Virus record (IMG/VR): IMGVR_UViG_3300046691_000407
Origin: an uncultured virus (IMG/VR IMGVR_UViG_3300046691_000407)
Lineage: Duplodnaviria > Heunggongvirae > Uroviricota > Caudoviricetes
Length of the DNA stretch: 54,212 bases
Strand: one strand, 5' to 3'
In this document: positions 1 through 54,212 of the stretch, piece after piece
How positions within the stretch are numbered: position 1 is the stretch's first letter
Layout of the letters: the number at the start of each line of letters is the position of its first letter
Notes under the pieces: model-generated
Databases searched by the model: none
What the model saw: only the letters and a program-made list of their open reading frames with translations
Told to the model about the DNA's origin: nothing
Position numbers and translations under genes: made by a program

Positions 1-3000
1 GGACAGGCCGGATATCTTGCCGGTCGAAGCGTCGAAGGTTGCCCAGACAGGCAGTGCGGGAGCGATTGACCACTTGGCCGTGCCGATCACGTTCTTCGAT
101 GCGGGTGCCAGCGAGTCATCGAAGAATTGGGCGAAGACATAGCTGTCGGCCACCTCGATCTCGAGAGCGTCGCGTTCATTGACGACAAAGGAGAACGATG
201 TGGTGTCGGTTCCGGTCGTTCCGCCCTTGGCGTCGACTGCTGTGACGGTGTAGGTCGCCGCTGGGATAACTTCGTCTGACGAACCCGAGATGACACCGCT
301 GGCCGCATCGAGCCTAAAGCCCTGGGGAAGCGCCGGAGCGATGCTGTAGGTCACAGCGCCCACCGCGTTCTGTGCGGTGACCCTTTGGGAGGTCGTCGCA
401 TACTGCTTCAGAACGATGGATGCAGGAGCCGCGATGTCGAGCGGGAGGCGTTCAGCGATCGTGATCGAGAAGGCATCCGTTTCTGCCGTCGACCCATCTC
501 CGTCATCTGTCGCGACGATCACATACCCAGAGGCCGTGCCGGCCGTGTCGGGCTGCCCCTTCAGCTCGCCGGTGGTTGCGTCGAGATGAAGTCCCGAAGG
601 AAGTGCGGGCGAAGTGGCTGACATCGCGTAGGTGACCTTGCCGACGGGATTGGCTATCACCACTGGAGACAGGACATCCCCGTACTGCCGGAACGCAAGC
701 GACGCGGGTGCGGAAATGTCCAGTGCGGGAATAGCCTCGACGCTCAGTGTCGTCGTGCCTGTGCGGTCGAGATCGTCCACGAGGTCGACGCCGATCCCGT
801 CGAAGATGCCGGGCTCGTCGAATTTGCCCGTCACGGTTCCCGTCGTCGGGTTGAGGACGAGGTCATAGGGGAGGCCGGATGGGTCGACGGACGTGAATTT
901 GTACGGCTGCACGGCATTCGTGGGAGAAAGGGCATCCGTCGTGAACGCGTTGCCGGCGCGAACTTTCATCGTCTTGGATGGGATCTCGATGTCATCGGCA
1001 GGAACGACCCACAGCTCCACAACTACAGGAACGACCCGGTCGTCCGCCGTCGAGGTGATGTCGTAGCCGGGATCGGTGACGTTGATCGTGATTCCGGGAT
1101 AGCGGCCTGCTTTGGTTGCCCATCCGACGAACTTGCTTTCCCAGTATCCCGTTTCGTGGAAGCCGATGCCCTCTGGCAACACGCTTCCAGCCGCGAGACT
1201 GTACTGCAGCGTGCCGAGCGCACCAGTTGTGGATGGCCCAATGATGCCGAACTTCCCGATTTCGAAGGGTCCCTTGATCCAGGAAATGCTCAGCGGGGCT
1301 GGCGGGCCGACTACGATCTCGAATGTCGAGTCGACAGTAGTGCCCGCCTTGTCGGTGGTCGTGATGGTGAAGGGCCCGAACGAGCCTTCCACCAGAGGCT
1401 GTCCGATGACCGCTCCGTTTTGGAACCGGAGTCCCTTGGGCAGGCTTCCAGAGAAGGTCTGCTTGACGGGGGCGATGCCGTTGGAGACCGATGGCTTGAT
1501 CGAGACAGTTCCGCCGAGGCTGGCCGCGTAGGATGCGTCCGCCGAAACGGTCATCGGATCGAGGATGGTCAGCGTGACCTTTCCGGCGGCGGGCGCGCGG
1601 TCCGTGTCGTCATCGATCGTGTACGCATATTCCTTCGTTCCGGTATCGGAGACGACACCGGATACGGCGTGTGTCACGGGATCGAGGATGATGCCCGGCG
1701 TGGCCTGCGAGAACGCATAGGAGGGAACGCCGTAGCTGTTGACCAGTTCGGGCAGCGCGAGGCCCGAGAAAGGAACGTCCTTGGTCCAGGTCAGCGCGAC
1801 ATCGAGGGAACCCCTCAGCGGGGCGAGGCCCGATGGCTCGATGACCGTCAGCGAGAAGGGAAAATCCCTGCCCGTATCGTCCGCATCCGAGACGCGCACG
1901 ACGAGGTTGTCATAGACGGTGCCGACCGGATCCTTGGTGGAGCCGACGATGTAGCCGTCCTCGGTGATGGCGAGGGTGGAATCCGGATCGATGCCGAGCT
2001 TGCCCTGCACGAGTTCGAACCGCGACTGCTCGTAGGCATTCACTGCCCTGAAGGAGAGGCGCTGGTTCTGGACGTAGCGCTCGACTTCGGTGTTCATGAT
2101 GTCGGCGGACAGCTCGTCGCGCTCGTTGACCACTATTGCTATCGAACCGGAGGACTTGGTTTCGCCCGTGTCGTCCGTGATCGCAATCTCGAATGTCGGG
2201 TACGTGCGCACGGAACTGGCATCGACCGGAGTTCCAGCCAACACGCCAGTCACAGGGTTGAGTTTGAGCCAGTCAGGAAGGCTTCCGCTGCCGATCGAGT
2301 ATCTGGCGGTGCCGACGACGCTTTCGTCGGAAAGTGTCGGGCCCACCGAGAAGCGCTTCAGACGCTGTCCCGGGGAGACGGAATAGGAGAGCGACAGGTC
2401 GTTGTAGGCGTTGATCTGCTGGACGAGCGACTTGGATGCCTGTCCGTCGCCGTTGGTGATGACGAGCGTGGCAGAGTATTCGCCCGGTGACTGGAACCCA
2501 TCCGACACGATCACGCCTGTGGCGGGATCGAGCTGAAGGCCTGACGCGATGGTCGTGCCGGAAGCTGGAGCAAAGTTCAGAGGAGAGACGTTACCCTTGG
2601 TCAGGGTGGCGCCCGCCGTCGAGAACGGAACCCCTACGCGGACCGCAACGGGGGTGAAGCTCGCGGAAATAGCCTCCGGATAGACCGTGAACTTGAACTC
2701 ACGGCTGTCGGTCGGGGTCATCGCTGGCCCCGACACGGAAACTACAAGCCCGGTCTTGGTTTCGACCTTCGTGGGCTTGCCGGAAATCAGTCCGGTCGCC
2801 TTGTCCATGGATATGCCGTCCGGCCATGCTCCTGACTTCAGGACGAACTCGGAACCCGGCTGCAGGCTTTGGACGCGGATAGGCTGGGTGAAGGAGTCCT
2901 TGACGGTGCCGACAAGGTCTGGAAAGGACGACAGATCGGCCGCAACCGGAAGGGTGGCGAGCTTGAATGAGTTGGACTCCTGCTGCGTTCCGTCCGCCGT

Positions 3001-3882
3001 GTCAGTGACAACGAAATGGAACGATGCCGAGGTGTCGAAGGTCGGATAGTTTCCCGTGACGTGGCCGCTCGCGACGTCGACATTGAGTCCCGGCGGGCGA
3101 ATGCCTTCGGCGACCAGGTTGAACTTGAGCGCGCCGATGCGGTGCTGGACCACTGGCAGCACGTCAAAGGTCTCTCCGGCGTCCTTTGCGATCGACTGAT
3201 CGGCGATCTCGTCCACGACCGGGCCGTCCTGAACGATCAGCTCTCCATAGACGAAAGCCACTTCGCGGCCGATAAAGTCGAAGCCGCGCCACGCTATTCC
3301 GTAGCTGCCGGCCTTTTCGGGCACGCCCTGCATTGCGTTGCCTAGCATGGAGATGTCCGGAGGAAGCGTGTCGACGGATTCCCACCGGTAGACATTGAGA
3401 CCGGACGGGAGCGGAATGTCCGCGTAGAAGTACTGGCCCGTATGCGCATACAGGTTCAGCTCGCTGCCCGCTCCCGCAGGCTGGAAGGTTGTGAAGTTGA
3501 GACGTGCACGGGCGATCTTGTGTCCCTGTGCGTCATAACCGTGATAGAGCAGTGCCTGCTTGCCGACCGACGACGGGTTTCCGCTCATCTGTCCGCTGGC
3601 GGTATCCAGGGAGATGCCATCCGGCCACGTGCCGCTCTCCTTCTGCCAAGAGACGACGTCGTGGGTGGTGACAGGGATTCGTTTTGAAAACTGACGGCCG
3701 GTTGGAGCCACATAGTAAGCCTGGATGTCGTTGCCGATCCCGTATTCAGGTTCCGGTTCCGGCACCTGGACTTCAGTCTTCACGGTCAGCCCGGAGTTGT
3801 AGCGGAAGAAGTAATCGCCCGCAGACGCAGGCGTGGCTGCCACTGCAATTGCCATAGCGCATGAAAGGATTCGATTCAGCAA
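1..3882 (-). CDS. Giant secreted putative-Ig (He_PIG) repeat protein, 3' end outside the window; paralog of 29866-37305
   Basis: Absent from the ORF track because it runs off the edge. Hand translation of both ends: TTG start with GAGGG RBS, signal peptide MLNRILSCAMAIAVAATPASA then GDYFFRY; same frame gives LPVWATFDASTGKISG at the window edge. N-terminus aligns with the 2520-aa ORF (GNDI, FSKxIPV, GYDxxGHxIARA). Confidence 0.9.
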   Translation of the reverse strand, partial: MLNRILSCAMAIAVAATPASAGDYFFRYNSGLTVKTEVQVPEPEPEYGIGNDIQAYYVAPTGRQFSKRIPVTTHDVVSWQKESGTWPDGISLDTASGQMSGNPSSVGKQALLYHGYDAQGHKIARARLNFTTFQPAGAGSELNLYAHTGQYFYADIPLPSGLNVYRWESVDTLPPDISMLGNAMQGVPEKAGSYGIAWRGFDFIGREVAFVYGELIVQDGPVVDEIADQSIAKDAGETFDVLPVVQHRIGALKFNLVAEGIRPPGLNVDVASGHVTGNYPTFDTSASFHFVVTDTADGTQQESNSFKLATLPVAADLSSFPDLVGTVKDSFTQPIRVQSLQPGSEFVLKSGAWPDGISMDKATGLISGKPTKVETKTGLVVSVSGPAMTPTDSREFKFTVYPEAISASFTPVAVRVGVPFSTAGATLTKGNVSPLNFAPASGTTIASGLQLDPATGVIVSDGFQSPGEYSATLVITNGDGQASKSLVQQINAYNDLSLSYSVSPGQRLKRFSVGPTLSDESVVGTARYSIGSGSLPDWLKLNPVTGVLAGTPVDASSVRTYPTFEIAITDDTGETKSSGSIAIVVNERDELSADIMNTEVERYVQNQRLSFRAVNAYEQSRFELVQGKLGIDPDSTLAITEDGYIVGSTKDPVGTVYDNLVVRVSDADDTGRDFPFSLTVIEPSGLAPLRGSLDVALTWTKDVPFSGLALPELVNSYGVPSYAFSQATPGIILDPVTHAVSGVVSDTGTKEYAYTIDDDTDRAPAAGKVTLTILDPMTVSADASYAASLGGTVSIKPSVSNGIAPVKQTFSGSLPKGLRFQNGAVIGQPLVEGSFGPFTITTTDKAGTTVDSTFEIVVGPPAPLSISWIKGPFEIGKFGIIGPSTTGALGTLQYSLAAGSVLPEGIGFHETGYWESKFVGWATKAGRYPGITINVTDPGYDITSTADDRVVPVVVELWVVPADDIEIPSKTMKVRAGNAFTTDALSPTNAVQPYKFTSVDPSGLPYDLVLNPTTGTVTGKFDEPGIFDGIGVDLVDDLDRTGTTTLSVEAIPALDISAPASLAFRQYGDVLSPVVIANPVGKVTYAMSATSPALPSGLHLDATTGELKGQPDTAGTASGYVIVATDDGDGSTAETDAFSITIAERLPLDIAAPASIVLKQYATTSQRVTAQNAVGAVTYSIAPALPQGFRLDAASGVISGSSDEVIPAATYTVTAVDAKGGTTGTDTTSFSFVVNERDALEIEVADSYVFAQFFDDSLAPASKNVIGTAKWSIAPALPVWATFDASTGKISGLS

Positions 3883-4184
3883 TTTTCAGCCCTCTATCTC
3901 TATAGACGCATCATAACTTGACCAAGATGGAATACACAAATGGCCGACAAAGAAAAGCACGGATTCTCAAGGGATATGAAGAGGTTTGTGAAGGATTTGC
4001 ACAGTCGCGCAACCATGAATAGTGCAGTCTCGTCGACAGGGACTCGAGTTGCGATCCTTGGGTTGATTGTCAACAATGTTTGGGGTATGGATCACCTAAC
4101 ATAGGGGGTCGCCGCGCCTGGGACGCCGTTAGACGGCACGCCGTGGCGGAACATTTGTCCGGATCGGGCGCTAGGATCGTGAGA

Positions 4185-4757
4185 ATGACCGAGGAAACAC
4201 ATTTCGTCATCGAAGTCCGCCAAGTTCATCTTCATGCCGTCGGACGGGACACTGACGTTTCGCCGGAGGTCTGGAGCGACGCGTTGTATGAGTTCTTGCC
4301 GGATTCCCCGAACCAGTCTGTTCATTGCGATGCCGACGGAGCGCGCGACGTCGCCAGGTTGCTGAGGGATGTCGCGGGTGTTCCGGTCGAGGATATCCGG
4401 ATCACGCAGGTCAGTCGCACTCCGGTACCCATGGAAGCCGACGAGGCTGATGCTTCGTCAGCGGGCGAAATACAGCGCCTGTATCGATGGTATTCCGAAG
4501 CCCTCAGGAGATATGGCTGTGGGCATGCCTTCGCCTTGGGACGCACCCTCGACGAGGCCCGCTCCGCGGCCATGCTGGCGTTCCGCTCCCACCTTGCATC
4601 GGACGACTGGTGGGGAACGGGGCCGGAAGCGGATGGATCCTTCCGCTTCGAGGATGACCGTGAGGAATACGAGGCGGCGGTCATGAAATTCCAGGCGGAT
4701 ATCGATGCAGATCCGTTCGCTGTCGGCGAAGCGTTCATCGTGCTTGGTTCGGAATAG
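4185..4757 (+). CDS. Hypothetical protein
   Basis: ORF trimmed to ATG (MTEETHFVIEV); protein-like composition. Confidence 0.7.
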   Translation: MTEETHFVIEVRQVHLHAVGRDTDVSPEVWSDALYEFLPDSPNQSVHCDADGARDVARLLRDVAGVPVEDIRITQVSRTPVPMEADEADASSAGEIQRLYRWYSEALRRYGCGHAFALGRTLDEARSAAMLAFRSHLASDDWWGTGPEADGSFRFEDDREEYEAAVMKFQADIDADPFAVGEAFIVLGSE

Positions 4758-4773
4758 CCGCCGGAGCTATGTC

Positions 4774-5079
4774 CTAGTGGATGGCGTTGGACGATGCCGC
4801 CGTCAGGGCCGAGATCGCAAGCTCGCTGTGCTCGATGACACGGGCGTATGTGGTGTCCTCGAATGCCGGAAGTCCGGTGCCGGAAACCAGGAACCAGGCC
4901 TGGGCGGCGGTCGCGAAGGCGTGGCCGTATTCGTCTTCCCGGTCCATCTTGCACTGGTACTGCGCGAAGTGGCGGAGTTCCGCGACCTCGTCCATGAGAT
5001 CCCTGCGGCCGGTCAGATCGCCGTCCCTTGCCAGATTGTTCAGTCGTGTCAGAAGATCGATCGTCGACGTCTGGTCCAT
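4774..5079 (-). CDS. Hypothetical protein
   Basis: ATG (MDQTSTIDLL) with GGAGA RBS. Confidence 0.65.
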   Translation of the reverse strand: MDQTSTIDLLTRLNNLARDGDLTGRRDLMDEVAELRHFAQYQCKMDREDEYGHAFATAAQAWFLVSGTGLPAFEDTTYARVIEHSELAISALTAASSNAIH

Positions 5080-5215
5080 GGCGGGTCTCCCTGTTGTGCC
5101 GTATTCGCCACAGAACATCGCCTGCATGCCAGCCATGCACAAGATCCCATTTCGGCGGGATGACGTTTGCGAGGGATGGCGCGACCATCGATGTACAGGA
5201 TCGATGGAGGCTCAT

Positions 5216-5506
5216 ATGTCGAAGAAGTCCAATTCCCACCACTATCTCGGTCATCACATGCCCGACGGGCCGGACGGGATCGAGATCAGGATCTGGGACG
5301 ATGCGCGCGGATACTACGCCAGCACCATCTACAATCCGGCAGGCGGAATTCCGGCCGACATCGGCCCCTTCCCCACCTCCTACCACGCAGCCATCGCCGG
5401 CTGTGAGCGTCATGGCATCGAATTCGACGGGCGCGGCGCTGTCGTGCCATTCCGCCGGGCATTCATCGAGGATGCTCCGTCCATCGACATGTGCGTCGGC
5501 TGGTAG
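5216..5506 (+). CDS. Hypothetical protein
   Basis: GGAGG RBS then MSKKSNSHHYLG. Confidence 0.7.
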   Translation: MSKKSNSHHYLGHHMPDGPDGIEIRIWDDARGYYASTIYNPAGGIPADIGPFPTSYHAAIAGCERHGIEFDGRGAVVPFRRAFIEDAPSIDMCVGW

Positions 5507-5561
5507 GACATCCTCCTTGTTGACGGCCATTCCCAAACAGGGGAAGCTTCCGAGGTTCGCA

Positions 5562-5663
5562 CTGCCGTGAAAGCGGCGGGTGCCTCGAGTCCACCGCAAG
5601 GTGGCGGGTTTTCCAGTTTCGACAGGATGATCGACACCCCGTCTTCCGAGGCGGGGTTTTCCA
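5562..5663 (+). ncRNA. Candidate structured small RNA or terminator cluster
   Basis: Three hairpins capped by GAAA, GCAA and UCCG tetraloops on the + strand, the last followed by a T run; lies between convergent genes. Confidence 0.35.
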
Positions 5664-5678
5664 TTTCCGGGCCGCACC

Positions 5679-6326
5679 TTATTCCGAGGGTTCGTCCGCG
5701 GCGGCCGGCAGGTGATCCAGCGGGTGACGGTAGATGCTTGCCTGCTTGAACGGGGTCGCTTCGAGTGAATTGCGGAAGTCGATCAGGCTCCTCAGGCTTT
5801 CTTCGTGCTCCCGGATCGTAGCGTCCAGCTCGGATGCCTTGTAGGCGAGGACGGCCCTCCAAGCGTCGGAGAGCATGCCGGGATTGCGCGCAAGGATGCC
5901 GCGAACGCTTTCCTCCCAGATACCGGACAGATGTGCTGCGGTGTCGTCGTCATCGTAGAACGGATCGCGCCACGGCGTGCGACCCAGGCCATCCATCTTG
6001 TAGAGGGAGCAGGAGAACGGGCCGAGCTGCGGCGCTCCAGCGTCGTCGGGTACCAGTTCGGAACGGACGCAGTAGGCCAGGATCTTTGCGGGATGCCTGA
6101 GATTGTTGGGATGCGACGTGTCGCTCCGGTCGCCGCCCGAGATCATGAGCGTCATCGTCGTTCCGTCGCCGAGCACCACCTCGAAGTTCAGTTCGGCGAC
6201 GTATTCGCCTGATTGAACGGGGACCGGGGTCGTCTCGTATGCTTCCATACCAATGAGTTCAAGCTGCTCCCGTACGGAGATTTCGGTGCCGTCGATTTTG
6301 AATGTGCTCAAGTGTCCGGTGCTCAT
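5679..6326 (-). CDS. Hypothetical protein
   Basis: 215-aa ATG ORF. Confidence 0.7.
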   Translation of the reverse strand: MSTGHLSTFKIDGTEISVREQLELIGMEAYETTPVPVQSGEYVAELNFEVVLGDGTTMTLMISGGDRSDTSHPNNLRHPAKILAYCVRSELVPDDAGAPQLGPFSCSLYKMDGLGRTPWRDPFYDDDDTAAHLSGIWEESVRGILARNPGMLSDAWRAVLAYKASELDATIREHEESLRSLIDFRNSLEATPFKQASIYRHPLDHLPAAADEPSE

Positions 6327-6385
6327 GAACCGGACACTATGCGGATCATCCTTAAGGCGGCGTTAATCCGTCAGGCGCGCCTTTC

Positions 6386-7000
6386 CTAGAGGCCATACTC
6401 CGCGTTGACGCGCAGAGGCTCTTCCACCGACAGCGCGAGAACGTCGGCCAGTGCGGGCGTGACATCCATCATGTTCGGTTCGTAGATCCGCGCGAAATAT
6501 TCCCTCCCCTTGCGGATCCACTTGAGGCGGATGTGCATCCCGTCGCGTTCCGCGAGCGCTTCGGTCTTCGGCCCGCGGGCGATCTTCGTCCCAAGAGGTC
6601 TTGGCCCCGAGACGGTCGACCGGAGATGTTCGCCGCACAGTCTGTCGATCTCGCCGAGAAGGGAGGACTGCAGCAGCGCCGTGCCCTGCCATGCATCCTT
6701 GCCGCGCTTGCCGGAAATCTCCGGCCTGCCGACGGCGATGTCTCTGATCGCCTGGACAAGATCGCGGCAGAGCTGCAGGTCGGCCTTCGAGCGCTCAGCG
6801 TCCTGCCGCTCCTTCGCACCGGAGAAATCGTTGCATGGCGGGTGCTCCAGGATGACGGAGGATGTGCCAGCCTGCAGCGCGGCCGCAAGATTTGCCTCGA
6901 TGCCTTCGGCAAGGGCGATGAGCCTGCCGATGTCGCCCCGCGCCGCCGTTACGATTCCCTCAAAGCTGGGATCTGTGTCCATTGAATCCATCCGATACAT
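6386..7000 (-). CDS. Hypothetical protein
   Basis: ORF trimmed to an ATG downstream of a TTGACA-17-TATCCA promoter-like site; start uncertain. Confidence 0.6.
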   Translation of the reverse strand: MYRMDSMDTDPSFEGIVTAARGDIGRLIALAEGIEANLAAALQAGTSSVILEHPPCNDFSGAKERQDAERSKADLQLCRDLVQAIRDIAVGRPEISGKRGKDAWQGTALLQSSLLGEIDRLCGEHLRSTVSGPRPLGTKIARGPKTEALAERDGMHIRLKWIRKGREYFARIYEPNMMDVTPALADVLALSVEEPLRVNAEYGL

Positions 7001-7079
7001 TTCCTGCGAGCAGGTCTTACTCGTCAGCGATGGATATTCTCCGAAGGATTCAATGTCAACCGACCCACGGCACCGGGAT

Positions 7080-7427
7080 CTATCCTTCGCGGACGATGCG
7101 CCGCTCCGCAATCTTCGGGATCTTCCCCGATCCGACAAGCATCTTGTATGCGCTCATCATCTGCTCGTGGTGAACCTCGGCAAGTCTGCCCTTGACCGGC
7201 TCCAGAGCCGCCATGGCGGCTTCGGAAGCGTTCATTCCCGGTGGAAACGGACCCACGTCGCCGACGGGTATCCTGAACCGCGTCACATTGTAGGCGAAGC
7301 GCGCCAGGCAGTCCGTGTCCGTGACATCCTCGATGACGAGTGGCTGGCCCAGCGGGAACAGCGCCGGATGCTGGGGCGATCCGCGTTCGCGCGAATAGCG
7401 GACAATGTCGCCGGGAGCGAGTTTCAT
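7080..7427 (-). CDS. Hypothetical protein
   Basis: AGGAGG RBS then MKLAPGDIVRY. Confidence 0.7.
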   Translation of the reverse strand: MKLAPGDIVRYSRERGSPQHPALFPLGQPLVIEDVTDTDCLARFAYNVTRFRIPVGDVGPFPPGMNASEAAMAALEPVKGRLAEVHHEQMMSAYKMLVGSGKIPKIAERRIVREG

Positions 7428-7539
7428 GGGGCCTCCTTGTGCGCCGTCACCTCTGCATATGTCGACTAACTGTGTCAATTGGGTCATTGGCGCGCGGCGG
7501 CCGGCGGCGAATACTCGATTAGGAAATAGGGAGAAGCCC

Positions 7540-7953
7540 ATGAATACGTCAGATCCGTTATCCACCGTGCTCATTGGAGCGCTCATAGCGTTCGGAGCCG
7601 GATACTATTTCTACGACGCCCAGTTCAGCGACGCAGGAATGCTCCAGCGCGCCCGTTCGGTGCTTTACGAGCAGGGGTCGCAGTCGTCATGCGACCCCCG
7701 CGGCGCTGACTCGCCATCCGGGACGAGCGGCTGCTGGAGTGTCGCGGGCTATCGGCTGGTGAAGGACAAGGACGGCCTCTTCCGCATATACGACGTTGCC
7801 GCCACGAAGACCGATGCGATCGGTGGTGTCCGCAAGGGTGCAAACGGAGCGCCCGAAGTGTTCGTAGACCGCTCAAGTCTTGAAAAGGCCGTCGACGCGC
7901 TGGAGGCGGCCATGCCCGCCGACAGCAACGTCCGCTATGTCATCTCCTCCTGA
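7540..7953 (+). CDS. Hypothetical protein with N-terminal membrane anchor
   Basis: GGAG RBS; hydrophobic TVLIGALIAFGAGYYF. Confidence 0.7.
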   Translation: MNTSDPLSTVLIGALIAFGAGYYFYDAQFSDAGMLQRARSVLYEQGSQSSCDPRGADSPSGTSGCWSVAGYRLVKDKDGLFRIYDVAATKTDAIGGVRKGANGAPEVFVDRSSLEKAVDALEAAMPADSNVRYVISS

Positions 7954-8091
7954 ACGTGAACTCTGGTTCTGCCGGGGAATGGACACTCAAGGATTCGTCT
8001 GGTAGAAAGTCGTCATGATTATGTACTCGCTCGAGAACCTGCCGATCACGCGCGTGCGCCATAGGGGCGCACCGATGTTTCGGAGGTTCGA

Positions 8092-8265
8092 ATGCACTTC
8101 AAACGCAAACGCCGCAAGAACGCCCGTGCCGGGTGCCTGATGTGCAAGCCGCACAAGGCGAATGGCAACTGCCCCCGCCATGTCGATATGCGCATGGGAA
8201 ACCGCCGCCGCTTCGAGGCTGGGGCCGACCAGCTCCGCTGCGAGGGAGTCAAGGATCGCTACTGA
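8092..8265 (+). CDS. Small basic CxxC protein (57 aa)
   Basis: Below the ORF-track cutoff. GGAGG RBS, MHFKRKRRKNARAGCLMCKPHKANGNC..., followed directly by a terminator hairpin. Confidence 0.75.
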   Translation: MHFKRKRRKNARAGCLMCKPHKANGNCPRHVDMRMGNRRRFEAGADQLRCEGVKDRY

Positions 8266-8268
8266 GTG

Positions 8269-8300
8269 GAAAGGGGAGCTGCGCTGCGGGCTCCCCTTTC
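8269..8300 (+). terminator. Rho-independent terminator
   Basis: GAAAGGGGAGC...GCTCCCCTTTC inverted repeat. Confidence 0.7.
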
Positions 8301-8525
8301 TCGTGGGTTCCGGCGTGCCGGCAGCGTCACGAGCGGCGGCATAGACTAAGCACGGCTTCCTGGACGCTCGGATCCGTGCCCAGGACCATGGATGCCGACA
8401 TCGCGAAGATGCTGCCGCCGCAGATCGAGGCCGTCCTGCCGATGCCGGACGCGGATGTCATGCTTCCGCTTCTCGATATGCTTCGCTGAAGGCTGGCGCT
8501 TCCCGGGATCCAGCCTGCATTGACG

Positions 8526-8560
8526 GATGAAGCCGCGGAAAGGCATTCCGCGGCTTCATC
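8526..8560 (-). terminator. Terminator-like hairpin after 8580-9566
   Basis: Perfect 15-bp inverted repeat GATGAAGCCGCGGAA/TTCCGCGGCTTCATC. Confidence 0.6.
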
Positions 8561-8579
8561 GCTTGATTGATGGGATGTA

Positions 8580-9566
8580 TCAGGCCGAGAAAGCCTGGTA
8601 GACAGGGCCGGATTCGGCGGCCAGTTCGTTCAGCATCGCCTCGGCGTCTGCCAGGGAAAGGTCGCCCTTGATGGGGTCGCAGAGGCCGTCCTCGTTGATC
8701 CATGCTACCACGTAGCAATCCGCAGCGCCGTCTTCCAATACGGCATGATCGCCGATTTGCAGGACGGTTACGTCCGCCACTTCGTCAGCCGAGAAGTCCT
8801 GAAGGTTCATGCCGTTCCTGATGTCGTAGGTGCGTTGGGCCTCCAGCACGTCCCACCAGACATAGGAATGCTTCGGGGTCTTGATCGTGGTCTGCCCGAA
8901 GTCGATCTGGGTGCCGGCCACGATGGCCTTTTTCAGCCTGGCTTCGAATGCCTCGCCGGCCTTGACCGCTTCATCGAGCTGCTCCGGAGAAAACTCGGAA
9001 AGACCTGTGCCCGCATCGGGGAAGTCTGCGAGAGGAAGGCGGATCTCGATCTCGTAGGTGCCGTTGTCGTCGTTGCGCCGGAACGAGAGGGCCGAAATGG
9101 TGCCGAACTCGGATTGGAACGGAGCGAGCATGTGCTGCGCCATGGCCTTGGTCGTCACGGCGCCGATGCCTTGCTTGCTGAGTTCGGCGTGATCGGCGGC
9201 GTAGTTTCGCGAAACCTTTACATGGATGGCCGTGGTGAACGGCGATTTCAGGCTCGGAAGATACTCCCTCAGGAAAGCTTGAAGCTCCTCTCCCTTGAAA
9301 TCAAACGTCAGGTCATCCCCGATCTGCGTGAAAGTCGCGCCTGGGAGGCTCGTGCCTTTTTCGAAGGTGACCGAAAACGATCCCGAATGTTCGTCGTACT
9401 GCCCACCGCCGATTTCCTCCTCGAAGTCGACGCTGCGCTTGGCGGTGTCTCCGTCCAATACCCAGACGCGTTGCCGACTAACCGTGTGATTGAAGTGCGG
9501 CCCGCAGATGTTGAGCTTCTGGTAGAGTTCTTCAGCGGTTGCGAGGCGGCGTGCGTTCAGGTCCAT
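8580..9566 (-). CDS. Hypothetical protein
   Basis: 328-aa ORF, GGAGA RBS. Confidence 0.8.
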   Translation of the reverse strand: MDLNARRLATAEELYQKLNICGPHFNHTVSRQRVWVLDGDTAKRSVDFEEEIGGGQYDEHSGSFSVTFEKGTSLPGATFTQIGDDLTFDFKGEELQAFLREYLPSLKSPFTTAIHVKVSRNYAADHAELSKQGIGAVTTKAMAQHMLAPFQSEFGTISALSFRRNDDNGTYEIEIRLPLADFPDAGTGLSEFSPEQLDEAVKAGEAFEARLKKAIVAGTQIDFGQTTIKTPKHSYVWWDVLEAQRTYDIRNGMNLQDFSADEVADVTVLQIGDHAVLEDGAADCYVVAWINEDGLCDPIKGDLSLADAEAMLNELAAESGPVYQAFSA

Positions 9567-9637
9567 GTGTCAATCTCCCATCTGTGACGGATCGAGACTG
9601 GGCTCCGTCCGAGCATGGGACAACGTGAACTAGGAGT

Positions 9638-10327
9638 TCAGAGATCGCAGGATTCAGAAGGGCCTGAAGCCAGTTCGCTGTCAAAGGTGTCATTCTCAGG
9701 GTTGCTCAACCCGATCGTCTTCAGCACGTTCCTTCGCTCCATGAGCTGCGGAATGATGACGTGGCGCATCCAGTTGCGCTCGTGGACGGTGTCGGCGTTG
9801 CTCTCGTCCTCGATCCATTCGACCCGGCGGTTCCGCGCCTGGCGCTCGATCTCGTCCTTCGGCACCAAGAGGAACGGCCGATAGCGGTCGCCGCTGCGCT
9901 TGTTCATCCGCAGGCTGTCGTGCGGGTAGCCGCGCATGAGCCGCATCAGGACAGTCTCCACCTGGTCGTTAGCGTGATGGGCGGTCACCAAGAGCTCTTC
10001 TTCGTGCTTCACGGAGGCGAAGAACGCATACCGCTGGTCGCGCGCCTCGGCCTCGAGCGACTTCGCCGCCCTCATCGCTTCGGGGTCGCCCTCTGCCGAA
10101 AGAAATGCGATGCCGTTGCGGCCGCACCATTCGCGCGCGAGCTGCTCCTCGTTGCCCGCCGTCGGCCTCAGACGATGGTTGAAATGGGCCACGCGGAAGG
10201 GCTGCCTGCAGTTCCTGTTGAAGAAGTCGAGCATGAACATCGAATCCAAGCCACCGCTCACGCAGAGCAGGTATCGCTCCGATGTCGTGTTGATCTCGTC
10301 GATGATATCGCGCCAGCGAACCTGCAT
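9638..10327 (-). CDS. tilS: tRNA(Ile)-lysidine synthetase TilS-like, catalytic PP-loop domain only
   Basis: SGGLDS PP-loop, HFNHRLR, EAEARDQRY, TAHHANDQVETVLMRLMRG, RPFL, EDESN, RNWMRH. Confidence 0.85.
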   Translation of the reverse strand: MQVRWRDIIDEINTTSERYLLCVSGGLDSMFMLDFFNRNCRQPFRVAHFNHRLRPTAGNEEQLAREWCGRNGIAFLSAEGDPEAMRAAKSLEAEARDQRYAFFASVKHEEELLVTAHHANDQVETVLMRLMRGYPHDSLRMNKRSGDRYRPFLLVPKDEIERQARNRRVEWIEDESNADTVHERNWMRHVIIPQLMERRNVLKTIGLSNPENDTFDSELASGPSESCDL

Positions 10328-10543
10328 GTGTCCTTGCTCCACTTGTCAGGGGATAAGAGCACCTTTGCGCGCAACTTTCCAGCCTAATTGTTGACAATGG
10401 AATTGGCCGGGTCTAGCGACACCCAGAAGCAAGGGGCATTATGTCCTGAAAAACGAACGGAGTTTCAATGGGCAGACGCGAGATCGGGTGCAGGCGCGCG
10501 CTGAGTTTAACGTTGGGAGCGTGTGATGGATGCCGTGGCATCC

Positions 10544-10981
10544 TTATTCTTGCCGATTGAACTTCCGGAGCAATCCTTTGAACTGGGTGAGCTCGGAATC
10601 GCTCCATCCGTCGGTGCGGGAGTAGAAGGCTCCGGCCTTCAACTCGATTGATGCCTCAACCCTGGAGATTCCGTCCACCGTCAACCGATAGATGGTCGAA
10701 CGCCGATCATTGGGATCGGTTGCCGATTCTGTCAGCCCCAGATCACATAGGGACTTCAACAGCCTGCTGACAGCGCTCTTGTCCATATCGAGCAGTTCCG
10801 AAAGCTGGCTGCCCTTTGCACTGCCTCTTGCCGACAAGATCATCGCAATCTGGTAGGCAGCCGGCTGAAGCTTAGGGTGAAACCGTTCTGCCGACGCCGT
10901 GGTGATGGCCCGTGAGGCAGCAAGCAGCGCGTTGAGCTCCAGGCCCAGCTCCTTGAGATGTTCGACACGCGCTTTGTCCAT
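10544..10981 (-). CDS. MarR family transcriptional regulator
   Basis: LSELLDMDKSAVSRLLKSL...DPNDRRS...LTVDG winged helix. Confidence 0.9.
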   Translation of the reverse strand: MDKARVEHLKELGLELNALLAASRAITTASAERFHPKLQPAAYQIAMILSARGSAKGSQLSELLDMDKSAVSRLLKSLCDLGLTESATDPNDRRSTIYRLTVDGISRVEASIELKAGAFYSRTDGWSDSELTQFKGLLRKFNRQE

Positions 10982-10997
10982 AAATACCTCGGCCCTA

Positions 10998-11051
10998 ATT
11001 TGGTTGATATAAAGCAACTAAAAGCGCATAGTTGATTTATATCAACCAAAT
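10998..11051. promoter_or_regulatory. Paired palindromic MarR operators
   Basis: ATTTGGTTGATATAAAGCAACTA and TAGTTGATTTATATCAACCAAAT form a 23-bp inverted repeat with one mismatch; each half is itself GTTG..CAAC palindromic; sits between divergent marR and SDR. Confidence 0.75.
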
Positions 11052-11063
11052 GCGGTCTTGCAA

Positions 11064-11933
11064 ATGCCTCAGCGTCCGAAAATTGTTATAACAGGTGCCA
11101 CCGACGGTATCGGCCAACTTGCAGCGATAGAGCTGGCGCGCCAGGGAGCATACCTCATCCTCACGGCCAGAAGCCGATCGAAGGCGGCAACCACGTGCGC
11201 GCTGATCGAGGCTGCCGCACCGGACGCGGCCATCGATGTGTACTACGCGGACTTCTCCGATCTTCGAGCGGTGGTCGCGGTCGGCAGAGCAATCGCCGCC
11301 CGGCATCCGCATATCGATGTGCTGATCAACAACGCTGGTCTGCACGCCTTCGAACAACGCATTACCAAAGACGGTTTTGCGGAGATGATTGCCGTGAACT
11401 ACTTCGCGCCATGGCTTCTGACAATGACACTGCGCGACACGCTGGTACAGTCGGCTCCTGCCCGCATCGTCACCGTTGCATCGGAGGCATCCCGTCAGAG
11501 CGGCAGTCTCGACATCAGCAAAGACCTTCTCGATACCGCCCCCTTTACCGCTCGAGGATCCTCCAGGATCTACGGCCGCACCAAGCTTCTCGACATCATG
11601 TTCTCGATGGAGCTGGCACGACAGCTTGAAGGCACTGGAGTGATCGTGAACTGCCTTGATCCGGGGTTCAATGTTACGAGCCTCGGACGTGAACTTGGGT
11701 TTTCAGGCCCCCTCGCGAAAGCTCTGAACTGGCTGAGGATCGGAAATCCTGCGAGAGGTGCAGGCATCATCGTGCGCCTCGCAACCGATCCGGAGCTCGG
11801 CGCGAACACTGGGCACTACGTCTCCAAAAACGCAAAGAGGCTCACTCCCATCGCGCCAGGGGACACCGAGGAGCTGCGTCGAAGTCTGTGGGAATTCACT
11901 GGAGACGTGACGAGCGCGTTCCTCGAGGGCTGA
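11064..11933 (+). CDS. Short-chain dehydrogenase/reductase
   Basis: TGATDGIG, INNAG, YGRTK (YxxxK), DPG. Confidence 0.92.
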   Translation: MPQRPKIVITGATDGIGQLAAIELARQGAYLILTARSRSKAATTCALIEAAAPDAAIDVYYADFSDLRAVVAVGRAIAARHPHIDVLINNAGLHAFEQRITKDGFAEMIAVNYFAPWLLTMTLRDTLVQSAPARIVTVASEASRQSGSLDISKDLLDTAPFTARGSSRIYGRTKLLDIMFSMELARQLEGTGVIVNCLDPGFNVTSLGRELGFSGPLAKALNWLRIGNPARGAGIIVRLATDPELGANTGHYVSKNAKRLTPIAPGDTEELRRSLWEFTGDVTSAFLEG

Positions 11934-12032
11934 AACGCCACGTTGACCTGCATGTCGCGATGGGGCAAATCGAATACGCTTGTACCGAAACGCCGCGGGG
12001 CACGCTCCATATGTGGCGACACACAGCTTAAT

Positions 12033-12191
12033 CTACTCCGGCCTTCCTGCCGATACCGGAACAAACCAGACGGGCGTCCATACCATGACGGGCACGATGC
12101 CGATCATGAAACCTTGCGGAAAACTCCACTTCCGCGCAGGCCTGCGGGATTCCCGGGGCTTCAGAAAGTCGATGACGTTGCTGCCGGCCAT
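12033..12191 (-). CDS. Small hypothetical protein (52 aa)
   Basis: AAGGAG RBS, MAGSNVIDFLKP with a hydrophobic tail. Confidence 0.35.
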   Translation of the reverse strand: MAGSNVIDFLKPRESRRPARKWSFPQGFMIGIVPVMVWTPVWFVPVSAGRPE

Positions 12192-12349
12192 GCCCTGCTC
12201 CTTTGCTTGATGCGCAAGTCCACGGCAATGGTGGCGTGTCGGCGCATTGAAACGAAGGAATGGCCGACCACTGGAAGCCGGGAATTCGAAATACTGTTCG
12301 GCTTCCGCGCGGCGCCCTAGCATGGACTGAAACATACATTGGAGGTGAC

Positions 12350-12712
12350 ATGGAAACCGTGACGTTGTGGAGACCCGTTGGCCCGAAGGAGCTGGATCTC
12401 CTCAAGCTCGCCGGCATGAAGGTCTTCCCTCCCCGCCTTCCGGATCAGCCGATCTTCTATCCCGTCACGACGGTCGAATACGCCCGCACCCTCGCGACCG
12501 CATGGAACCGGAAGCGCGATGGCGGAGGATTCGTGACGGAGTTCGCGGTCGACAAGTCCTATCTCGACGCCTTCGAACCGCAGGTCGCCGGCGGCCGCGG
12601 CTGCATGGAATACTGGATACCTGCCGAGGAGATCGGCGCGTTCAACGCCGCCATCGTGGGATTCATCGAGGTCATCGAGGAATATCCGGCGGAGATGCCG
12701 ACAGTCGCCTAG
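12350..12712 (+). CDS. Conserved small protein, possible ADP-ribosyltransferase fold
   Basis: GGAGG RBS; LWRPVGPKEL..FPPRLPDQPIFYPV..GFVTEF..EYWIPAEE. The ART fold is inferred from the R..FY..E pattern. Confidence 0.7.
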   Translation: METVTLWRPVGPKELDLLKLAGMKVFPPRLPDQPIFYPVTTVEYARTLATAWNRKRDGGGFVTEFAVDKSYLDAFEPQVAGGRGCMEYWIPAEEIGAFNAAIVGFIEVIEEYPAEMPTVA

Positions 12713-13572
12713 TGGATTAGTCTCCAGCAGGATGCGGGCGGACGGATAGGCGGGTACAGCGTTATAACCTCGCCCGCCTCCTCGGTTCGATCCTCCTGCT
12801 TGCGCTCGTGCAGCTTCACCTCGCGGCCGAAGGATGATGCTCTTTCCATGATCTCCCCGGTCAATTGCTCTGTGGTCATTCCGTTGGAGGCTTCGGGAAA
12901 CCTGAGCCACTCGGTTCGCGGTTGAGGAAGCTCGAAGTCGAGAGACAGAGCCAGGAAGTTTCGGAAGTCCTTCGGGTCGCCCATCATGTGGATGTCCTGA
13001 TAGCGGATCACGCGCAGTTCTGGCTTTCCCCATCCGTCGATGGATTTTTGCCACACGTAAATGTTCTTGGCGCCCAGTCCCCACGTCGCCCCGGAATCGG
13101 CACCGAACCATTCCATGGACACCGGAGTCCATCCACGTGTCCATAGGCTGACTGCGAGACAGACCTTGCATGAAACCTGCCGACTTGAGACGAACAGGAC
13201 GAGTGCGGTCGCCAGTGAGAAAAGACCAAGTGTCGCGATGCACGCGATCGATGCAGCACTTCTTCCTAGCGTCGAGAAGCCGAAATTTGAGTAGGCCAGC
13301 CACATTCCCCAGGCGTTGACCGGAATAAGGATGACTGCCGCGACCAAGGCTGCGAGTTGATAGATCGCGCTTGCGGCCTCTCGGCGGCCGAACTTGCTCT
13401 CCCACGATCCGGCGACGTAGCTTGCGCGCTGGGTTGCGTATATGTCGATGACATCGTCATGATCTCTTGCGGCGTCCTCGACGGCCTTCAGTCCGGCAAT
13501 CCGGTAGGTGCGAAAGAATTCCGCGGCCTTCTTGCCGAGAGATGAGATGATGGGGTCGCTCGTGGGCGTCAT
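12709..13572 (-). CDS. Hypothetical membrane protein
   Basis: Two hydrophobic segments; AAGGA RBS before MTPTSDP. Confidence 0.65.
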   Translation of the reverse strand: MTPTSDPIISSLGKKAAEFFRTYRIAGLKAVEDAARDHDDVIDIYATQRASYVAGSWESKFGRREAASAIYQLAALVAAVILIPVNAWGMWLAYSNFGFSTLGRSAASIACIATLGLFSLATALVLFVSSRQVSCKVCLAVSLWTRGWTPVSMEWFGADSGATWGLGAKNIYVWQKSIDGWGKPELRVIRYQDIHMMGDPKDFRNFLALSLDFELPQPRTEWLRFPEASNGMTTEQLTGEIMERASSFGREVKLHERKQEDRTEEAGEVITLYPPIRPPASCWRLIH

Positions 13573-13720
13573 GGAATTTCCTTGCTGCAAATCCAATTGG
13601 AATGATCCTCTCCCTTCGAGACGCTGACAAGCAGCAAGCGGGACAGATGCCACTCTCCCGGCAAGGATTCAGTTGTGCCATGTCGCGGCCGTGGCGAACA
13701 TCGGGCTGGAGGTACAAGGC

Positions 13721-14188
13721 ATGGACACGATCAGGCTCTATCACGGCACAACGAAGCGCTTCTCAGAATTCGCCACGAAGGGCGTGACGCCAAGGTTCGA
13801 CACCGGCGCTTACATCCTCGGGCACTATCTCACGGAATCGGAAAGCCATGTCATGGCCTACGCCCGCGGCCGCTGGGGCAAGGTCTATATCGTCGATGCG
13901 TCGTTCGAGGCCATGAAGACGGTGCCGCCGAGGCCTTCCGGCATCAGCGAGATCGACCGCATGCAGCTCGATTTCACTGAAGAGGACTTCGCCGAATACC
14001 GCAACGATCTCGTCGCCCAGGGCTATGACAGCGTCTGCTTCGAGACGGTCGACGGCTTCAACGAGTATGTCTTCCTCCATGCCGACCAGTCCGCATCGTG
14101 GAGTGCGTTCCAGCCGAGGAGTTCAAGGGGATCGAGCAGCCCGCGCTTGCGCTGTAAGACGGCATCGTACCGCAGCGATCCAAGCTAG
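13721..14188 (+). CDS. ADP-ribosyltransferase-like (ART-PolyVal type) protein with probable frameshift near 14090
   Basis: LYHGTTKRFSEF..GHYLT..AYA..GYDSV..EYVF. The alternative frame continues RIVECVPAEEFKGIEQPALAL to a stop at 14157. Confidence 0.6.
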   Translation: MDTIRLYHGTTKRFSEFATKGVTPRFDTGAYILGHYLTESESHVMAYARGRWGKVYIVDASFEAMKTVPPRPSGISEIDRMQLDFTEEDFAEYRNDLVAQGYDSVCFETVDGFNEYVFLHADQSASWSAFQPRSSRGSSSPRLRCKTASYRSDPS

Positions 14189-14274
14189 CAGTCCCTTGAA
14201 GGATTCGACGCAATAATTGTTGACATTATCTCGACGGATGATAATGTGACGGCAACGAACGGATGGAGACGGAC

Positions 14275-14439
14275 ATGGCCGACGCTGCAACGATTGAAGC
14301 CCGCAAGAAGAAGATGGCTGCCAACGGTGCCATCATGGACAAGCGCTGGGAGAAGCTCCAGGCCGATCGCGCCGACCTTTTCGTCAAGACCATCGACAGC
14401 GCCGTGGTCGTCTCCAAACATCCCGTGCAACAAGACTGA
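14275..14439 (+). CDS. Small protein (54 aa), candidate antitoxin
   Basis: Not in the track; GGAGA RBS, MADAATIEARKKKMAANGAIMDKRWEKLQ..., downstream of a TTGACA promoter at 14220. Confidence 0.6.
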   Translation: MADAATIEARKKKMAANGAIMDKRWEKLQADRADLFVKTIDSAVVVSKHPVQQD

Positions 14440-14531
14440 TCTCTGTTGCTGGAGATATCGGCGATCCGCATCGCAATCGACGCTTCTTCCTTGCCGCCGC
14501 ATTCAGCAGAATCCGGGGCGAGGGAGCGCCC

Positions 14532-15560
14532 ATGTCCAACATCAAGTTCTACGCAACGACAGATCTCTACTGGAAGACGCTAGAAAATTATGCGGGGCAT
14601 CCGCTTTTTCCGACGATACGGCGGAAGATCGACGAGTGCGCCCAGCGGAAGCTCCATAATCCCACCTTCAGAAACGCGCGGGACAAGCCATTCGACGCCG
14701 ATCCCAAACTTGCCGGACTGTGGCACTGCAAGCTTTCTGAAGAATTGGACGCGGTTCTGTTCTACCGGATCCACGGTGACACGCTTTTCCTCACGATGGT
14801 GGGCTCGCACCACGATTATCCTGCTGACGGCAAGAATGCCTCAAAGGGGGCTTCGCTGGCGGAAAAGAACCGCAACGCCGTGGCCGCAGGGCACGTCGAT
14901 CATCCGGGCCGCAAGATACTGAGATGGGCGCGCCCGAAGGATCTTGTCGGGAATCCGTTGCTCGATGAGATCGATATCGACATCCTGGTCTCGATCAGAG
15001 ACACGCTCCGCGAGGAGAACGACGAAGCCTCGATATTCGAACGGCTGTTCGACCGGGACATCATGGATGCCAGCGAGGAGGTTTTCGACGAGTGGATGCG
15101 GGAGGTGCTTGTCGCCCAGATCGAGGTGGAGCGGGCAATTCGCCGGGTTCAAATGGGTTCCATCAGTCGCCGCGACCGCAGGGAGATTAGTTCGCTTGCG
15201 CCTGAATTTGAGGTCGATCCCGAGGATGTCATTCGCCGGGATGGAGACGGTTTCACCATCGAACTCCTCGTCGACGCGGTCAGAAATGGACTGGAAGTGC
15301 ATGCGCGAACATCACGCCTTGACCGCTCGCAAGCCCAGATCGTGGATGACTTCGAATCCGATCCCGCTGAGAATGCTCAGCGGTTGCTGGTGCTTGCACG
15401 GAAGCTTTGTGTGGAGCTCTTCAAGAAATCCCACGATGCCGACAAGGCAGCCTATGAGATCGAGAGGCTCCTGATCATCGGCGAGGTCGTTTTGAGCGAT
15501 CCTGATTGCACGGAAATGCAGAACTATGCCTCATCGCGGTCAACGGGATATCGCCGCTAG
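14532..15560 (+). CDS. YafQ/RelE-like RNase domain fused to an unknown C-terminal region
   Basis: RDKPF..KLAGLWHCKL..DAVLFYRIHGDTLFLTMVGSHHDY matches the YafQ C-terminal pattern. Confidence 0.6.
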   Translation: MSNIKFYATTDLYWKTLENYAGHPLFPTIRRKIDECAQRKLHNPTFRNARDKPFDADPKLAGLWHCKLSEELDAVLFYRIHGDTLFLTMVGSHHDYPADGKNASKGASLAEKNRNAVAAGHVDHPGRKILRWARPKDLVGNPLLDEIDIDILVSIRDTLREENDEASIFERLFDRDIMDASEEVFDEWMREVLVAQIEVERAIRRVQMGSISRRDRREISSLAPEFEVDPEDVIRRDGDGFTIELLVDAVRNGLEVHARTSRLDRSQAQIVDDFESDPAENAQRLLVLARKLCVELFKKSHDADKAAYEIERLLIIGEVVLSDPDCTEMQNYASSRSTGYRR

Positions 15561-16288
15561 TCGGTTTCCACAACGACTGCGCCTTTAACCACCAAGGTTC
15601 GCGTGAGATCAATGGGAGAGCTGTGTCCCAGCCGGTTGGCTAGCCTTGCCGATTGGTGCCCGAAGCCGGGATAGTTGATCGGCGCGTCCGAGAAGTCGGA
15701 AGGCTCCAGCGTGCGACCGATACGCTCCTCCAGGCAGCCAATGCACAGCATGCTTTCCGTCTCGTCGGTCGTGGCCTTGGCCCAAACCTCGTCATGGACG
15801 TGATAGTATTCCTTCAGGAGCGATGTATGTTGCCCGCAGTCGACGCAGACACCGTCGTCGTCCTCCCCTGCCACGAGCGCGATCCGATGGGCGAGGCGAT
15901 GGTCGGCGACCGCTCCGCCGCCCCGCTTCCGGTGGAAGTGCCGGACGACTTCAAGCTTGTATCTGTTGTCCTCGGCGATGGTCAGCGAGATCCAGCCGAT
16001 AGCTTCCGAGCCTTCCTCCTCTTGCGACTTCCTGAAAATTACCCAGCTAAGTGTCACAAGACCTTCGTCCGAGATGGCAACGCCGGCATCGACCGTGGGA
16101 TTCTGGGCGTAGTAGATTTCGAGGAACCGGGCCGCATGCCTCTTCGAGCGCGGGTTCATCTTCGTCGTCGCCGCGTCCTTCCGGCGGGCGGCGCGCGTGG
16201 AGCCGGAGGAGAGCTGATGCAGGCGGGCAAGAACGTCGTCCAGTCCCTTGAGAACGGTTGGCTTTTCATTCATTTCAATCACCTGCAT
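15557..16288 (-). CDS. Hypothetical protein with C-terminal Cys4 zinc-binding motif
   Basis: CVDC..VHDEVW..LCIGCLEERIGRTL. Confidence 0.7.
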   Translation of the reverse strand: MQVIEMNEKPTVLKGLDDVLARLHQLSSGSTRAARRKDAATTKMNPRSKRHAARFLEIYYAQNPTVDAGVAISDEGLVTLSWVIFRKSQEEEGSEAIGWISLTIAEDNRYKLEVVRHFHRKRGGGAVADHRLAHRIALVAGEDDDGVCVDCGQHTSLLKEYYHVHDEVWAKATTDETESMLCIGCLEERIGRTLEPSDFSDAPINYPGFGHQSARLANRLGHSSPIDLTRTLVVKGAVVVETD

Positions 16289-17204
16289 GCATGTTGGCGG
16301 GAGCGGATGTGGCCTGCCCCGCGTTCACTCTTTTGATAAGTAGCTTGAGCTCCCGGTAGGAGTCGAGGCGCATCGATTGGAAGCGCTTCCGGATTCCGGG
16401 GCGTGAATCGTTGCCGTCCCATTTGAGGCTCCATACGATGGTGCCGTCGGCCCGGCGACGCGCGTCGGCGACATGCCGCATGCTGCGGCCGGGACCGAGA
16501 TCAACCTGCACCACCGCCCTCGCCCACGCCGGGTCGCCGGCAAGTTGGACCCTGGCATTCAGTCCCGCATCCTTCATCGACCGCAGCACGTTGGGCACGG
16601 AGCGTAGGTCTTCCGTTGCCTCGGGAGGAAGAGGGAACTTTCTGCGGCGGACAACCGGATCGGGATCGAAATCCTGCTCGCGCGGACGGGCCAGCAAGGA
16701 TGGGGAAGCGACATCGGACATCCAGAGATCGGCGAGTTCCGGCGGGCTGTTGGACTTCAGGGAATGCCTTCCCGCCGACAGCATCCACTGCCGCTTTGCG
16801 CGGGCGAGCGAGATGCGGTCGGCAATGTCGGCGAACTGGCGCTCGAGCTGGTCGCGCCTCTGCCCTTCGGCGGCGGCTACAGCCTTGGCGAGGACGGACA
16901 GGCGGTACTCGTAGTCCTCGCGCGTGACGGGTTCGCGTCCCGGATGGCGCACGCCGCGCAGGCGGTCGTACCGGTCCTCGAGGACGGTCTCCCGGCTCTT
17001 CACGATCTCGAGGGATTTCACATCGTCGTCGGTGAACGGGCCGAGCACCTTGTTGAGGACCATGGATACGGGATTCTTGATGGAAACGAAGTGCATGCGG
17101 GCCTGGGTGAGATAGGATCCCGTAAACGTCTCGCCATCCTTGGTGACGATCGAGACGACATCCTGTTCCCGGCAGTCCTCGAAGCTTGTCGGCTTCATGC
17201 TCAT
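16275..17204 (-). CDS. Hypothetical protein
   Basis: 309-aa ORF, GGAG RBS, upstream TTGACA motif at 17252. Confidence 0.75.
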   Translation of the reverse strand: MSMKPTSFEDCREQDVVSIVTKDGETFTGSYLTQARMHFVSIKNPVSMVLNKVLGPFTDDDVKSLEIVKSRETVLEDRYDRLRGVRHPGREPVTREDYEYRLSVLAKAVAAAEGQRRDQLERQFADIADRISLARAKRQWMLSAGRHSLKSNSPPELADLWMSDVASPSLLARPREQDFDPDPVVRRRKFPLPPEATEDLRSVPNVLRSMKDAGLNARVQLAGDPAWARAVVQVDLGPGRSMRHVADARRRADGTIVWSLKWDGNDSRPGIRKRFQSMRLDSYRELKLLIKRVNAGQATSAPANMHAGD

Positions 17205-17345
17205 CGCTACTCCATTCCTTGCTGACCGAACATCTATTCGAGATCAGACCTATTGTCAACAATTGTGACGAATCCTTCGGCGGCTGCGTTGACCATCTCA
17301 TTTCCGTGCGATACGCCTGTCTCCAGAAAACGTGCGGAGATTTCC

Positions 17346-17879
17346 ATGGGAAGAGTTGTCAGAAGAGTGGCCAAGGATTGGATGCATCCGGTGTACACGC
17401 GCGAGAATGCTCCGTATCCCTCCATGGTCGGCCGGCATGTCGCGCTGTTCGATGGTTTTGATCCCGATGAGCAGGCCGAGTGGGATGAAGGTGCACGCAA
17501 GTGGGCCGATGGGCTGCGGCCGGAGAAGGGTGAATGGATACCTCTTGAGGAGGCACCGCTCCAATACCGCGGGAAGGACGACACATGGGAGGAATGGACG
17601 GGCAAGCGGCCCGATCCTGCAGACTACATGCCCTCGTGGAGCGAGGAGGAACTCACGCACATCATGATGTACGAGACGACCACCGAGGGAACTCCGATCT
17701 CGCCCGCCTTCGAGACGGGTCGCGAACTCGCCCGTTGGCTGGCCGACAACGATGCAAGCTGCTTTGGCCACAACACTGCATCGTACGAGACATGGCTTGG
17801 CTGGATCCGAGAAGACGGGATCGTGGATCCCGAAGAACACGCCGAGGATGAAGCCGACAAGCCGATCTGGTCGGTCTGA
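17346..17879 (+). CDS. Hypothetical phage/plasmid-type protein
   Basis: GGAGA RBS; MGRVVRRV..MYETTTEGTPISPAFET..LARWL; ends EDEADKPIWSV. Confidence 0.8.
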   Translation: MGRVVRRVAKDWMHPVYTRENAPYPSMVGRHVALFDGFDPDEQAEWDEGARKWADGLRPEKGEWIPLEEAPLQYRGKDDTWEEWTGKRPDPADYMPSWSEEELTHIMMYETTTEGTPISPAFETGRELARWLADNDASCFGHNTASYETWLGWIREDGIVDPEEHAEDEADKPIWSV

Positions 17880-17940
17880 AGCGCGGCGAAATGCTTGCCA
17901 GGAAAACAATGGATGAGACATCCGGAAGAAGGCACGACAC

Positions 17941-18627
17941 ATGACATATGAGCAGTTCGAGTTCGGGGAATTCGTTGCGCGGGTGCGAAGCCGGGCGGAG
18001 GATGTCATCGATCCCGAGATGACCCTCGCCGAAATGGACGCGGCCCTGCGCGGACTGGCGACCACGATCATCGAAGAATATGACAGCGCAGCCTTCCTGC
18101 TGCATCTGTACCCGCCCCTGGCGAGAATCACGGTTGACCTCAAGGACTTCCGCTACTCGCCCGCCTCAGCGGAGGACCTTCTGTCGGAGATCGGAGTCCA
18201 GTCGCTGGTCGAGACGATGGAGCCGGTGCGCAAGGCAAATCTGATCCTGTTCTTCGAGGACGGAATTTCGGCTGCGACCGAGCGTCTGTTCGACTTTGCG
18301 ATCAAGGCTCATCCGCACGCCCGCGGCGTGATCTCGGCGGCCAATGCGGAGCTCCTCGGCCTTCGCCTTGCGGAGATCGGCAGCGGCGAGATCACGCCTT
18401 CCGATCTGGCAAACACAATCATGAACTGCGAGAGGGCGCTGAGGCTCCTTTCGATCCCGCCGGGAGGCAGGGTTGCCGATGCGCTTGGAGGCCGGGATGC
18501 GATCCTTGCCCAGAAGGACGTTGCCGAGAAGCTCATCACCCTGAGGGCGGGGAATGTCGACGGCTTCTACAGCGACTTCCTCGACGAGGTGGCCGGCCGC
18601 GATGAAAGCCGGATGCCATCGCGCTAA
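17941..18627 (+). CDS. Hypothetical protein
   Basis: 228-aa ATG ORF. Confidence 0.7.
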   Translation: MTYEQFEFGEFVARVRSRAEDVIDPEMTLAEMDAALRGLATTIIEEYDSAAFLLHLYPPLARITVDLKDFRYSPASAEDLLSEIGVQSLVETMEPVRKANLILFFEDGISAATERLFDFAIKAHPHARGVISAANAELLGLRLAEIGSGEITPSDLANTIMNCERALRLLSIPPGGRVADALGGRDAILAQKDVAEKLITLRAGNVDGFYSDFLDEVAGRDESRMPSR

Positions 18628-18713
18628 GTATCTCCAGACTGGCTGCCCAACCTCCGACCTGGATCGTTGCTGACTGCAGGTGTGGGGAGAGATGGCGCCG
18701 CACCTGTTCGCCA

Positions 18714-18920
18714 CTACTGGGTGTCGTACTTCGGCAATCCGTTCTCGCGCTTGCGCGTCAGGACGAACCTGTAGGCCTCGTTGAAGTCGACGCGGAGGCT
18801 GAAGACCTCATGGTACATCGCCTGCAGTATGCGCGCCGCATTCTCGGCCGAGAAGACGTCGATCTTGTCGATGCTTTCGACGGCTGCAAAATGCAGGACC
18901 TGCTCGGTGCTAAGCCTCAT
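18714..18920 (-). CDS. Hypothetical protein
   Basis: Start overlaps the end of the upstream gene. Confidence 0.55.
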   Translation of the reverse strand: MRLSTEQVLHFAAVESIDKIDVFSAENAARILQAMYHEVFSLRVDFNEAYRFVLTRKRENGLPKYDTQ

Positions 18921-19332
18921 CGGCGGCATCCTCGATCTCCTGCAGGCGGTCGTGCTCCTCCTCCATCAGCAGGATCGATGCAAGGCATTCCCCGAGGCAC
19001 TCGGCGGCGAGATCGGGCGTGACGAGGACGTTCGAGCTGCACCCCCTGCCCATGTGCTTGTACCAGGAGATCCTGATTTCCTTCCAAGAGAAATTGTAGG
19101 GCTGCCTCTCGTCGCCCCAGCTATAGGCGGCGGCATGGAACACGTCGTTGCGGAACTCGTTCCCGGTGTTGGAGAACGGGCTGCGGTAGTCCTCCTGATT
19201 GATGTTCCACATCACCCGGGATAGCTCGTCGGAGACCATGCCCAGCGCCGCCAGCATGATGTCGGGCACCGCATATTCCATGTGGGGCTGCCCGAAGGCC
19301 GCCTGTCCTAGTTCGGGGACGAATTGTGTCAT
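18910..19332 (-). CDS. Hypothetical protein
   Basis: MTQFVPELGQ..YNFSWKEIRISWYKHMGR; TTGACA/CATAAT promoter upstream. Confidence 0.75.
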   Translation of the reverse strand: MTQFVPELGQAAFGQPHMEYAVPDIMLAALGMVSDELSRVMWNINQEDYRSPFSNTGNEFRNDVFHAAAYSWGDERQPYNFSWKEIRISWYKHMGRGCSSNVLVTPDLAAECLGECLASILLMEEEHDRLQEIEDAADEA

Positions 19333-19499
19333 TGAGTTCCGCCTTATGTCCTGCTGCACCGATTATGAGGTTCAAGGATCTATTGTCAACATTATTGCGA
19401 ATCCTTGAGGCAGGCTTCTTGACCCACGCATCGCCGGGGCCTAAGAAAGCACCAGTTGACCGCTACGCTGCGGAATGCGGCCAGCAAGGAGATCATGCG

Positions 19500-20306
19500 T
19501 TGCCGAACCACGTCACCAACCGCTGCAGGCTCGAAGGTACTGCGGAAGACATCGCCGCCTTCATGGAGCTGATGATCGTAGAGGGAGAGGAATACGGTGA
19601 GAAGGTCGAGGCGTTCGACTTCGAGCGCCTCGTTCCGATGCCCGAGAGCCTGAAAGAGGTCGAGGACAGCACGAACTCCAATCTCTTCCTCCATATCCTG
19701 CGCCGCGATGCAGAGATGCTGAATGCCTGGAGCTGGATGAACCAGTTCCGCAACGAATGCCTCGGCCCCTTCGCCGACGGAGCGGTCATGGACGACGAGA
19801 CGCTCGAGGCGCATCTCGAAGCCGTCGATCCCGCCGCGCTGAAGAGCGCCAAGGCGATGGTTCGGTCGCTCGCGGAGACGGGCTACATTTCCTGGTACGA
19901 CTGGTCGATCGCCAAATGGGGCACGAAATGGAACGCCTACAGTTTCTCGCGCCTGCCGGACGAGCCATCCGCGTTCAAGTTCGACACCGCGTGGGCTCCT
20001 CCGGTTCGGGTGTTCAAGGCGCTGGCTGAACGCTTCCCCAATCTCGGGATCTACTGCGCGAGCTTCGACGAGGGCTGGGGTTTTGCCTGCGAGGGCTGGT
20101 TCAACCCGCCCGAGGGAGAGTCGGAATACAGCGAGTTCGAGGCGACGGACGAGTTGTACGAGAAGGTCTACGGCGCTCCGCCCGAAAGGGACGAGGACGA
20201 GGATGAAGACGAGGACAGCGAAGTCGATGTCGAAGCTCAGTCCGACGAAGCCGACGAGGACGAGGCCGCCAAGGACGAAGGCGACAAGCCGATCTGGTCG
20301 GCCTGA
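19500..20306 (+). CDS. DUF1281/YubB ferredoxin-like domain protein
   Basis: TTG start with AGGAG RBS; PNHVTN, FDFERLVPMP, WYDWSIAKWGTKWN, FDTAWAPP; acidic tail ending DKPIWSA. Confidence 0.8.
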   Translation: MPNHVTNRCRLEGTAEDIAAFMELMIVEGEEYGEKVEAFDFERLVPMPESLKEVEDSTNSNLFLHILRRDAEMLNAWSWMNQFRNECLGPFADGAVMDDETLEAHLEAVDPAALKSAKAMVRSLAETGYISWYDWSIAKWGTKWNAYSFSRLPDEPSAFKFDTAWAPPVRVFKALAERFPNLGIYCASFDEGWGFACEGWFNPPEGESEYSEFEATDELYEKVYGAPPERDEDEDEDEDSEVDVEAQSDEADEDEAAKDEGDKPIWSA

Positions 20307-20383
20307 CACAATCGTGGCGGTCCCTTGTTGTCGGCCGGCCGCCACCCTCATTCCATGATGCCGCTCTATGCGAAGGGTTCCCC

Positions 20384-20581
20384 ATGCTCCGCGAAATCGA
20401 TCCCATCAGCGTCGTCGGCGTGGCAGCCGCGGCAGCGATCGCCATCTTCTTCCATCAGTGGGACAGGAGCCTGTCAGAATCCCTGAAGGATCCGGGCATG
20501 CGCACGCTCGTCGTGAAGCCTTCGGTGCCGGATGCGGCTCCGATGCGGTCGTTGAAGGAATCGCGTCCGTTCGCGCAATAA
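20384..20581 (+). CDS. Small membrane protein
   Basis: Hydrophobic ISVVGVAAAAAIAIFF. Confidence 0.45.
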   Translation: MLREIDPISVVGVAAAAAIAIFFHQWDRSLSESLKDPGMRTLVVKPSVPDAAPMRSLKESRPFAQ

Positions 20582-20663
20582 TTGTTGACAATGGAAGCTA
20601 CTGGTCTAAGTTCGCATGCAAGCGGGCAATCTGCCCCAAGGCATTCGAACAGGAGGTTCAGCA

Positions 20664-20891
20664 ATGGCGAAAAAGAAGGATGTCCTCGCTCTGATCAAGG
20701 CCGCGGTTCCGGTCGGCGAGGCGCGCGGCCTGCGTGAACTGGCAACCCAGCTCCGGACATCGATGAAGGCCGTCATCGACGAGGTCGAAGGCAGCTATGC
20801 CGGTCTCGACCTGCTTGTCGGAGTTCGCAGCAATGCGGGAGTGGCCTCGCTGCCGCGCCGCGATTGGCAAGTCGAACACTATCAGGCCTGA
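20664..20891 (+). CDS. Hypothetical protein
   Basis: AGGAGG RBS; TTGACA promoter at 20585. Confidence 0.7.
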   Translation: MAKKKDVLALIKAAVPVGEARGLRELATQLRTSMKAVIDEVEGSYAGLDLLVGVRSNAGVASLPRRDWQVEHYQA

Positions 20892-20903
20892 CGGCGAAGG
20901 AAC

Positions 20904-21149
20904 ATGTACATGCTTCAGCAGAAACTCCACTACGCGAAGGACTCTTCGGGCCGCGTCGTCTGTCTTGCGGACATGTCCGGCTACAAGCGCGGCGACCAGC
21001 AGAGCGAAATCATCGTGCTCTCAGCATCCGAGATCACAACGGAGACCGTCTTCCTGTGCAGCGGACAGGCCACTCTCGACGAAACTATGGAGCAGTACGG
21101 CTTGAGCGGCTTCACGTTGCATGAGGCTTCCGCCACCGTGACCCTGTAG
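20904..21149 (+). CDS. Hypothetical protein
   Basis: AAGGA RBS; directly follows the upstream gene. Confidence 0.6.
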   Translation: MYMLQQKLHYAKDSSGRVVCLADMSGYKRGDQQSEIIVLSASEITTETVFLCSGQATLDETMEQYGLSGFTLHEASATVTL

Positions 21150-21181
21150 GGCGAATCCTGATTTTCGCGACGAGCCGGCGC

Positions 21182-21211
21182 TTGACGCGCCTTTGCATTC
21201 TGCAATACCTT
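21182..21211 (+). promoter_or_regulatory. Promoter of RNA cassette 1 with TTGCA-N3-TGCAA palindrome
   Basis: TTGACG at 21182; TTGCATTCTGCAA at 21193-21205. Confidence 0.55.
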
Positions 21212-21217
21212 TGATCC

Positions 21218-21288
21218 AGACGAGATCAAACGCGTTGGGTTTTCACTGCAAATGAAACCGCCCCATCGCACTCCATCAGCACTCGTCT
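21218..21288 (+). ncRNA. Short Y-like hairpin RNA with anticodon-like loop CUGCAAA
   Basis: AGACGAG/CTCGTCT, GCGTTGGG/CCCATCGC and GGTTTTCA/TGAAACC helices; homologous to 22141-22213. Confidence 0.65.
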
Positions 21289-21440
21289 GTCTTCTCTGGC
21301 GATGTCGAAATCCTTGATTTTGGTCATCCACCGTGGGTCGCAGGTTCGATCCCTGCCCGGAGTCCGCTCCGGTAGCTCAGCGGGAGAGCAACAGTCCAAA
21401 GCCGATTTCAGCCTCAGCATTCGGCATCGCCAGAGAAGAC
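21289..21440 (+). ncRNA. yrlA: YrlA-like Y RNA (circularly permuted tRNA mimic), copy 1
   Basis: Terminal stem GTCTTCTCTGGCGATGTCGAA/TTCGGCATCGCCAGAGAAGAC encloses T-arm GCAGG-TTCGATC-CCTGC, acceptor stem closed by a TCCG loop, then D-arm TAGCTCAGCGGGAGAGC; near a Ro60 gene. Confidence 0.85.
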
Positions 21441-21506
21441 CCGACCTTTGTCGGTTGCGTCCGGGACATCGATCCTTGACCATCATCATTGATGGAGGGC
21501 GCATAC

Positions 21507-22076
21507 ATGACGAGACTTAGGGAACTTCTCAGCGACAAGCCGTTGCTGGCGGCATACGTGGCCGTCGCCGTTACCGCCATGGCCACCGGAACGCTCGCCT
21601 TCGACAAGATAGACAAGGTCGCCCGCATGATGGACGGCGAGCTCGTCACCGTATCCCAGGCGGTCAAGATGGATGGCCGCGCCAACGAGGCCGTCAAGAC
21701 GATGACGAGCTTGGTGGTGGGCTTGACGGATGCCGGGCAGATCAACGATGTGGCCGCCCTAAGGGACCGGCTACGGGAGGTCAGCAGCGAGCTTCACAGC
21801 ATCCATTACCCGCTGCCAGAAGGAAAGTCCGGCCGCTCTCCCGATCCTCTGGCGGTCTACGCCGACCAGCTCCAGGCGAAGGGCATCCAACTGCAGAACG
21901 CAATCTGGGCGCTGAATGTATGGGAGTTTTTGGCGGCGGACGGAAAACTTGACGCCGCTGAGAAGCAGCGGGACAAGCTCCTCGACATCCTCACAAAGGT
22001 GGATGGAGCCGCTGCTTCGGGTCGTGCGAGCGAAACCTTCACTTGGCAGGAAGTAGCCTTTTCTCCGAATCCTTGA
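21507..22076 (+). CDS. Hypothetical protein with N-terminal TM/signal segment, between the two RNA cassettes
   Basis: GGAGG RBS; LLAAYVAVAVTAMATGTLAF. Confidence 0.7.
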   Translation: MTRLRELLSDKPLLAAYVAVAVTAMATGTLAFDKIDKVARMMDGELVTVSQAVKMDGRANEAVKTMTSLVVGLTDAGQINDVAALRDRLREVSSELHSIHYPLPEGKSGRSPDPLAVYADQLQAKGIQLQNAIWALNVWEFLAADGKLDAAEKQRDKLLDILTKVDGAAASGRASETFTWQEVAFSPNP

Positions 22077-22095
22077 AAAACTTTCCGCCGGCCTC

Positions 22096-22124
22096 TTGCG
22101 CGACATTGCAAAATGCAAAATCAT
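22096..22124 (+). promoter_or_regulatory. Promoter of RNA cassette 2/rsr with TTGCA-N3-TGCAA palindrome
   Basis: TTGCGC at 22096; TTGCAAAATGCAA at 22106-22118. Confidence 0.5.
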
Positions 22125-22140
22125 AAGACTGTAATTGATT

Positions 22141-22213
22141 GAGACGAACTCCCTGGCGTTGGGTCATCACTTGAAATGATACCATCCCATCGCCGCCATC
22201 CAGCGTTCGTTTC
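22141..22213 (+). ncRNA. Short Y-like hairpin RNA with anticodon-like loop CUUGAAA
   Basis: GAGACGAAC/GTTCGTTTC, GGCGTTGGG/CCCATCGCC and GGTCATCA/TGATACC helices. Confidence 0.65.
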
Positions 22214-22381
22214 GTCAAGTTACGGAGACCGCGAAATCCTCGGATTCGGTTATCGCAATGGAAGCCGGCATACATGGGTTCGATTCCCATCCGCCCCGCC
22301 ATCTATGGGGAGGTAGCCAAGTGGTAAGGCACCGAAAATACCGATCCATCCCCGCCTTCGCGGCCTCCGTAAACTGACGAA
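22211..22381 (+). ncRNA. yrlA: YrlA-like Y RNA (circularly permuted tRNA mimic), copy 2
   Basis: Terminal stem TTCGTCAAGTTACGGAGACCGCGAA/TTCGCGGCCTCCGTAAACTGACGAA; T-arm ATGGG-TTCGATT-CCCAT, CCGCCCC-G-CCA, 5-nt linker, GGGGAGG, D-arm TAGCCAAGTGGTAAGGC; about 30 nt upstream of Ro60. Confidence 0.88.
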
Positions 22382-22412
22382 CGACGCGCACAATCCGAAA
22401 GGAATGGGACCC

Positions 22413-23993
22413 ATGTCCTACGCATCGCTCGTCGCCTCCACTCGTGTCTCCCAGAGGGAGCAGCTCAACGACCGCCAGATCCTCAACAACGCAGGCGGCT
22501 ACGTCTACGCGCTCGACATGTGGGCGCGTCTCGACCGCTTCCTGATCCTCGGATCCGACGCTCCGACCTACTACCAGTCGGCCCGGAAGCTGACCCGCGA
22601 AAACGCCCGGGTCGTCGAGGAGTGCTGGAAGGCCGACCACACCCGCACGGCGGAGCGCATCTGCGAGATCTCGGTCTCCGGGCGCGCGCCGAAGAACTCC
22701 CCGGCGATCTTCGCCATCGCGCTTGGCGCGACGCTCGATTCCGTCGACGTCCGACGCTCGGCGCTGGTGTCCGTGTCCCGCGTCTGCCGCACTGCGTCGC
22801 ATCTCTTCGAGTTCGCCTCGCTGCTCGACGCGCTCGGCCGGGGCTGGGGCCGCGCGGTCGCGCGCACGTTCGACAAGTGGTATGCGGACCGTTCGGTCGG
22901 CACGCTCGCGAACCAGATGACCAAGTACCGCAGCAGGAATGGCTACACGCATGGACGAGTCCTTCAGCGCGTGCATCCAAAGGTGGCCGAATCCGACCAG
23001 GAGCGTGTGGCGCTGATGCGCTGGGCGTGCGGCGGACGCATCGAGAACTACCCGCTGCCAGACAAGCTCGTCGGCCATCTCGCGGCAATGAAGACGGAGA
23101 AGGCTTCCGAGCTGGTGCCGCTCATCGAGCGGCATTCGCTCACGTGGGAGCAGGTTCCGACCTGGGCGCTGAAGGATGCGAAGGTCTGGGAGGCTCTCCT
23201 GCCGAACCTCGGCATGACGGCGCTGCTCAGGAATCTTTCGACTCTGACGGAGGTCGGCGTGGTAAAGCCGCTCGGCGGCCGCACGTCGGACATCGCCGAC
23301 CGCCTGTGCGACGCGGCTCTCGTCCGCGAGGAGAAGCTGCATCCGTATGCGATCCTCAACGCTCTGGCAGTCTACCGCCGCGGCAAGTCCGTGCTCGGTG
23401 ACCGCACGTGGAATCCGGTGTCGGCGATCAGCGACGCCCTCGACGAGGCATTCTACCTCGCCTTTGGCAACGTGGAGCCGACGGGCAAGCGCCATCTCCT
23501 TGCGCTCGACGTGTCGGGTTCGATGGGCACCAGCCTCATCGGCGGCATCCTGTCGGCACGCGAAGCTTCGGCGGCCATGTCGATGGTCACGGCGCGGTCG
23601 GAGAAGCATCACCACTTCGTGGGCTTCTCCTCCTCGATCGTCGATCTCAAGATCGGCGCGAGGATGAGCCTGCCGGAGGTCGAGCGCGTCATCTCGGATA
23701 TTCCGTTTCGCGGAACCGACTGCGCCGCGCCGATGCTGCATGCGATGAACAACGGGCTCGAGGTCGACGTCTTCGTCGTCTACACGGACAACGAGACCTG
23801 GCAGGGGCGCATCCACGCGTCCGAGGCGCTGAAGATGTACCGCAAGGCGACCGGTATTCCGGCGAAGCTCGTCGTGGTCGGCATGACGGCGACGAGCTGC
23901 TCGATCGCCGATCCGAACGATCCGGGGATGCTCGACATCGTCGGCTTCGATTCCAACGCGGTCTCCCTCATGGCGGATTTCGTCCGCTCATGA
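22413..23993 (+). CDS. rsr: Ro60/TROVE domain RNA-binding protein with vWA domain (Rsr)
   Basis: NNAGGY, RFLILGS..TYY, HLFEF, GWGR, KYRSRNGYTH, MTALLRNL, LHP, MIDAS DVSGSM, GTDC, YTDNETW, GMLDIVGFDS. Confidence 0.96.
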   Translation: MSYASLVASTRVSQREQLNDRQILNNAGGYVYALDMWARLDRFLILGSDAPTYYQSARKLTRENARVVEECWKADHTRTAERICEISVSGRAPKNSPAIFAIALGATLDSVDVRRSALVSVSRVCRTASHLFEFASLLDALGRGWGRAVARTFDKWYADRSVGTLANQMTKYRSRNGYTHGRVLQRVHPKVAESDQERVALMRWACGGRIENYPLPDKLVGHLAAMKTEKASELVPLIERHSLTWEQVPTWALKDAKVWEALLPNLGMTALLRNLSTLTEVGVVKPLGGRTSDIADRLCDAALVREEKLHPYAILNALAVYRRGKSVLGDRTWNPVSAISDALDEAFYLAFGNVEPTGKRHLLALDVSGSMGTSLIGGILSAREASAAMSMVTARSEKHHHFVGFSSSIVDLKIGARMSLPEVERVISDIPFRGTDCAAPMLHAMNNGLEVDVFVVYTDNETWQGRIHASEALKMYRKATGIPAKLVVVGMTATSCSIADPNDPGMLDIVGFDSNAVSLMADFVRS

Positions 23994-24523
23994 ACGCAGG
24001 GGATCTCGAGAGCGCCAGTCAGCTACTCTTTCCCGAACAGGGAAAGAACGCGCTGGCGGCCGCCCTCGGGATCGATCCCTCGACGCTCTGGCGATATGCG
24101 CAGCGTGGAAGGATCCCCGGCCCGGTAAGCGCCGCCGTCGCGTCATGGCTGGTGCTGAAGCGAGATTTCGACCTCGATCCTCCCGCAGAACCATGCTCGA
24201 CACGCGACATCGAGGAACTGGCGGAAATGGCGGATCCCGGCATCCGCAGGCGAAGCGGCCTTCTCGGCATCGAGGCGGCCGCTTCCGTTGTTTTCGGAGA
24301 AGGGTGGAAGGGCAAGCTGGCTTCGGCCCTCGGGGTCGACTACAGCACCATCTGGCGGCAGATCACCTCGGAGAACATCCAGGGGCCAGTCATGGCCGCC
24401 ATCAGGGCATGGACGGTTCTGACGCGGCTCGGCGGCACCCTCCCCGGCAATCCGGCGGATGCTCCCCGTAGCACCCGCCGGCAGACGCCGAAATACGCCA
24501 GGTTGCTGCTCGAGGACGACTAG
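23990..24523 (+). CDS. Protein with two tandem HTH-like repeats
   Basis: ATGA overlap with rsr; LAAALGIDPSTLWR..GPVSAAV and LASALGVDYSTIWR..GPVMAAI. Confidence 0.8.
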   Translation: MNAGDLESASQLLFPEQGKNALAAALGIDPSTLWRYAQRGRIPGPVSAAVASWLVLKRDFDLDPPAEPCSTRDIEELAEMADPGIRRRSGLLGIEAAASVVFGEGWKGKLASALGVDYSTIWRQITSENIQGPVMAAIRAWTVLTRLGGTLPGNPADAPRSTRRQTPKYARLLLEDD

Positions 24524-24616
24524 CTTTCCTAGTACTTTCCAGAGGCCTCGCATCCAGTCCTTGCATCGGTATGTGCTTTCCCTGTCCAATTGAAGGGAGG
24601 CAACAAGGATCCGTGC

Positions 24617-25195
24617 ATGGAAGAGATTGACGCAAGCGTGGCAGACACGAAGAAGAAAAAGTGGCTGACCCCGAAACAGAAGAACTGGATGCATGGCCTC
24701 TACTCGGCCGCCCTCGTGGGGATGGTCGTGGCGACGCACTTCGCGACGGTCGGCAACAGTCGTGGCTTCCTGCTCGGAACCGCTGAGACCACGATAGCGG
24801 CCGCGGTGGCCATCGGGCTTATCGTGCCGCTCATCGCCATGCGGATCGTGGAATTCAGCAAGACGTTGTCCGGAGACAGGGCCGTCATCGGGGTGATGAT
24901 CGGAACCATTGTCCTCATCGCCGGTGCCGTCCCCCTTCAACTGATGGCTCTCGATCTGAACCGGAGAATGGATGTCACCGAGGCCTACCTGCGCGGATAC
25001 AGCGCCGCGACGCGGGTCGGCCGCATCGCCGAGAAGCAGCCTCAGGATGCCCGCAAGATCGGAAACTTGGTCGGCTTCGAGATAATGAGGGAGGCTCTGG
25101 GGCCGACCTTCCCCGCAGCGATGGTCGATGAGATGGACGGCAAGATCGCCGCCCGCTGGAAGGAACTCGGCTTCGACAAGTCGCCGGATCTTTGA
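24617..25195 (+). CDS. Hypothetical membrane protein (about 3 TM)
   Basis: Three hydrophobic segments. Confidence 0.75.
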   Translation: MEEIDASVADTKKKKWLTPKQKNWMHGLYSAALVGMVVATHFATVGNSRGFLLGTAETTIAAAVAIGLIVPLIAMRIVEFSKTLSGDRAVIGVMIGTIVLIAGAVPLQLMALDLNRRMDVTEAYLRGYSAATRVGRIAEKQPQDARKIGNLVGFEIMREALGPTFPAAMVDEMDGKIAARWKELGFDKSPDL

Positions 25196-25269
25196 ACTCT
25201 AACCGATGCGCCTGCGGTCGGTGCCGACCGCAGGCGTTCCCGACACCGCGATAACGGCCTGGATCGCCG

Positions 25270-25995
25270 TTATCGCGCCAGTGTCGTTCCGGACAGCGGG
25301 TTGGCCTCCAGATAGAGTGGGAAGACTTCGTTGTAGCCGCTCTCGAGGTAGTCCTCGAGTTTGCCAGCCGTGGCAAGTGCGGCGACCGCGGTGAGGTAGG
25401 CGTGGATCATCTTGTTGTCGGCGAAGTCGACACCTTCGTTCAGATCCATGTACTCACGTTCCCAGGGGTTGGCACGTCGGACTTCTGGTGAGCGCCACGA
25501 GTGGTGAAGAGCTGTCGCGATGCTGCTGATCGTCTCCAGAGGATCGAGGGGGCTGCGGTTGTCGTCGTAGATGTCGATGTTGTAGTAGCTGTCGAACCAC
25601 GAGTGCTCATACTCCTCGTAGGCTTCCAGAACGCGGCCTTGCACTTCCCTGCCGGAATCCTTCAGGCACAAGACCGCGACCCAGAGAGCCTTGGCGGCCC
25701 ATTCCTCCTTGTCCGTATGGAGAGATGCATCCTCCGCGAGATCCTCCGCGATCCGCTCCAGGACATCGAGAGGCTGGTCGCCGCCGACAGTATCTGCGCG
25801 AGCTTCGACAGGAGCGTGGACGCGCGCAGGTCCGATGCGGGAGATGCTTTGGATCTCCACGTCGTCCGTACGGCTGTGGAGGACGACCAGGCGTTCGGTG
25901 GCGGTCTTGGCGGCGGCCATGAAGTCCGCCCCTTTCACGACAAGCTTTTCCGCGCGGCCATTCACCAGGTATTCGACATCAAACTTTTTCGACAT
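25270..25995 (-). CDS. Hypothetical protein
   Basis: GGAGA RBS then MSKKFDVEYL. Confidence 0.75.
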   Translation of the reverse strand: MSKKFDVEYLVNGRAEKLVVKGADFMAAAKTATERLVVLHSRTDDVEIQSISRIGPARVHAPVEARADTVGGDQPLDVLERIAEDLAEDASLHTDKEEWAAKALWVAVLCLKDSGREVQGRVLEAYEEYEHSWFDSYYNIDIYDDNRSPLDPLETISSIATALHHSWRSPEVRRANPWEREYMDLNEGVDFADNKMIHAYLTAVAALATAGKLEDYLESGYNEVFPLYLEANPLSGTTLAR

Positions 25996-26075
25996 ATCGG
26001 ACATCTCCATTTGCATTCCCGGCCAAGCTATGCGGCTGCAATGCAATGAACCCGATTTGTTTGAAGATGGTGAGA

Positions 26076-26228
26076 AGACTGCCCTTGCCCCGGCCGGTCG
26101 ATGGCCTGAGCCACCGCCTGCTCCAAGTCGCAACCGGAAGCAGAGACTTGCGCCACTCGGATCCCAAGGCCGCAGCCCTGACGGATTTGCCGGGTCGTCC
26201 CCGGATCCCCGCGGAGGAGGACAGTCCT
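26076..26228 (-). ncRNA. Candidate structured leader or ncRNA
   Basis: 10-bp closing stem GGACTGTCCT/AGGGCAGTCT with several internal hairpins, starting at the predicted TSS of a TTGACA-17-TATGAC promoter (26235-26263). Confidence 0.45.
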
Positions 26229-26339
26229 GAAGGAGTCATAGGACTGGCAATTGCGGTTGTCAACAATCAATCGAATCCTTGCTTTCGCCTCGATTGTGGC
26301 GGCTGAATGATGGTCTCATGTGAACGAAGGATATCCAGC

Positions 26340-26678
26340 ATGACCGACATCAACGAAACCATCCGCGCTGACATCACCGGAAACGACGTCGTCCTCTACA
26401 TGAAGGGCACGCCGGAAGCGCCGCAGTGCGGCTTCTCCGCCCAGGTCGTCCGCATCCTGAAGGCCTTCGGCGTCACCTACAAGGCGGTCGACGTTCTCGC
26501 CGACTGGGAGATCCGCGATGGCATCAAGCAGTTCACCAACTGGCCGACGATCCCGCAGCTCTACGTGAAGGGCGAATTCGTCGGCGGCTGCGACATCGTC
26601 ACCGAGATGGTGGGCAGCGGCGAGCTGAAGGCCCTCTTCATCGAGAAGGTCGTCGGCTCTTCCCTCCAGGCTGCCTGA
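26340..26678 (+). CDS. grxD: Monothiol glutaredoxin (Grx4 family)
   Basis: MKGTP..PQCGFS, WPTIPQLYVKGEFVGGCDI. Confidence 0.95.
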   Translation: MTDINETIRADITGNDVVLYMKGTPEAPQCGFSAQVVRILKAFGVTYKAVDVLADWEIRDGIKQFTNWPTIPQLYVKGEFVGGCDIVTEMVGSGELKALFIEKVVGSSLQAA

Positions 26679-26692
26679 TCGGAGGACGGCAC

Positions 26693-27028
26693 ATGGGATA
26701 CACGCACTATGCTGGCGGCCTCGCCGCCATGGCGCAGGCCGACTTCCGCTATGCGCAGCGCTTCATCGAGAGGCAGACGGGACTGAAACTGGATCGCGCC
26801 CAGGTGGATGCGCTCTGGCGCACGTCGGGATCCAGGGTCATCGTGGCTGAAGTGGGCGTTGTCAGGCCGGGCATCTGCATAGCCATGGTGGACATCCTGT
26901 GCAATCGCCTGGTCGGGACAGACTGGCCACTCAACGGCGACCAGGGCGAGGACGGCGCCTTCTTCCACCGCTTCACGACTGCGGCGATCGCTGCTGGCTA
27001 CGAGGTTCCGGAGAGGGCTGCGGCATGA
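26693..27028 (+). CDS. Hypothetical protein
   Basis: GGAGG RBS then MGYTHY. Confidence 0.65.
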   Translation: MGYTHYAGGLAAMAQADFRYAQRFIERQTGLKLDRAQVDALWRTSGSRVIVAEVGVVRPGICIAMVDILCNRLVGTDWPLNGDQGEDGAFFHRFTTAAIAAGYEVPERAAA

Positions 27029-27942
27029 TTACATTCCTGCGCGATATGGCAGCGAAAATGTCTGGCATGGTGAGGGCGCCGGAGTGCCGTCGCCTTGATC
27101 TGGAGGCAGAGCTACGGCATGGGCGTCTGATCCTGCTGGATTCCGGCATGCATCAGCCGATCCGGCACTATGCCAGCTTCATGCCAAATCTCGGCACTCT
27201 GGCTCATCGGCGCACGGTGGAAATCCGGTCATGGGGGTTTCTTACGAGCTGGAAGGCTCACCGTGCTCGACAGGACCGTCGTCACAGGGAGAGAGGGTAC
27301 AAGCCCTACTATCCCGAAGTGTCCGGAGACTATGGCCTCGTGGAGCGCAAGGTCTTCGAGCGTGACGGGGAGCGCGTCAGTCAGTTCGAAATGTATTCGA
27401 CAGAAAACAGACCTGTCGAAAAGCTCAATTCCACCTTTGCCGCCGAGCTCCAGTCGTCCATCGAAACCAACTTGAAGACGCTGGTCTCGCTCGAACACTG
27501 CATGAACCGGGACGAAGGTGACATGGAATCGGCATTGGTCGAATCCATCAACATCGGGATCGCGGCTGTCGAACAGGCCAAGGATGAAGGTCTGGAATTG
27601 CCTGTCTTCTTTATTGACGTGATGAAGGGGGATGACTCTCCGGCGATCCGGGAGGCTCTGAAGAGGCTGAAGGATGCTGGCGCGCCGATCCTCGTCGTCT
27701 ATATCGTGTCGAGTCCCTGCCCCATGACCGACCTTCCGTCCGACTTGCATATGATCGAACGCTATCAGCTCAAGAGCCACTTCGAAGACGAAGTGATGCT
27801 GTCGACGGAAGAGCGGGTCGTCATCGCAGGCATGAACGAGCACTGGAAGATCGAGAGACCTCGCTGGGTGCATCCCGATGCGAACAGCACTCCTCTCCAG
27901 TCCGTCGGCCAGTACAACGAAATCCAGAGGAATGCCGCCTGA
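27025..27942 (+). CDS. Hypothetical protein, paralog of 27942-28841
   Basis: ATGA overlap; shared GRLI..HQPI and DLPxDLHxIERY..TEERVV. Confidence 0.75.
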   Translation: MITFLRDMAAKMSGMVRAPECRRLDLEAELRHGRLILLDSGMHQPIRHYASFMPNLGTLAHRRTVEIRSWGFLTSWKAHRARQDRRHRERGYKPYYPEVSGDYGLVERKVFERDGERVSQFEMYSTENRPVEKLNSTFAAELQSSIETNLKTLVSLEHCMNRDEGDMESALVESINIGIAAVEQAKDEGLELPVFFIDVMKGDDSPAIREALKRLKDAGAPILVVYIVSSPCPMTDLPSDLHMIERYQLKSHFEDEVMLSTEERVVIAGMNEHWKIERPRWVHPDANSTPLQSVGQYNEIQRNAA

Positions 27943-28841
27943 TGGGAAAGATCAAGGACATCCTGCGCCGGGCGGCCGGACTGAAGCGCGACACCCTGCG
28001 CAGGATCGACATCGCCGACGAGCTGAAGCCCGGCCGCCTGATCTTCGCCGATGTTGGCCGGCACCAGCCGATCCAGGAATATCTCCGCAGGGTGGCGTGG
28101 TGGGATCCTGTAATCTCGCGGAGGCCAACTGTTGAACTGGCGTCCTCTACTGTGATCGACACGCTTGCGACCTACGGACGGTGGCGAAGCGAGGGAAAGC
28201 TTGCGCACATACCCTCCGAGCAGGTTGCCCTGCTCCGGAGAGACTGTAACCTCGTCAACGAAGGCGGTGGCGCGTATTCATGCGACGAGGCATCGAAGAC
28301 CGCGCGTTTTGAAGAGCGCCTCGCGCACGCCATTACCACATGCTCGAAGACGATCGTTGACATTGGTGATGTCTGGGGGTGGGACGACGAGCAGAACGAG
28401 CGTCTTCGTCCCTTCAACGAGATTTCGGAGGCTGATCTCCTCGTCGGCGCGCTCACAGTCGCGGAACGCGAGATGCGTGCCGGAACGGCCAAGGCGAACA
28501 CATATATCATCGAGGTTCTTTCCGGCGTCGCGGACCGGAAGGATGTCACCGCCGCCCTCCACTCCCTACGCGATGCCGGAGCGGCGATCCTCTTCATCCG
28601 GCGGGCCACGGCTCCGATGCCGACCTACGATCTTCCCGCCGACCTGCACATCATCGAGCGATATCCGCTCAAGAACCCTGTTTATGCGGACGAGGCCGTT
28701 CTGATCACCGAGGAGCGCGTCGTCGTCAAAGGCCTCGTGTATGACACGCGAAGGCCCGAGTGGGTCAGATCCAGAGATCGTGAGATGATCATGCCGACGC
28801 TCGCCGAATACAACACAGGACGTCTGGTCCCGTTCGATTGA
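27942..28841 (+). CDS. Hypothetical protein, paralog of 27025-27942
   Basis: TGATG overlap; same shared motifs. Confidence 0.8.
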   Translation: MGKIKDILRRAAGLKRDTLRRIDIADELKPGRLIFADVGRHQPIQEYLRRVAWWDPVISRRPTVELASSTVIDTLATYGRWRSEGKLAHIPSEQVALLRRDCNLVNEGGGAYSCDEASKTARFEERLAHAITTCSKTIVDIGDVWGWDDEQNERLRPFNEISEADLLVGALTVAEREMRAGTAKANTYIIEVLSGVADRKDVTAALHSLRDAGAAILFIRRATAPMPTYDLPADLHIIERYPLKNPVYADEAVLITEERVVVKGLVYDTRRPEWVRSRDREMIMPTLAEYNTGRLVPFD

Positions 28842-28879
28842 TCCACCTGAGTAGATGAATTGTAGTCGAGGGGTGTCCC

Positions 28880-29548
28880 ATGAATGACGTTCGATCGCAT
28901 ATTCGACATAAGCCGCGGAGCCGCTTCGAGATATCGGCTCACGCACTGGTCAGATACGTGGAGCGGGCTACGCGCATCCCGTTCGACAGCAGCTATCTTT
29001 CCCTGCTTCGCGAACGGGCCCTCGCGGGGATCTTCGATCAGCCGGCAGACGTGGACGTGATCGCAAGGATCGAGCGGGGCGAGAGCCTCGAGAAGTACAG
29101 GAAGCGGCTCGGACGAGCGCTTGATGCATCTCGGGTGATCCATGAAGACGAAGCGGCCAACTACAGGGCTGCGGGCAATGGTCTGGTGGTGGTGACCGAA
29201 AGAAGCGACCGAAAGGCGGTGACGGTGCTTACGCGCGAGCTCGCGGCGCTGTCGGTGCCGCGGCAGGTGCTGGTCGTAGAAGGCATACATGACGAAGATC
29301 CGCTGCCGACGCGCTCGTACGAGGAGATGATGCGTGCAAGGGCTTTCCCCTACATCGTCCAGGGAAGGCCCGGACGGATGGCCGAGCGCATGGAGCGGAT
29401 CTATCCTCCAGTTCACGTCGCCTCGGGGATGGGAACCCGAGAAGTGGTCGTCGGTGTCAGGACAAGGCAATCGCTCGAGATGCTGGAGCGCGAGTTCACG
29501 AAGGTGAAGCCGCACCTCGTTGACATGATCGTCGTGAACAACTTCTAA
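28880..29548 (+). CDS. Hypothetical protein (HAxxRxxER motif)
   Basis: GAGG RBS; ISAHALVRYVER..AVTVLT. Confidence 0.7.
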   Translation: MNDVRSHIRHKPRSRFEISAHALVRYVERATRIPFDSSYLSLLRERALAGIFDQPADVDVIARIERGESLEKYRKRLGRALDASRVIHEDEAANYRAAGNGLVVVTERSDRKAVTVLTRELAALSVPRQVLVVEGIHDEDPLPTRSYEEMMRARAFPYIVQGRPGRMAERMERIYPPVHVASGMGTREVVVGVRTRQSLEMLEREFTKVKPHLVDMIVVNNF

Positions 29549-29865
29549 GGCATCATTGGCTGCGGCCGGCGGATCGGGAGACACAGAAGTGCCTCCCCTG
29601 GATGGCGATCTATAAGGTCCGTTACATCGAATCCTGCGAATTCCAAAGAAATTTTACTCGCGATAACTCATAAAATGAAACCTTCGGATCTGATGGGGCA
29701 ACCGTCGCGCCTTTCTATCCTGGTCTAAGGATTCGACCCGGATTGAAACAGCTTCTGTATGGATTCATGATACGGGACTCGCATTCTCGGCTTTGGGGGC
29801 CAGCAGAAATTATGAAACTGAAAAAGAACAACAGCGTAGCCATGTCCGAATCATTCCGCAGGACA

Positions 29866-32800
29866 GTGATTTCGAAGCATTTCTCCGCGCGGAAGGTATT
29901 GTCTTCAATCGTCGCAGCGACACTGGTGGCGACCTCTGCCGTTCCCGCATCCGCCGACAGCTTCTTCTTCCGCTACAAGCAGCCGGCCTCGTGGGCGCCG
30001 GGATCCGATCCTGAAATCCCCACCGATCCGCAGCTCGGGGTCGGCAACGACATCACGATCTTCTTCACGGGAGCCATCGGCATCCCGTTCTCCAAGCTGA
30101 TCCCGGTCAAGACCAAGGACGTTGCCGAGTGGAGGTTCCAGAGCGGAACCTTGCAGGATGGCTTGGGACTCGATCCCTCGACAGGCATCGTATCTGGCAC
30201 GCCGGGCGGAAAGACCACCCAGAAGAAGGCGGTGCTGGTCGGATACGACGTCGGCGGCCATCTGATCGCGCGCGCCGCGATCACCTCGCGCTTCCACAAT
30301 CCCGCGGGCCAGGCGACCGACTTCACCTTCTACGGCCACACGAACAAGTACATGTACCGCCAGATCCCGGCGACCGTTCCGATCGCCAAGTGGGAGAGCA
30401 TCGGCGACCTTCCGGATGACTTCCACACCGAGACACGCTACTTCGCAGGAACGCCGTCCCAGGAATACACGACGGGTGTCGGCTTCATCGGCTACGACTA
30501 CATGGACAAGGAGGTCGCGTTCACCTACGGCGACCTGATCGTTCAGGACACACCGGTCATCGAGCACATCGACGACCGGATCCGCCACCCGAGCAAAAAC
30601 TTCGTCGTCACACCGACCGTCCAGTACAGGATCGGTGAGCTGAAGTACCGTCTCGTGGCCCTCGACGGGAAGCCCGCGAGCACGGGATTCAACACGAAGA
30701 CCGGCCGCCTCTCGACGAGAATTCCGACCTTCAACACCTCGATGCGCTTCAAGATCGAGGTGACCGATGTGGATGGAGTTGTCGGATCCTCCAACGTCTT
30801 CAAGCTGACGACTGCGTCGCCTGACGTTGACATGGCGAACATGCGCAATCAGACCGGAACGGTCAACCAGGCATACTCCCTCCAGATCACGGGCAAGGAT
30901 CTGTCTGGCGACGTCAACTGGAAGGTTCTCGCGGGACAGCTTCCCGATGGCCTGTCGCTGGATGCCGAGACGGGCGAAATTTCCGGAATTCCGACCCGTG
31001 TCGAGACCAAGACAGGGATCGTCATTGGCGCCGTGACTTCTGATGGCGGAAGCGGCCAGACCCCGGCTTTCGACTTCACCATCTATCCTGAAGAGATCAG
31101 CGTGGCGTTCCAGCCCGTCGAGACGCGTGTCGGTCGGCCGTTCGTAACCGCAGGTCCGACAATGGGAACCGGCATCAAGTCTCCATTCTCGTTCGACCTC
31201 GCAGCGGGCGCCGTCCTCGATGACGCAATCTCCGTCGACTACGACACCGTCGTCGTATCCGGAACCGCCGAGACCGCCGGCGACTACTCGGTTCCGTTCG
31301 ACTTCACCAACGGCGACGGCCGTCAGAAGACCTTCGTCCAGCCGATCACGATCCACGACCTGCTGGCGCTCGAATACGAACCAGAGATCACGGTCTACCG
31401 CCGCACTCCTGTATCCGTGCAGCCGTCGTCGGTGGCGGGTGTGATCGGCGTGGGCGAGTTCAAGCTCACTTCCGGCACGCTTCCCAAGGGACTCAGCATT
31501 GATCCGTCCTCCGGCGACATTGTCGGAACCCCCGAAGAAATGGGCAGCGCAGTCGACCTTACCGTCACCCTGTCCGACGAGAGCGGCGAAACCATCGCCT
31601 CGAACGATTTCGAGATCGAGGTTCAGGACCGTCCTCCGGTCGAGGTCGCCGCAGCCGCGGTGCAGGTCGAGCGCTTTGTCGACAACGCCGTCACCACGAC
31701 GACTTCACAGAACGTCTATGATGGCGTGACCTACGAGCTGGTAGCAGGAACGCTGCCGGATGGTCTGACCTTCGATGAGGATGGTGTCATCCGAGGCAAC
31801 ACCCAGGAACTGGTCGGCGAGTACGGCGGCCTGCAGGTGCAGGCGACCGACGGTGAAGGATACGTTGGTCTAAGCCCGGTCTTCTCCGTCACCGTCATCG
31901 AGCCGAAGAACCTCGCTCCGCTCAACTTGGCGAACGGCACCTCCGATGTTGACGCGACATGGGCGGAAGACGTTCCGTTCGCCTTCGACCTCCCAGTGCC
32001 CGCCAACGCGTTTGGAACGGTTGCCTATGACTTCCAGGCTCTCCCCGATGGCATCGCCGTTGTCGGCGGCCAGCTCGTCGGAACGGTTGCGGAATCCGGC
32101 ATCTATGTCTTCCCGTTCACGCTGATCGATGACGCGCGCCGCACGCTCTCCGGCAACTTCACCTTGACGATCCTCGAGCCTATGAGCGCAACCCTTTCGG
32201 GGCGTGGAAAGATGGGAGACGAGGAGACTGATGATGTCTCGTTCGAGCTTCCGCGCGGCGGCGACACCATCATCTCGCCTGTCATCAAGGACGCGATCGG
32301 AAACGTCACCTACACCTACCAGGGCACGCTGCCGGACGGCCTCTCCTACGCCGACGGCAAGATCACCGGAAAGCCGACAACACAGGATCAAACGGGCGAG
32401 TTCACGCTCGTTCTGACTGACGAGGCGGGTTCGACGGTCAACCTTCATGCGAAGGTCCTGATCGGCGCCCGCGTTCCGCTGACACTCAGCTACGCCGTGC
32501 CGTCGCCTGCAGGATTCGTGGGCATCAGCATATCGCCGATCAAGCCCTCGGTCGTCGACTCCATCGGAGCAGTGACCTACACACAGCAGGGCGCGCTGCC
32601 TCCGGGCATTTCCTTCGACGGGAACACGGGCTACTTCTACGGTGTGCCGACGGAAGCCAACTGGTTCCAGGGCATCGAGGTGACGGCGACAGACTCCGAG
32701 GGTTCGAGCTTTGCCGGAACCTACGGGCCGGTCGCCATGGGCATCTCGATGAAGGGCAATCCGGTCGTGCCCGGCACGACCACCTTCACTGTCCGCGCAG

Positions 32801-35800
32801 GGGAGCCCTTCGTGCAGACGCTCGATGTGACCAACGCGATCAAGCCGGTCGTGTTCGGCACGCCGTCGGGCGATCCCCTGCCATACGGACTTACGCTCGG
32901 CCAGTTCGACGGCAAGATATCCGGAATGTTCCCGGCGGCGGGCAAGTATGTAGCCGGTGCCGTCACGGCGATCGACTCCTTCAGCCGCGAGAAGACGACC
33001 AACGTCAAGTTCGTCGCCGTCGGCCCTCTCGACATCGCAGCCCCGGCCACGACCACGTTCAACCAGTACTCGAGCGTTTCGGCGCAAAGCGTTGCAACGA
33101 ATGTGATTGGAACAGCGAAGTACGAGCTGGCTACCGGAACACTGCCCTCGTTCCTCTCCCTCAACCCGAACACCGGGTATATCGCGGGGCCCGCAGACAC
33201 GAAGGGTGTCTGGGGCGGTCTCACGATAAAGGTGACGGACTCCACCGGATCCTCCGCTTCGACCGACGCTTTCTCCATCGCCATCGGCGACAGGCTTCCG
33301 CTCGAGCTGAACACCGCCGACACCTACAACCTCGTCGCCAACAAGAACTACAAGCTGGCCATGCCTGTCGCCAACGCCGTTGGCGCGGTCACCTTCATCC
33401 AGACTGGAGCGCTGCCGGAAGGCATCTCCTTCGACGCAAAGGTGGGGCGGTTCTCCGGCGTTGCGAAGGTGATCGGATCGTTCCCCGTGAGCGTCACAGT
33501 GACCGACAGCGTGGGTGCGAGCGTCACGAAGGCCTTCTCGCTGGTGATCGACACGAACGGATATCCGATCAACCTGACCGTTACCGACTTTGTCACGAAG
33601 GTCGGCGAGCCAATCTCCACGAAGCTTCCGGTCTATTCGAACCATGTCGGAACCGTGCAGTTCTGGGCCGACGAGACGCTCGCGGACTACGGCCTGACGA
33701 TCGATCCCGACACGGGCGTGATCTCGGGCACCGCGACCCAGCTCATGGACTTCACACCGAACGTCAACATCTCCGACGCATCACTGCGCGTGACCTCCAA
33801 GCCCATCAGCATCAAGGTGGTTCCGGATCTGGTCGCGAATGTTCCGGCACGCATCGACCTTCCCGTGAACAAGCGGGTCTATCCCTACATGTATGTGTCC
33901 GCGGACAACGGCATCGGTGCGCTGGACTGGTCGATCGAGGGCACGCTGCCAAAGGGGCTTTCGTTCTCGACCAGGCTTCGCCGCTTTGCCGGAACGCCGA
34001 CCGAAATGGGAACCTTCCCGATCAAGCTGACCGTCGCCGAGCGTGATGGGTTCAAGCAGTCTTCGACGGTCGCCGTCGAGGTGGTTGTTGTCAGCGATGG
34101 AGTTGCGCCGACAGTGCGTGTCACGCCATCGACCGTCGGATACTACACGCATCAGAACTCCACCATCACCCCGGTGTATCAGAACGCCAAGACGGGGGAT
34201 GTGCTGGATCTTGCTCCGGACTCCGCGCCACTTCCTCCCGGCGTCACGTTCAGGAAGAACAGCTCCGGGGCCGACGTCCTCTACCACGCGGTCGGAGCAA
34301 CCACCGACGCGGGCATCTATCCCGGAATCAAGGTCAGGGTGACTTCCTCCGACGGTCTCTATGGCGATAGCGAGCCGTTCACGCTCGTCCTGAAGACGGC
34401 GTTCTCATACGAATACCGGAAGCTGGATGTTCGTGCTTACGACCCGGTATCCGTTCCAGCGCCCGCTCCAATCTCGGGCAAGCCTGTGGGTAACGTGACC
34501 TACTCGTTCGCCAGTGACTACTCCGGAGGAACGCTGAAAGTCGACCCTGTAACGGGCCTGCTCACGGGATATGTGACGAAGTCGGGATCGGTCTCGGTCC
34601 GCGTCACAGATACATACAACGGAGCCACTCTGCGATCCGTAACTTACGTCGTGACGTTCACGGCCAAGGTTCTCTCCGTGAAGACCCCTGCCCAGCAGGT
34701 GACGTTCACCGGCATCAACTACCCCAGCTACGTGACCACCATGACCAACGGAAGCCAGAACGCGGTCATGTCGCTCGGAGAACTCGTTCCTCCCGGCCTG
34801 AGCGTCGATCCGGTCACGGGAACGATCTCCGGCATCGCGACCACTGCCGGTGTGTACCCGACGACACTCGTCTACACGGATCCGAACCAGACGCTCGTCA
34901 CGCCATTCACGGCGACCGTCGAGCAGTCGGCCCCGGCAGGCAAGGGATACAAGTTCCTAAAGGTGGCGGTGACAAGCAGGAACGACCATATCAGCAATCT
35001 CTCAATCAGGAGTGCTTCCGGAAGCGACATCATGCACATGGTGTCGAAGGGCGCCGGAAACCTGTCCGTTGGCGTCTACAACCAGCTTGTAGGGCCGCAC
35101 AACGCCATTACGTTCCCGACGGGTGGCTTCCAGGAGTTCGAGCTGCCCACATATGTTGACAAGGGATCGATCGAGGCAAGAGGGCACGGATCCGCGACCG
35201 TCGTCTATTCGGCGTCCGTCGATGGCCAGACATGGGTAGAGATCGGCACCCAGGTCAACAGCGGCGCGCCCAAGGCATCCTTCCAGTTCAAGGAAGCCAC
35301 GGACCTCTTCGCCTTCAACGCCAACGCCATCACTCCGGCTCCGGCACAGGTTCCATACAGCTTCGATCTCAAGACGCTGGTCGATGCTTCGAGCCTCGAC
35401 GGCATCTCGGCATCGAACCTGGCGTGGACATGGTCGGTCGATCCCAACCGGGACACGTCCACCACCATGGCGACCCTGCCCGCAGGCATCTCCATAAGCG
35501 GTTCCACGCTGACAGGAACTCCGACAGTCGAGGGCACCTACGCCGTCGTTCTGAAGGGTGCCTACGGCGGCCGCTCGGTGTCGAAGGCGTTCCAGATCGT
35601 GGTTCCGGCTCCGGGACCTCTCTTCGTCTTCAACAGCACGGCCCTTCCACAGGGGATGGCCCAGTTCGCCTACAGCTTTGACATGAGGACGCTCGTCGAC
35701 GCCTCCACCCTGCAGGGCATCACGACCTCGAGCTTGAGCTGGACATGGGCGGCCGATCCCAACCGGAACACGTCCACGACCATGGCTGACCTGCCTGCAG

Positions 35801-37305
35801 GTCTCGCCATCAGCGGGGCCACGCTGCGGGGGACGCCCACGACCGAAGGCACCTATGCCGTCGTTCTGACGGGAACCTACGGCGGCCGCTCGGTATCCAA
35901 GTCGTTCCAGCTCGTAGTGACACCTCTCGTGGCATCGATGTCGCTGCAGGGTGCGACGCTGCAGTCTGGAGAACGCTGGGTGACACCGTTCAATGTGGAC
36001 ATGTTCCCCTACCTGACGGCTCCCGGAGTGACGCTTTCCGAAGTGAAGTGGACAGTCGTCACCTCCGGTGTCGTGGCACAGTCCGGCGAAGCGGTCGCGC
36101 TCCCGGCGGAACTTGCGCTTGGCAACACGACCGGAGCTATCACCGGAACGTCGAGCAGCGTCGGCAAGTGGAGATTTGCGATCAAGGCCACCTGGAAGAC
36201 CCTGTCTGCCCAGGCGGAGTATGTGATCGAGATCACCGGCGAACCAACCAACTACAAGTTCACAAAGCTCTCGGCCGGAGACAACTACACCTGCGGCATC
36301 ACCACTTCCGGTAAAGTCGCATGCTGGGGCAATGGTGGCAGCAACCGCCTTGGATACAACAATGCGACGAACTCGGCCGTCCCGGTGGATGTGGCCGGCA
36401 TTGCCAAGGACGCCTCCATGATCGCGCTTGGGACAGGAAGCGTGACCACATGCGCCACCACGTCGACGGGCGCGATGATGTGTTGGGGCGGAACCGGTGA
36501 AATTACCGGGATGTCAGGCCCCTACGCCCGCCTCTCTCCGAACTATGCTTCCGGTGTCACCGATATCGCGATGAAGTCGCAGCACGCCTGCTACATCACG
36601 TCTGGAGCGGTCAAGTGCCAGGGATGGAACGGCGACAGCATGGCGGTCGGCCTGTCTGCGTCCAACTACTGGGTGTCTTCGCCCAATACTCCATCCGGCC
36701 TCACCACCGGCTACAAGGAGGCGGCGGTTGGTACGGACCATAGCTGCGCATTGAGCACTGCTGGCGCGGTCAAGTGCTGGGGCTTGAGAACCAATGGCAG
36801 GCTGGGCAACGGCTCGATCGCGACCACGGCCGTCTCGGCCCCGGTCAACGTGACCGGGCTGACCTCTGGCGTGAAGGCGATCGCTGCGGGGGCCGACTTC
36901 ACGTGCGCCATCACTTCCGCAAGCGGGGTCAAGTGCTGGGGCAACAACAACAACGGCCAGATCGGCGACGGCAAGACCACGCAGGCCCCCGCCGCCGTCG
37001 ACGTCAATGGCCTGACCTCCAACGTCAAGGAGATCGCGGCCGGTACCAACCACGCATGCGCGCTCACCAATTCCGGTGCCGTCAAGTGCTGGGGCAACAA
37101 CGGGTATGGGAAGCTCGGCAACGGCTTGACCCTGACCTCGAGCGCTCCGGTCGATGTGGTCGGCCTTGACTCCGGGGTGGCCTCGATCACCGCTGGGGCA
37201 AACCACACCTGCGCACTGATGACCAGCGGCGACTACAAATGCTGGGGTCTGAACACCAGCGGCCAGCTCGGCGATGGCACGCTCGTCAACCGACCTACAC
37301 CGTAA
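29866..37305 (+). CDS. Giant secreted putative-Ig (He_PIG) repeat protein with C-terminal RCC1/BLIP-II-like repeats
   Basis: 2520-codon ORF from 29743, likely start GTG 29866 or ATG 29842. Signal peptide ends VPASA then DSFFFRY; many LPxGLSxDxxTGxISGTP repeats; C-terminal AGxxHTCA..VKCWGxNxxGQLGDG repeats. Confidence 0.93.
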   Translation: MISKHFSARKVLSSIVAATLVATSAVPASADSFFFRYKQPASWAPGSDPEIPTDPQLGVGNDITIFFTGAIGIPFSKLIPVKTKDVAEWRFQSGTLQDGLGLDPSTGIVSGTPGGKTTQKKAVLVGYDVGGHLIARAAITSRFHNPAGQATDFTFYGHTNKYMYRQIPATVPIAKWESIGDLPDDFHTETRYFAGTPSQEYTTGVGFIGYDYMDKEVAFTYGDLIVQDTPVIEHIDDRIRHPSKNFVVTPTVQYRIGELKYRLVALDGKPASTGFNTKTGRLSTRIPTFNTSMRFKIEVTDVDGVVGSSNVFKLTTASPDVDMANMRNQTGTVNQAYSLQITGKDLSGDVNWKVLAGQLPDGLSLDAETGEISGIPTRVETKTGIVIGAVTSDGGSGQTPAFDFTIYPEEISVAFQPVETRVGRPFVTAGPTMGTGIKSPFSFDLAAGAVLDDAISVDYDTVVVSGTAETAGDYSVPFDFTNGDGRQKTFVQPITIHDLLALEYEPEITVYRRTPVSVQPSSVAGVIGVGEFKLTSGTLPKGLSIDPSSGDIVGTPEEMGSAVDLTVTLSDESGETIASNDFEIEVQDRPPVEVAAAAVQVERFVDNAVTTTTSQNVYDGVTYELVAGTLPDGLTFDEDGVIRGNTQELVGEYGGLQVQATDGEGYVGLSPVFSVTVIEPKNLAPLNLANGTSDVDATWAEDVPFAFDLPVPANAFGTVAYDFQALPDGIAVVGGQLVGTVAESGIYVFPFTLIDDARRTLSGNFTLTILEPMSATLSGRGKMGDEETDDVSFELPRGGDTIISPVIKDAIGNVTYTYQGTLPDGLSYADGKITGKPTTQDQTGEFTLVLTDEAGSTVNLHAKVLIGARVPLTLSYAVPSPAGFVGISISPIKPSVVDSIGAVTYTQQGALPPGISFDGNTGYFYGVPTEANWFQGIEVTATDSEGSSFAGTYGPVAMGISMKGNPVVPGTTTFTVRAGEPFVQTLDVTNAIKPVVFGTPSGDPLPYGLTLGQFDGKISGMFPAAGKYVAGAVTAIDSFSREKTTNVKFVAVGPLDIAAPATTTFNQYSSVSAQSVATNVIGTAKYELATGTLPSFLSLNPNTGYIAGPADTKGVWGGLTIKVTDSTGSSASTDAFSIAIGDRLPLELNTADTYNLVANKNYKLAMPVANAVGAVTFIQTGALPEGISFDAKVGRFSGVAKVIGSFPVSVTVTDSVGASVTKAFSLVIDTNGYPINLTVTDFVTKVGEPISTKLPVYSNHVGTVQFWADETLADYGLTIDPDTGVISGTATQLMDFTPNVNISDASLRVTSKPISIKVVPDLVANVPARIDLPVNKRVYPYMYVSADNGIGALDWSIEGTLPKGLSFSTRLRRFAGTPTEMGTFPIKLTVAERDGFKQSSTVAVEVVVVSDGVAPTVRVTPSTVGYYTHQNSTITPVYQNAKTGDVLDLAPDSAPLPPGVTFRKNSSGADVLYHAVGATTDAGIYPGIKVRVTSSDGLYGDSEPFTLVLKTAFSYEYRKLDVRAYDPVSVPAPAPISGKPVGNVTYSFASDYSGGTLKVDPVTGLLTGYVTKSGSVSVRVTDTYNGATLRSVTYVVTFTAKVLSVKTPAQQVTFTGINYPSYVTTMTNGSQNAVMSLGELVPPGLSVDPVTGTISGIATTAGVYPTTLVYTDPNQTLVTPFTATVEQSAPAGKGYKFLKVAVTSRNDHISNLSIRSASGSDIMHMVSKGAGNLSVGVYNQLVGPHNAITFPTGGFQEFELPTYVDKGSIEARGHGSATVVYSASVDGQTWVEIGTQVNSGAPKASFQFKEATDLFAFNANAITPAPAQVPYSFDLKTLVDASSLDGISASNLAWTWSVDPNRDTSTTMATLPAGISISGSTLTGTPTVEGTYAVVLKGAYGGRSVSKAFQIVVPAPGPLFVFNSTALPQGMAQFAYSFDMRTLVDASTLQGITTSSLSWTWAADPNRNTSTTMADLPAGLAISGATLRGTPTTEGTYAVVLTGTYGGRSVSKSFQLVVTPLVASMSLQGATLQSGERWVTPFNVDMFPYLTAPGVTLSEVKWTVVTSGVVAQSGEAVALPAELALGNTTGAITGTSSSVGKWRFAIKATWKTLSAQAEYVIEITGEPTNYKFTKLSAGDNYTCGITTSGKVACWGNGGSNRLGYNNATNSAVPVDVAGIAKDASMIALGTGSVTTCATTSTGAMMCWGGTGEITGMSGPYARLSPNYASGVTDIAMKSQHACYITSGAVKCQGWNGDSMAVGLSASNYWVSSPNTPSGLTTGYKEAAVGTDHSCALSTAGAVKCWGLRTNGRLGNGSIATTAVSAPVNVTGLTSGVKAIAAGADFTCAITSASGVKCWGNNNNGQIGDGKTTQAPAAVDVNGLTSNVKEIAAGTNHACALTNSGAVKCWGNNGYGKLGNGLTLTSSAPVDVVGLDSGVASITAGANHTCALMTSGDYKCWGLNTSGQLGDGTLVNRPTP
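35305..35919 (+). repeat. Tandem duplication of a 105-aa Ig module (315-nt period)
   Basis: YSFD..TLVDAS..WTW..DPNRxTSTTMAxLPAG..EGTYAVVLxGxYGGRSVSKxFQ occurs twice. Confidence 0.85.
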
Positions 37306-37319
37306 GGATCGAAGCTTTG

Positions 37320-37357
37320 GAAAAAGGGGGCGGATCCTACGATCCGCCCCCTTTTTC
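37320..37357. terminator. Bidirectional Rho-independent terminator
   Basis: GAAAAAGGGGGCGGATC-CTAC-GATCCGCCCCCTTTTTC between convergent genes. Confidence 0.9.
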
Positions 37358-37391
37358 TTGTTGTGATGGCCCGCGGCGAGCATCCGCTAGC

Positions 37392-38177
37392 TCAGATGTG
37401 TGCGATGAGACTTCCAAGAAACGCATCCAGTGGCGCGTAGTGACGCAGAAGCACGGCAGGCGTGAGCGCTGCGAGGTAGGCATCCGGTTCGAGGCGCTCC
37501 CAGTCGAGCCTCTTTCCTTCCCTCCTGAGCAACTCGGTGAAGACCGTGTTGAGACTGCGGCCGTTGCCGTCATAGAAGGGATGGTGGAAGGCCAGCTCGC
37601 CGTAGACGTATCCGAGGTTCGCCGCAACGAATCCGGGAGTAGCCGCTTCTGCCAAGACCGCTTCTGCCTCCTTCTTGACGAGATGCGGAAGATTGAACCG
37701 GACGGAGCCCCGCCCCACGGGGTGCTCGCGGATGCGGCCCGCCCATGTCGGAAACACAGCTCCGAAAAGCATGCCATGAACGCCAAGCCAGGCATCGAGA
37801 GTGACTGTCGGAACAGCCCGCAGGTGGATGATCGCAGGAGCCATTCCACAGCTTGTTGTGATGAATTCCAGCTTCTCGAGCTTGGACGGATCGGCTGTTG
37901 CCAGGCAGTTGCGCAGGATGCCGCGCGTCGCCCTGTCCCCGAAGGGATCCCAGAGCCGCCGCTGCTCGACTGCCGCGGCTGAGGTGTCATGGTGGACGGC
38001 GGCGAGATGCAGTGCCTCCTCGACTGGCATAGCTCCTGAAATGGCCTGCCGGGCGATGGTCTCGATCGCTTCGTCAGGTTCGAAGAATTCGATGCGGTTG
38101 AACTGCCGGGCGAGTGCGCTTGCCTCCGCCGAGATGCTTCCAGATGTCGTCAAGACTCGGTCTCCGATTGACCCCAA
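37392..38177 (-). CDS. Fic domain protein
   Basis: HPFYDGNGRS motif; LFGAVFPTWAGRIR. Confidence 0.85.
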   Translation of the reverse strand: MGSIGDRVLTTSGSISAEASALARQFNRIEFFEPDEAIETIARQAISGAMPVEEALHLAAVHHDTSAAAVEQRRLWDPFGDRATRGILRNCLATADPSKLEKLEFITTSCGMAPAIIHLRAVPTVTLDAWLGVHGMLFGAVFPTWAGRIREHPVGRGSVRFNLPHLVKKEAEAVLAEAATPGFVAANLGYVYGELAFHHPFYDGNGRSLNTVFTELLRREGKRLDWERLEPDAYLAALTPAVLLRHYAPLDAFLGSLIAHI

Positions 38178-38326
38178 ATCATAGCATATTCTGTCGTCTT
38201 TTGGAATGTTTCCGGCTCCCGGATATGCTGCTTATGGATGCCTCTAATGCCCGATGCCGCGCGGAATTGAGTCCTGCATCCAAACCGTTGTCAACAATAG
38301 TTTGACATTGTCGCCGATGTGGCGGG

Positions 38327-39124
38327 TCAGGCGACCCGCAGGAGTTCATCCATTCTGTCGAGCAGCGATCCCCTGCCCCGGTCGTGGATGACGGGCTCTA
38401 TGGTCGAGACCGAGCCATCGCCGCTGGTCTGCAGGAATTCCACCTTCATCCGGTCGCGGTCGATGCACAGGAATGTCAGCCTGCCGCTCTCGTAGGCGCC
38501 GGTGTCGAGAGATATCCGGTTCTCGGTCACGACGGGAAGATCCCCCATCACGGAATGGCCGTGGATGACGGGCGGCATCCTCTCATCAATCCGGTCGAGA
38601 AAGCCGTCTGAAATCCACATGAGGTCGTGCGGATCCTGCTGGTCGAGGGGGAGATAGCCGTTGATGCCGGCATGGCATGCGACGAACGCCCCGTCCCGCT
38701 CCATGAAGCTTGCATTCCTCAGAAGCTCGACGTGATGGGGAAAGTCCTTCTTAATGGTGCGGATGAAGGGCTTCAGCTCGCCTCCGGGGTCGTAGGAGGC
38801 GCAGGTGTCGAAGCCGCCAGCCTGCTCGTACCAGAAGTCTGTTTTCCGCCGCGACGAGGTGCCGTCGAGTATCTCCAGCAGGAGATGGTCGTGGTTTCCC
38901 ATGATCGCGACCGAGCGCGGCCATTTCCGGATCGTCTTGCAGACGGCATCGAGAACGTCCTTCGTGCCGATGCCGCGGTCGATCAGATCGCCGAGGAAGA
39001 CCACGCGGGGCGATATCTCATCGTCGGCGCTCATCTCCTCGATCCTGCCAAGGACGCTCGCCAGGAGGCGATCCTGTCCGTGGACATCGCCGATGAAGAA
39101 GGACTTTCCGGTCATGTCAGGCAA
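38327..39124 (-). CDS. Metallophosphoesterase (PPP-type Ser/Thr phosphatase-like)
   Basis: GDVHG, GDLIDRG, GNHD, HAG, HGHS, DTGA. Confidence 0.92.
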   Translation of the reverse strand: MPDMTGKSFFIGDVHGQDRLLASVLGRIEEMSADDEISPRVVFLGDLIDRGIGTKDVLDAVCKTIRKWPRSVAIMGNHDHLLLEILDGTSSRRKTDFWYEQAGGFDTCASYDPGGELKPFIRTIKKDFPHHVELLRNASFMERDGAFVACHAGINGYLPLDQQDPHDLMWISDGFLDRIDERMPPVIHGHSVMGDLPVVTENRISLDTGAYESGRLTFLCIDRDRMKVEFLQTSGDGSVSTIEPVIHDRGRGSLLDRMDELLRVA

Positions 39125-40253
39125 CCTTCAGAAGTGCGCTCTTGTTCTGGATTCCGTTCCTCAAGCCGAAAGACTGCCAGTTCAACCGATGAAGTCCAAG
39201 CTGCTTTTCAGCCAGGGTGGAGACCTTCGCTCCCTCGAAGGCGACGACGGCCGGAAGTGCATCCGTTTCGGTGGGCATCGCCAGCGTGATGTGACAGTGC
39301 CGGGCCAGCCGGCAGACTGACAGGTGGTGTGGCTCCCTGTCCTCCTCGCGAACTCGCAGACCCGAAGTGTCGCCGATAACGATCGTCGACAACGGCCATG
39401 CGGAGGAGCCGGGGTGGTGTGTCGGAGCATCGGACCCCAGGTTGGACATGTAGTAGCGCTGCATGGAATGATACAGATCGGCGGCAACGAGGGTGTCGGC
39501 TTCGCTTCCCGGCTTCGTTCGCACGATGCAGATGAGCTGACGCTTCAGAACGTGCTGGAAGTTGATCCCCCGGGCGCTGCAGCGGGCCTTGCCGACGGAT
39601 TCGACGCTGTCTCTGATGGCGTTCAGCAGCGTGCGGTGCTTGTGGCCGCGCGGCGTGGGGGAGCTGACCAGCAGGCGGTGCAGTTCCACCGTCTCAGCCA
39701 TATGGCGCATGCCCTCCCGTTCCGAAAGTTCGATGATCTTGTCATGGATATGTTCATCGAGCGCGGCTGCGAGAACATCGGCCGAAGAGAACGCTTCTCC
39801 GTCGGAGTCTCGGTTTCCGGCGAGGAAGAAGCCTGCGGCATCCATGAGGGCGTAGGCGGTCTCACGGTAGCGATCCGATCGAAGGCGCTCGGGATGGCGG
39901 TGAAGATGGATTGAGCTGAAGCGGGTTGGTTGCGGGTATGAGATGGCCCCAGGGTCGTAGGAATGCCACGTGGGAGCATCCGCCGCATCGCGGATATCGA
40001 CGATATGCCCTGTGCGCCCGTGCTCGTCGGCCAGGGTCCGGATGCGCTGAATGTCATCGTCGGTGAGACGCGGGTCGTGAACGATCAGAGCCTGCCCCTC
40101 CCGGATGGCACGCTCGATGAGAGCGGCTACGGCCGCCCGCTGCTTCGGACGCGCGGAGTTCGGCAGGTGAAGTCCGGTGAGCGAATGGCCCGACACCTTT
40201 GCAGGACGCCCGAAGACGGGTGTGTGACCGAAAGGAACCTTGAAATCGTACAT
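39117..40253 (-). CDS. Degenerate DotL/IcmO/TraD coupling-protein-like protein
   Basis: AIREGQALIVHDPR, INFQHVLKRQLICIV, STIVIGD, RLARHCHITL are collinear with DotL motifs as recalled; Walker A is absent. Confidence 0.4.
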   Translation of the reverse strand: MYDFKVPFGHTPVFGRPAKVSGHSLTGLHLPNSARPKQRAAVAALIERAIREGQALIVHDPRLTDDDIQRIRTLADEHGRTGHIVDIRDAADAPTWHSYDPGAISYPQPTRFSSIHLHRHPERLRSDRYRETAYALMDAAGFFLAGNRDSDGEAFSSADVLAAALDEHIHDKIIELSEREGMRHMAETVELHRLLVSSPTPRGHKHRTLLNAIRDSVESVGKARCSARGINFQHVLKRQLICIVRTKPGSEADTLVAADLYHSMQRYYMSNLGSDAPTHHPGSSAWPLSTIVIGDTSGLRVREEDREPHHLSVCRLARHCHITLAMPTETDALPAVVAFEGAKVSTLAEKQLGLHRLNWQSFGLRNGIQNKSALLKVA

Positions 40254-40317
40254 GGGATGCTCCTGCTGCTGTTCCCTTGAGTTTCGCACCGCCGGAGGTT
40301 GTCCGACAAGGTCGATT

Positions 40318-41088
40318 TCAGTCTGCGATGAACTCGCACTGGATCGGTGTATCTGCCGCCTCGACGTTCCGATAGTTCTGAAAGAAGCAGGGATCGCTCA
40401 AGCCGTAGGGATTGATCTCGATCAGAAGATAGTCCTGACCCCGGTCGAATACGTCGAAGACCACCGTGTCCAAATGAAGGACAGGAAGCAGCTTCTCGTT
40501 GAACCATGCGTCGATGCGGGCGCGCACGGCCGCGCCGCCGTCCTCGAACGGCTCCACAGGGTTCTGGTAGTCATAGCGCGTCACTGCGATCAGGCGGCGA
40601 TCCTTGACGAAGCAGCGGTATTCGCGGCTCTTGTCGACGTGAACGTGCTCGCGCAGGCAGATATAGGCGGGCTGTTCGGGGAGATAGTTGAACTCCAGCA
40701 GGTCATCGAGAACGCGCATGGATGAGGCGAGGATGCTCAGTGCCTCCTTGCCCGAACAGGTGATCGGGGCTTCGAACGGCCACGGCCAGTCCTTCGGCGA
40801 ACGGCTGTTGAGACGGATGAACTTGCGGTCCCATCCCATGGCATCGTCCAGCTCGGCCGCGAGCGCCGTCATGATGGGGCCGGGCTTGGCGCCGTCATGG
40901 AGCGAATAGAACTCCTTGGCCAGACCATCCGGAACCCGAATGAGCTGCGTCGGCATCGACAGCGCCGCCAGACCTTCGGGCCAGTTGTCGATCAGCGTGG
41001 GGCCGACATTCTTCAGCCAGGCCAGTGATGCCTCGCGATGCTGCTCCGGGGTCGGCATCTTGGGTTCTGGAATTTTCAGGAAGGGCAT
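40318..41088 (-). CDS. CDC123/D123-like (R2K) ATP-grasp protein
   Basis: FIRLNSRSPKD, EYRCFV..LIAVTRY, VVFDV, LIEINPYG..DPCFF. Confidence 0.8.
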   Translation of the reverse strand: MPFLKIPEPKMPTPEQHREASLAWLKNVGPTLIDNWPEGLAALSMPTQLIRVPDGLAKEFYSLHDGAKPGPIMTALAAELDDAMGWDRKFIRLNSRSPKDWPWPFEAPITCSGKEALSILASSMRVLDDLLEFNYLPEQPAYICLREHVHVDKSREYRCFVKDRRLIAVTRYDYQNPVEPFEDGGAAVRARIDAWFNEKLLPVLHLDTVVFDVFDRGQDYLLIEINPYGLSDPCFFQNYRNVEAADTPIQCEFIAD

Positions 41089-41216
41089 ATGGACTGAATC
41101 CTTTGCGCTTAGGGGTCTCGACTATAGTGTTCGTAATCGGCCGCGCAAGCGTGAAGTTAATATTGTTGACAAGAAACTCGCTGTCCCGTGTCCGCGGACG
41201 AAGGACAGCGAAGTCT

Positions 41217-41621
41217 TCAGCGCCGGAAGGTTACCGCCGCGCTCTCGCGGTAGGCTTTCATGAAGGTTCCGTGCTTGCGCTCGATCAGCGCCTTTCGGTC
41301 GTTGCACACCCCGATCATCTGCTTGGCAATGGTGCCCACCGGATCGTAGCGTTCGATTCCGATCATTTCGATCTCCAGATCGATGTCGGGCAGGACGTGC
41401 TTGACGACGAGGTCGTCCCAGGCCTCGATGTCCTCGATCGTGAGCTTTGCGTCCGGCGCCCGCGCGATGCGCGCGGTCCGGAAGCCGGGATGATCGGCGG
41501 GCCGTCCGGCAACGAAGAAGTTGCGGCTGGCGGCGCAGATGTCCTCGATGACCTCAAGCGAAGTCGAGCGGTCGTAGTCGTCTGCGGTCTTGTCGTTGAT
41601 GAAGTAGATGCGGCTCTGCAT
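41217..41621 (-). CDS. Hypothetical protein
   Basis: GGAGA RBS; 134 aa. Confidence 0.65.
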   Translation of the reverse strand: MQSRIYFINDKTADDYDRSTSLEVIEDICAASRNFFVAGRPADHPGFRTARIARAPDAKLTIEDIEAWDDLVVKHVLPDIDLEIEMIGIERYDPVGTIAKQMIGVCNDRKALIERKHGTFMKAYRESAAVTFRR

Positions 41622-41805
41622 CGGAAATCTCCCTTAGGGATTGCGTTGGGATCATCCGCATTCTGCAGCCGCTGTTGGACCGCGTTGAGCGTTGGCTCGG
41701 AATATAGCCGATCCGGCGGAATTCGCAAGACTGAGATGTCTAAAATGTTGACATTCAGTCCTTGAGTTGCGATGAAGGATAAAGAGCTTTGAAAGGAATC
41801 CTTGA

Positions 41806-42624
41806 ATGCTTGGCGCAATCTGCGGTGACGTTATCGGCCGGCCCTATGAATTCGAATTTCCAACGAGGACGAAGGACTTCGATCTCTTCCGGCATGACAG
41901 TCGGTTCTCCGACGATACCGTCCTGACGGCGGCCGTGGCCCACAGGCTGATGCATGGCGGCTCCTACGAACAGGCTCTCGTCGATTTCGGCATGCGTCAC
42001 ATCGAGGACGGCTTCGGCAAGGGCTTCAAGGCATGGCTCCTCGACAGTGCGCGCAAGCAGGGTGACTCGTTCGGCAACGGTTCCGCGATGCGCGTCAGCC
42101 CGGTCGCATGGTTCGCCACAAGCCTTGATGAAGCGATCGAGATGGCCCGCGACAGTGCGATGCCCTCCCACTCCCATCCGGAAGGCATCAAGGGAGCCGT
42201 CGCGGTCGCCGCTGCCGTCCGGCTCTCCATCGAGGGACGGTTTGGCGAAATCCGGGACATCGTGACGAAGCTGACTGGCTACGACCTGACCCGCTCGGTC
42301 GATGAGATCCGCCGGACGGTTCCGCGCTTCAAGACGACCTGCCAGGAGAGCGTCGCCGATGCGATCGTCTGCGCGCTCGAGGCGACTTCCTTCGAGGACG
42401 GCATCCGCAACGCAGTGTCGCTCGGCAACGATGCCGACACGCAGGCGAGCATCGCCGGAGCCATTCTGGAACCTTATTTCGGCGTTCCGTGGGAGATTCG
42501 GTCCAAATGCGTCAAGACGCTCTCACCCGACATCGCATCCGTGTTCGAGGACTTCGAGGACCGCACGGCGCACATCCGCCGTCCCGACGGCACCTCGATG
42601 CTGGCGGGCGGAGCCGATGCCTGA
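41806..42624 (+). CDS. ADP-ribosylglycohydrolase (DraG/ARH family)
   Basis: GAICGDVIG, FSDDT, GNGSAMRVSP, SH.HPEG, GNDADT..IAG. Confidence 0.93.
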   Translation: MLGAICGDVIGRPYEFEFPTRTKDFDLFRHDSRFSDDTVLTAAVAHRLMHGGSYEQALVDFGMRHIEDGFGKGFKAWLLDSARKQGDSFGNGSAMRVSPVAWFATSLDEAIEMARDSAMPSHSHPEGIKGAVAVAAAVRLSIEGRFGEIRDIVTKLTGYDLTRSVDEIRRTVPRFKTTCQESVADAIVCALEATSFEDGIRNAVSLGNDADTQASIAGAILEPYFGVPWEIRSKCVKTLSPDIASVFEDFEDRTAHIRRPDGTSMLAGGADA

Positions 42625-43147
42625 TCAGCGCGAACACTGGGAATTCCTGCGTTCTGAGCTCGACAAGCTGCCGAACACGCTGCCGGACCCGAGGGGTGCG
42701 GACGCAGGGGTGGTTTTCCATCATGTGCACGCGTATGACCTGAAGGAGATGCGCGACGAGGATCTGGTTTTCCACCATGCGTGCAGGACGCACGCGAGCA
42801 ACATGACGAACCTGCAAGCCATGCTGCGCGGGACGTGGTTCGATGCCGAACGGGAAGTCAGGGGCACCAGCTATGGCAATGCGGACGAAGAGGTCGAACT
42901 CGTATTCGCGAAGCGACTCGCACTCTGGCTGCGCGACCACGCCGCCTATGTCGCGAGGGTTGCCGCTGGCGGTGACATCGAGCCGAGCCTGGTGAAGGCG
43001 GGGTCAGGACGGTTGGAGGTCTATCTCGAGGGTCATAGGCTCTACGCGGCCAGGCATCACGAAATGGTGGGCGATTACTGCGAGCGGATGGCAACGAGAC
43101 TGGATGTTCGCGCGTCCGAGCTGCGCAGCAAGTCCGAGAAGCAGTGA
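42617..43147 (+). CDS. Hypothetical protein, paralog of 43992-44483
   Basis: Overlaps the ARH stop; shared RLxxWLRxHA and RLYAxRHHEMVxxYC. Confidence 0.75.
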   Translation: MPDQREHWEFLRSELDKLPNTLPDPRGADAGVVFHHVHAYDLKEMRDEDLVFHHACRTHASNMTNLQAMLRGTWFDAEREVRGTSYGNADEEVELVFAKRLALWLRDHAAYVARVAAGGDIEPSLVKAGSGRLEVYLEGHRLYAARHHEMVGDYCERMATRLDVRASELRSKSEKQ

Positions 43148-43158
43148 GGCGGCATCGT

Positions 43159-43941
43159 ATGCAGGTCTTGACCGACGAGCTCTGGAGACGCATCACCGAT
43201 CATATAGTCAGTATTCCTGACAATCCCCGTGCGCGGCTTGCCGTCGCAACAATCATCTCGGCAATGAATGATCCGCAGATGGATGTTGGCGAGCGACCAG
43301 AGAGGACGGGGCCATATCCTTCGCAAAGCGCGCAGGGCATCGTTCGGCGATGGTATCATCAGGGAACGTTGCGGAGCCTGATGGCGTTCATCGAGAAGGA
43401 GGGCGTGACGAACGGCTGGCCATCCTTTGACGATCATCCCTCCGTGCCGGTCACGCTTCGAGACATGATACGGAAGGAGCTGGCAGTTGTCCGCGACATC
43501 AGTAGTTTCAAGGTGCCGAATGGCGATGCACACTTGCTGGATGACGCGCATGGCGGGGGTCGACCGGATACTCATCGGGCAAGCCTCATTTCGAAGCCTG
43601 ATCGAACGAAAAGCGCTCGATGGGATTCGCTTTTCGAGGCGATCCCTGAACTGAGCACGAGCGAAGGCAGCCGCATGGCTCTCAATGACCTCGACGTCTT
43701 CATGAGAAGACGGGGAGCGACCTGGCGAAAGCTAGGGCTCGCTTCGCACATGATGGTGCGCAGGTGGCGCGAAGGCGGCCTTCTCGCACGGATCATCGAG
43801 GTGATGACCGAACTGGATCTGACCGACGAGTGGTTAATTGATAGGAAGACTCGAAAGCATCCTGTCCACAGATCCATGACATCCGACATAATCGACATGG
43901 TGCTTTCTGCGCGGCGCGGGAACGGCAAGCCTGACTGCTAG
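43159..43941 (+). CDS. Protein with two IS5-N-terminal (DUF4096-like) HTH repeats, no DDE domain
   Basis: LTDELWRRI..PERTGPY..VRRWYHQGTL and GATWRKL..VRRWREGGLL. Confidence 0.5.
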   Translation: MQVLTDELWRRITDHIVSIPDNPRARLAVATIISAMNDPQMDVGERPERTGPYPSQSAQGIVRRWYHQGTLRSLMAFIEKEGVTNGWPSFDDHPSVPVTLRDMIRKELAVVRDISSFKVPNGDAHLLDDAHGGGRPDTHRASLISKPDRTKSARWDSLFEAIPELSTSEGSRMALNDLDVFMRRRGATWRKLGLASHMMVRRWREGGLLARIIEVMTELDLTDEWLIDRKTRKHPVHRSMTSDIIDMVLSARRGNGKPDC

Positions 43942-43991
43942 AACCGGAGGCGAGGATCGTGGATTGCGTCCCCCGGCAGTAGTCTGCGGTT

Positions 43992-44483
43992 GTGAACCTG
44001 CAGGAGACGCTGATGTCGGCCAGAACCGCCCACCTCGAAAACATGATCCCGGAACTGGACGGCATGCGTGACACCGTTGCCGCCGCCGCCCGCGAGGAAG
44101 CGGACAAGCATTCGCACCACGCGTATCTGATGCAGGCGAAGAGCCTGCGCACGATGTACGGGCAGATCACGTCGACATGGTTCAACACCGCACAGGAGGT
44201 GAAGGCCGAGACCGGGGAAGCCGACGAGAATGTCATTGAGCTTCGCTACGCCGAGCGCCTCGGGCACTGGCTGCGGGCACATGCCAGCAATACCGACGAC
44301 ATGATGGAGGGCGGCGAGACCGACGGGATGAGTGGGCATTCTTTCGGCGAAAGCGAACTTGCCATCACCAGGCTCTACGCGCAGCGCCACCACGAGATGG
44401 TAGCTGAGTATTGCGATCGCCACGCGACTGCCCTGGAAGAACGCGCAGGGGAACTGCGCGTTGCCGTGTCGGTGAATCCCTAG
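43992..44483 (+). CDS. Hypothetical protein, paralog of 42617-43147
   Basis: Shared motifs; start may be an ATG a few codons later. Confidence 0.75.
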   Translation: MNLQETLMSARTAHLENMIPELDGMRDTVAAAAREEADKHSHHAYLMQAKSLRTMYGQITSTWFNTAQEVKAETGEADENVIELRYAERLGHWLRAHASNTDDMMEGGETDGMSGHSFGESELAITRLYAQRHHEMVAEYCDRHATALEERAGELRVAVSVNP

Positions 44484-44872
44484 CGGGAAAACTGCAGCTT
44501 GAGTTCGTCGATCTGCTTGGTCGCGACTTCGTCGGCGATCTCGCGGATCGTGTCCTTCAGCTTCGGAAAGGCTTCGAGCAAGGCAGACGTGTGTGAATCT
44601 TCGGCCTGATAGGTGCCGGCCTCGAATCCCGCCTCCCATGCGCGCTTGAACATCGCCAGCAGGATCTTCGACGGATCCATCGCCGTGAGGTCGATGCCGG
44701 GGATCGCATGGCCGGGCTGATCGATCGGAATGCCGATGCGGCGCAGGTTGATTTCCGCGTCCGGAACGATTCCCCAGAATCTCGGGTCCGGGAGGCCGTA
44801 TTCCATGAGAACCGTGACGGCGTCGCGAAGCTTCGCCTCGCGCGCCTTCTGGGTCTTGGGATCTGCCTTCAT
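44480..44872 (-). CDS. Hypothetical protein, paralog of 44869-45276
   Basis: DPRF..DP..LLAMF..W.AG..AGT..LL.AFP.LKD..REIADE. Confidence 0.75.
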   Translation of the reverse strand: MKADPKTQKAREAKLRDAVTVLMEYGLPDPRFWGIVPDAEINLRRIGIPIDQPGHAIPGIDLTAMDPSKILLAMFKRAWEAGFEAGTYQAEDSHTSALLEAFPKLKDTIREIADEVATKQIDELKLQFSR

Positions 44873-45276
44873 CGGTCGTCTCCGTAACGGTTGCTGTTGT
44901 TGGCTTCGATGCGTTCGTCCGCGATTTCGCGCATCGCATCCTTGAGGGCGGGGAAGGCCTGGAGGAGCGAAATCGCCGAGCGCTCACGCTCAGCGGCGGT
45001 TCCCGCATCCACGCCAGCCTTCCAGACGGCATCGAACATCGCCAGAAGCACATCCGCGGGATCGGTGCGCGAGAGATCGACACGGACGAAGCCGCCCTTC
45101 GAGGGCACATTGACCATCGTGTTGTTCAGGCCGAACCGCGGATCGCGGCGGCCGAGGCCCACGGCGGACAGATCCTTCAGCGCCTTCTCGACCGCCTTGC
45201 GGCGGGCGGCGTCGGTGGGAGTGGACTTGCCGTCAATGAACGGGACTGCGACAGGGCCGGTCTTATTGCTGGTCAT
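44869..45276 (-). CDS. Hypothetical protein, paralog of 44480-44872
   Basis: AGGAG RBS; ATGA overlap with the next gene; shared motifs. Confidence 0.75.
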   Translation of the reverse strand: MTSNKTGPVAVPFIDGKSTPTDAARRKAVEKALKDLSAVGLGRRDPRFGLNNTMVNVPSKGGFVRVDLSRTDPADVLLAMFDAVWKAGVDAGTAAERERSAISLLQAFPALKDAMREIADERIEANNSNRYGDDR

Positions 45277-45286
45277 CGTCGTCTCC

Positions 45287-45697
45287 TTACTTGTAGTCTT
45301 CGATGCGTTCGATCTTCGCAGGCACGCGCAGCTTCAGTGCACGGAATTCATTACCCCAGAGCGTCACCATCTCGTCGCTTTCGATGTGCTTCTTCTCGAG
45401 ATTCATGACGAAGCCGCGGAAGCGGTTCTCGTTCTGGATGGCGAATGGAAGAATTGTGTCCGTGAAGACCAAGGGAGCACCTCCGCGGAGGTCGTTCCAG
45501 CCGCCCATGATCTGGACGAGATAGCTTTCCGGCATGAACAGGTAGGTGCGGACACCAGGCTGCTCGCTGTCCTGCACCGAGATGAAGAGACCTTCGTTGC
45601 CACGGACTGGCGAGGCAATGAACAGCGGGGCTTCGGTGTCGAAACGGACACCGTCGATTTCGTAGCGGTTGATGTGGGCCTGCAGGATGAGAAACAT
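45287..45697 (-). CDS. Hypothetical protein
   Basis: AAGGAG RBS then MFLILQAH. Confidence 0.75.
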   Translation of the reverse strand: MFLILQAHINRYEIDGVRFDTEAPLFIASPVRGNEGLFISVQDSEQPGVRTYLFMPESYLVQIMGGWNDLRGGAPLVFTDTILPFAIQNENRFRGFVMNLEKKHIESDEMVTLWGNEFRALKLRVPAKIERIEDYK

Positions 45698-45736
45698 CGG
45701 CGTCTCCTTCAATTCGTTGGGCCGACACTATCATTC

Positions 45737-45812
45737 AAGGATTCAATGTCAACATTTATTGCAAGGACTCGGGCACAAATGTTGACAATAGCGGAAAGCG
45801 GGTCTACAGATC
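45737..45812. promoter_or_regulatory. Divergent promoters, each with the AWTGTTGACAWT motif
   Basis: AATGTCAACATT at 45745 and AATGTTGACAAT at 45778 between divergent gene strings. Confidence 0.65.
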
Positions 45813-45863
45813 GCTTGAGATTGATGATCCGCATCATGCGCATCGTCCTGAAAGAGGTCCGCG

Positions 45864-46823
45864 ATGGAAACGTTCTGCCTGATCGACGCCGGAAAGCACA
45901 TGGCGGCATGGTGCGTCCTGACCACGAACCGCGAGGGCGCTCTGGTCTGGATGGACTTCAAGAGCCGCATGGTCCCCTTCGACCAGGGCAAGGTTCTGGC
46001 GCACGTGTCCGGGGAGAGCTTCCACCGCGCCTACGAGAACATGCCGCCGGAAGCGGTCGAGATCGAGCAGATGTACGCATACCGCTACCTGCTGGACCCG
46101 TGGGCCTACGAGGGCTGGCTGGCGCCCGACGGAAAGTTCTATGGATGCGGCTTCTATGCGCATGACGACCTCGGCTACTCGCTGCTGCGGAAGTCGCCGG
46201 GGATGCTGGAAAGCGAGGGATGGGTTCGCGTCCACGCAAGCAGCTTCATGACCGGACGCGACTATGGCCGCGAGATCACCAAGCGGCAGATGTCGTCGCT
46301 GGAGAAGATGGGCTTCGTGGGGTTCGAGGCGCCCGGGCGGCGCAGCGCCCACTACATCCCCGACCGCAGCGCTCCTCCTGCGCGTTGCGCCGTACAGCCT
46401 CCCAAGGGCTTCGTGCACCCGCACGACCTGGAGATCGTGGCTGAACGGGAAGTCGGCATCGCTGACTGGCTGAAGCGCTTCGTCGTCCGCATGAAGGAGT
46501 TTCCGGTGCTGGCCGAGATGCTGGAGATCGAGCACGAGCTGATCCCCGACTTCGGCCCCGGCACGTGGGAATGGGGCATCCAGTGCTTCGACTTATACAT
46601 CGGAAGTCAGGAGCCTGCCGACGAGCTGCTGAACGCCGAGGGCCTGCGTCTGATGAAGACCTCCGGCGACACGATGGAAATCATCTCGTGGCCGAAGCCG
46701 GGTCTGTCGGCCGAAGGTGCAGAGAAGAAGATGCTGGCGTGGGTGCTGCGCGATGCAGGCAAGGACGTGTCGCTGGTCGACACGCTCGATGACATTTCGT
46801 TCCCGCTGCTGCGGGCTGTGTGA
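45864..46823 (+). CDS. Hypothetical phage/plasmid-type protein
   Basis: GAGG RBS; GWLAPDGKFY..H..GWVRVH. Confidence 0.8.
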   Translation: METFCLIDAGKHMAAWCVLTTNREGALVWMDFKSRMVPFDQGKVLAHVSGESFHRAYENMPPEAVEIEQMYAYRYLLDPWAYEGWLAPDGKFYGCGFYAHDDLGYSLLRKSPGMLESEGWVRVHASSFMTGRDYGREITKRQMSSLEKMGFVGFEAPGRRSAHYIPDRSAPPARCAVQPPKGFVHPHDLEIVAEREVGIADWLKRFVVRMKEFPVLAEMLEIEHELIPDFGPGTWEWGIQCFDLYIGSQEPADELLNAEGLRLMKTSGDTMEIISWPKPGLSAEGAEKKMLAWVLRDAGKDVSLVDTLDDISFPLLRAV

Positions 46824-46838
46824 GAGGATAAAGGATTC

Positions 46839-47453
46839 ATGTCGATCAACTTCAGTCTCGAGAACTTGAAGCGCGTGTATGTGTCCAGTTGTCGCCGCGG
46901 TTTCCTCGCAGTTTCCGACCAGCCGATGTGCGTGACGGAGGCCAGCGGCGGCAGCGGCAACAGCACCATCATCGCAGTCAAGCGTGTCTATCGCGAGGGC
47001 GGCAAATGGGTCTATGAAAAGCCCGACCTTCCCGGCCAGTGGTGGCTGAAGAGCGCCTGGAAGGAGGCGGTGGCCCTTACGGGCGGCCTGCCTTGGCGCG
47101 TCTATGAGCTGGATGCCGCCGAAGTTGCCGAACGTCTTGATAGCGGCGAGTTCACGGACGACATCCGTGGCTTCCAGAACCGGTGTGAACCATGGCAGCC
47201 GATCCGCGTCGACGAGGACGGCGACACTGCGGGGCCTGAGGAATCATTGTCCGCCACGGTGTGGGAGCGCATGGACGGCTGGCGCGTCGTCGCCGACGGC
47301 AACGGGCGCTGGGTGCCAGATGGATCGAAGTGCGACGCGTGCCGCAGCGTCCTCCAGGAAAGCCCGAACCACTTCGATCCGATTCCGGATTTTACGACAG
47401 GCATTCTCGAAGAGGCGTTCGCCATCGTGGATGCGAACCGCCCTTGGGCGTGA
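46839..47453 (+). CDS. Hypothetical protein
   Basis: Directly follows the upstream gene; AAGGA RBS. Confidence 0.75.
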   Translation: MSINFSLENLKRVYVSSCRRGFLAVSDQPMCVTEASGGSGNSTIIAVKRVYREGGKWVYEKPDLPGQWWLKSAWKEAVALTGGLPWRVYELDAAEVAERLDSGEFTDDIRGFQNRCEPWQPIRVDEDGDTAGPEESLSATVWERMDGWRVVADGNGRWVPDGSKCDACRSVLQESPNHFDPIPDFTTGILEEAFAIVDANRPWA

Positions 47454-47473
47454 TGGAGACGGAGGGCAGAACC

Positions 47474-47827
47474 ATGCCTCAGGACAGACTGGACAACGCG
47501 GATCTCGGCGTGATCGAAGACGCCATGGCGCTGCTGGAGCAGCAGGGCGACGCGCAGCAGGTGGCCGACATCGGCCGGCTCCGTGAGAAGTTGGAGCGGA
47601 TGGGCGTCGCGAACGTGGTGCCATGGGGATATGACCTGAGCAATCATCTGTTCGAGCAGATCAACCTTCTCGGCGCAGGAAAACGTGATCTCGACGATTT
47701 CATCCGCGAGATCGATATTGGCTACACGCATGGACGCGATCCCGACCGGGATGGCTTCATGGAAGCGACGAAGGATCTGGCGCGCAAGGTCGCGGCCGGG
47801 ATCGGACACAAAGGGAAACAGGCATGA
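47474..47827 (+). CDS. Hypothetical protein
   Basis: GGAGG RBS; ATGA overlap with the kinase. Confidence 0.7.
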   Translation: MPQDRLDNADLGVIEDAMALLEQQGDAQQVADIGRLREKLERMGVANVVPWGYDLSNHLFEQINLLGAGKRDLDDFIREIDIGYTHGRDPDRDGFMEATKDLARKVAAGIGHKGKQA

Positions 47828-49041
47828 GCGAGCGGTTGAAGAGGGCATGGGGGCAGTTTCGCGGGAGCGTGCGCGCCATCCATCAGGCAAACGGCGTTGA
47901 CATCAAGCCCGGTGCCGAAATGCGCTACATGCCCACTGGCGACGCAGCCGTCTTCGACGAGGTCGATGCCACGCCGGAAGAGCTTCTCCTCTATCTGGAC
48001 AGCCGCAATGCGCGATCCCGCAGCCAGATCGGCGTTCTGCAGAAGTATGCCTTGTCCGGCCTCGCCACCGAAATGACGATGCACGAAGCCAATGGGCTTC
48101 TGAGCCGTCTCAGGAGCTACGCCACGCATTTTGTGGAGGTCAGGCCAGACGACAGCTATGCGCATCACCTGAAGGACGCCGCTGTCCGGTTGCAGGATGA
48201 TTTCGACTTCCTTGCAAGGTTCAGGGTGTCCGGCGGCAGCAGTTACTACAGCCAGTCATCGGAAACACTGCTGAAGACGGTGCGCCACGAATTCTGGCGG
48301 GCGCTTGGACACGGAGACCTGGTTATCGAGGCCAGCGAAGCCTTCATGGCCATCAACATCGAATATGACCGCCGTGTCATTGACGCTGTGATGATCAACC
48401 TGGTCCGCAACAGCTATTACTGGGGGAGCGACGCCGGGCGGAAGCCCGTGGTGGTTCGCTTCGACGTCGAGCAGATGGAATACGAGCGCGATACGTGGGA
48501 CGAGGAGACCGACACCTACGGCACCGAGATGGCACTCGCCGATATCCTCGTCATCGAGGACAACGGCCCCGGCCTTCCGCCCGGCCTCGGTGACGACATC
48601 TTCGAGCCGGGCGTCTCCGGGCGCCGCTCGTCGGGCATCGGGCTCCACATCTGCCGGACCGGGCTTGAATCCAGCGGTCACACCATCGTCGCGGACGAGG
48701 AGCGTTCTGAACTCGGCGGAGCCCGCTTCCGCATCGGCCGCAAGGTCTGCCTGAGGCCGGACGCGGTCTCCTACGATCAGATTGAGAAGCCGCGCGAGAT
48801 CGAGCTGGCGGACGCGCTTGTATCCATGTGCGATCTCGTCCGGAACGGCGACATCGTCGAGGCCGAGCGGATGTCGGACGTCTACGAGGAGGCTGCCGGA
48901 CTGGCGATGCGCCTCCGGCTCCGCGGCCCTCAGAACAACATCGAGGAGCGTCTTGTCCTCGCGGTGGACGATTTCCATTCGGCGCTCTCGAATGCAAGGG
49001 ACTTCGACGCGTCCGGATCGATCACGATCGGGCAGCCTTGA
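47824..49041 (+). CDS. Cytoplasmic histidine kinase-like protein (HATPase_c)
   Basis: H-box MTMHE, N-box INLVRNS, DNGPG, IFEPG, GIGLHI, GGARF. Confidence 0.85.
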   Translation: MSERLKRAWGQFRGSVRAIHQANGVDIKPGAEMRYMPTGDAAVFDEVDATPEELLLYLDSRNARSRSQIGVLQKYALSGLATEMTMHEANGLLSRLRSYATHFVEVRPDDSYAHHLKDAAVRLQDDFDFLARFRVSGGSSYYSQSSETLLKTVRHEFWRALGHGDLVIEASEAFMAINIEYDRRVIDAVMINLVRNSYYWGSDAGRKPVVVRFDVEQMEYERDTWDEETDTYGTEMALADILVIEDNGPGLPPGLGDDIFEPGVSGRRSSGIGLHICRTGLESSGHTIVADEERSELGGARFRIGRKVCLRPDAVSYDQIEKPREIELADALVSMCDLVRNGDIVEAERMSDVYEEAAGLAMRLRLRGPQNNIEERLVLAVDDFHSALSNARDFDASGSITIGQP

Positions 49042-49069
49042 TCGGCGACAAGCATCTTGAAGAAAGGCG

Positions 49070-49095
49070 AAGGCCCCGCCGAAACGGGGCCTTCA
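49070..49095. terminator. Terminator-like hairpin
   Basis: GAAGGCCCCG-CCGAAA-CGGGGCCTTC between convergent genes. Confidence 0.6.
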
Positions 49096-49230
49096 GCACT
49101 GGCTCGCGGTGTTGACGGCCAGTGGCCCCTGGGAGGTCTTAATGCGGACAGGTGCATAGCCACCACGGCCACAATATACGGGACGATGCGTGTTTGGTCG
49201 AGTATCCCGACCGCGAGGCATCTAGTCCTC

Positions 49231-49701
49231 TCAGTCCCTGCGCTTGTCGAGGCATTCCCCCTGCGTGGATATGGCATTGACGACCACCAGTTTGCCCTCG
49301 GCGTCGGCGACGTTCATCGTGACGGCCAGACACTGGCGGACGTTGAGCTTGCCGCTGAAGCTGATCTCGGCTGGAAACGCGACCGTCCACTTGCCGTTGG
49401 CCGAACCCTTGACCGTGGAGTCTCCACGGGTGACGGCTGTCTTCAGGCCGTTGACCTTCACCATGTCGTAGTCGCCGGACGACCTCAGGGATCCGATGTA
49501 GCTCTCGTGCTTCTCGTCGCTTGCAAACAGGGAGCGAACCTCGCCGAGCTGCTGGTCGATGGTCGCCCCGTCAAGCGTATAGAGGGTGCTGTAGGCATCG
49601 CGTGCAAACACGTCGACGGCCACGTTGTCGAAGCTTGCCGCGGCGTTAGCCGCCGTCGCGGCGACAATGCCTGCGATGAGCGAAAGTACGAACGATTTCA
49701 T
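49231..49701 (-). CDS. DotI/IcmL/TraM-like type IVB secretion component with signal peptide
   Basis: LYTLD..DQQL..RSLF..SYIGSLRSSG.YDMVK..L...WTVAFPAEISF resembles the DotI periplasmic domain. Confidence 0.6.
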   Translation of the reverse strand: MKSFVLSLIAGIVAATAANAAASFDNVAVDVFARDAYSTLYTLDGATIDQQLGEVRSLFASDEKHESYIGSLRSSGDYDMVKVNGLKTAVTRGDSTVKGSANGKWTVAFPAEISFSGKLNVRQCLAVTMNVADAEGKLVVVNAISTQGECLDKRRD

Positions 49702-49775
49702 GACGGTCTCCGTTGCTGTTGAAGCAATAGTCTAGTGCCGGAGTTTCCGTCGGCGCAATTATGCCGGCCCGTTGC

Positions 49776-50366
49776 CTATCCTTCGAGAGACTTCAGGAGA
49801 CGGGCGATGTTCCTGCGGGCTGGCTCCTCGAACTCCGCACGGAATTCATCCGTGAGATAGATCGCGGAGCGCAGGGAGAAAGATCGCAGGACCGCGGCGC
49901 GGCCCACGCGCCACGCCTCGTCGGTCACCCATGCGTATTCCTGGCGGACAGCCGCATCGAAAGCGTCGAAATCGCCTTCGTCTGCTCCGAGGATGGAGAG
50001 GTCGGCATCCAGCAGGAACGCAATGTCCCCGCGCTGCCCGGACGATAGGCCGTCAGGTATCAGATGGCGCTGCGTGGCGCGGATGCCCGCCAGGATGAAT
50101 TCGAGTTGGTCCGGGGCGACCGTGGACGACAGCATCTCACGGGCGAGATCGGCGCTGAGTTCCTCGTTGTCGTTCCGGCGGCTGTCGTAGACCGCGTCGT
50201 GGAAGGCGATCATCGCCAGCACCGACTGCATGTCCGCGATCAGGTGGGCGTGGCGTATAGCAAGCGACCGCATCGAGAGGGGATGCTTCCAGATGTGGTA
50301 GTGGCGGCCGGGCGCGTCATGCAGTCCCTTGAGCACGGCTTCGATCTGCGGAGTGATGATGTCCAT
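49776..50366 (-). CDS. Predicted metal-dependent HD phosphohydrolase (COG4339-like)
   Basis: RHYH..H, FHDAVYD..DNEELSA, LDADLSILG, VRQEY. Confidence 0.88.
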   Translation of the reverse strand: MDIITPQIEAVLKGLHDAPGRHYHIWKHPLSMRSLAIRHAHLIADMQSVLAMIAFHDAVYDSRRNDNEELSADLAREMLSSTVAPDQLEFILAGIRATQRHLIPDGLSSGQRGDIAFLLDADLSILGADEGDFDAFDAAVRQEYAWVTDEAWRVGRAAVLRSFSLRSAIYLTDEFRAEFEEPARRNIARLLKSLEG

Positions 50367-50472
50367 GGTGCGTTCCTTGCGACAGATCAACTCTTAAGGT
50401 ATTGCAAACTCGACGGATATCCCCCTAGTGGCCTGGCAGCCATGCGGGGATTGCAGAGGAGGATTCGCACGG

Positions 50473-50886
50473 ATGATCGTGACAAGCGACGAATGGAAGA
50501 TGGTCCGCGTGTTTCTCGATGAACCGCTACCGAACGACTTCGCGTCCCGGCTTCTTCTCGAAATGATGCAGATTGCGCAGCCCTACGGACGAGGTGCGCT
50601 GGAGGCGGAGGCGACGGGTCGGACTGATCTCGGCGAAATCGTCGACAAGGGTCTGCGGAAGTCGATGGTCGATCTCAACGGACTGCCTCACGATCATGGC
50701 GCGATCCATTTCGACTACGTCGCCGGCCATCGGCTCAAGGTCTCCTTCTACCCGAAGGGGCTGCTCGACGAGCAAGGAAGGCCCGTGCCCGCCGACCGGG
50801 GGATGCCGGTGATCGTGTCTCGGGATTTCGACATGATGTACGGGGATGGCGCCATGGAGAATGTGATCCGCGTCGCGCTCATGTAG
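50473..50886 (+). CDS. Hypothetical protein, paralog of 50956-51375
   Basis: HGAIHFDYVAGHRLKVS..FDMMYGDGA. Confidence 0.75.
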   Translation: MIVTSDEWKMVRVFLDEPLPNDFASRLLLEMMQIAQPYGRGALEAEATGRTDLGEIVDKGLRKSMVDLNGLPHDHGAIHFDYVAGHRLKVSFYPKGLLDEQGRPVPADRGMPVIVSRDFDMMYGDGAMENVIRVALM

Positions 50887-50955
50887 CCGCTGGCTCTCCG
50901 CTTGCCTGCCGACCCGCCCGCCTGTAGGCTCCCGGATCTCAACCGGAGTGGCTTC

Positions 50956-51375
50956 ATGATCACGAGCTATGATGACATCACGGACCACACGAGGATCTTT
51001 CTGAACGAGGTTGAAGTTCCTGGCGACTTCCCTGCCCGGCTCCTGTCCGAGATCTTTCAACTCCCCCACATCTGGGGCGACGGACGGAGGACAACCTCGC
51101 CGATGGATCTCACCGATCTCGACGAGGCCATTGCCGAAGGACTTGCGGTCGGTTCAGTGGACCACGAAGGCCGGCCTCATCCGCATGGAGCGCTGCACTT
51201 CGATTATGTCGGCGGCCAGAGGATCAAGGTCTCGTATCATCCGCTGGGCTTCCGTGACGATGACGGAAATCCGACTGGACTCGGCAACGGCCTTCCGGTG
51301 GTTCTCTCAAAGCATTTCGACAAGATGCATGGCGCTGGCGCGCTCGAGAAGATCGTCAGGCTGGCACTGACCTGA
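50956..51375 (+). CDS. Hypothetical protein, paralog of 50473-50886
   Basis: HGALHFDYVGGQRIKVS..FDKMHGAGA. Confidence 0.75.
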   Translation: MITSYDDITDHTRIFLNEVEVPGDFPARLLSEIFQLPHIWGDGRRTTSPMDLTDLDEAIAEGLAVGSVDHEGRPHPHGALHFDYVGGQRIKVSYHPLGFRDDDGNPTGLGNGLPVVLSKHFDKMHGAGALEKIVRLALT

Positions 51376-51656
51376 CCTTGCCGGATGCGCGGAATTGACG
51401 CACTGCAATATGCTTTCCGCTGTCGGCCGGCAGGTTGCAGATCAATGATCGAATCCATCCGGAATGGAGGATTTGGTCATGCGCAAGGCAATCCGTCGCT
51501 TTCAGTCGCTGTCGAAGAACGAGCAGCTTGGCTGGCTGGTCATAGGGATCATCATATACTGCGCAGGACTCATTCCCCTTGCCGCCATGGGCCCGATAAT
51601 CACCCAGCTCTGATCCCTCGGCTTGTTGCGTTGAGATCGGCGGGCGATGTCGTTCG

Positions 51657-51908
51657 TCAGTCCCAGAAGAATGACTTTCCAGACTCCATGCGGGCTTCCG
51701 CTCGCGTGACCCCGATGTCCAGCAACTCGGCATCCGTCAGGTGAAGTAGCGCCTTCCGGCTCTCCCGCTTACGGTGCCATGAAACGAGCCACTCATGCAC
51801 GCGGAACCGCAGAGGCGGCGTACTTGACGAACGGGGTTGGCCGTCGGTTTCCGGCACTTTCAAGGAAGGGACGTCGGCACAGTGATCGACGCCTGGAACG
51901 GCAGACAT
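51657..51908 (-). CDS. DUF1127 (YjiS-like) small protein
   Basis: RESRKALLHLTDAELLDIGVTRAEA..KSFFW. Confidence 0.85.
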   Translation of the reverse strand: MSAVPGVDHCADVPSLKVPETDGQPRSSSTPPLRFRVHEWLVSWHRKRESRKALLHLTDAELLDIGVTRAEARMESGKSFFWD

Positions 51909-52129
51909 GTCATTCTCCAGAAGGAATTGCATCTGCGATCCAGAAGATACCCACGATCCAATGGTGACAATATGCAGAATTGTTATCGTGACAATCGAGA
52001 TTCGCTAAGGATTGAATCCTGCGCTACGACGACATTCCGTCGACGAGGTCCGAGGCGGCCCACCGCTCGTTTTCTTCGCCGTCTCCTACGCTGTCCATAA
52101 GCTTCGGGCTCGCATTTGGAGCGGAAGTG

Positions 52130-52624
52130 TCAGGACGCGAAGTCCTCGTTCCGCTCGATCTGCGTGAGCGAGGACTGGAAGGCCGGATCCGCGTAAGGCA
52201 TGTGGGGCAGATTGCCGATCACGGTCTCGATCAGTTCCACGGCATCGTCCCCGTCGTCATACATGGGCGACGAGATATGGCCTTCATGCCATTTGATGAT
52301 CCAGCTTTTCTTGATGCCAAAGGCCTTGCGAAGCGCCTGCTCGTCCGTCCAGCCGCCGACATCGAGCAGCTTGCCATCGGGGTTCTTCACCAGAGTGTGG
52401 TGTCCGAAGCCGTGGCCGGGCACCTGCCATGTCATCGTCGCGATTTCCCATCCGGTCATGCGCGAGAGAACGGCGGCATAGTCGTCGCAGTCGGAGGAGC
52501 GAAACGCACGGATCAGAACCTCGATCGTGTCCTCCGGATCGAGATCCTCGTCCTCCCACAGTTCGCAGGCGTCATAGAAGTAGCTCGCCGCTTCCGTCAG
52601 GGTCTTCTTGTCGGTGCCGCTCAC
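52130..52624 (-). CDS. Hypothetical protein
   Basis: GTGA overlap with the upstream gene. Confidence 0.7.
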   Translation of the reverse strand: MSGTDKKTLTEAASYFYDACELWEDEDLDPEDTIEVLIRAFRSSDCDDYAAVLSRMTGWEIATMTWQVPGHGFGHHTLVKNPDGKLLDVGGWTDEQALRKAFGIKKSWIIKWHEGHISSPMYDDGDDAVELIETVIGNLPHMPYADPAFQSSLTQIERNEDFAS

Positions 52625-53223
52625 GCCGTGGCTCCGGCGAATTCGGGCTTATCGGATGGACGGACGCCGTCGGCGAGCTCTGAGAGCGTTCTCGTTCCTC
52701 CCGCCACGAACCACGAGGCGAGATCGCTGCGCTGATGGGCGACATTCATGATGAGGTCGCAGAGCATCAGGAGTTCGGCGGGCTCGGTTGCCTCGGATGC
52801 GGCAGCACAGAGTTTGAACAGCTTGTCGATGCCATAGTCCGAGAGCCTCCAGCCGGTCTCGCACTCGACCGCCCAGTCCACGAACGCCTGGATGTCCTCC
52901 TCGCCTTCGAAATGGTCGTCCAGAACCTCGCGGTAGCTGTAGGTCGCATGGCCGGAGATGGCGGTGTTGACACTCAGTCGGAGAAAGTTCTCGACGAAGC
53001 GGTCACGGATCGCCAGCAGTCCCTTCTCGTCCCGAACGAAGCCGAGCTGGGCTGAATCCTGCCAGATCCGCTTCAGCCTCTCGGCAGGCACGACCCGCCA
53101 TGGCGCAGCGTCCGGCCAGCGGCCCGACTTGTACTCGTTGATCATCGTCTCCAGCATCTCCTCCTCGCGGTGGATGAGATCTGCCTTCGCGTCCGACGAT
53201 GCCTCGAAGATAGGATCGCTCAT
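52621..53223 (-). CDS. Hypothetical protein
   Basis: GAGGA RBS; LSDYG..HQRSDLASWFVAGG. Confidence 0.8.
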   Translation of the reverse strand: MSDPIFEASSDAKADLIHREEEMLETMINEYKSGRWPDAAPWRVVPAERLKRIWQDSAQLGFVRDEKGLLAIRDRFVENFLRLSVNTAISGHATYSYREVLDDHFEGEEDIQAFVDWAVECETGWRLSDYGIDKLFKLCAAASEATEPAELLMLCDLIMNVAHQRSDLASWFVAGGTRTLSELADGVRPSDKPEFAGATA

Positions 53224-53231
53224 GTTTTTCC

Positions 53232-53792
53232 TCAGTGTCTTGCGGCCAGAGCCGTCTTGAAGACCGGCAGGTAGATTTCGGCGTTGAAAAACCCGATCTC
53301 CATCACGAAGTCATCGATCGCGCTCAGCCGGAACATGTCTCCACCGCTGTTGCGTGCGATCCAGTCGAACCCGTTTGGGTCGCGGGCGACTTCCCAATTG
53401 GATCGATCCTGCGGACGGATCTCCAGCCAGTGTGCGAACCTGTCCAACGCCTGGTCGGCGTTGTGGATCGTCTGCAGGGTATAGAAGATGTCGCGCTTGT
53501 CGCCGACCCGGGAGTCGACGATGTCGCGCAGGATCGCAGCCACCTCCGCTGACGCGATCTCCTGCGCGTCGTCTGCGGTGAAGTAGATTTCGGCGACGGC
53601 ATTCACGACGAGCGATCCGACATCCCACCACGGGTGTGCCTTGCGCGCCTTGGAGATGCGGTCGAACAGATCGTCGCTGCCGAGGATGCCGTAAAGGGTC
53701 TCGCTAGCGTTTTCCGCCGGAAGAACTCGGTAGACGATGTCGCGGAGCGTCTCAGCCTCTTCGACCGTTTTCGGAAGTTTCCAGTGTCCCAT
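53232..53792 (-). CDS. Hypothetical protein
   Basis: GAGGAG RBS then MGHWKLPKT. Confidence 0.75.
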   Translation of the reverse strand: MGHWKLPKTVEEAETLRDIVYRVLPAENASETLYGILGSDDLFDRISKARKAHPWWDVGSLVVNAVAEIYFTADDAQEIASAEVAAILRDIVDSRVGDKRDIFYTLQTIHNADQALDRFAHWLEIRPQDRSNWEVARDPNGFDWIARNSGGDMFRLSAIDDFVMEIGFFNAEIYLPVFKTALAARH

Positions 53793-53822
53793 GTCGACCG
53801 CTCCTCGTGTGTGCTGCAAGAA

Positions 53823-54212
53823 TTAAATGGCGGATGCCGGCGAGGCAACTTCGTTCTGCAGGCGCTCGCGGACTTCGGACAGGAGTTCGTCCGTCATGCG
53901 GATCGCCTGCAGTTCGGTCACGCCGATGGTTTGAAGCCACTCGGCGAAGGCATAGTCCTCGACATCGACGTAGAAAGTGCCTTCCTTGTTGTCCGCCAGC
54001 CATTCATCGATCACGCCGGAGTTCAGGGCGAGGTCGTCATAGTCATGGCCTCTTTCGTTGAGGATCTCCTCGGAGGCGCGGGCGAAGTATCTGGCGTCGA
54101 GGCCGAGCATCGCATCGTGGGCGTCGAACTCGATCGATGGTCCCGTGTCCATCGCATTGTCGTTGACCCAGAGCTGGGGCTGGACGCGGGCGGGAAGTCT
54201 GAAGTCGGTCAT
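53823..54212 (-). CDS. Hypothetical protein (start at the window edge)
   Basis: 129-aa ORF, QPQLWVNDNAM. Confidence 0.7.
   Translation of the reverse strand: MTDFRLPARVQPQLWVNDNAMDTGPSIEFDAHDAMLGLDARYFARASEEILNERGHDYDDLALNSGVIDEWLADNKEGTFYVDVEDYAFAEWLQTIGVTELQAIRMTDELLSEVRERLQNEVASPASAI

Follow-up and report, generated by a model that had tools for sequence, protein, structure and literature searches.

Work on bacterial Ro60 and its Y RNAs has been limited to very few species. To our knowledge, the only regulation of such a system that has been worked out in bacteria is that by RtcR and sigma-54 in Salmonella. The rsr-yrlBA-rtcBA operon of Salmonella Typhimurium, as presented by Chen et al. 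(2013, 2014) and Hughes et al. (2020, PMC7790460), combines rsr with a short YrlB and a tRNA-like YrlA on the same strand, with a CGAA-containing 5' motif, and this combination is likewise found at the locus described below, the motif in part. In Mycobacterium smegmatis (Chen et al. 2014, PMC4201824), the order is yrlA-yrlB-rsr and two Y RNAs come from one precursor, one of which resembles a tRNA and has an acceptor-like stem of some 7 bp. Arrays of two to four YrlA-type RNAs next to rsr are listed in Table S1 of the same paper: Neisseria elongata has as many as four, Methylobacterium nodulans and M. radiotolerans each have two, located upstream of rsr, and a Rhizobium etli plasmid has two downstream of rsr (Rsr of 518 aa). 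The Rsr/Yrn1/Yrn2/PNPase complex (RYPER) of Deinococcus radiodurans, where the stem of a Y RNA docks on Rsr and its outer module tethers a partner, served by analogy as the source of the working model proposed here.

The locus lies in a window of 54,212 nt and consists of two paralogous units (21182-21441 and 22096-22379) with rsr and then an overlapping tandem-HTH gene 3' of the second one. Each unit is made of a promoter-like site with an inverted repeat, a hairpin RNA of about 73 nt and an RNA of 153-167 nt, and alignment of the two stretches gave a mean column identity of 75%, in agreement with the first-pass annotation of a promoter, a hairpin RNA and a long RNA occurring twice. This doubled layout is repeated in a Pararhizobium genome contig (L001) and in a syntenic metagenome contig (L018), and a variant layout, short-long-short...long, is seen on the Rhizobium leguminosarum megaplasmid pRlX5 (L020). 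The duplication of the cassette is old, since identity amounts to 69-95% between orthologous cassettes and to 52-57% between paralogous ones. All four RNAs are overlooked by standard annotation (Rfam at gathering threshold, ARAGORN).

The rsr gene (22404-23993, + strand), a Ro60 orthologue, encodes a TROVE domain (PF05731, 7.4e-36) followed by a Ro60-type vWA domain (vWA_Ro60, PF25045, 3.7e-66), and the NCBIfam Rsr model matched with 465.5 bits, short of its equivalog cut-off of 900. The Rsr proteins of L001 and L018 align from residue 4 of the window ORF; translation probably begins at the ATG at 22413, giving 526 aa. As already noticed at first reading, rsr is coupled to a double-HTH gene (23990-24523, + strand, 177 aa), the start of which overlaps the rsr stop by ATGA. 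A supposed membrane-protein gene between the units corresponds to a + strand ORF of 189 aa (21507-22076); its position was confirmed, while hydropathy gave a single N-terminal hydrophobic segment and searches of Pfam, PHROG, NCBIfam and PADLOC were without match. Carried by the window and L018 only (57% identity) and missing from L001 and L020, this ORF is, judging from its occurrence, accessory and outside the conserved module.

Set against the Salmonella operon as described in the accounts cited above, the RNAs of the window are upstream of rsr and doubled, and a tandem-HTH gene and a promoter repeat are found instead of rtcB, rtcA and RtcR (54 kb) and of a sigma-54-like site (near the locus), leaving the locus outside the rsr-yrlBA-rtcBA RNA repair operon as marked by adjacent rtcB/rtcA, RtcR and a sigma-54 promoter. 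No RtcB, RTC or RtcR family was detected by Pfam in the 55 ORFs scanned, tblastn of the window with an RtcB of genome G001 gave no match, and the sigma-54 consensus TGGCAC-N5-TTGC was absent from positions 20319 to 24752 even when 2 mismatches were allowed. The initial remark that no rtcB is nearby was thus upheld for the window by a search for rtcB, rtcA and rtcR covering the 54 kb and G001. That this absence is unusual was not upheld, since rsr often lies away from rtcB, as in G001, where none of four rtcB-like genes is near rsr.

Compared with M. smegmatis, where Y RNAs likewise precede rsr and the acceptor-like stem is as in the long RNAs of the window, there are two Y RNA pairs here and one there, and the published section on that locus describes no linked HTH gene. 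Table S1 of Chen et al. (2014) likewise lists loci with more than one YrlA-type RNA on the strand of rsr and not more than 4 kb from it, also for alpha-proteobacteria and plasmids, and the notion that several Y RNAs per rsr locus are unusual was dropped, such cases being already tabulated. The table records tRNA-like matches only, without short RNAs, promoters or regulators, and the RNAs of R. etli are downstream of rsr, those of the window upstream. As far as these sources go, the Y RNA array is not new and its wiring, HTH gene and promoter repeat, was not found in print. A literature search returned no HTH regulator or operator of rsr/Y RNA; surveys beyond it (Burroughs and Aravind 2016; the 2020 Annual Review on bacterial Ro60) may already describe neighbourhoods that include the HTH gene.

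From the genes, the covarying folds, the conserved layout and the exclusive placing of the repeat, we infer a self-contained Rsr (Ro60)/Y RNA module with two promoters, four RNAs and a tandem-HTH repressor at the promoter repeats, a reading given a probability of roughly 0.6 and which would extend to transcription, processing, Rsr binding, repression and a cellular role. The module would belong to an Rsr clade found patchily in Hyphomicrobiales. Each sigma-70-type promoter would drive one precursor in which a short Y RNA directly abuts a long tRNA-mimicking YrlA-type Y RNA, and the second transcript probably continues into rsr and the overlapping tandem-HTH gene. With one docking design in all of them (a CGAR/YUCG terminal stem and an internal loop, followed by a second helix that has GG at its end and by YWUC), the four RNAs would form four alternative Rsr ribonucleoproteins. 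These are predicted to differ in the outer module, which is a small hairpin in some and a tRNA-like domain, of either of two kinds, in the others. Judging by Deinococcus and Salmonella, the outer modules may tether or gate Rsr toward partners, PNPase for example, that handle RNA which is structured or damaged. The tandem-HTH protein, which carries two predicted Cro/XRE-like heads in a single chain, would most likely bind the spacer repeats and repress the whole module. A bolder version, an autonomous and horizontally moving Rsr/Y RNA switch in which a two-headed repressor reads the promoter dyad and four Ro60 particles are released together by one signal, independently of RtcR/RtcBA, is held to be doubtful. 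The module is present in the culturable rhizobia Pararhizobium sp. BT-229 and R. leguminosarum TP16, where a unit this compact, if it has a repressor and an operator of its own, would be easy to manipulate; if it were derepressed, the role of four different Y RNAs for Rsr would become addressable without attached RtcB repair genes.

The promoter-like site P1 (21182-21211, + strand) is composed of TTGACG (21182-21187), the inverted repeat TTGCATTCTGCAA (21193-21205) and TACCTT (21206-21211), and the site P2 (22096-22124, + strand) of TTGCGC (22096-22101), the inverted repeat TTGCAAAATGCAA (22106-22118) and AATCAT (22119-22124). The repeat, TTGCA-N3-TGCAA, fills the promoter spacer. It occurs twice in the 54 kb, against 0.02 expected, at the promoter-like sites only, a placing found again in L018 and L001, and it is invariant in 6/6 cassettes from three loci. 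Where the HTH protein diverges the repeat differs, reading GCGCA-N3-TGCAA in L020 and TTCAT-N3-ATGAA in L019. The locus had been announced as a variant with four RNAs, sigma70-like promoters and its own regulator; four structured RNAs and a regulator candidate stand, and the promoters are supported by reading by eye and by conservation, but a consensus promoter scan gave 0 sites, neither P1 nor P2 being called. No terminator was found 3' of the RNAs.

The tandem-HTH protein probably switches the unit on and off and is a candidate autorepressor. Between its halves, identity is 43% over a stretch of 70 aa (E 9e-16), HTH_17 matched it with 24.9 bits (E 2.5e-5), under the Pfam cut-off of 27, and its AF2 model is all helical with a pLDDT of 85.8. 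The best VIA likeness was the HTH domain of HigA2 (Z 6.7, rmsd 2.3, 64 aligned), followed by MqsA, Aca1/7/10 and Cro, all Cro/XRE-type HTH domains, with Z values of at most 6.7 falling in the range that the tool calls common for helical models; Foldseek of the model against the PDB returned none at E <= 0.001. The protein search gathered 19 clusters of this family, with no Pfam family above cut-off. The HTH gene lies 3' of rsr in all five loci with an Rsr of at least 53% identity and in none of nine more distant ones (L002, L010-L017), a linkage by which the locus keeps its own regulator as a candidate. In autoregulated Cro/XRE-type repressors (Aca, C-controller proteins), a small HTH protein is likewise encoded by the last gene of the repressed unit and an inverted repeat lies between the -35 and -10 hexamers, as proposed here; those repressors are homodimers, whereas the HTH of the window has two repeats in one chain.

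Alternatively, the HTH protein would not regulate this locus, being antitoxin-like or AlpA/excisionase-like, and a host factor would bind the inverted repeats. The antitoxins HigA2 and MqsA among the best fold likenesses, together with a relative named 'AlpA' by one source, are consistent with such a role. However, the strict linkage of the HTH gene to rsr, the change of the repeat where the protein diverges, the confinement of TTGCA-N3-TGCAA to the two sites of the window and the lack of a conserved toxin-like partner beside the HTH gene argue for a linked repressor and make this alternative unlikely.

The distribution of the module is patchy and accessory. Of 401 sampled genomes of the family of G001, 1 has this Rsr, and of 401 of its order, 9 have an Rsr of any kind; the flanks differ at every locus, and relatives are on two megaplasmids, both typed non-mobilizable. 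The placing of the locus on a mobile element by the first-pass annotation was not borne out, as no integrase, transposase, replication or phage structural gene appeared among the scanned ORFs (53-55 against Pfam, PHROGs and NCBIfam, 34 against PADLOC), the only conjugation hint in the window being a weak IcmL/DotI match of 24.9 bits, where the cut-off is 175. The neighbours in the window include genes for Fic, ART-PolyVal and ADP-ribosylglycohydrolase. No defence or counter-defence system was recognised by PADLOC, which returned a PDC-S04 of Fic type and, for the tandem-HTH protein, a weak mad1 match, and nothing else. Megablast of 25 kb gave no match with phages and one 134-nt match with plasmids; in blastn against phages, only the rsr gene matched (207 records, mostly mycobacteriophages). 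The stretch is contained in 24 DNA sequencing runs from rhizosphere metagenomes, none on record as RNA.

The patchy spread, the megaplasmid relatives, the differing flanks and the Fic, ART-PolyVal and ADP-ribosylglycohydrolase neighbours would also suit a module on a mobile element, the tRNA mimics of which act as decoys or competitive inhibitors that protect translation against anticodon nucleases or tRNA-targeting toxins, with no RtcB-type repair involved. A competitive-inhibitor role for YrlA's tRNA-like domain is raised in a passage of Hughes et al. (2020), and TROVE proteins are, according to a published passage, sometimes carried by jumbo phages. Nevertheless, with the mobility and phage genes missing from the scanned ORFs and the IcmL/DotI match weak, no system recognised by PADLOC, both megaplasmids non-mobilizable and no nuclease or toxin partner conserved beside the module, this explanation appears improbable.

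Regarding the RNAs of the proposed Rsr/Y RNA module, all four read as conserved Y RNAs on the basis of sequence and predicted fold, with a terminal stem containing a CGAR/YUCG core, a second helix and then GGUYWUC in common. The GGTYWTC motif first noticed in all four was verified at 21238, 21322, 22162 and 22248; it is common as a bare 7-mer (48 in the window against 28.5 expected), and its weight comes from a fixed fold position in 12/12 RNAs of three loci, not from the 7-mer count. The CGAR core is kept in the same proportion, and the CGAA core overlaps GNCGAAN0-1G, a motif near the 5' end proposed for Rsr recognition in the account of Chen et al. (2014), which is found in part (GUCGAA-AU, CGCGAA-AU, GACGAG-AU, AACGAA-CU), the first and last G not being kept. 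Outside the docking core, the D. radiodurans RNAs are unrelated in sequence to those of the window.

The short, YrlB-like Y RNAs (21217-21289 and 22141-22213, + strand) scored 92.3 and 91.7 bits with the purpose-built short-RNA model R1. The first is built of a terminal stem, an internal loop, a second helix and a small hairpin; the hairpin is interrupted by two internal loops, and in its apical loop of 7 nt, CUGCAAA or CUUGAAA, pyrimidine-richness is not clear. Over 20 pairs, 94.9% of cells are paired and 5 pairs changed on both sides, slid registers giving 0-2. These hairpins might instead be 5' leader or processing domains of the long precursor, or transcription-regulating structures, and not separate Rsr-bound RNAs: they share a boundary nucleotide with the long RNA in 6/6 cassettes, their single-sequence folding is weak (z -0.7 and -2.2), and R1 had no match in L002 or L010-L017, beyond this Rsr clade. 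Yet they possess the CGAR/YUCG core, second helix and GGUYWUC of the long RNAs as well as compensatory changes, one short RNA stands alone in L020 with a terminator after it, and short second Y RNAs from one precursor are documented for M. smegmatis in Chen et al. (2014), so that little credence is given to this possibility and the short RNAs are kept as probable Y RNAs.

The long, YrlA-like Y RNAs are located at 21289-21441 and 22213-22379 on the + strand, with tRNA-like modules at 21333-21392 and 22266-22336, and end upstream of the start of the rsr ORF (22404), at distances of 963 nt and 25 nt, hence less than 4 kb from rsr on its strand, as asked of YrlA by Chen et al. (2014). The Infernal comparison with Rfam YrlA (RF02553) gave 38.0 bits (E 2e-6, model positions 24-84 of 114) for the first and 21.0 bits (E 0.16, positions 23-87) for the second, partial matches under the gathering score of 69 bits which cover the tRNA-like module and leave the stem part of the model unmatched; at gathering threshold, the whole-window Rfam search had 0 matches. 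The cmscan alignments display T-arm, closed acceptor-like stem and D-arm in this order, and the description as tRNA mimics is retained for the two long RNAs but not for the two short ones. Their folds have MFE of -70.6 kcal/mol (z -5.7) and -66.4 kcal/mol (z -3.9). The purpose-built long-RNA model R2 matched exactly two sites of the window, with 137.4 bits for long RNA 1 (22.7 on the - strand) and 156 bits for long RNA 2, and aligned end to end to YrlA-type RNAs from a further five rsr loci (L012 53.7, L010 46, L017 40.4, L011 40.2 and L002 26.4 bits).

Searches for this Rsr found 2 loci in genome contigs, 1 locus in metagenomes and none in viral contigs, so that covariation rests on few sequences. 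In six long RNAs from three loci, aligned to R2 itself, 88.6% of cells are paired over 47 pairs and 25 pairs changed on both sides, with 0/500 shuffles as high and slid registers at 3-8. Much of this signal represents one old paralogue split. The terminal stem, which differs between copies and pairs all the same as first remarked, contributes 23 pairs (89.9% of cells paired, 14 changed on both sides); the T-arm is 100% paired with 3/5 pairs changed on both sides, the acceptor-like stem has 4/5 changed and the D-arm is 100% paired. These compensatory changes across homologous loci, in long and short RNAs alike, substantiate the selection on RNA structure that had been suggested. Decayed tRNA genes or permuted-tmRNA pieces are a negligible alternative for the long RNAs and were rejected, the weak Rfam matches to the T-arm of copy 2 (tmRNA 20.6 bits, permuted tmRNA 16.1 bits) being far under the gathering score of 47, ARAGORN finding 0 tRNA/tmRNA in the window, T-arm, closed acceptor and D-arm within a long covarying stem being the YrlA plan, and the RNAs adjoining rsr at every locus. 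As a separate observation, the Rfam nematode sbRNA model exceeded its own threshold on the Y RNA of the planctomycete rsr locus L002, with 48.7 against 38 bits.

The locus (21182-24523, plus strand) comprises two promoter-like sites, four RNAs, a 189-aa open reading frame, rsr, which encodes a Ro60 orthologue, and a gene for a 177-aa tandem helix-turn-helix (HTH) protein, all in the same orientation. The first promoter-like site lies 5' of a short hairpin RNA of about 73 nt (21217-21289) that abuts a long RNA of 153 nt (21289-21441). The second is found between the 189-aa ORF (21507-22076) and a second short RNA (22141-22213), which abuts a long RNA of 167 nt (22213-22379). The rsr frame follows at 22404-23993, its product displaying TROVE (7.4e-36) and Ro60 vWA (3.7e-66) domains, and its stop is overlapped by the ATG of the HTH gene (23990-24523). 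The first ATG of rsr (22404) immediately abuts GAAAGGA, a ribosome-binding-like sequence; the ATG at 22413 (MSY...) is the likelier start since the Rsr proteins of two related loci, L001 and L018, begin there (aligned from residue 4). The two RNA units were aligned with a mean column identity of 75%. The doubled two-RNA cassette followed by rsr and a double-HTH gene, as observed in the first-pass annotation, is confirmed.

No Rfam family matched anywhere in the window at gathering threshold, and ARAGORN reported neither tRNA nor tmRNA in it. At permissive thresholds, the YrlA model (RF02553) recognized in each long RNA the module of T-arm, closed acceptor and D-arm, at 21333-21392 (38.0 bits, E 2e-6) and at 22266-22336 (21.0 bits, E 0.16). 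Neither match spans the whole model (aligned positions 23/24 to 84/87 of 114) or reaches its gathering score, 69. Compared with 100 mononucleotide shuffles generated by our own script, the long RNAs fold far more stably than expected at random (-70.6 kcal/mol, z -5.7, and -66.4 kcal/mol, z -3.9) and the short RNAs only weakly so (z -0.7 and -2.2).

Covariation was assessed on six cassettes from three loci (the window, L001 and L018), a sample in which much of the signal represents one old paralogue split. For the short RNA, a MAFFT alignment of the six copies with a hand-written structure of 20 pairs gave 94.9% paired cells and changes on both sides in 5 pairs; none of 500 shuffles reached this score, and slid registers gave 29-48% pairing with 0-2 such pairs. 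For the long RNA, the copies were realigned to R2, our covariance model of this RNA, so that the alignment is fitted to the model, and the 47 pairs showed 88.6% paired cells with both-side changes in 25 pairs (0/500 shuffles as high; 3-8 such pairs in slid registers), including 14 of the 23 pairs of the terminal stem. The RNAs were assigned to the plus strand because R2 scores 137-158 bits on it versus 20-23 bits on the minus strand, and because of the G-U pairs. R2 was found in exactly two places in the window and aligned end-to-end with the YrlA-type RNAs of the more distant rsr loci L012, L010, L017, L011 and L002 (53.7 to 26.4 bits). Matches to R1, the corresponding model of the short RNA, were confined to the clade, namely the six training copies and two RNAs of L020 (52 and 47 bits).

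All four RNAs share a common anatomy. In each, CGAR pairs with YUCG at the inner end of a terminal stem. Inside this stem an internal loop leads to a second helix, which terminates with GG(G/U), and then come YWUC and a variable module. The GGTYWTC motif previously noticed in all four RNAs was recovered in every one at the position assigned to it, and corresponds to the junction between the end of the second helix and YWUC. Taken by itself, the 7-mer is no rarity (48 occurrences in the window versus 28.5 expected). Within the fold, all 12 RNAs of three loci have it at one fixed place, and the junction reads GGTTATC in all eight RNAs of L001 and L020. The CGAA core overlaps GNCGAAN0-1G, a motif only partly matched here, which Chen et al. 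2014 (PMC4201824) connect with the GGUCCGA sequence that Xenopus Ro60 contacts. Short and long RNAs have one boundary nucleotide in common, which would be compatible with processing from one precursor, as described for YrlA and YrlB of M. smegmatis (Chen et al. 2014, PMC4201824). No terminator-like site was seen after the RNAs in the window.

The four-RNA array had been regarded as part of what makes this locus a variant. Chen et al. 2014 (PMC4201824) report 355 YrlAs in 254 bacteria and 22 phages, with at least two Y RNAs in every species studied. Entries of their Table S1 show two to four YrlA-type RNAs at a locus, among them a pair upstream of rsr in Methylobacterium and a pair downstream of it on R. 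etli plasmids. Therefore, as far as these entries go, the doubled array is of a kind already known. A nematode stem-bulge RNA model (RF01656) matched a Y RNA located just after rsr in L002, from a planctomycete MAG (L002:5786-5849; 48.7 bits, gathering 38), through its lower stem and GGGUUAUC, and two Hyphomicrobiales Y RNAs (L010:1076-1172 and L011:1080-1174) at about 31 bits. According to a review (PMC4726728), sbRNAs and vertebrate Y RNAs share UUAUC as a conserved motif in the loop, and bacterial Y RNAs are not their homologues.

A search of one genome per species for relatives of rsr returned two loci, L001 from Pararhizobium sp. BT-229 (Rsr 75% identical) and L002 (43%). A metagenome scan gave one more, L018 (93%), in which nearly all of the 9.6 kb shows synteny with the window at a nucleotide identity of 75-83%. 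In both L001 and L018 the doubled unit precedes rsr and the HTH gene, the two units of L001 directly adjoining without the 189-aa ORF. Identity is 69-95% between orthologous cassettes and 52-57% between paralogous ones; thus the duplication is older than the split of these loci. Two further loci were obtained by tblastn of the HTH protein against plasmids. In L020 (R. leguminosarum pRlX5; Rsr 61%, HTH 44%), the order is short, long and short RNA, terminator, two promoter-like sites, a further hairpin, long RNA, rsr and HTH gene. At L020:3057-3260, a clear terminator (stem plus T-run) and two tandem operator-like sites come after the second short RNA, and the further hairpin, GC-rich with a GACGAG/CUCGUC stem, stands ahead of the last long RNA. 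In L019 (Bosea sp. ANAM02 pANAM02; Rsr 53%, HTH 38% over part), a single promoter and some three Y-like RNAs precede the TROVE gene. In the 3.5 kb downstream of its rsr and HTH genes (see L019:7939-8355, minus strand), this plasmid locus has an annotated aminoacyl-tRNA hydrolase, a DUF1643 gene and a GIY-YIG nuclease. Seeming extra Y-like RNAs (GGGCCGAAG...GGTTATC) also occur upstream of the Rfam-reported ones in two distant Hyphomicrobiales loci (L011:~975-1065 and L012:~1050-1290), so that these loci, too, probably have three in a row.

The linked regulator, also part of the proposed variant, stands as a candidate. The HTH gene follows rsr in all five loci with Rsr of at least 53% identity and is absent from the nine more distant loci examined (L002, L010-L017). 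The two halves of its product are duplicates of each other (43% identity across 70 residues, E 9e-16); the protein matches HTH_17 weakly (24.9 bits, cut-off 27) and belongs to a small family (19 clusters in a 5.8-billion-protein search). In the AlphaFold model (pLDDT 85.8), it is helical throughout and the halves resemble each other. Foldseek returned nothing from the PDB at E <= 0.001, and the best VIA-align rows were the HTH domains of HigA2 (Z 6.7, rmsd 2.3, 64 aligned), MqsA, Aca1/7/10 and Cro, Z values of a size that VIA-align rates as common among helical models.

The inverted repeat TTGCA-N3-TGCAA occurs twice in 54 kb versus 0.02 expected, both copies filling the spacer between the hexamers TTGACG/TTGCGC and TACCTT/AATCAT; a consensus promoter scan called no site. 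L018 and L001 have two such promoter-spacer repeats each. The L020 repeat is present at three sites as GCGCA-N3-TGCAA, with STRRRQ versus STLWRY in the first HTH repeat, and L019 carries TTCAT-N3-ATGAA in the same place with a much diverged HTH protein. We infer that the HTH protein is a putative single-chain Cro-like repressor acting on a dyad operator. Our literature search found no paper on an HTH regulator or operator of rsr/Y RNA genes, a provisional gap. Taken together, the locus is an Rsr/Y RNA locus of known kind whose variant wiring is probably autoregulated, and the interpretation in the first-pass annotation is supported in part.

Sigma-54-type sites have the consensus TGGCAC-N5-TTGC, and none with up to two mismatches was present from 20319 to 24752. 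The reported lack of a nearby rtcB was borne out in the window, RtcB, RtcA and RtcR being found neither among the 55 ORFs scanned nor by tblastn. In the Pararhizobium genome containing L001, four genes are rtcB-like; of those on the contig with rsr, the closest is about 0.9 Mb away.

The RNAs, rsr and HTH gene form a conserved unit whose surroundings differ from locus to locus, and the module is rare (1/401 sampled genomes of the family of this Pararhizobium; any Rsr in 9/401 of its order). Therefore, it is accessory and probably horizontally moved, which falls short of demonstrating the proposed mobile element. The window derives from rhizosphere metagenome DNA, and none of its 53-55 likely ORFs was recognized as an integrase, a transposase, or a gene for replication or phage structure. 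The sole hint of conjugation is a weak match to IcmL/DotI of type IVB secretion (49234-49701, minus strand; E 1.1e-5, 24.9 bits versus a cut-off of 175). Other recognized genes are MarR, SDR and Grx4. A 234-aa protein that consists solely of the N-terminal PP-loop domain of the tRNA lysidine synthetase TilS (9641-10342, minus strand; TIGR02432, 155.5 bits, cut-off 93.6) represents a tRNA-modifying function within the accessory region. Three consecutive genes at 38330-41088 (minus strand) could be a putative RNA-end-healing set: the first encodes a metallophosphatase with weak similarity both to a phage 'RNA ligase' PHROG and to the phosphatase portion of bacterial Pnkp, the second a 390-aa product that matched no family, and the third an ATP-grasp protein of the D123 type. 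Two giant He_PIG Ig-like-repeat proteins were also present, one open-ended (1-3882, minus strand; >1294 aa) and one of 2520 aa (29743-37305, plus strand) ending in RCC1 repeats. An ART-PolyVal ADP-ribosyltransferase (13673-14188, plus strand), a Fic-domain protein (37392-38177, minus strand; PADLOC PDC-S04, 3.4e-26) and an ADP-ribosylglycohydrolase (41806-42624, plus strand) are conflict-type enzymes dispersed across the window.

Follow-up and report, generated by a model that had tools for sequence, protein, structure and literature searches.

Two Y RNA-like cassettes upstream of a Ro60 gene

The window, the whole 54,212-nucleotide stretch of uncultured virus DNA that was analyzed here, encodes a 529-residue Ro60/Rsr protein on the plus strand (22404–23993), as indicated by matches to Pfam vWA_Ro60 (3.7e-66) and TROVE (7.4e-36), to PHROG 850 (5.7e-79), and to NCBIfam Rsr, for which the 465.5 bits obtained lie below the cutoff of 900. 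Two cassettes lie upstream of this gene on the same strand and within 1.2 kb, each made of a short hairpin that directly abuts a long YrlA-like RNA, with zero gap in cassette 1. The short elements, referred to as short Y RNA "a" (21218–21288, plus strand) and short Y RNA "b" (22141–22213, plus strand), were delineated by sequence, fold, and alignment, and they score 77.3 and 80.1 bits, respectively, with R1, a model built from short RNAs only. Their outer-stem ends at 21218 and 22213 form the borders of the finding, and the Ro60 gene starts 190 nt downstream of "b".

The preliminary description had placed a long RNA beside each short one, and two Rfam YrlA (RF02553) matches, both below the gathering score of 69, agree with this. 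Long "a" (21289–21440, plus strand) is defined by a partial match at 21333–21392 (38 bits, E = 2.2e-6) and by its fold of −61.9 kcal/mol (z = −4.51). It contains the closing stem GUCUUCUCUGGCGAUG/CAUCGCCAGAGAAGAC, the GUCGAAAUCC motif, a T arm, a closed acceptor-like hairpin, and a D arm, while its apical position is reduced, by eye, to a stub of 3 bp and 3 nt. Long "b" (22203–22387, plus strand) is defined by a weaker partial match at 22266–22336 (21 bits, E = 0.18) and by the fold of 22130–22395, and its closing stem pairs 22203–22227 with 22365–22387 by eye. As the 3′ strand of short "b" overlaps this closing stem, two folds compete for 22205–22213. Only the T-acceptor-D core of the YrlA model (model positions 23–87) aligns to the long RNAs of the window, which are divergent, putative YrlA-type RNAs.

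A promoter-like region recognized by eye precedes cassette 1 (21183–21214, plus strand) and consists of TTGACG, a 17-nt spacer, and the −10-like hexamer ATACCT, although a simple sigma-70 scan returned no site. The spacer contains the palindrome TTGCATTCTGCAA at 21193–21205, and the promoter-like region of cassette 2, identified from its sequence (22097–22127, plus strand), carries the palindrome TTGCAAAATGCAA at 22106–22118. The general form, TTGCAnnnTGCAA, is present in exactly two copies in the window, each preceding a cassette, and likewise occurs twice in each of the related Ro60 loci L001, L003, L004, and L005, always 5′ of a cassette. A sigma-54 promoter and an alpha-proteobacterial LexA box were considered for the palindrome and rejected, as neither consensus fitted by eye. 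Directly after the Ro60 gene lies a gene with two tandem helix-turn-helix-like repeats (23996–24523, plus strand, start codon not fixed), for which the Pfam HTH_17 match of 1.1e-4 is below the cutoff. A tandem helix-turn-helix gene occupies the same place in L003 (83%), L004 (66%), L001 (55%), L018 (44%), and L019 (38%), and its product is a candidate repressor that may act at the palindromes. The 195-residue ORF between the two cassettes (21489–22076, plus strand) has no family match in Pfam or PHROG; it is found only in the window and L003 (57% identity) and is absent between the cassettes of L001, L004, and L005. The neighbors are phage-like accessory genes, including those for an ADP-ribosyltransferase, a Fic protein, an ADP-ribosylglycohydrolase, a TilS N-domain protein, and a Pnkp-like phosphatase.

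Hairpins "a" and "b" are paralogues, each with a lower stem, an upper stem of the general form GCGUUGGGU/CCCAUCGC, an apical stem of 4 to 5 bp, and a 7-nt loop. In "a", the lower stem AGACGAG/CUCGUCU contains a GNCGAR-type motif, the upper stem is GCGUUGGG/CCCAUCGC, and the apical stem UUUCA/UGAAA has 5 bp. In "b", the lower stem is GAGACGAAC/GUUCGUUUC, in which GACGAA conforms to GNCGAA, the upper stem is GGCGUUGGG/CCCAUCGCC, and the apical stem AUCA/UGAU has 4 bp plus a C-A mismatch; relatives have 3 to 5 bp here, mostly 4, compared with 5 bp in the anticodon arm of tRNA. Relative to a GNCGAA(N0–1)G-type motif, the trailing G is absent from both GACGAA of "b" and GACGAG of "a". The apical loops are CUGCAAA in "a" (21246–21252, plus strand), with GCA as the middle triplet, and CUUGAAA in "b" (22170–22176, plus strand), with UGA, each closed by CA/TG as the preliminary description had reported. 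Its statement that only the anticodon positions differ between the loops is correct in that the differences are confined to positions 3 and 4, but the fifth position is A in both. The shared scaffold that it described is likewise evident, since the pattern GCGTTGGGT-N(10–30)-CCCATCGC matches exactly twice in the window (21232–21269 and 22156–22193) and in none of 100 dinucleotide-preserving shuffles. The 81-nt stretches containing "a" and "b" fold at −20.1 kcal/mol (z = −2.40; 4 of 200 shuffles equal or better) and −25.4 kcal/mol (z = −3.08; 2 of 200), respectively, and both folds comprise an outer stem, the scaffold helix, and an apical hairpin with the 7-nt loop. Rfam families, including Y_RNA, YrlA, and sbRNA, gave no match over the short RNAs at E values up to 10, and no Rfam match was present in the window at gathering thresholds. 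Neither ARAGORN nor the Rfam tRNA model detected a tRNA in the window.

Conservation of the apical loop across Ro60 loci

The close homologue set, consisting of loci whose Ro60 proteins are 73 to 93% identical together with one metagenomic variant (run X24), provides 12 apical loops, of which 11 have 7 nt. The two-cassette layout of the window is also present in L003, L004, L001, and L005. The "a" loops of these relatives are CUUCAAA in L003, CUGCUAA in X24, CUGCAAU in L001, CUGCAAA in L005, and AUUAUAG in L004, and the "b" loops are CUUGAAA in L003, CUUCAAA in X24, CUCGUAA in L001, CUUUUAA in L005, and the 10-nt CUUUGAAAAA in L004; the X24 variants were taken from a difference table in which not every difference is displayed. 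With tRNA numbering of the loop, U33 and A37 are each found in 11 of the 11 7-nt loops, C32 in 10, and A38 in 9, while the middle position is taken by 7 distinct triplets. The preliminary description expected only loop positions 3–5 to vary among homologues, with the loop length and the CU/AA flanks conserved. The flanks are indeed mostly kept, as 9 of the 12 loops are CU-NNN-AA and 11 of the 12 have 7 nt, but neither feature is universal: L004 differs, with one loop of 10 nt, and so do L018 (CUUUGGU and UUCAAAC) and L019 (UUUGCCA), where none of the 3 loops is CU-NNN-AA. Triplets differ even at about 90 to 93% identity, the "a"/"b" pairs being GCA/UGA in the window, UCA/UGA in L003, and GCU/UCA in X24. 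Comparing "a" of the window with that of L003, changes are found at 1 of 3 triplet sites versus 8 of 68 other sites, and 7 of those 8 are unpaired. L001 resides in Pararhizobium sp. BT-229, and L018 is located on plasmid pRlX5 of Rhizobium leguminosarum TP16. Run X24 is labeled RNA-Seq, but it is flagged as "probably DNA" and has a 3965-nt contig over both cassettes, which makes it uninformative on transcripts; among 24 runs checked for expression, none was listed as RNA carrying the locus.

The stems of the hairpins are conserved as pairings. In a 10-sequence alignment of the lower and upper stems, 91.5% of the cells pair versus 85.5% after shuffling (0 of 500 shuffles reach the observed value), and pairing falls to 32 to 53% when the stem partners are slid along. 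Both partners differ in 4 of the 17 stem pairs, two pairs of the lower stem showing G-C/A-U swaps; 49 of 500 shuffles also reach four such pairs. A kissing interaction between the "a" and "b" loops was discarded as a coincidence, because perfect 5-nt complementarity was seen by eye only in L003 (UUCAA/UUGAA) and not in the window, L001, or L005.

A wide survey extended the comparison to 92 Ro60 loci, which contain 99 distinct GNCGAR...GGUYWYC modules, 39 of them with a 7-nt-loop hairpin directly after the motif. CU-NNN-AA accounts for 17 of these 39 hairpins, from 14 loci, and C32, U33, A37, and A38 are present in 27, 31, 28, and 25 of them, respectively. Entropy is 1.0 to 1.4 bits at positions 32, 33, 37, and 38 versus 1.76 to 1.91 bits at positions 34–36; however, the middle is not wholly free, since all but one of the 17 CU-NNN-AA loops have A or U at position 36. 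The more general combination of pyrimidine-32, U33, and purine-37 is present in both window loops, in 10 of the 11 7-nt loops of close relatives, and in 24 of the 39 hairpins of the survey. With a looser motif yielding 142 modules, 20 CU-NNN-AA loops were obtained versus 0.18 in shuffles (maximum 2, n = 200), although the sequences are related by descent, so that shuffle tests overstate their independence. In the background, 106 of 5510 hairpins (1.9%) are CU-NNN-AA, with real tRNA genes included. A length of 7 nt is the commonest, with 68 modules versus 33 to 43 for lengths 4–6 and 8–10. Moreover, the apical stems covary across lineages (UUUCA/UGAAA, UAUC/GAUA, UCUG/CAGA, ACCGA/UCGGU, UCUAA/UUAGA) while the flanks of the loop stay constant. 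An explicit descriptor was used in this survey, since minimum free energy folding of isolated 32-nt pieces often missed A-U-rich 4-bp hairpins. Other tips also exist among more distant short Y RNAs: the loop has 6 nt and is rich in pyrimidines in L011 (UCCCCC) and L012 (CUCCUU), and no clean apical hairpin was seen in L002 (4807) and L007 (2769).

In viral and plasmid sequences, blastn of 21150–22420 against phage and plasmid collections returned only short tRNA-like matches (Enterococcus phage, Nonomuraea), and a scan of viral contigs with the single Ro60 protein found no relative. The scaffold pattern matched 119 and 110 stretches in viral contigs; these were attributed to chance, the best E value of R1 being 0.067 in 80 loci from each. 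Among 401 genomes of the family of genome G001, a Ro60 match was found in G001 alone, and 8 of 401 genomes of the order had one.

Relation to known Y RNAs and tRNA arms

The motif GNCGAA of bacterial Y RNAs, as given by Chen et al. (2014, PMC4201824), is approximated by GACGAA and GACGAG of the window. The upper stem corresponds to UGGGUUAUC...CCCA within the consensus of Rfam nematode sbRNA (RF01656), a family that short RNAs with the same scaffold in L002, L007, and L302 match at 30 to 49 bits. Similar to eukaryotic Y RNAs and RF01656, the short RNAs have a lower stem, a bulge or internal loop, the UGGGUUAUC...CCCA upper stem, and a variable loop. However, the loops of eukaryotic Y RNAs are large and not anticodon-like, unlike those of the window. 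YrlB of S. Typhimurium and M. smegmatis and Yrn2 of D. radiodurans, described by Chen et al. (2014, PMC4201824), resemble the short element in that each accompanies a longer, tRNA-like Y RNA as a second RNA linked to Ro60 and folds into a long hairpin that ends in a small apical loop. They carry a GNCGAA-type motif close to their 5′ end, where the short elements have GACGAG or GACGAA. The loops of YrlB and Yrn2 are pyrimidine rich, and the same accounts do not mention an anticodon-like 7-nt loop, whereas the window loops are CU-NNN-AA; the upper stem of the window is, moreover, of the metazoan/sbRNA type (UGGGUYAUC/CCCA), unlike that of YrlB and Yrn2. Membership by sequence cannot be claimed, as the reported BLAST homologues of YrlB are restricted to S. 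enterica.

Compared with YrlA, the short RNAs of the window are devoid of T, acceptor, and D arms, and the hairpin at the "V" position alone remains. In Chen et al. (2014, PMC4201824), the position of this hairpin is assigned to the tRNA variable arm ("V") and not to the anticodon arm, and the general YUAY motif described for YrlA covers its apical 5′ strand. At the "V" place in the published seed alignment of YrlA (RF02553), mycobacteriophage ET08 has GGTTACCTC-ATTGAAA-GAG. Published work on the "V" stem-loop makes no mention of an anticodon-like loop in its available parts, a point on which the reviews PMC10870794 and PMC6047535 may comment. The preliminary description also stated that YrlA lacks an anticodon arm, in agreement with the YrlA structure preprint (10.1101/312249), in which YrlA is without an anticodon loop.

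The window tips resemble a tRNA anticodon arm in carrying the 7-nt C32-U33-NNN-A37-A38 loop on a short stem, the Rfam tRNA consensus being "CUuauAA". They differ from it in that the 4- to 5-bp stem is common to paralogues, there is no acceptor end, and the element is linked to Ro60 and not to translation. Anticodon-arm mimics available for comparison are the thrS operator, the tRNA-like structure of TYMV, and tmRNA-SmpB. A T loop was also considered for the 7-nt loop and rejected, since the T-loop frame does not fit and only UUCAAAC of L018 resembles a T loop. In other Ro60 loci, hairpin and T arm can occur together: a T-arm motif lies within 75 nt after the hairpin in 8 of the 39 cases, and in L263, L274, L302, and L312 the linker is short by eye. 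In some relatives the hairpin precedes the T arm by 4 to 7 nt. For L263, the Rfam tRNA model aligns UACCA-CUGUUAA-UGGAG to its anticodon arm, with 24.7 bits against a gathering score of 29. R1 also matches a T-arm-bearing RNA of L018 (23.1 bits, E = 1.2e-4), in which 52 nt are inserted precisely where the apical part would lie, indicating that short and long RNAs share a scaffold.

Possible roles of the apical hairpin

What is observed directly is the anatomy of the hairpins, the covariation of their stems, the pattern in which loop positions are conserved, and the genomic linkage to Ro60. The tip keeps the shape-defining C32, U33, A37, and A38 while the triplet drifts, which is why we read it as an anticodon-arm look-alike, and we consider it probable that the short elements are small Y RNAs in which this tip serves as a shape handle. 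We infer that these RNAs are expressed, processed, and bound by Ro60, and that the loop adopts a U-turn fold and meets a partner. Each cassette would be transcribed from its own promoter carrying a private palindromic operator, producing the short Y RNA followed without a gap by the YrlA-type RNA, either as a precursor that is later cleaved or as one tandem molecule. Ro60 would contact the short RNA at the lower stem, with the GNCGAR motif, and at the upper stem, with the UGGGUYAUC/CCCAUCG consensus of eukaryotic Y RNAs and sbRNAs. The tip would then form the "effector" end of the Y RNA, a 4- to 5-bp hairpin displaying the 7-nt loop, and through it a factor that recognizes the shape of anticodon arms may engage the Ro60 particle. 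The tip would thus complement the elbow (T/D/acceptor) look-alike on the long RNA.

It is unlikely that the element is an ordinary short Y RNA whose tip is functionally indifferent and resembles an anticodon loop by coincidence. The hairpin would then merely cap the upper stem, with CU as the tail of the GGUUAUC(CU) motif and the A-rich 3′ side reflecting stability or composition. The apical 5′ strand does form part of the YUAY motif described for YrlA, the "a" and "b" paralogues of L001 have identical apical stems, as do those of L005, and distant relatives have other loop types. However, if the loop were indifferent, none of its seven positions should be conserved, yet positions 32, 33, 37, and 38 are held while 34–36 are near random. 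This flank conservation spans 39 hairpins from many lineages on different stems, the 7-nt length is favored (68 modules versus 33 to 43), and CU-NNN-AA is about 100-fold above shuffles.

The preliminary description suggested that the loop acts as a decoy or sensor for anticodon nucleases. Spelled out further, the nucleases would be of the PrrC, VapC, colicin, or HEPN type, an arms race would drive the exchange of the triplet, and cutting of the hairpin on Ro60 would either spare the real tRNA or signal damage. The differing triplets of the near-identical window, L003, and X24 and the position among phage-like accessory genes are consistent with this, as is the Salmonella operon in which, according to PMC7790460 and PMC10159003, rsr and Y RNA genes are joined with RtcB and RtcA and respond to tRNAs nicked in the anticodon loop. 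Nevertheless, a PADLOC scan of 27 neighbors and the Pfam scans revealed no gene for a nuclease, RtcB, or RtcA, the triplet does not evolve more rapidly than the remaining unpaired positions between the window and L003, and UCA is not an ordinary sense anticodon. Nor do the stems copy particular tRNAs, given that UYAUC, the apical 5′ strand, is part of a motif common to Y RNAs in general and that the two paralogues of L001, like those of L005, have one and the same stem. Real tRNAs with G36 usually carry G37, whereas the L007 loop with G at position 36 still keeps A37. Overall, we regard the decoy as improbable. The same low probability applies to the wider proposal that Ro60 particles of phages and mobile elements carry a swappable bait in the shape of an anticodon arm, with a real anticodon-loop fold and a triplet under diversifying selection, the YrlA-type RNA supplying the elbow. 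Such a bait would let the particle intercept, sense, or titrate enzymes directed at the anticodon, such as defense nucleases or modification enzymes.

It is very unlikely that the short hairpins, instead of being separate RNAs, belong to the long Y RNA transcripts as 5′ leader, processing, or attenuator structures. The zero gap in cassette 1, the lack of a visible promoter between the short and long elements, and the mutually exclusive pairings in cassette 2 (by fold and by eye) would suit a leader, and as 22205–22213 can pair upstream or downstream, a leader in cassette 2 would be a switch. On the other hand, all parts of the Y RNA scaffold are present in the short element, with compensatory changes, and short modules stand alone in arrays in L249, L251, L306, and others. 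In L018, one short copy lies 3′ of the long RNA and has, by eye, a GC-rich hairpin and a run of T directly behind it, so it can be a terminal unit. Separate RNAs from a shared transcript have a precedent in M. smegmatis, where YrlA and YrlB are cut from one precursor according to Chen et al. (2014, PMC4201824).

Least credible is the split tRNA mimic of the preliminary description. The anticodon arm on the short RNA and the elbow on the long RNA would have to come together, in trans or across two Ro60 rings, to form one tRNA-shaped surface. Both parts do occur in one molecule in the phage Y RNAs of L263, L274, L302, and L312, which lends the idea some evolutionary logic, long "a" retains only its apical stub, short and long RNAs are always co-encoded in the clade of the window, and a Thermus phage Ro60 dimerizes on Y RNA-like RNA (PMC12135203), but no complementarity or covariation between short loop and long RNA was seen by eye in the window versus L003. 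Furthermore, each RNA closes its own Ro60-type stem on the same scaffold, suggesting paralogous Y RNAs with different tips rather than halves.

The anticodon-arm look-alike at the tip of a small Y RNA remains our preferred reading. Mimicry of the tRNA elbow (T, D, and acceptor arms) is known for bacterial Y RNAs, whereas the absence of the anticodon loop is stressed in the YrlA structure preprint (10.1101/312249). Here, and in many other Ro60 loci, the anticodon-loop frame of C32, U33, A37, and A38 is present around a variable triplet, and as the same cassettes are found in cultured rhizobia (L001 and L018), the proposal is directly testable. Even if the tip were indifferent, the cassettes would still add a new set of small Y RNAs linked to Ro60, together with an operator of their own and a candidate repressor. 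If the bait proposal were true, Ro60 would be a platform for tRNA-targeted conflict. If the tip is functional, the tRNA mimicry of these particles would be more complete, Ro60 would be tied to anticodon-loop biology, as hinted by the rsr-rtcBA operon that responds to nicked tRNAs, and the search for the binding partners of Y RNA effector ends would gain a concrete starting point.

Anatomy of the Ro60-linked cassettes

Two tandem cassettes on the + strand lie upstream of a gene encoding a 529-aa Ro60/Rsr homologue (22404–23993, +), as read from the sequence of 20400–23400. The product matches Pfam vWA_Ro60 (3.7e-66), TROVE (7.4e-36), and PHROG 850, "RNA-binding protein" (5.7e-79), and scores 465.5 bits with NCBIfam Rsr, under the equivalog cut-off of 900. 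Each cassette begins with a promoter-like stretch, recognized by eye, that has a TTGAC/TTGCG-type hexamer and a 17-nt spacer containing the palindrome TTGCAnnnTGCAA; a simple sigma-70 scan detected no promoter at either cassette. The second part is a short hairpin of 71–73 nt on the + strand (a, 21218–21288; b, 22141–22213), followed with zero gap by a long RNA of ∼150–185 nt, the core of which resembles Rfam YrlA at 38 bits (21333–21392) and 21 bits (22266–22336), with a gathering score of 69. ARAGORN found no tRNA in the window, and Rfam returned nothing at gathering thresholds.

The borders 21218 and 22213 set in the preliminary description fall exactly on the outermost positions of both short hairpins. 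The loops it described, CTGCAAA (21246–21252) and CTTGAAA (22170–22176) with CA/TG closing pairs, are present, and the scaffold GCGTTGGGT...CCCATCGC occurs twice in the 54 kb and in 0 of 100 shuffles. The folds drawn there were reproduced (z of −2.4 for a and −3.1 for b), and the absence of an anticodon loop from YrlA is stated in a preprint on the YrlA structure (10.1101/312249). The observation was confirmed; the interpretation is partly supported.

Relatives of the locus were found by Ro60-based searches. Two cassettes in identical order are present in Pararhizobium sp. BT-229 (L001, of which L009 is a duplicate; Ro60 identity 75%) and in the metagenomic loci L003, L004, and L005 (93%, 83%, and 73%). 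The other Ro60 loci are from the R. leguminosarum plasmid pRlX5 (L018, 61%), the Bosea plasmid pANAM02 (L019, 53%), seven other genomes of the order (L011–L017, 40–50%; 8 of 401 genomes searched, G001 included, had a Ro60 match), the distant loci L002, L006, and L007 (41–43%), and 79 viral contigs (L249–L327, 40–51%). Relatives of the cassettes are located on rhizobial plasmids and one chromosome contig. The window itself, from a rhizosphere metagenome, is present in 22 DNA runs; no RNA run is listed among those containing it.

The palindrome TTGCAnnnTGCAA is perfect and precedes every cassette (window 21193–21205 and 22106–22118), with exactly two copies each in L001 (2345–2357, 2698–2710), L003 (1780–1792, 2695–2707), L004 (2404–2416, 2711–2723), and L005 (1039–1051, 1372–1384). 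It was absent from all other loci collected at that stage and looks like a dedicated operator. Directly 3' of the Ro60 gene, a + strand gene (∼23996–24523) encodes two tandem HTH-like repeats; it also directly follows Ro60 in L003, L004, L001, L018, and L019, and the Bosea copy is annotated DUF433. This protein may repress the Y RNA promoters, a role for which a DNA binder of pseudo-dimeric form encoded beside a private dyad operator is a natural candidate.

Relation of the short RNAs to Y RNAs

In a 10-sequence alignment of the short RNAs, pairing amounts to 91.5% over the 9 pairs of the lower stem and the 8 of the upper stem, compared with 85.5% in shuffles (none of 500 as high) and 32–53% with slid partners. 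The stems covary, with four pairs changed on both sides, a count that 49 of 500 shuffles attain. The lower stem motif, GACGAG or GACGAA, fits except for the trailing G the Ro60 recognition motif GNCGAA proposed by Chen et al. 2014 (PMC4201824), and the upper stem and exit, UGGGUYAUC...CCCAUCG, are the Rfam consensus of nematode stem-bulge RNAs, which are Y RNA homologues. Short RNAs with the same scaffold in L002, L007, and L302 match the nematode family at 30–49 bits; those of the window have no match in Rfam, even with E allowed up to 10. Judged by sequence and predicted pairing, the short RNAs look like Y RNAs.

A model built only from the short RNAs, with the tip left unconstrained, finds three further short copies: two in L018, at 53.7 and 51.4 bits, and a single one in L019, at 22.7 bits. 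The model also matches, at 23.1 bits, a T-arm-bearing RNA of L018 in which a 52-nt insertion falls exactly on the apical site, which argues that short and long RNAs are paralogues, evidently of one scaffold with different tips. A 5' string common to the long and short RNAs of the window was seen by eye (GUCGAAAUCC...UUUUGGUCAUCC versus GACGAGAUCA...CGUUGGGUUUUCA).

Upstream of Ro60 in L011 (786–1425), L012 (780–1425), and L013 (520–1440), four or five Y RNA modules form an array with a common scaffold, GGGCCGGAG...GGUUAYC, and a different tip on each module. The fourth modules of L011 (CUUUUAA) and L012 (CUGCUAA) differ only in the middle of the loop.

Loop flanks are held and the middle triplet varies

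Loops a and b are CUGCAAA and CUUGAAA in the window, CUUCAAA and CUUGAAA in L003, AUUAUAG and CUUUGAAAAA (10 nt) in L004, CUGCAAU and CUCGUAA in L001, and CUGCAAA and CUUUUAA in L005. In X24, a metagenomic variant of the window, they are CUGCUAA and CUUCAAA, as deduced from 21250 A>T and 22173 G>C (16 of 17 differences displayed for a, 12 of 15 for b). With tRNA anticodon-loop numbering, the 11 seven-nucleotide loops have C32 in 10, U33 and A37 in all 11, and A38 in 9, around seven different triplets. The preliminary description proposed testing whether only loop positions 3–5 vary among homologues; 9 of the 12 close loops are CU-NNN-AA, and L004 deviates, as do L018 and L019 beyond these 12. 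The loops of L018 (CUUUGGU, UUCAAAC) and L019 (UUUGCCA) are still 7 nt long and have U33 but lack the full frame. Of the 71 positions of short RNA a, 9 differ between the window and L003; eight of these are unpaired, and one of the nine lies within the triplet, so the triplet behaves as an unpaired site free to change. What carries the signal is the conservation of the four flanking letters and of the stems.

Another tip type that recurs, a 9–10-nt loop (CUUUGAAAAA, CUUGAAAAU) on a 3-bp stem, occurs in L004 (2755–2788) and the phage contig L268 (2408–2440) and may be an expansion of CUUGAAA.

The frame recurs across lineages. We searched 92 Ro60 loci with the descriptor GNCGAR-N(0–18)-GGUYWYC followed by a stem of 3 or more pairs and a 7-nt loop starting 6–12 nt after GG. 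Among 99 distinct modules, a 7-nt-loop hairpin is present in 39, and another 4 are T arms; the tip hairpin always starts immediately 3' of the conserved GGUYAUC. C32 is present in 27, U33 in 31, A37 in 28, and A38 in 25 of the 39 hairpins, with entropies of 1.32, 1.00, 1.30, and 1.41 bits, respectively, whereas positions 34–36 have 1.76, 1.91, and 1.85 bits. The full CU-NNN-AA is found in 17 of 39 (14 loci) and YU-NNN-R in 24. The module list includes some false members. Under a looser definition, 68 of 142 modules have a 7-nt loop (other lengths, 33–43; shuffled mean 29.5, maximum 42) and 20 have CU-NNN-AA versus 0.18 in 200 shuffles (maximum 2), although the shuffles overstate independence because the modules are related by descent. 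In the background of the same loci, 106 of 5510 hairpins (1.9%; 7-nt loop, at least 4 pairs) are CU-NNN-AA; 20 of these are in Y RNA context, and some of the rest lie in real tRNA genes (tRNA-Trp at L006 4738, tRNA-Cys at L312 1499). The triplets include GUU, GCA, GCU, UGA, UGU, UUU, CGU, CAU, GUA, CCA, and CAG, the commonest being GUU (at least five lineages), and 16 of the 17 CU-NNN-AA loops have A or U at position 36. Exceptions to the frame are the 6-nt pyrimidine-rich loops of L011 and L012 and the modules at L002 4807 and L007 2769, which form no clean hairpin.

Genomic surroundings and possible roles of the tip

The surrounding 54 kb (61% G+C) contains many accessory genes of phage-like type, few of them matching a family. 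Among the ORFs tested, neither a capsid nor a terminase gene was identified, so the phage assignment is tentative. Giant He_PIG Ig-like repeat proteins are encoded at 1–3882 (−; >1293 aa, cut by the window end) and 29743–37305 (+; 2520 aa, with RCC1 repeats at the end and a weak tail-protein match). Other genes encode an ART-PolyVal ADP-ribosyltransferase (13673–14188), a Fic protein (37392–38177; PADLOC PDC-S04 match), an ADP-ribosylglycohydrolase (41806–42624), and a glutaredoxin. A Pnkp-like metallophosphatase (38327–39124, −) aligns with the phosphatase part of NinI-like (a phage model), "RNA ligase," and bacterial Pnkp models; together with its neighbors, a 390-aa protein without a match (39117–40289, −) and a D123-type ATP-grasp protein (40318–41088, −), it could form an RNA-end healing or repair set. 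A 234-aa protein (9638–10342, −; TIGR02432 155.5 bits, cut-off 93.6) matches only the N-terminal PP-loop domain of the tRNA lysidine(34) synthetase TilS, an anticodon-modifying enzyme domain without the tRNA-binding C-terminal part, in a window without a tRNA gene. In the phage contigs L268, L312, L286, and L323, the Ro60 gene and Y RNAs are embedded within tRNA gene clusters, with at least 12 Rfam tRNA matches within 6.6 kb in L268.

Chen et al. (PMC4201824) model a hairpin at this position as the tRNA variable arm and the Y stem as the anticodon stem; since the hairpin here occupies their variable-arm site, it is already known as a structural element. A full-text search, with some reviews outside its reach, found no published match of its loop to the anticodon-loop frame, no small Y RNAs made of just a tip hairpin on a Ro60 stem, and, among the papers listed, none combining "anticodon-like" with Y RNA or Ro60.

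The Y RNA stem is described as binding Ro60 while the other end tethers an effector such as PNPase (PMC4201824, 10.1101/312249), and one phage Ro60 is reported to bind host PNPase as well as two Y RNA-like RNAs from upstream of it (PMC12135203). Taken whole, the reading that we consider probable is that the short RNAs are expressed and Ro60-bound and present the tip as an anticodon-like shape handle. The short RNA would either be cleaved from the long RNA or stay joined to it, and be bound by Ro60; its tip would adopt an anticodon-like U-turn and serve as a handle to a factor gripping anticodon arms and leaving the triplet unread. That the tip is indifferent, with the deviating loops on one side and the recurrent flanks on the other, is rather unlikely. 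Still less likely is that it acts as decoy or sensor toward anticodon nucleases, with the triplet under arms-race selection. A leader or switch yielding no separate RNA seems improbable.

The segment 22205–22213, which is both the 3' strand of the lower stem of short RNA b and the start of the closing stem of long RNA b, pairs alternatively with the former's 5' strand or the latter's 3' end (by folding and by eye); its upstream and downstream partners, GAGACGAAC and CUGACGAACG, are near-repeats. This overlap could be a conformational switch or a processing determinant; no covariation in cassette 2 favors either pairing. A GC-rich hairpin and T run after one short copy of L018 suggest that the unit can end a transcript, and the short and long units abut as do YrlA and YrlB of M. 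smegmatis, which are cut from a single precursor (Chen 2014, PMC4201824).

A split mimic in which short and long RNAs dock is very improbable. Forms with hairpin and T arm in one RNA give the "split" idea an evolutionary logic but do not establish a joint function. A T-arm motif lies within 75 nt 3' of the hairpin in 8 of 39 cases, with a short linker in L263, L274, L302, and L312 (by eye). The Rfam tRNA model aligns UACCA-CUGUUAA-UGGAG of L263 as the anticodon arm and AGGUU as the variable loop (24.7 bits, gathering 29; YrlA 47 bits). In L302, a tRNA-shaped RNA with open acceptor ends (2165–2287; Rfam tRNA 43.4 bits, none by ARAGORN) has a 63-nt insert between the D and T arms, comprising a loop-closed Ro60-type stem and the hairpin CCA-AUGCAAA-UGG; its layout is that of YrlA circularly permuted. 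Of the paralogues in the window, one retains the hairpin and the other the elbow.

The loop pattern is general and can easily be tested in cultured rhizobia.
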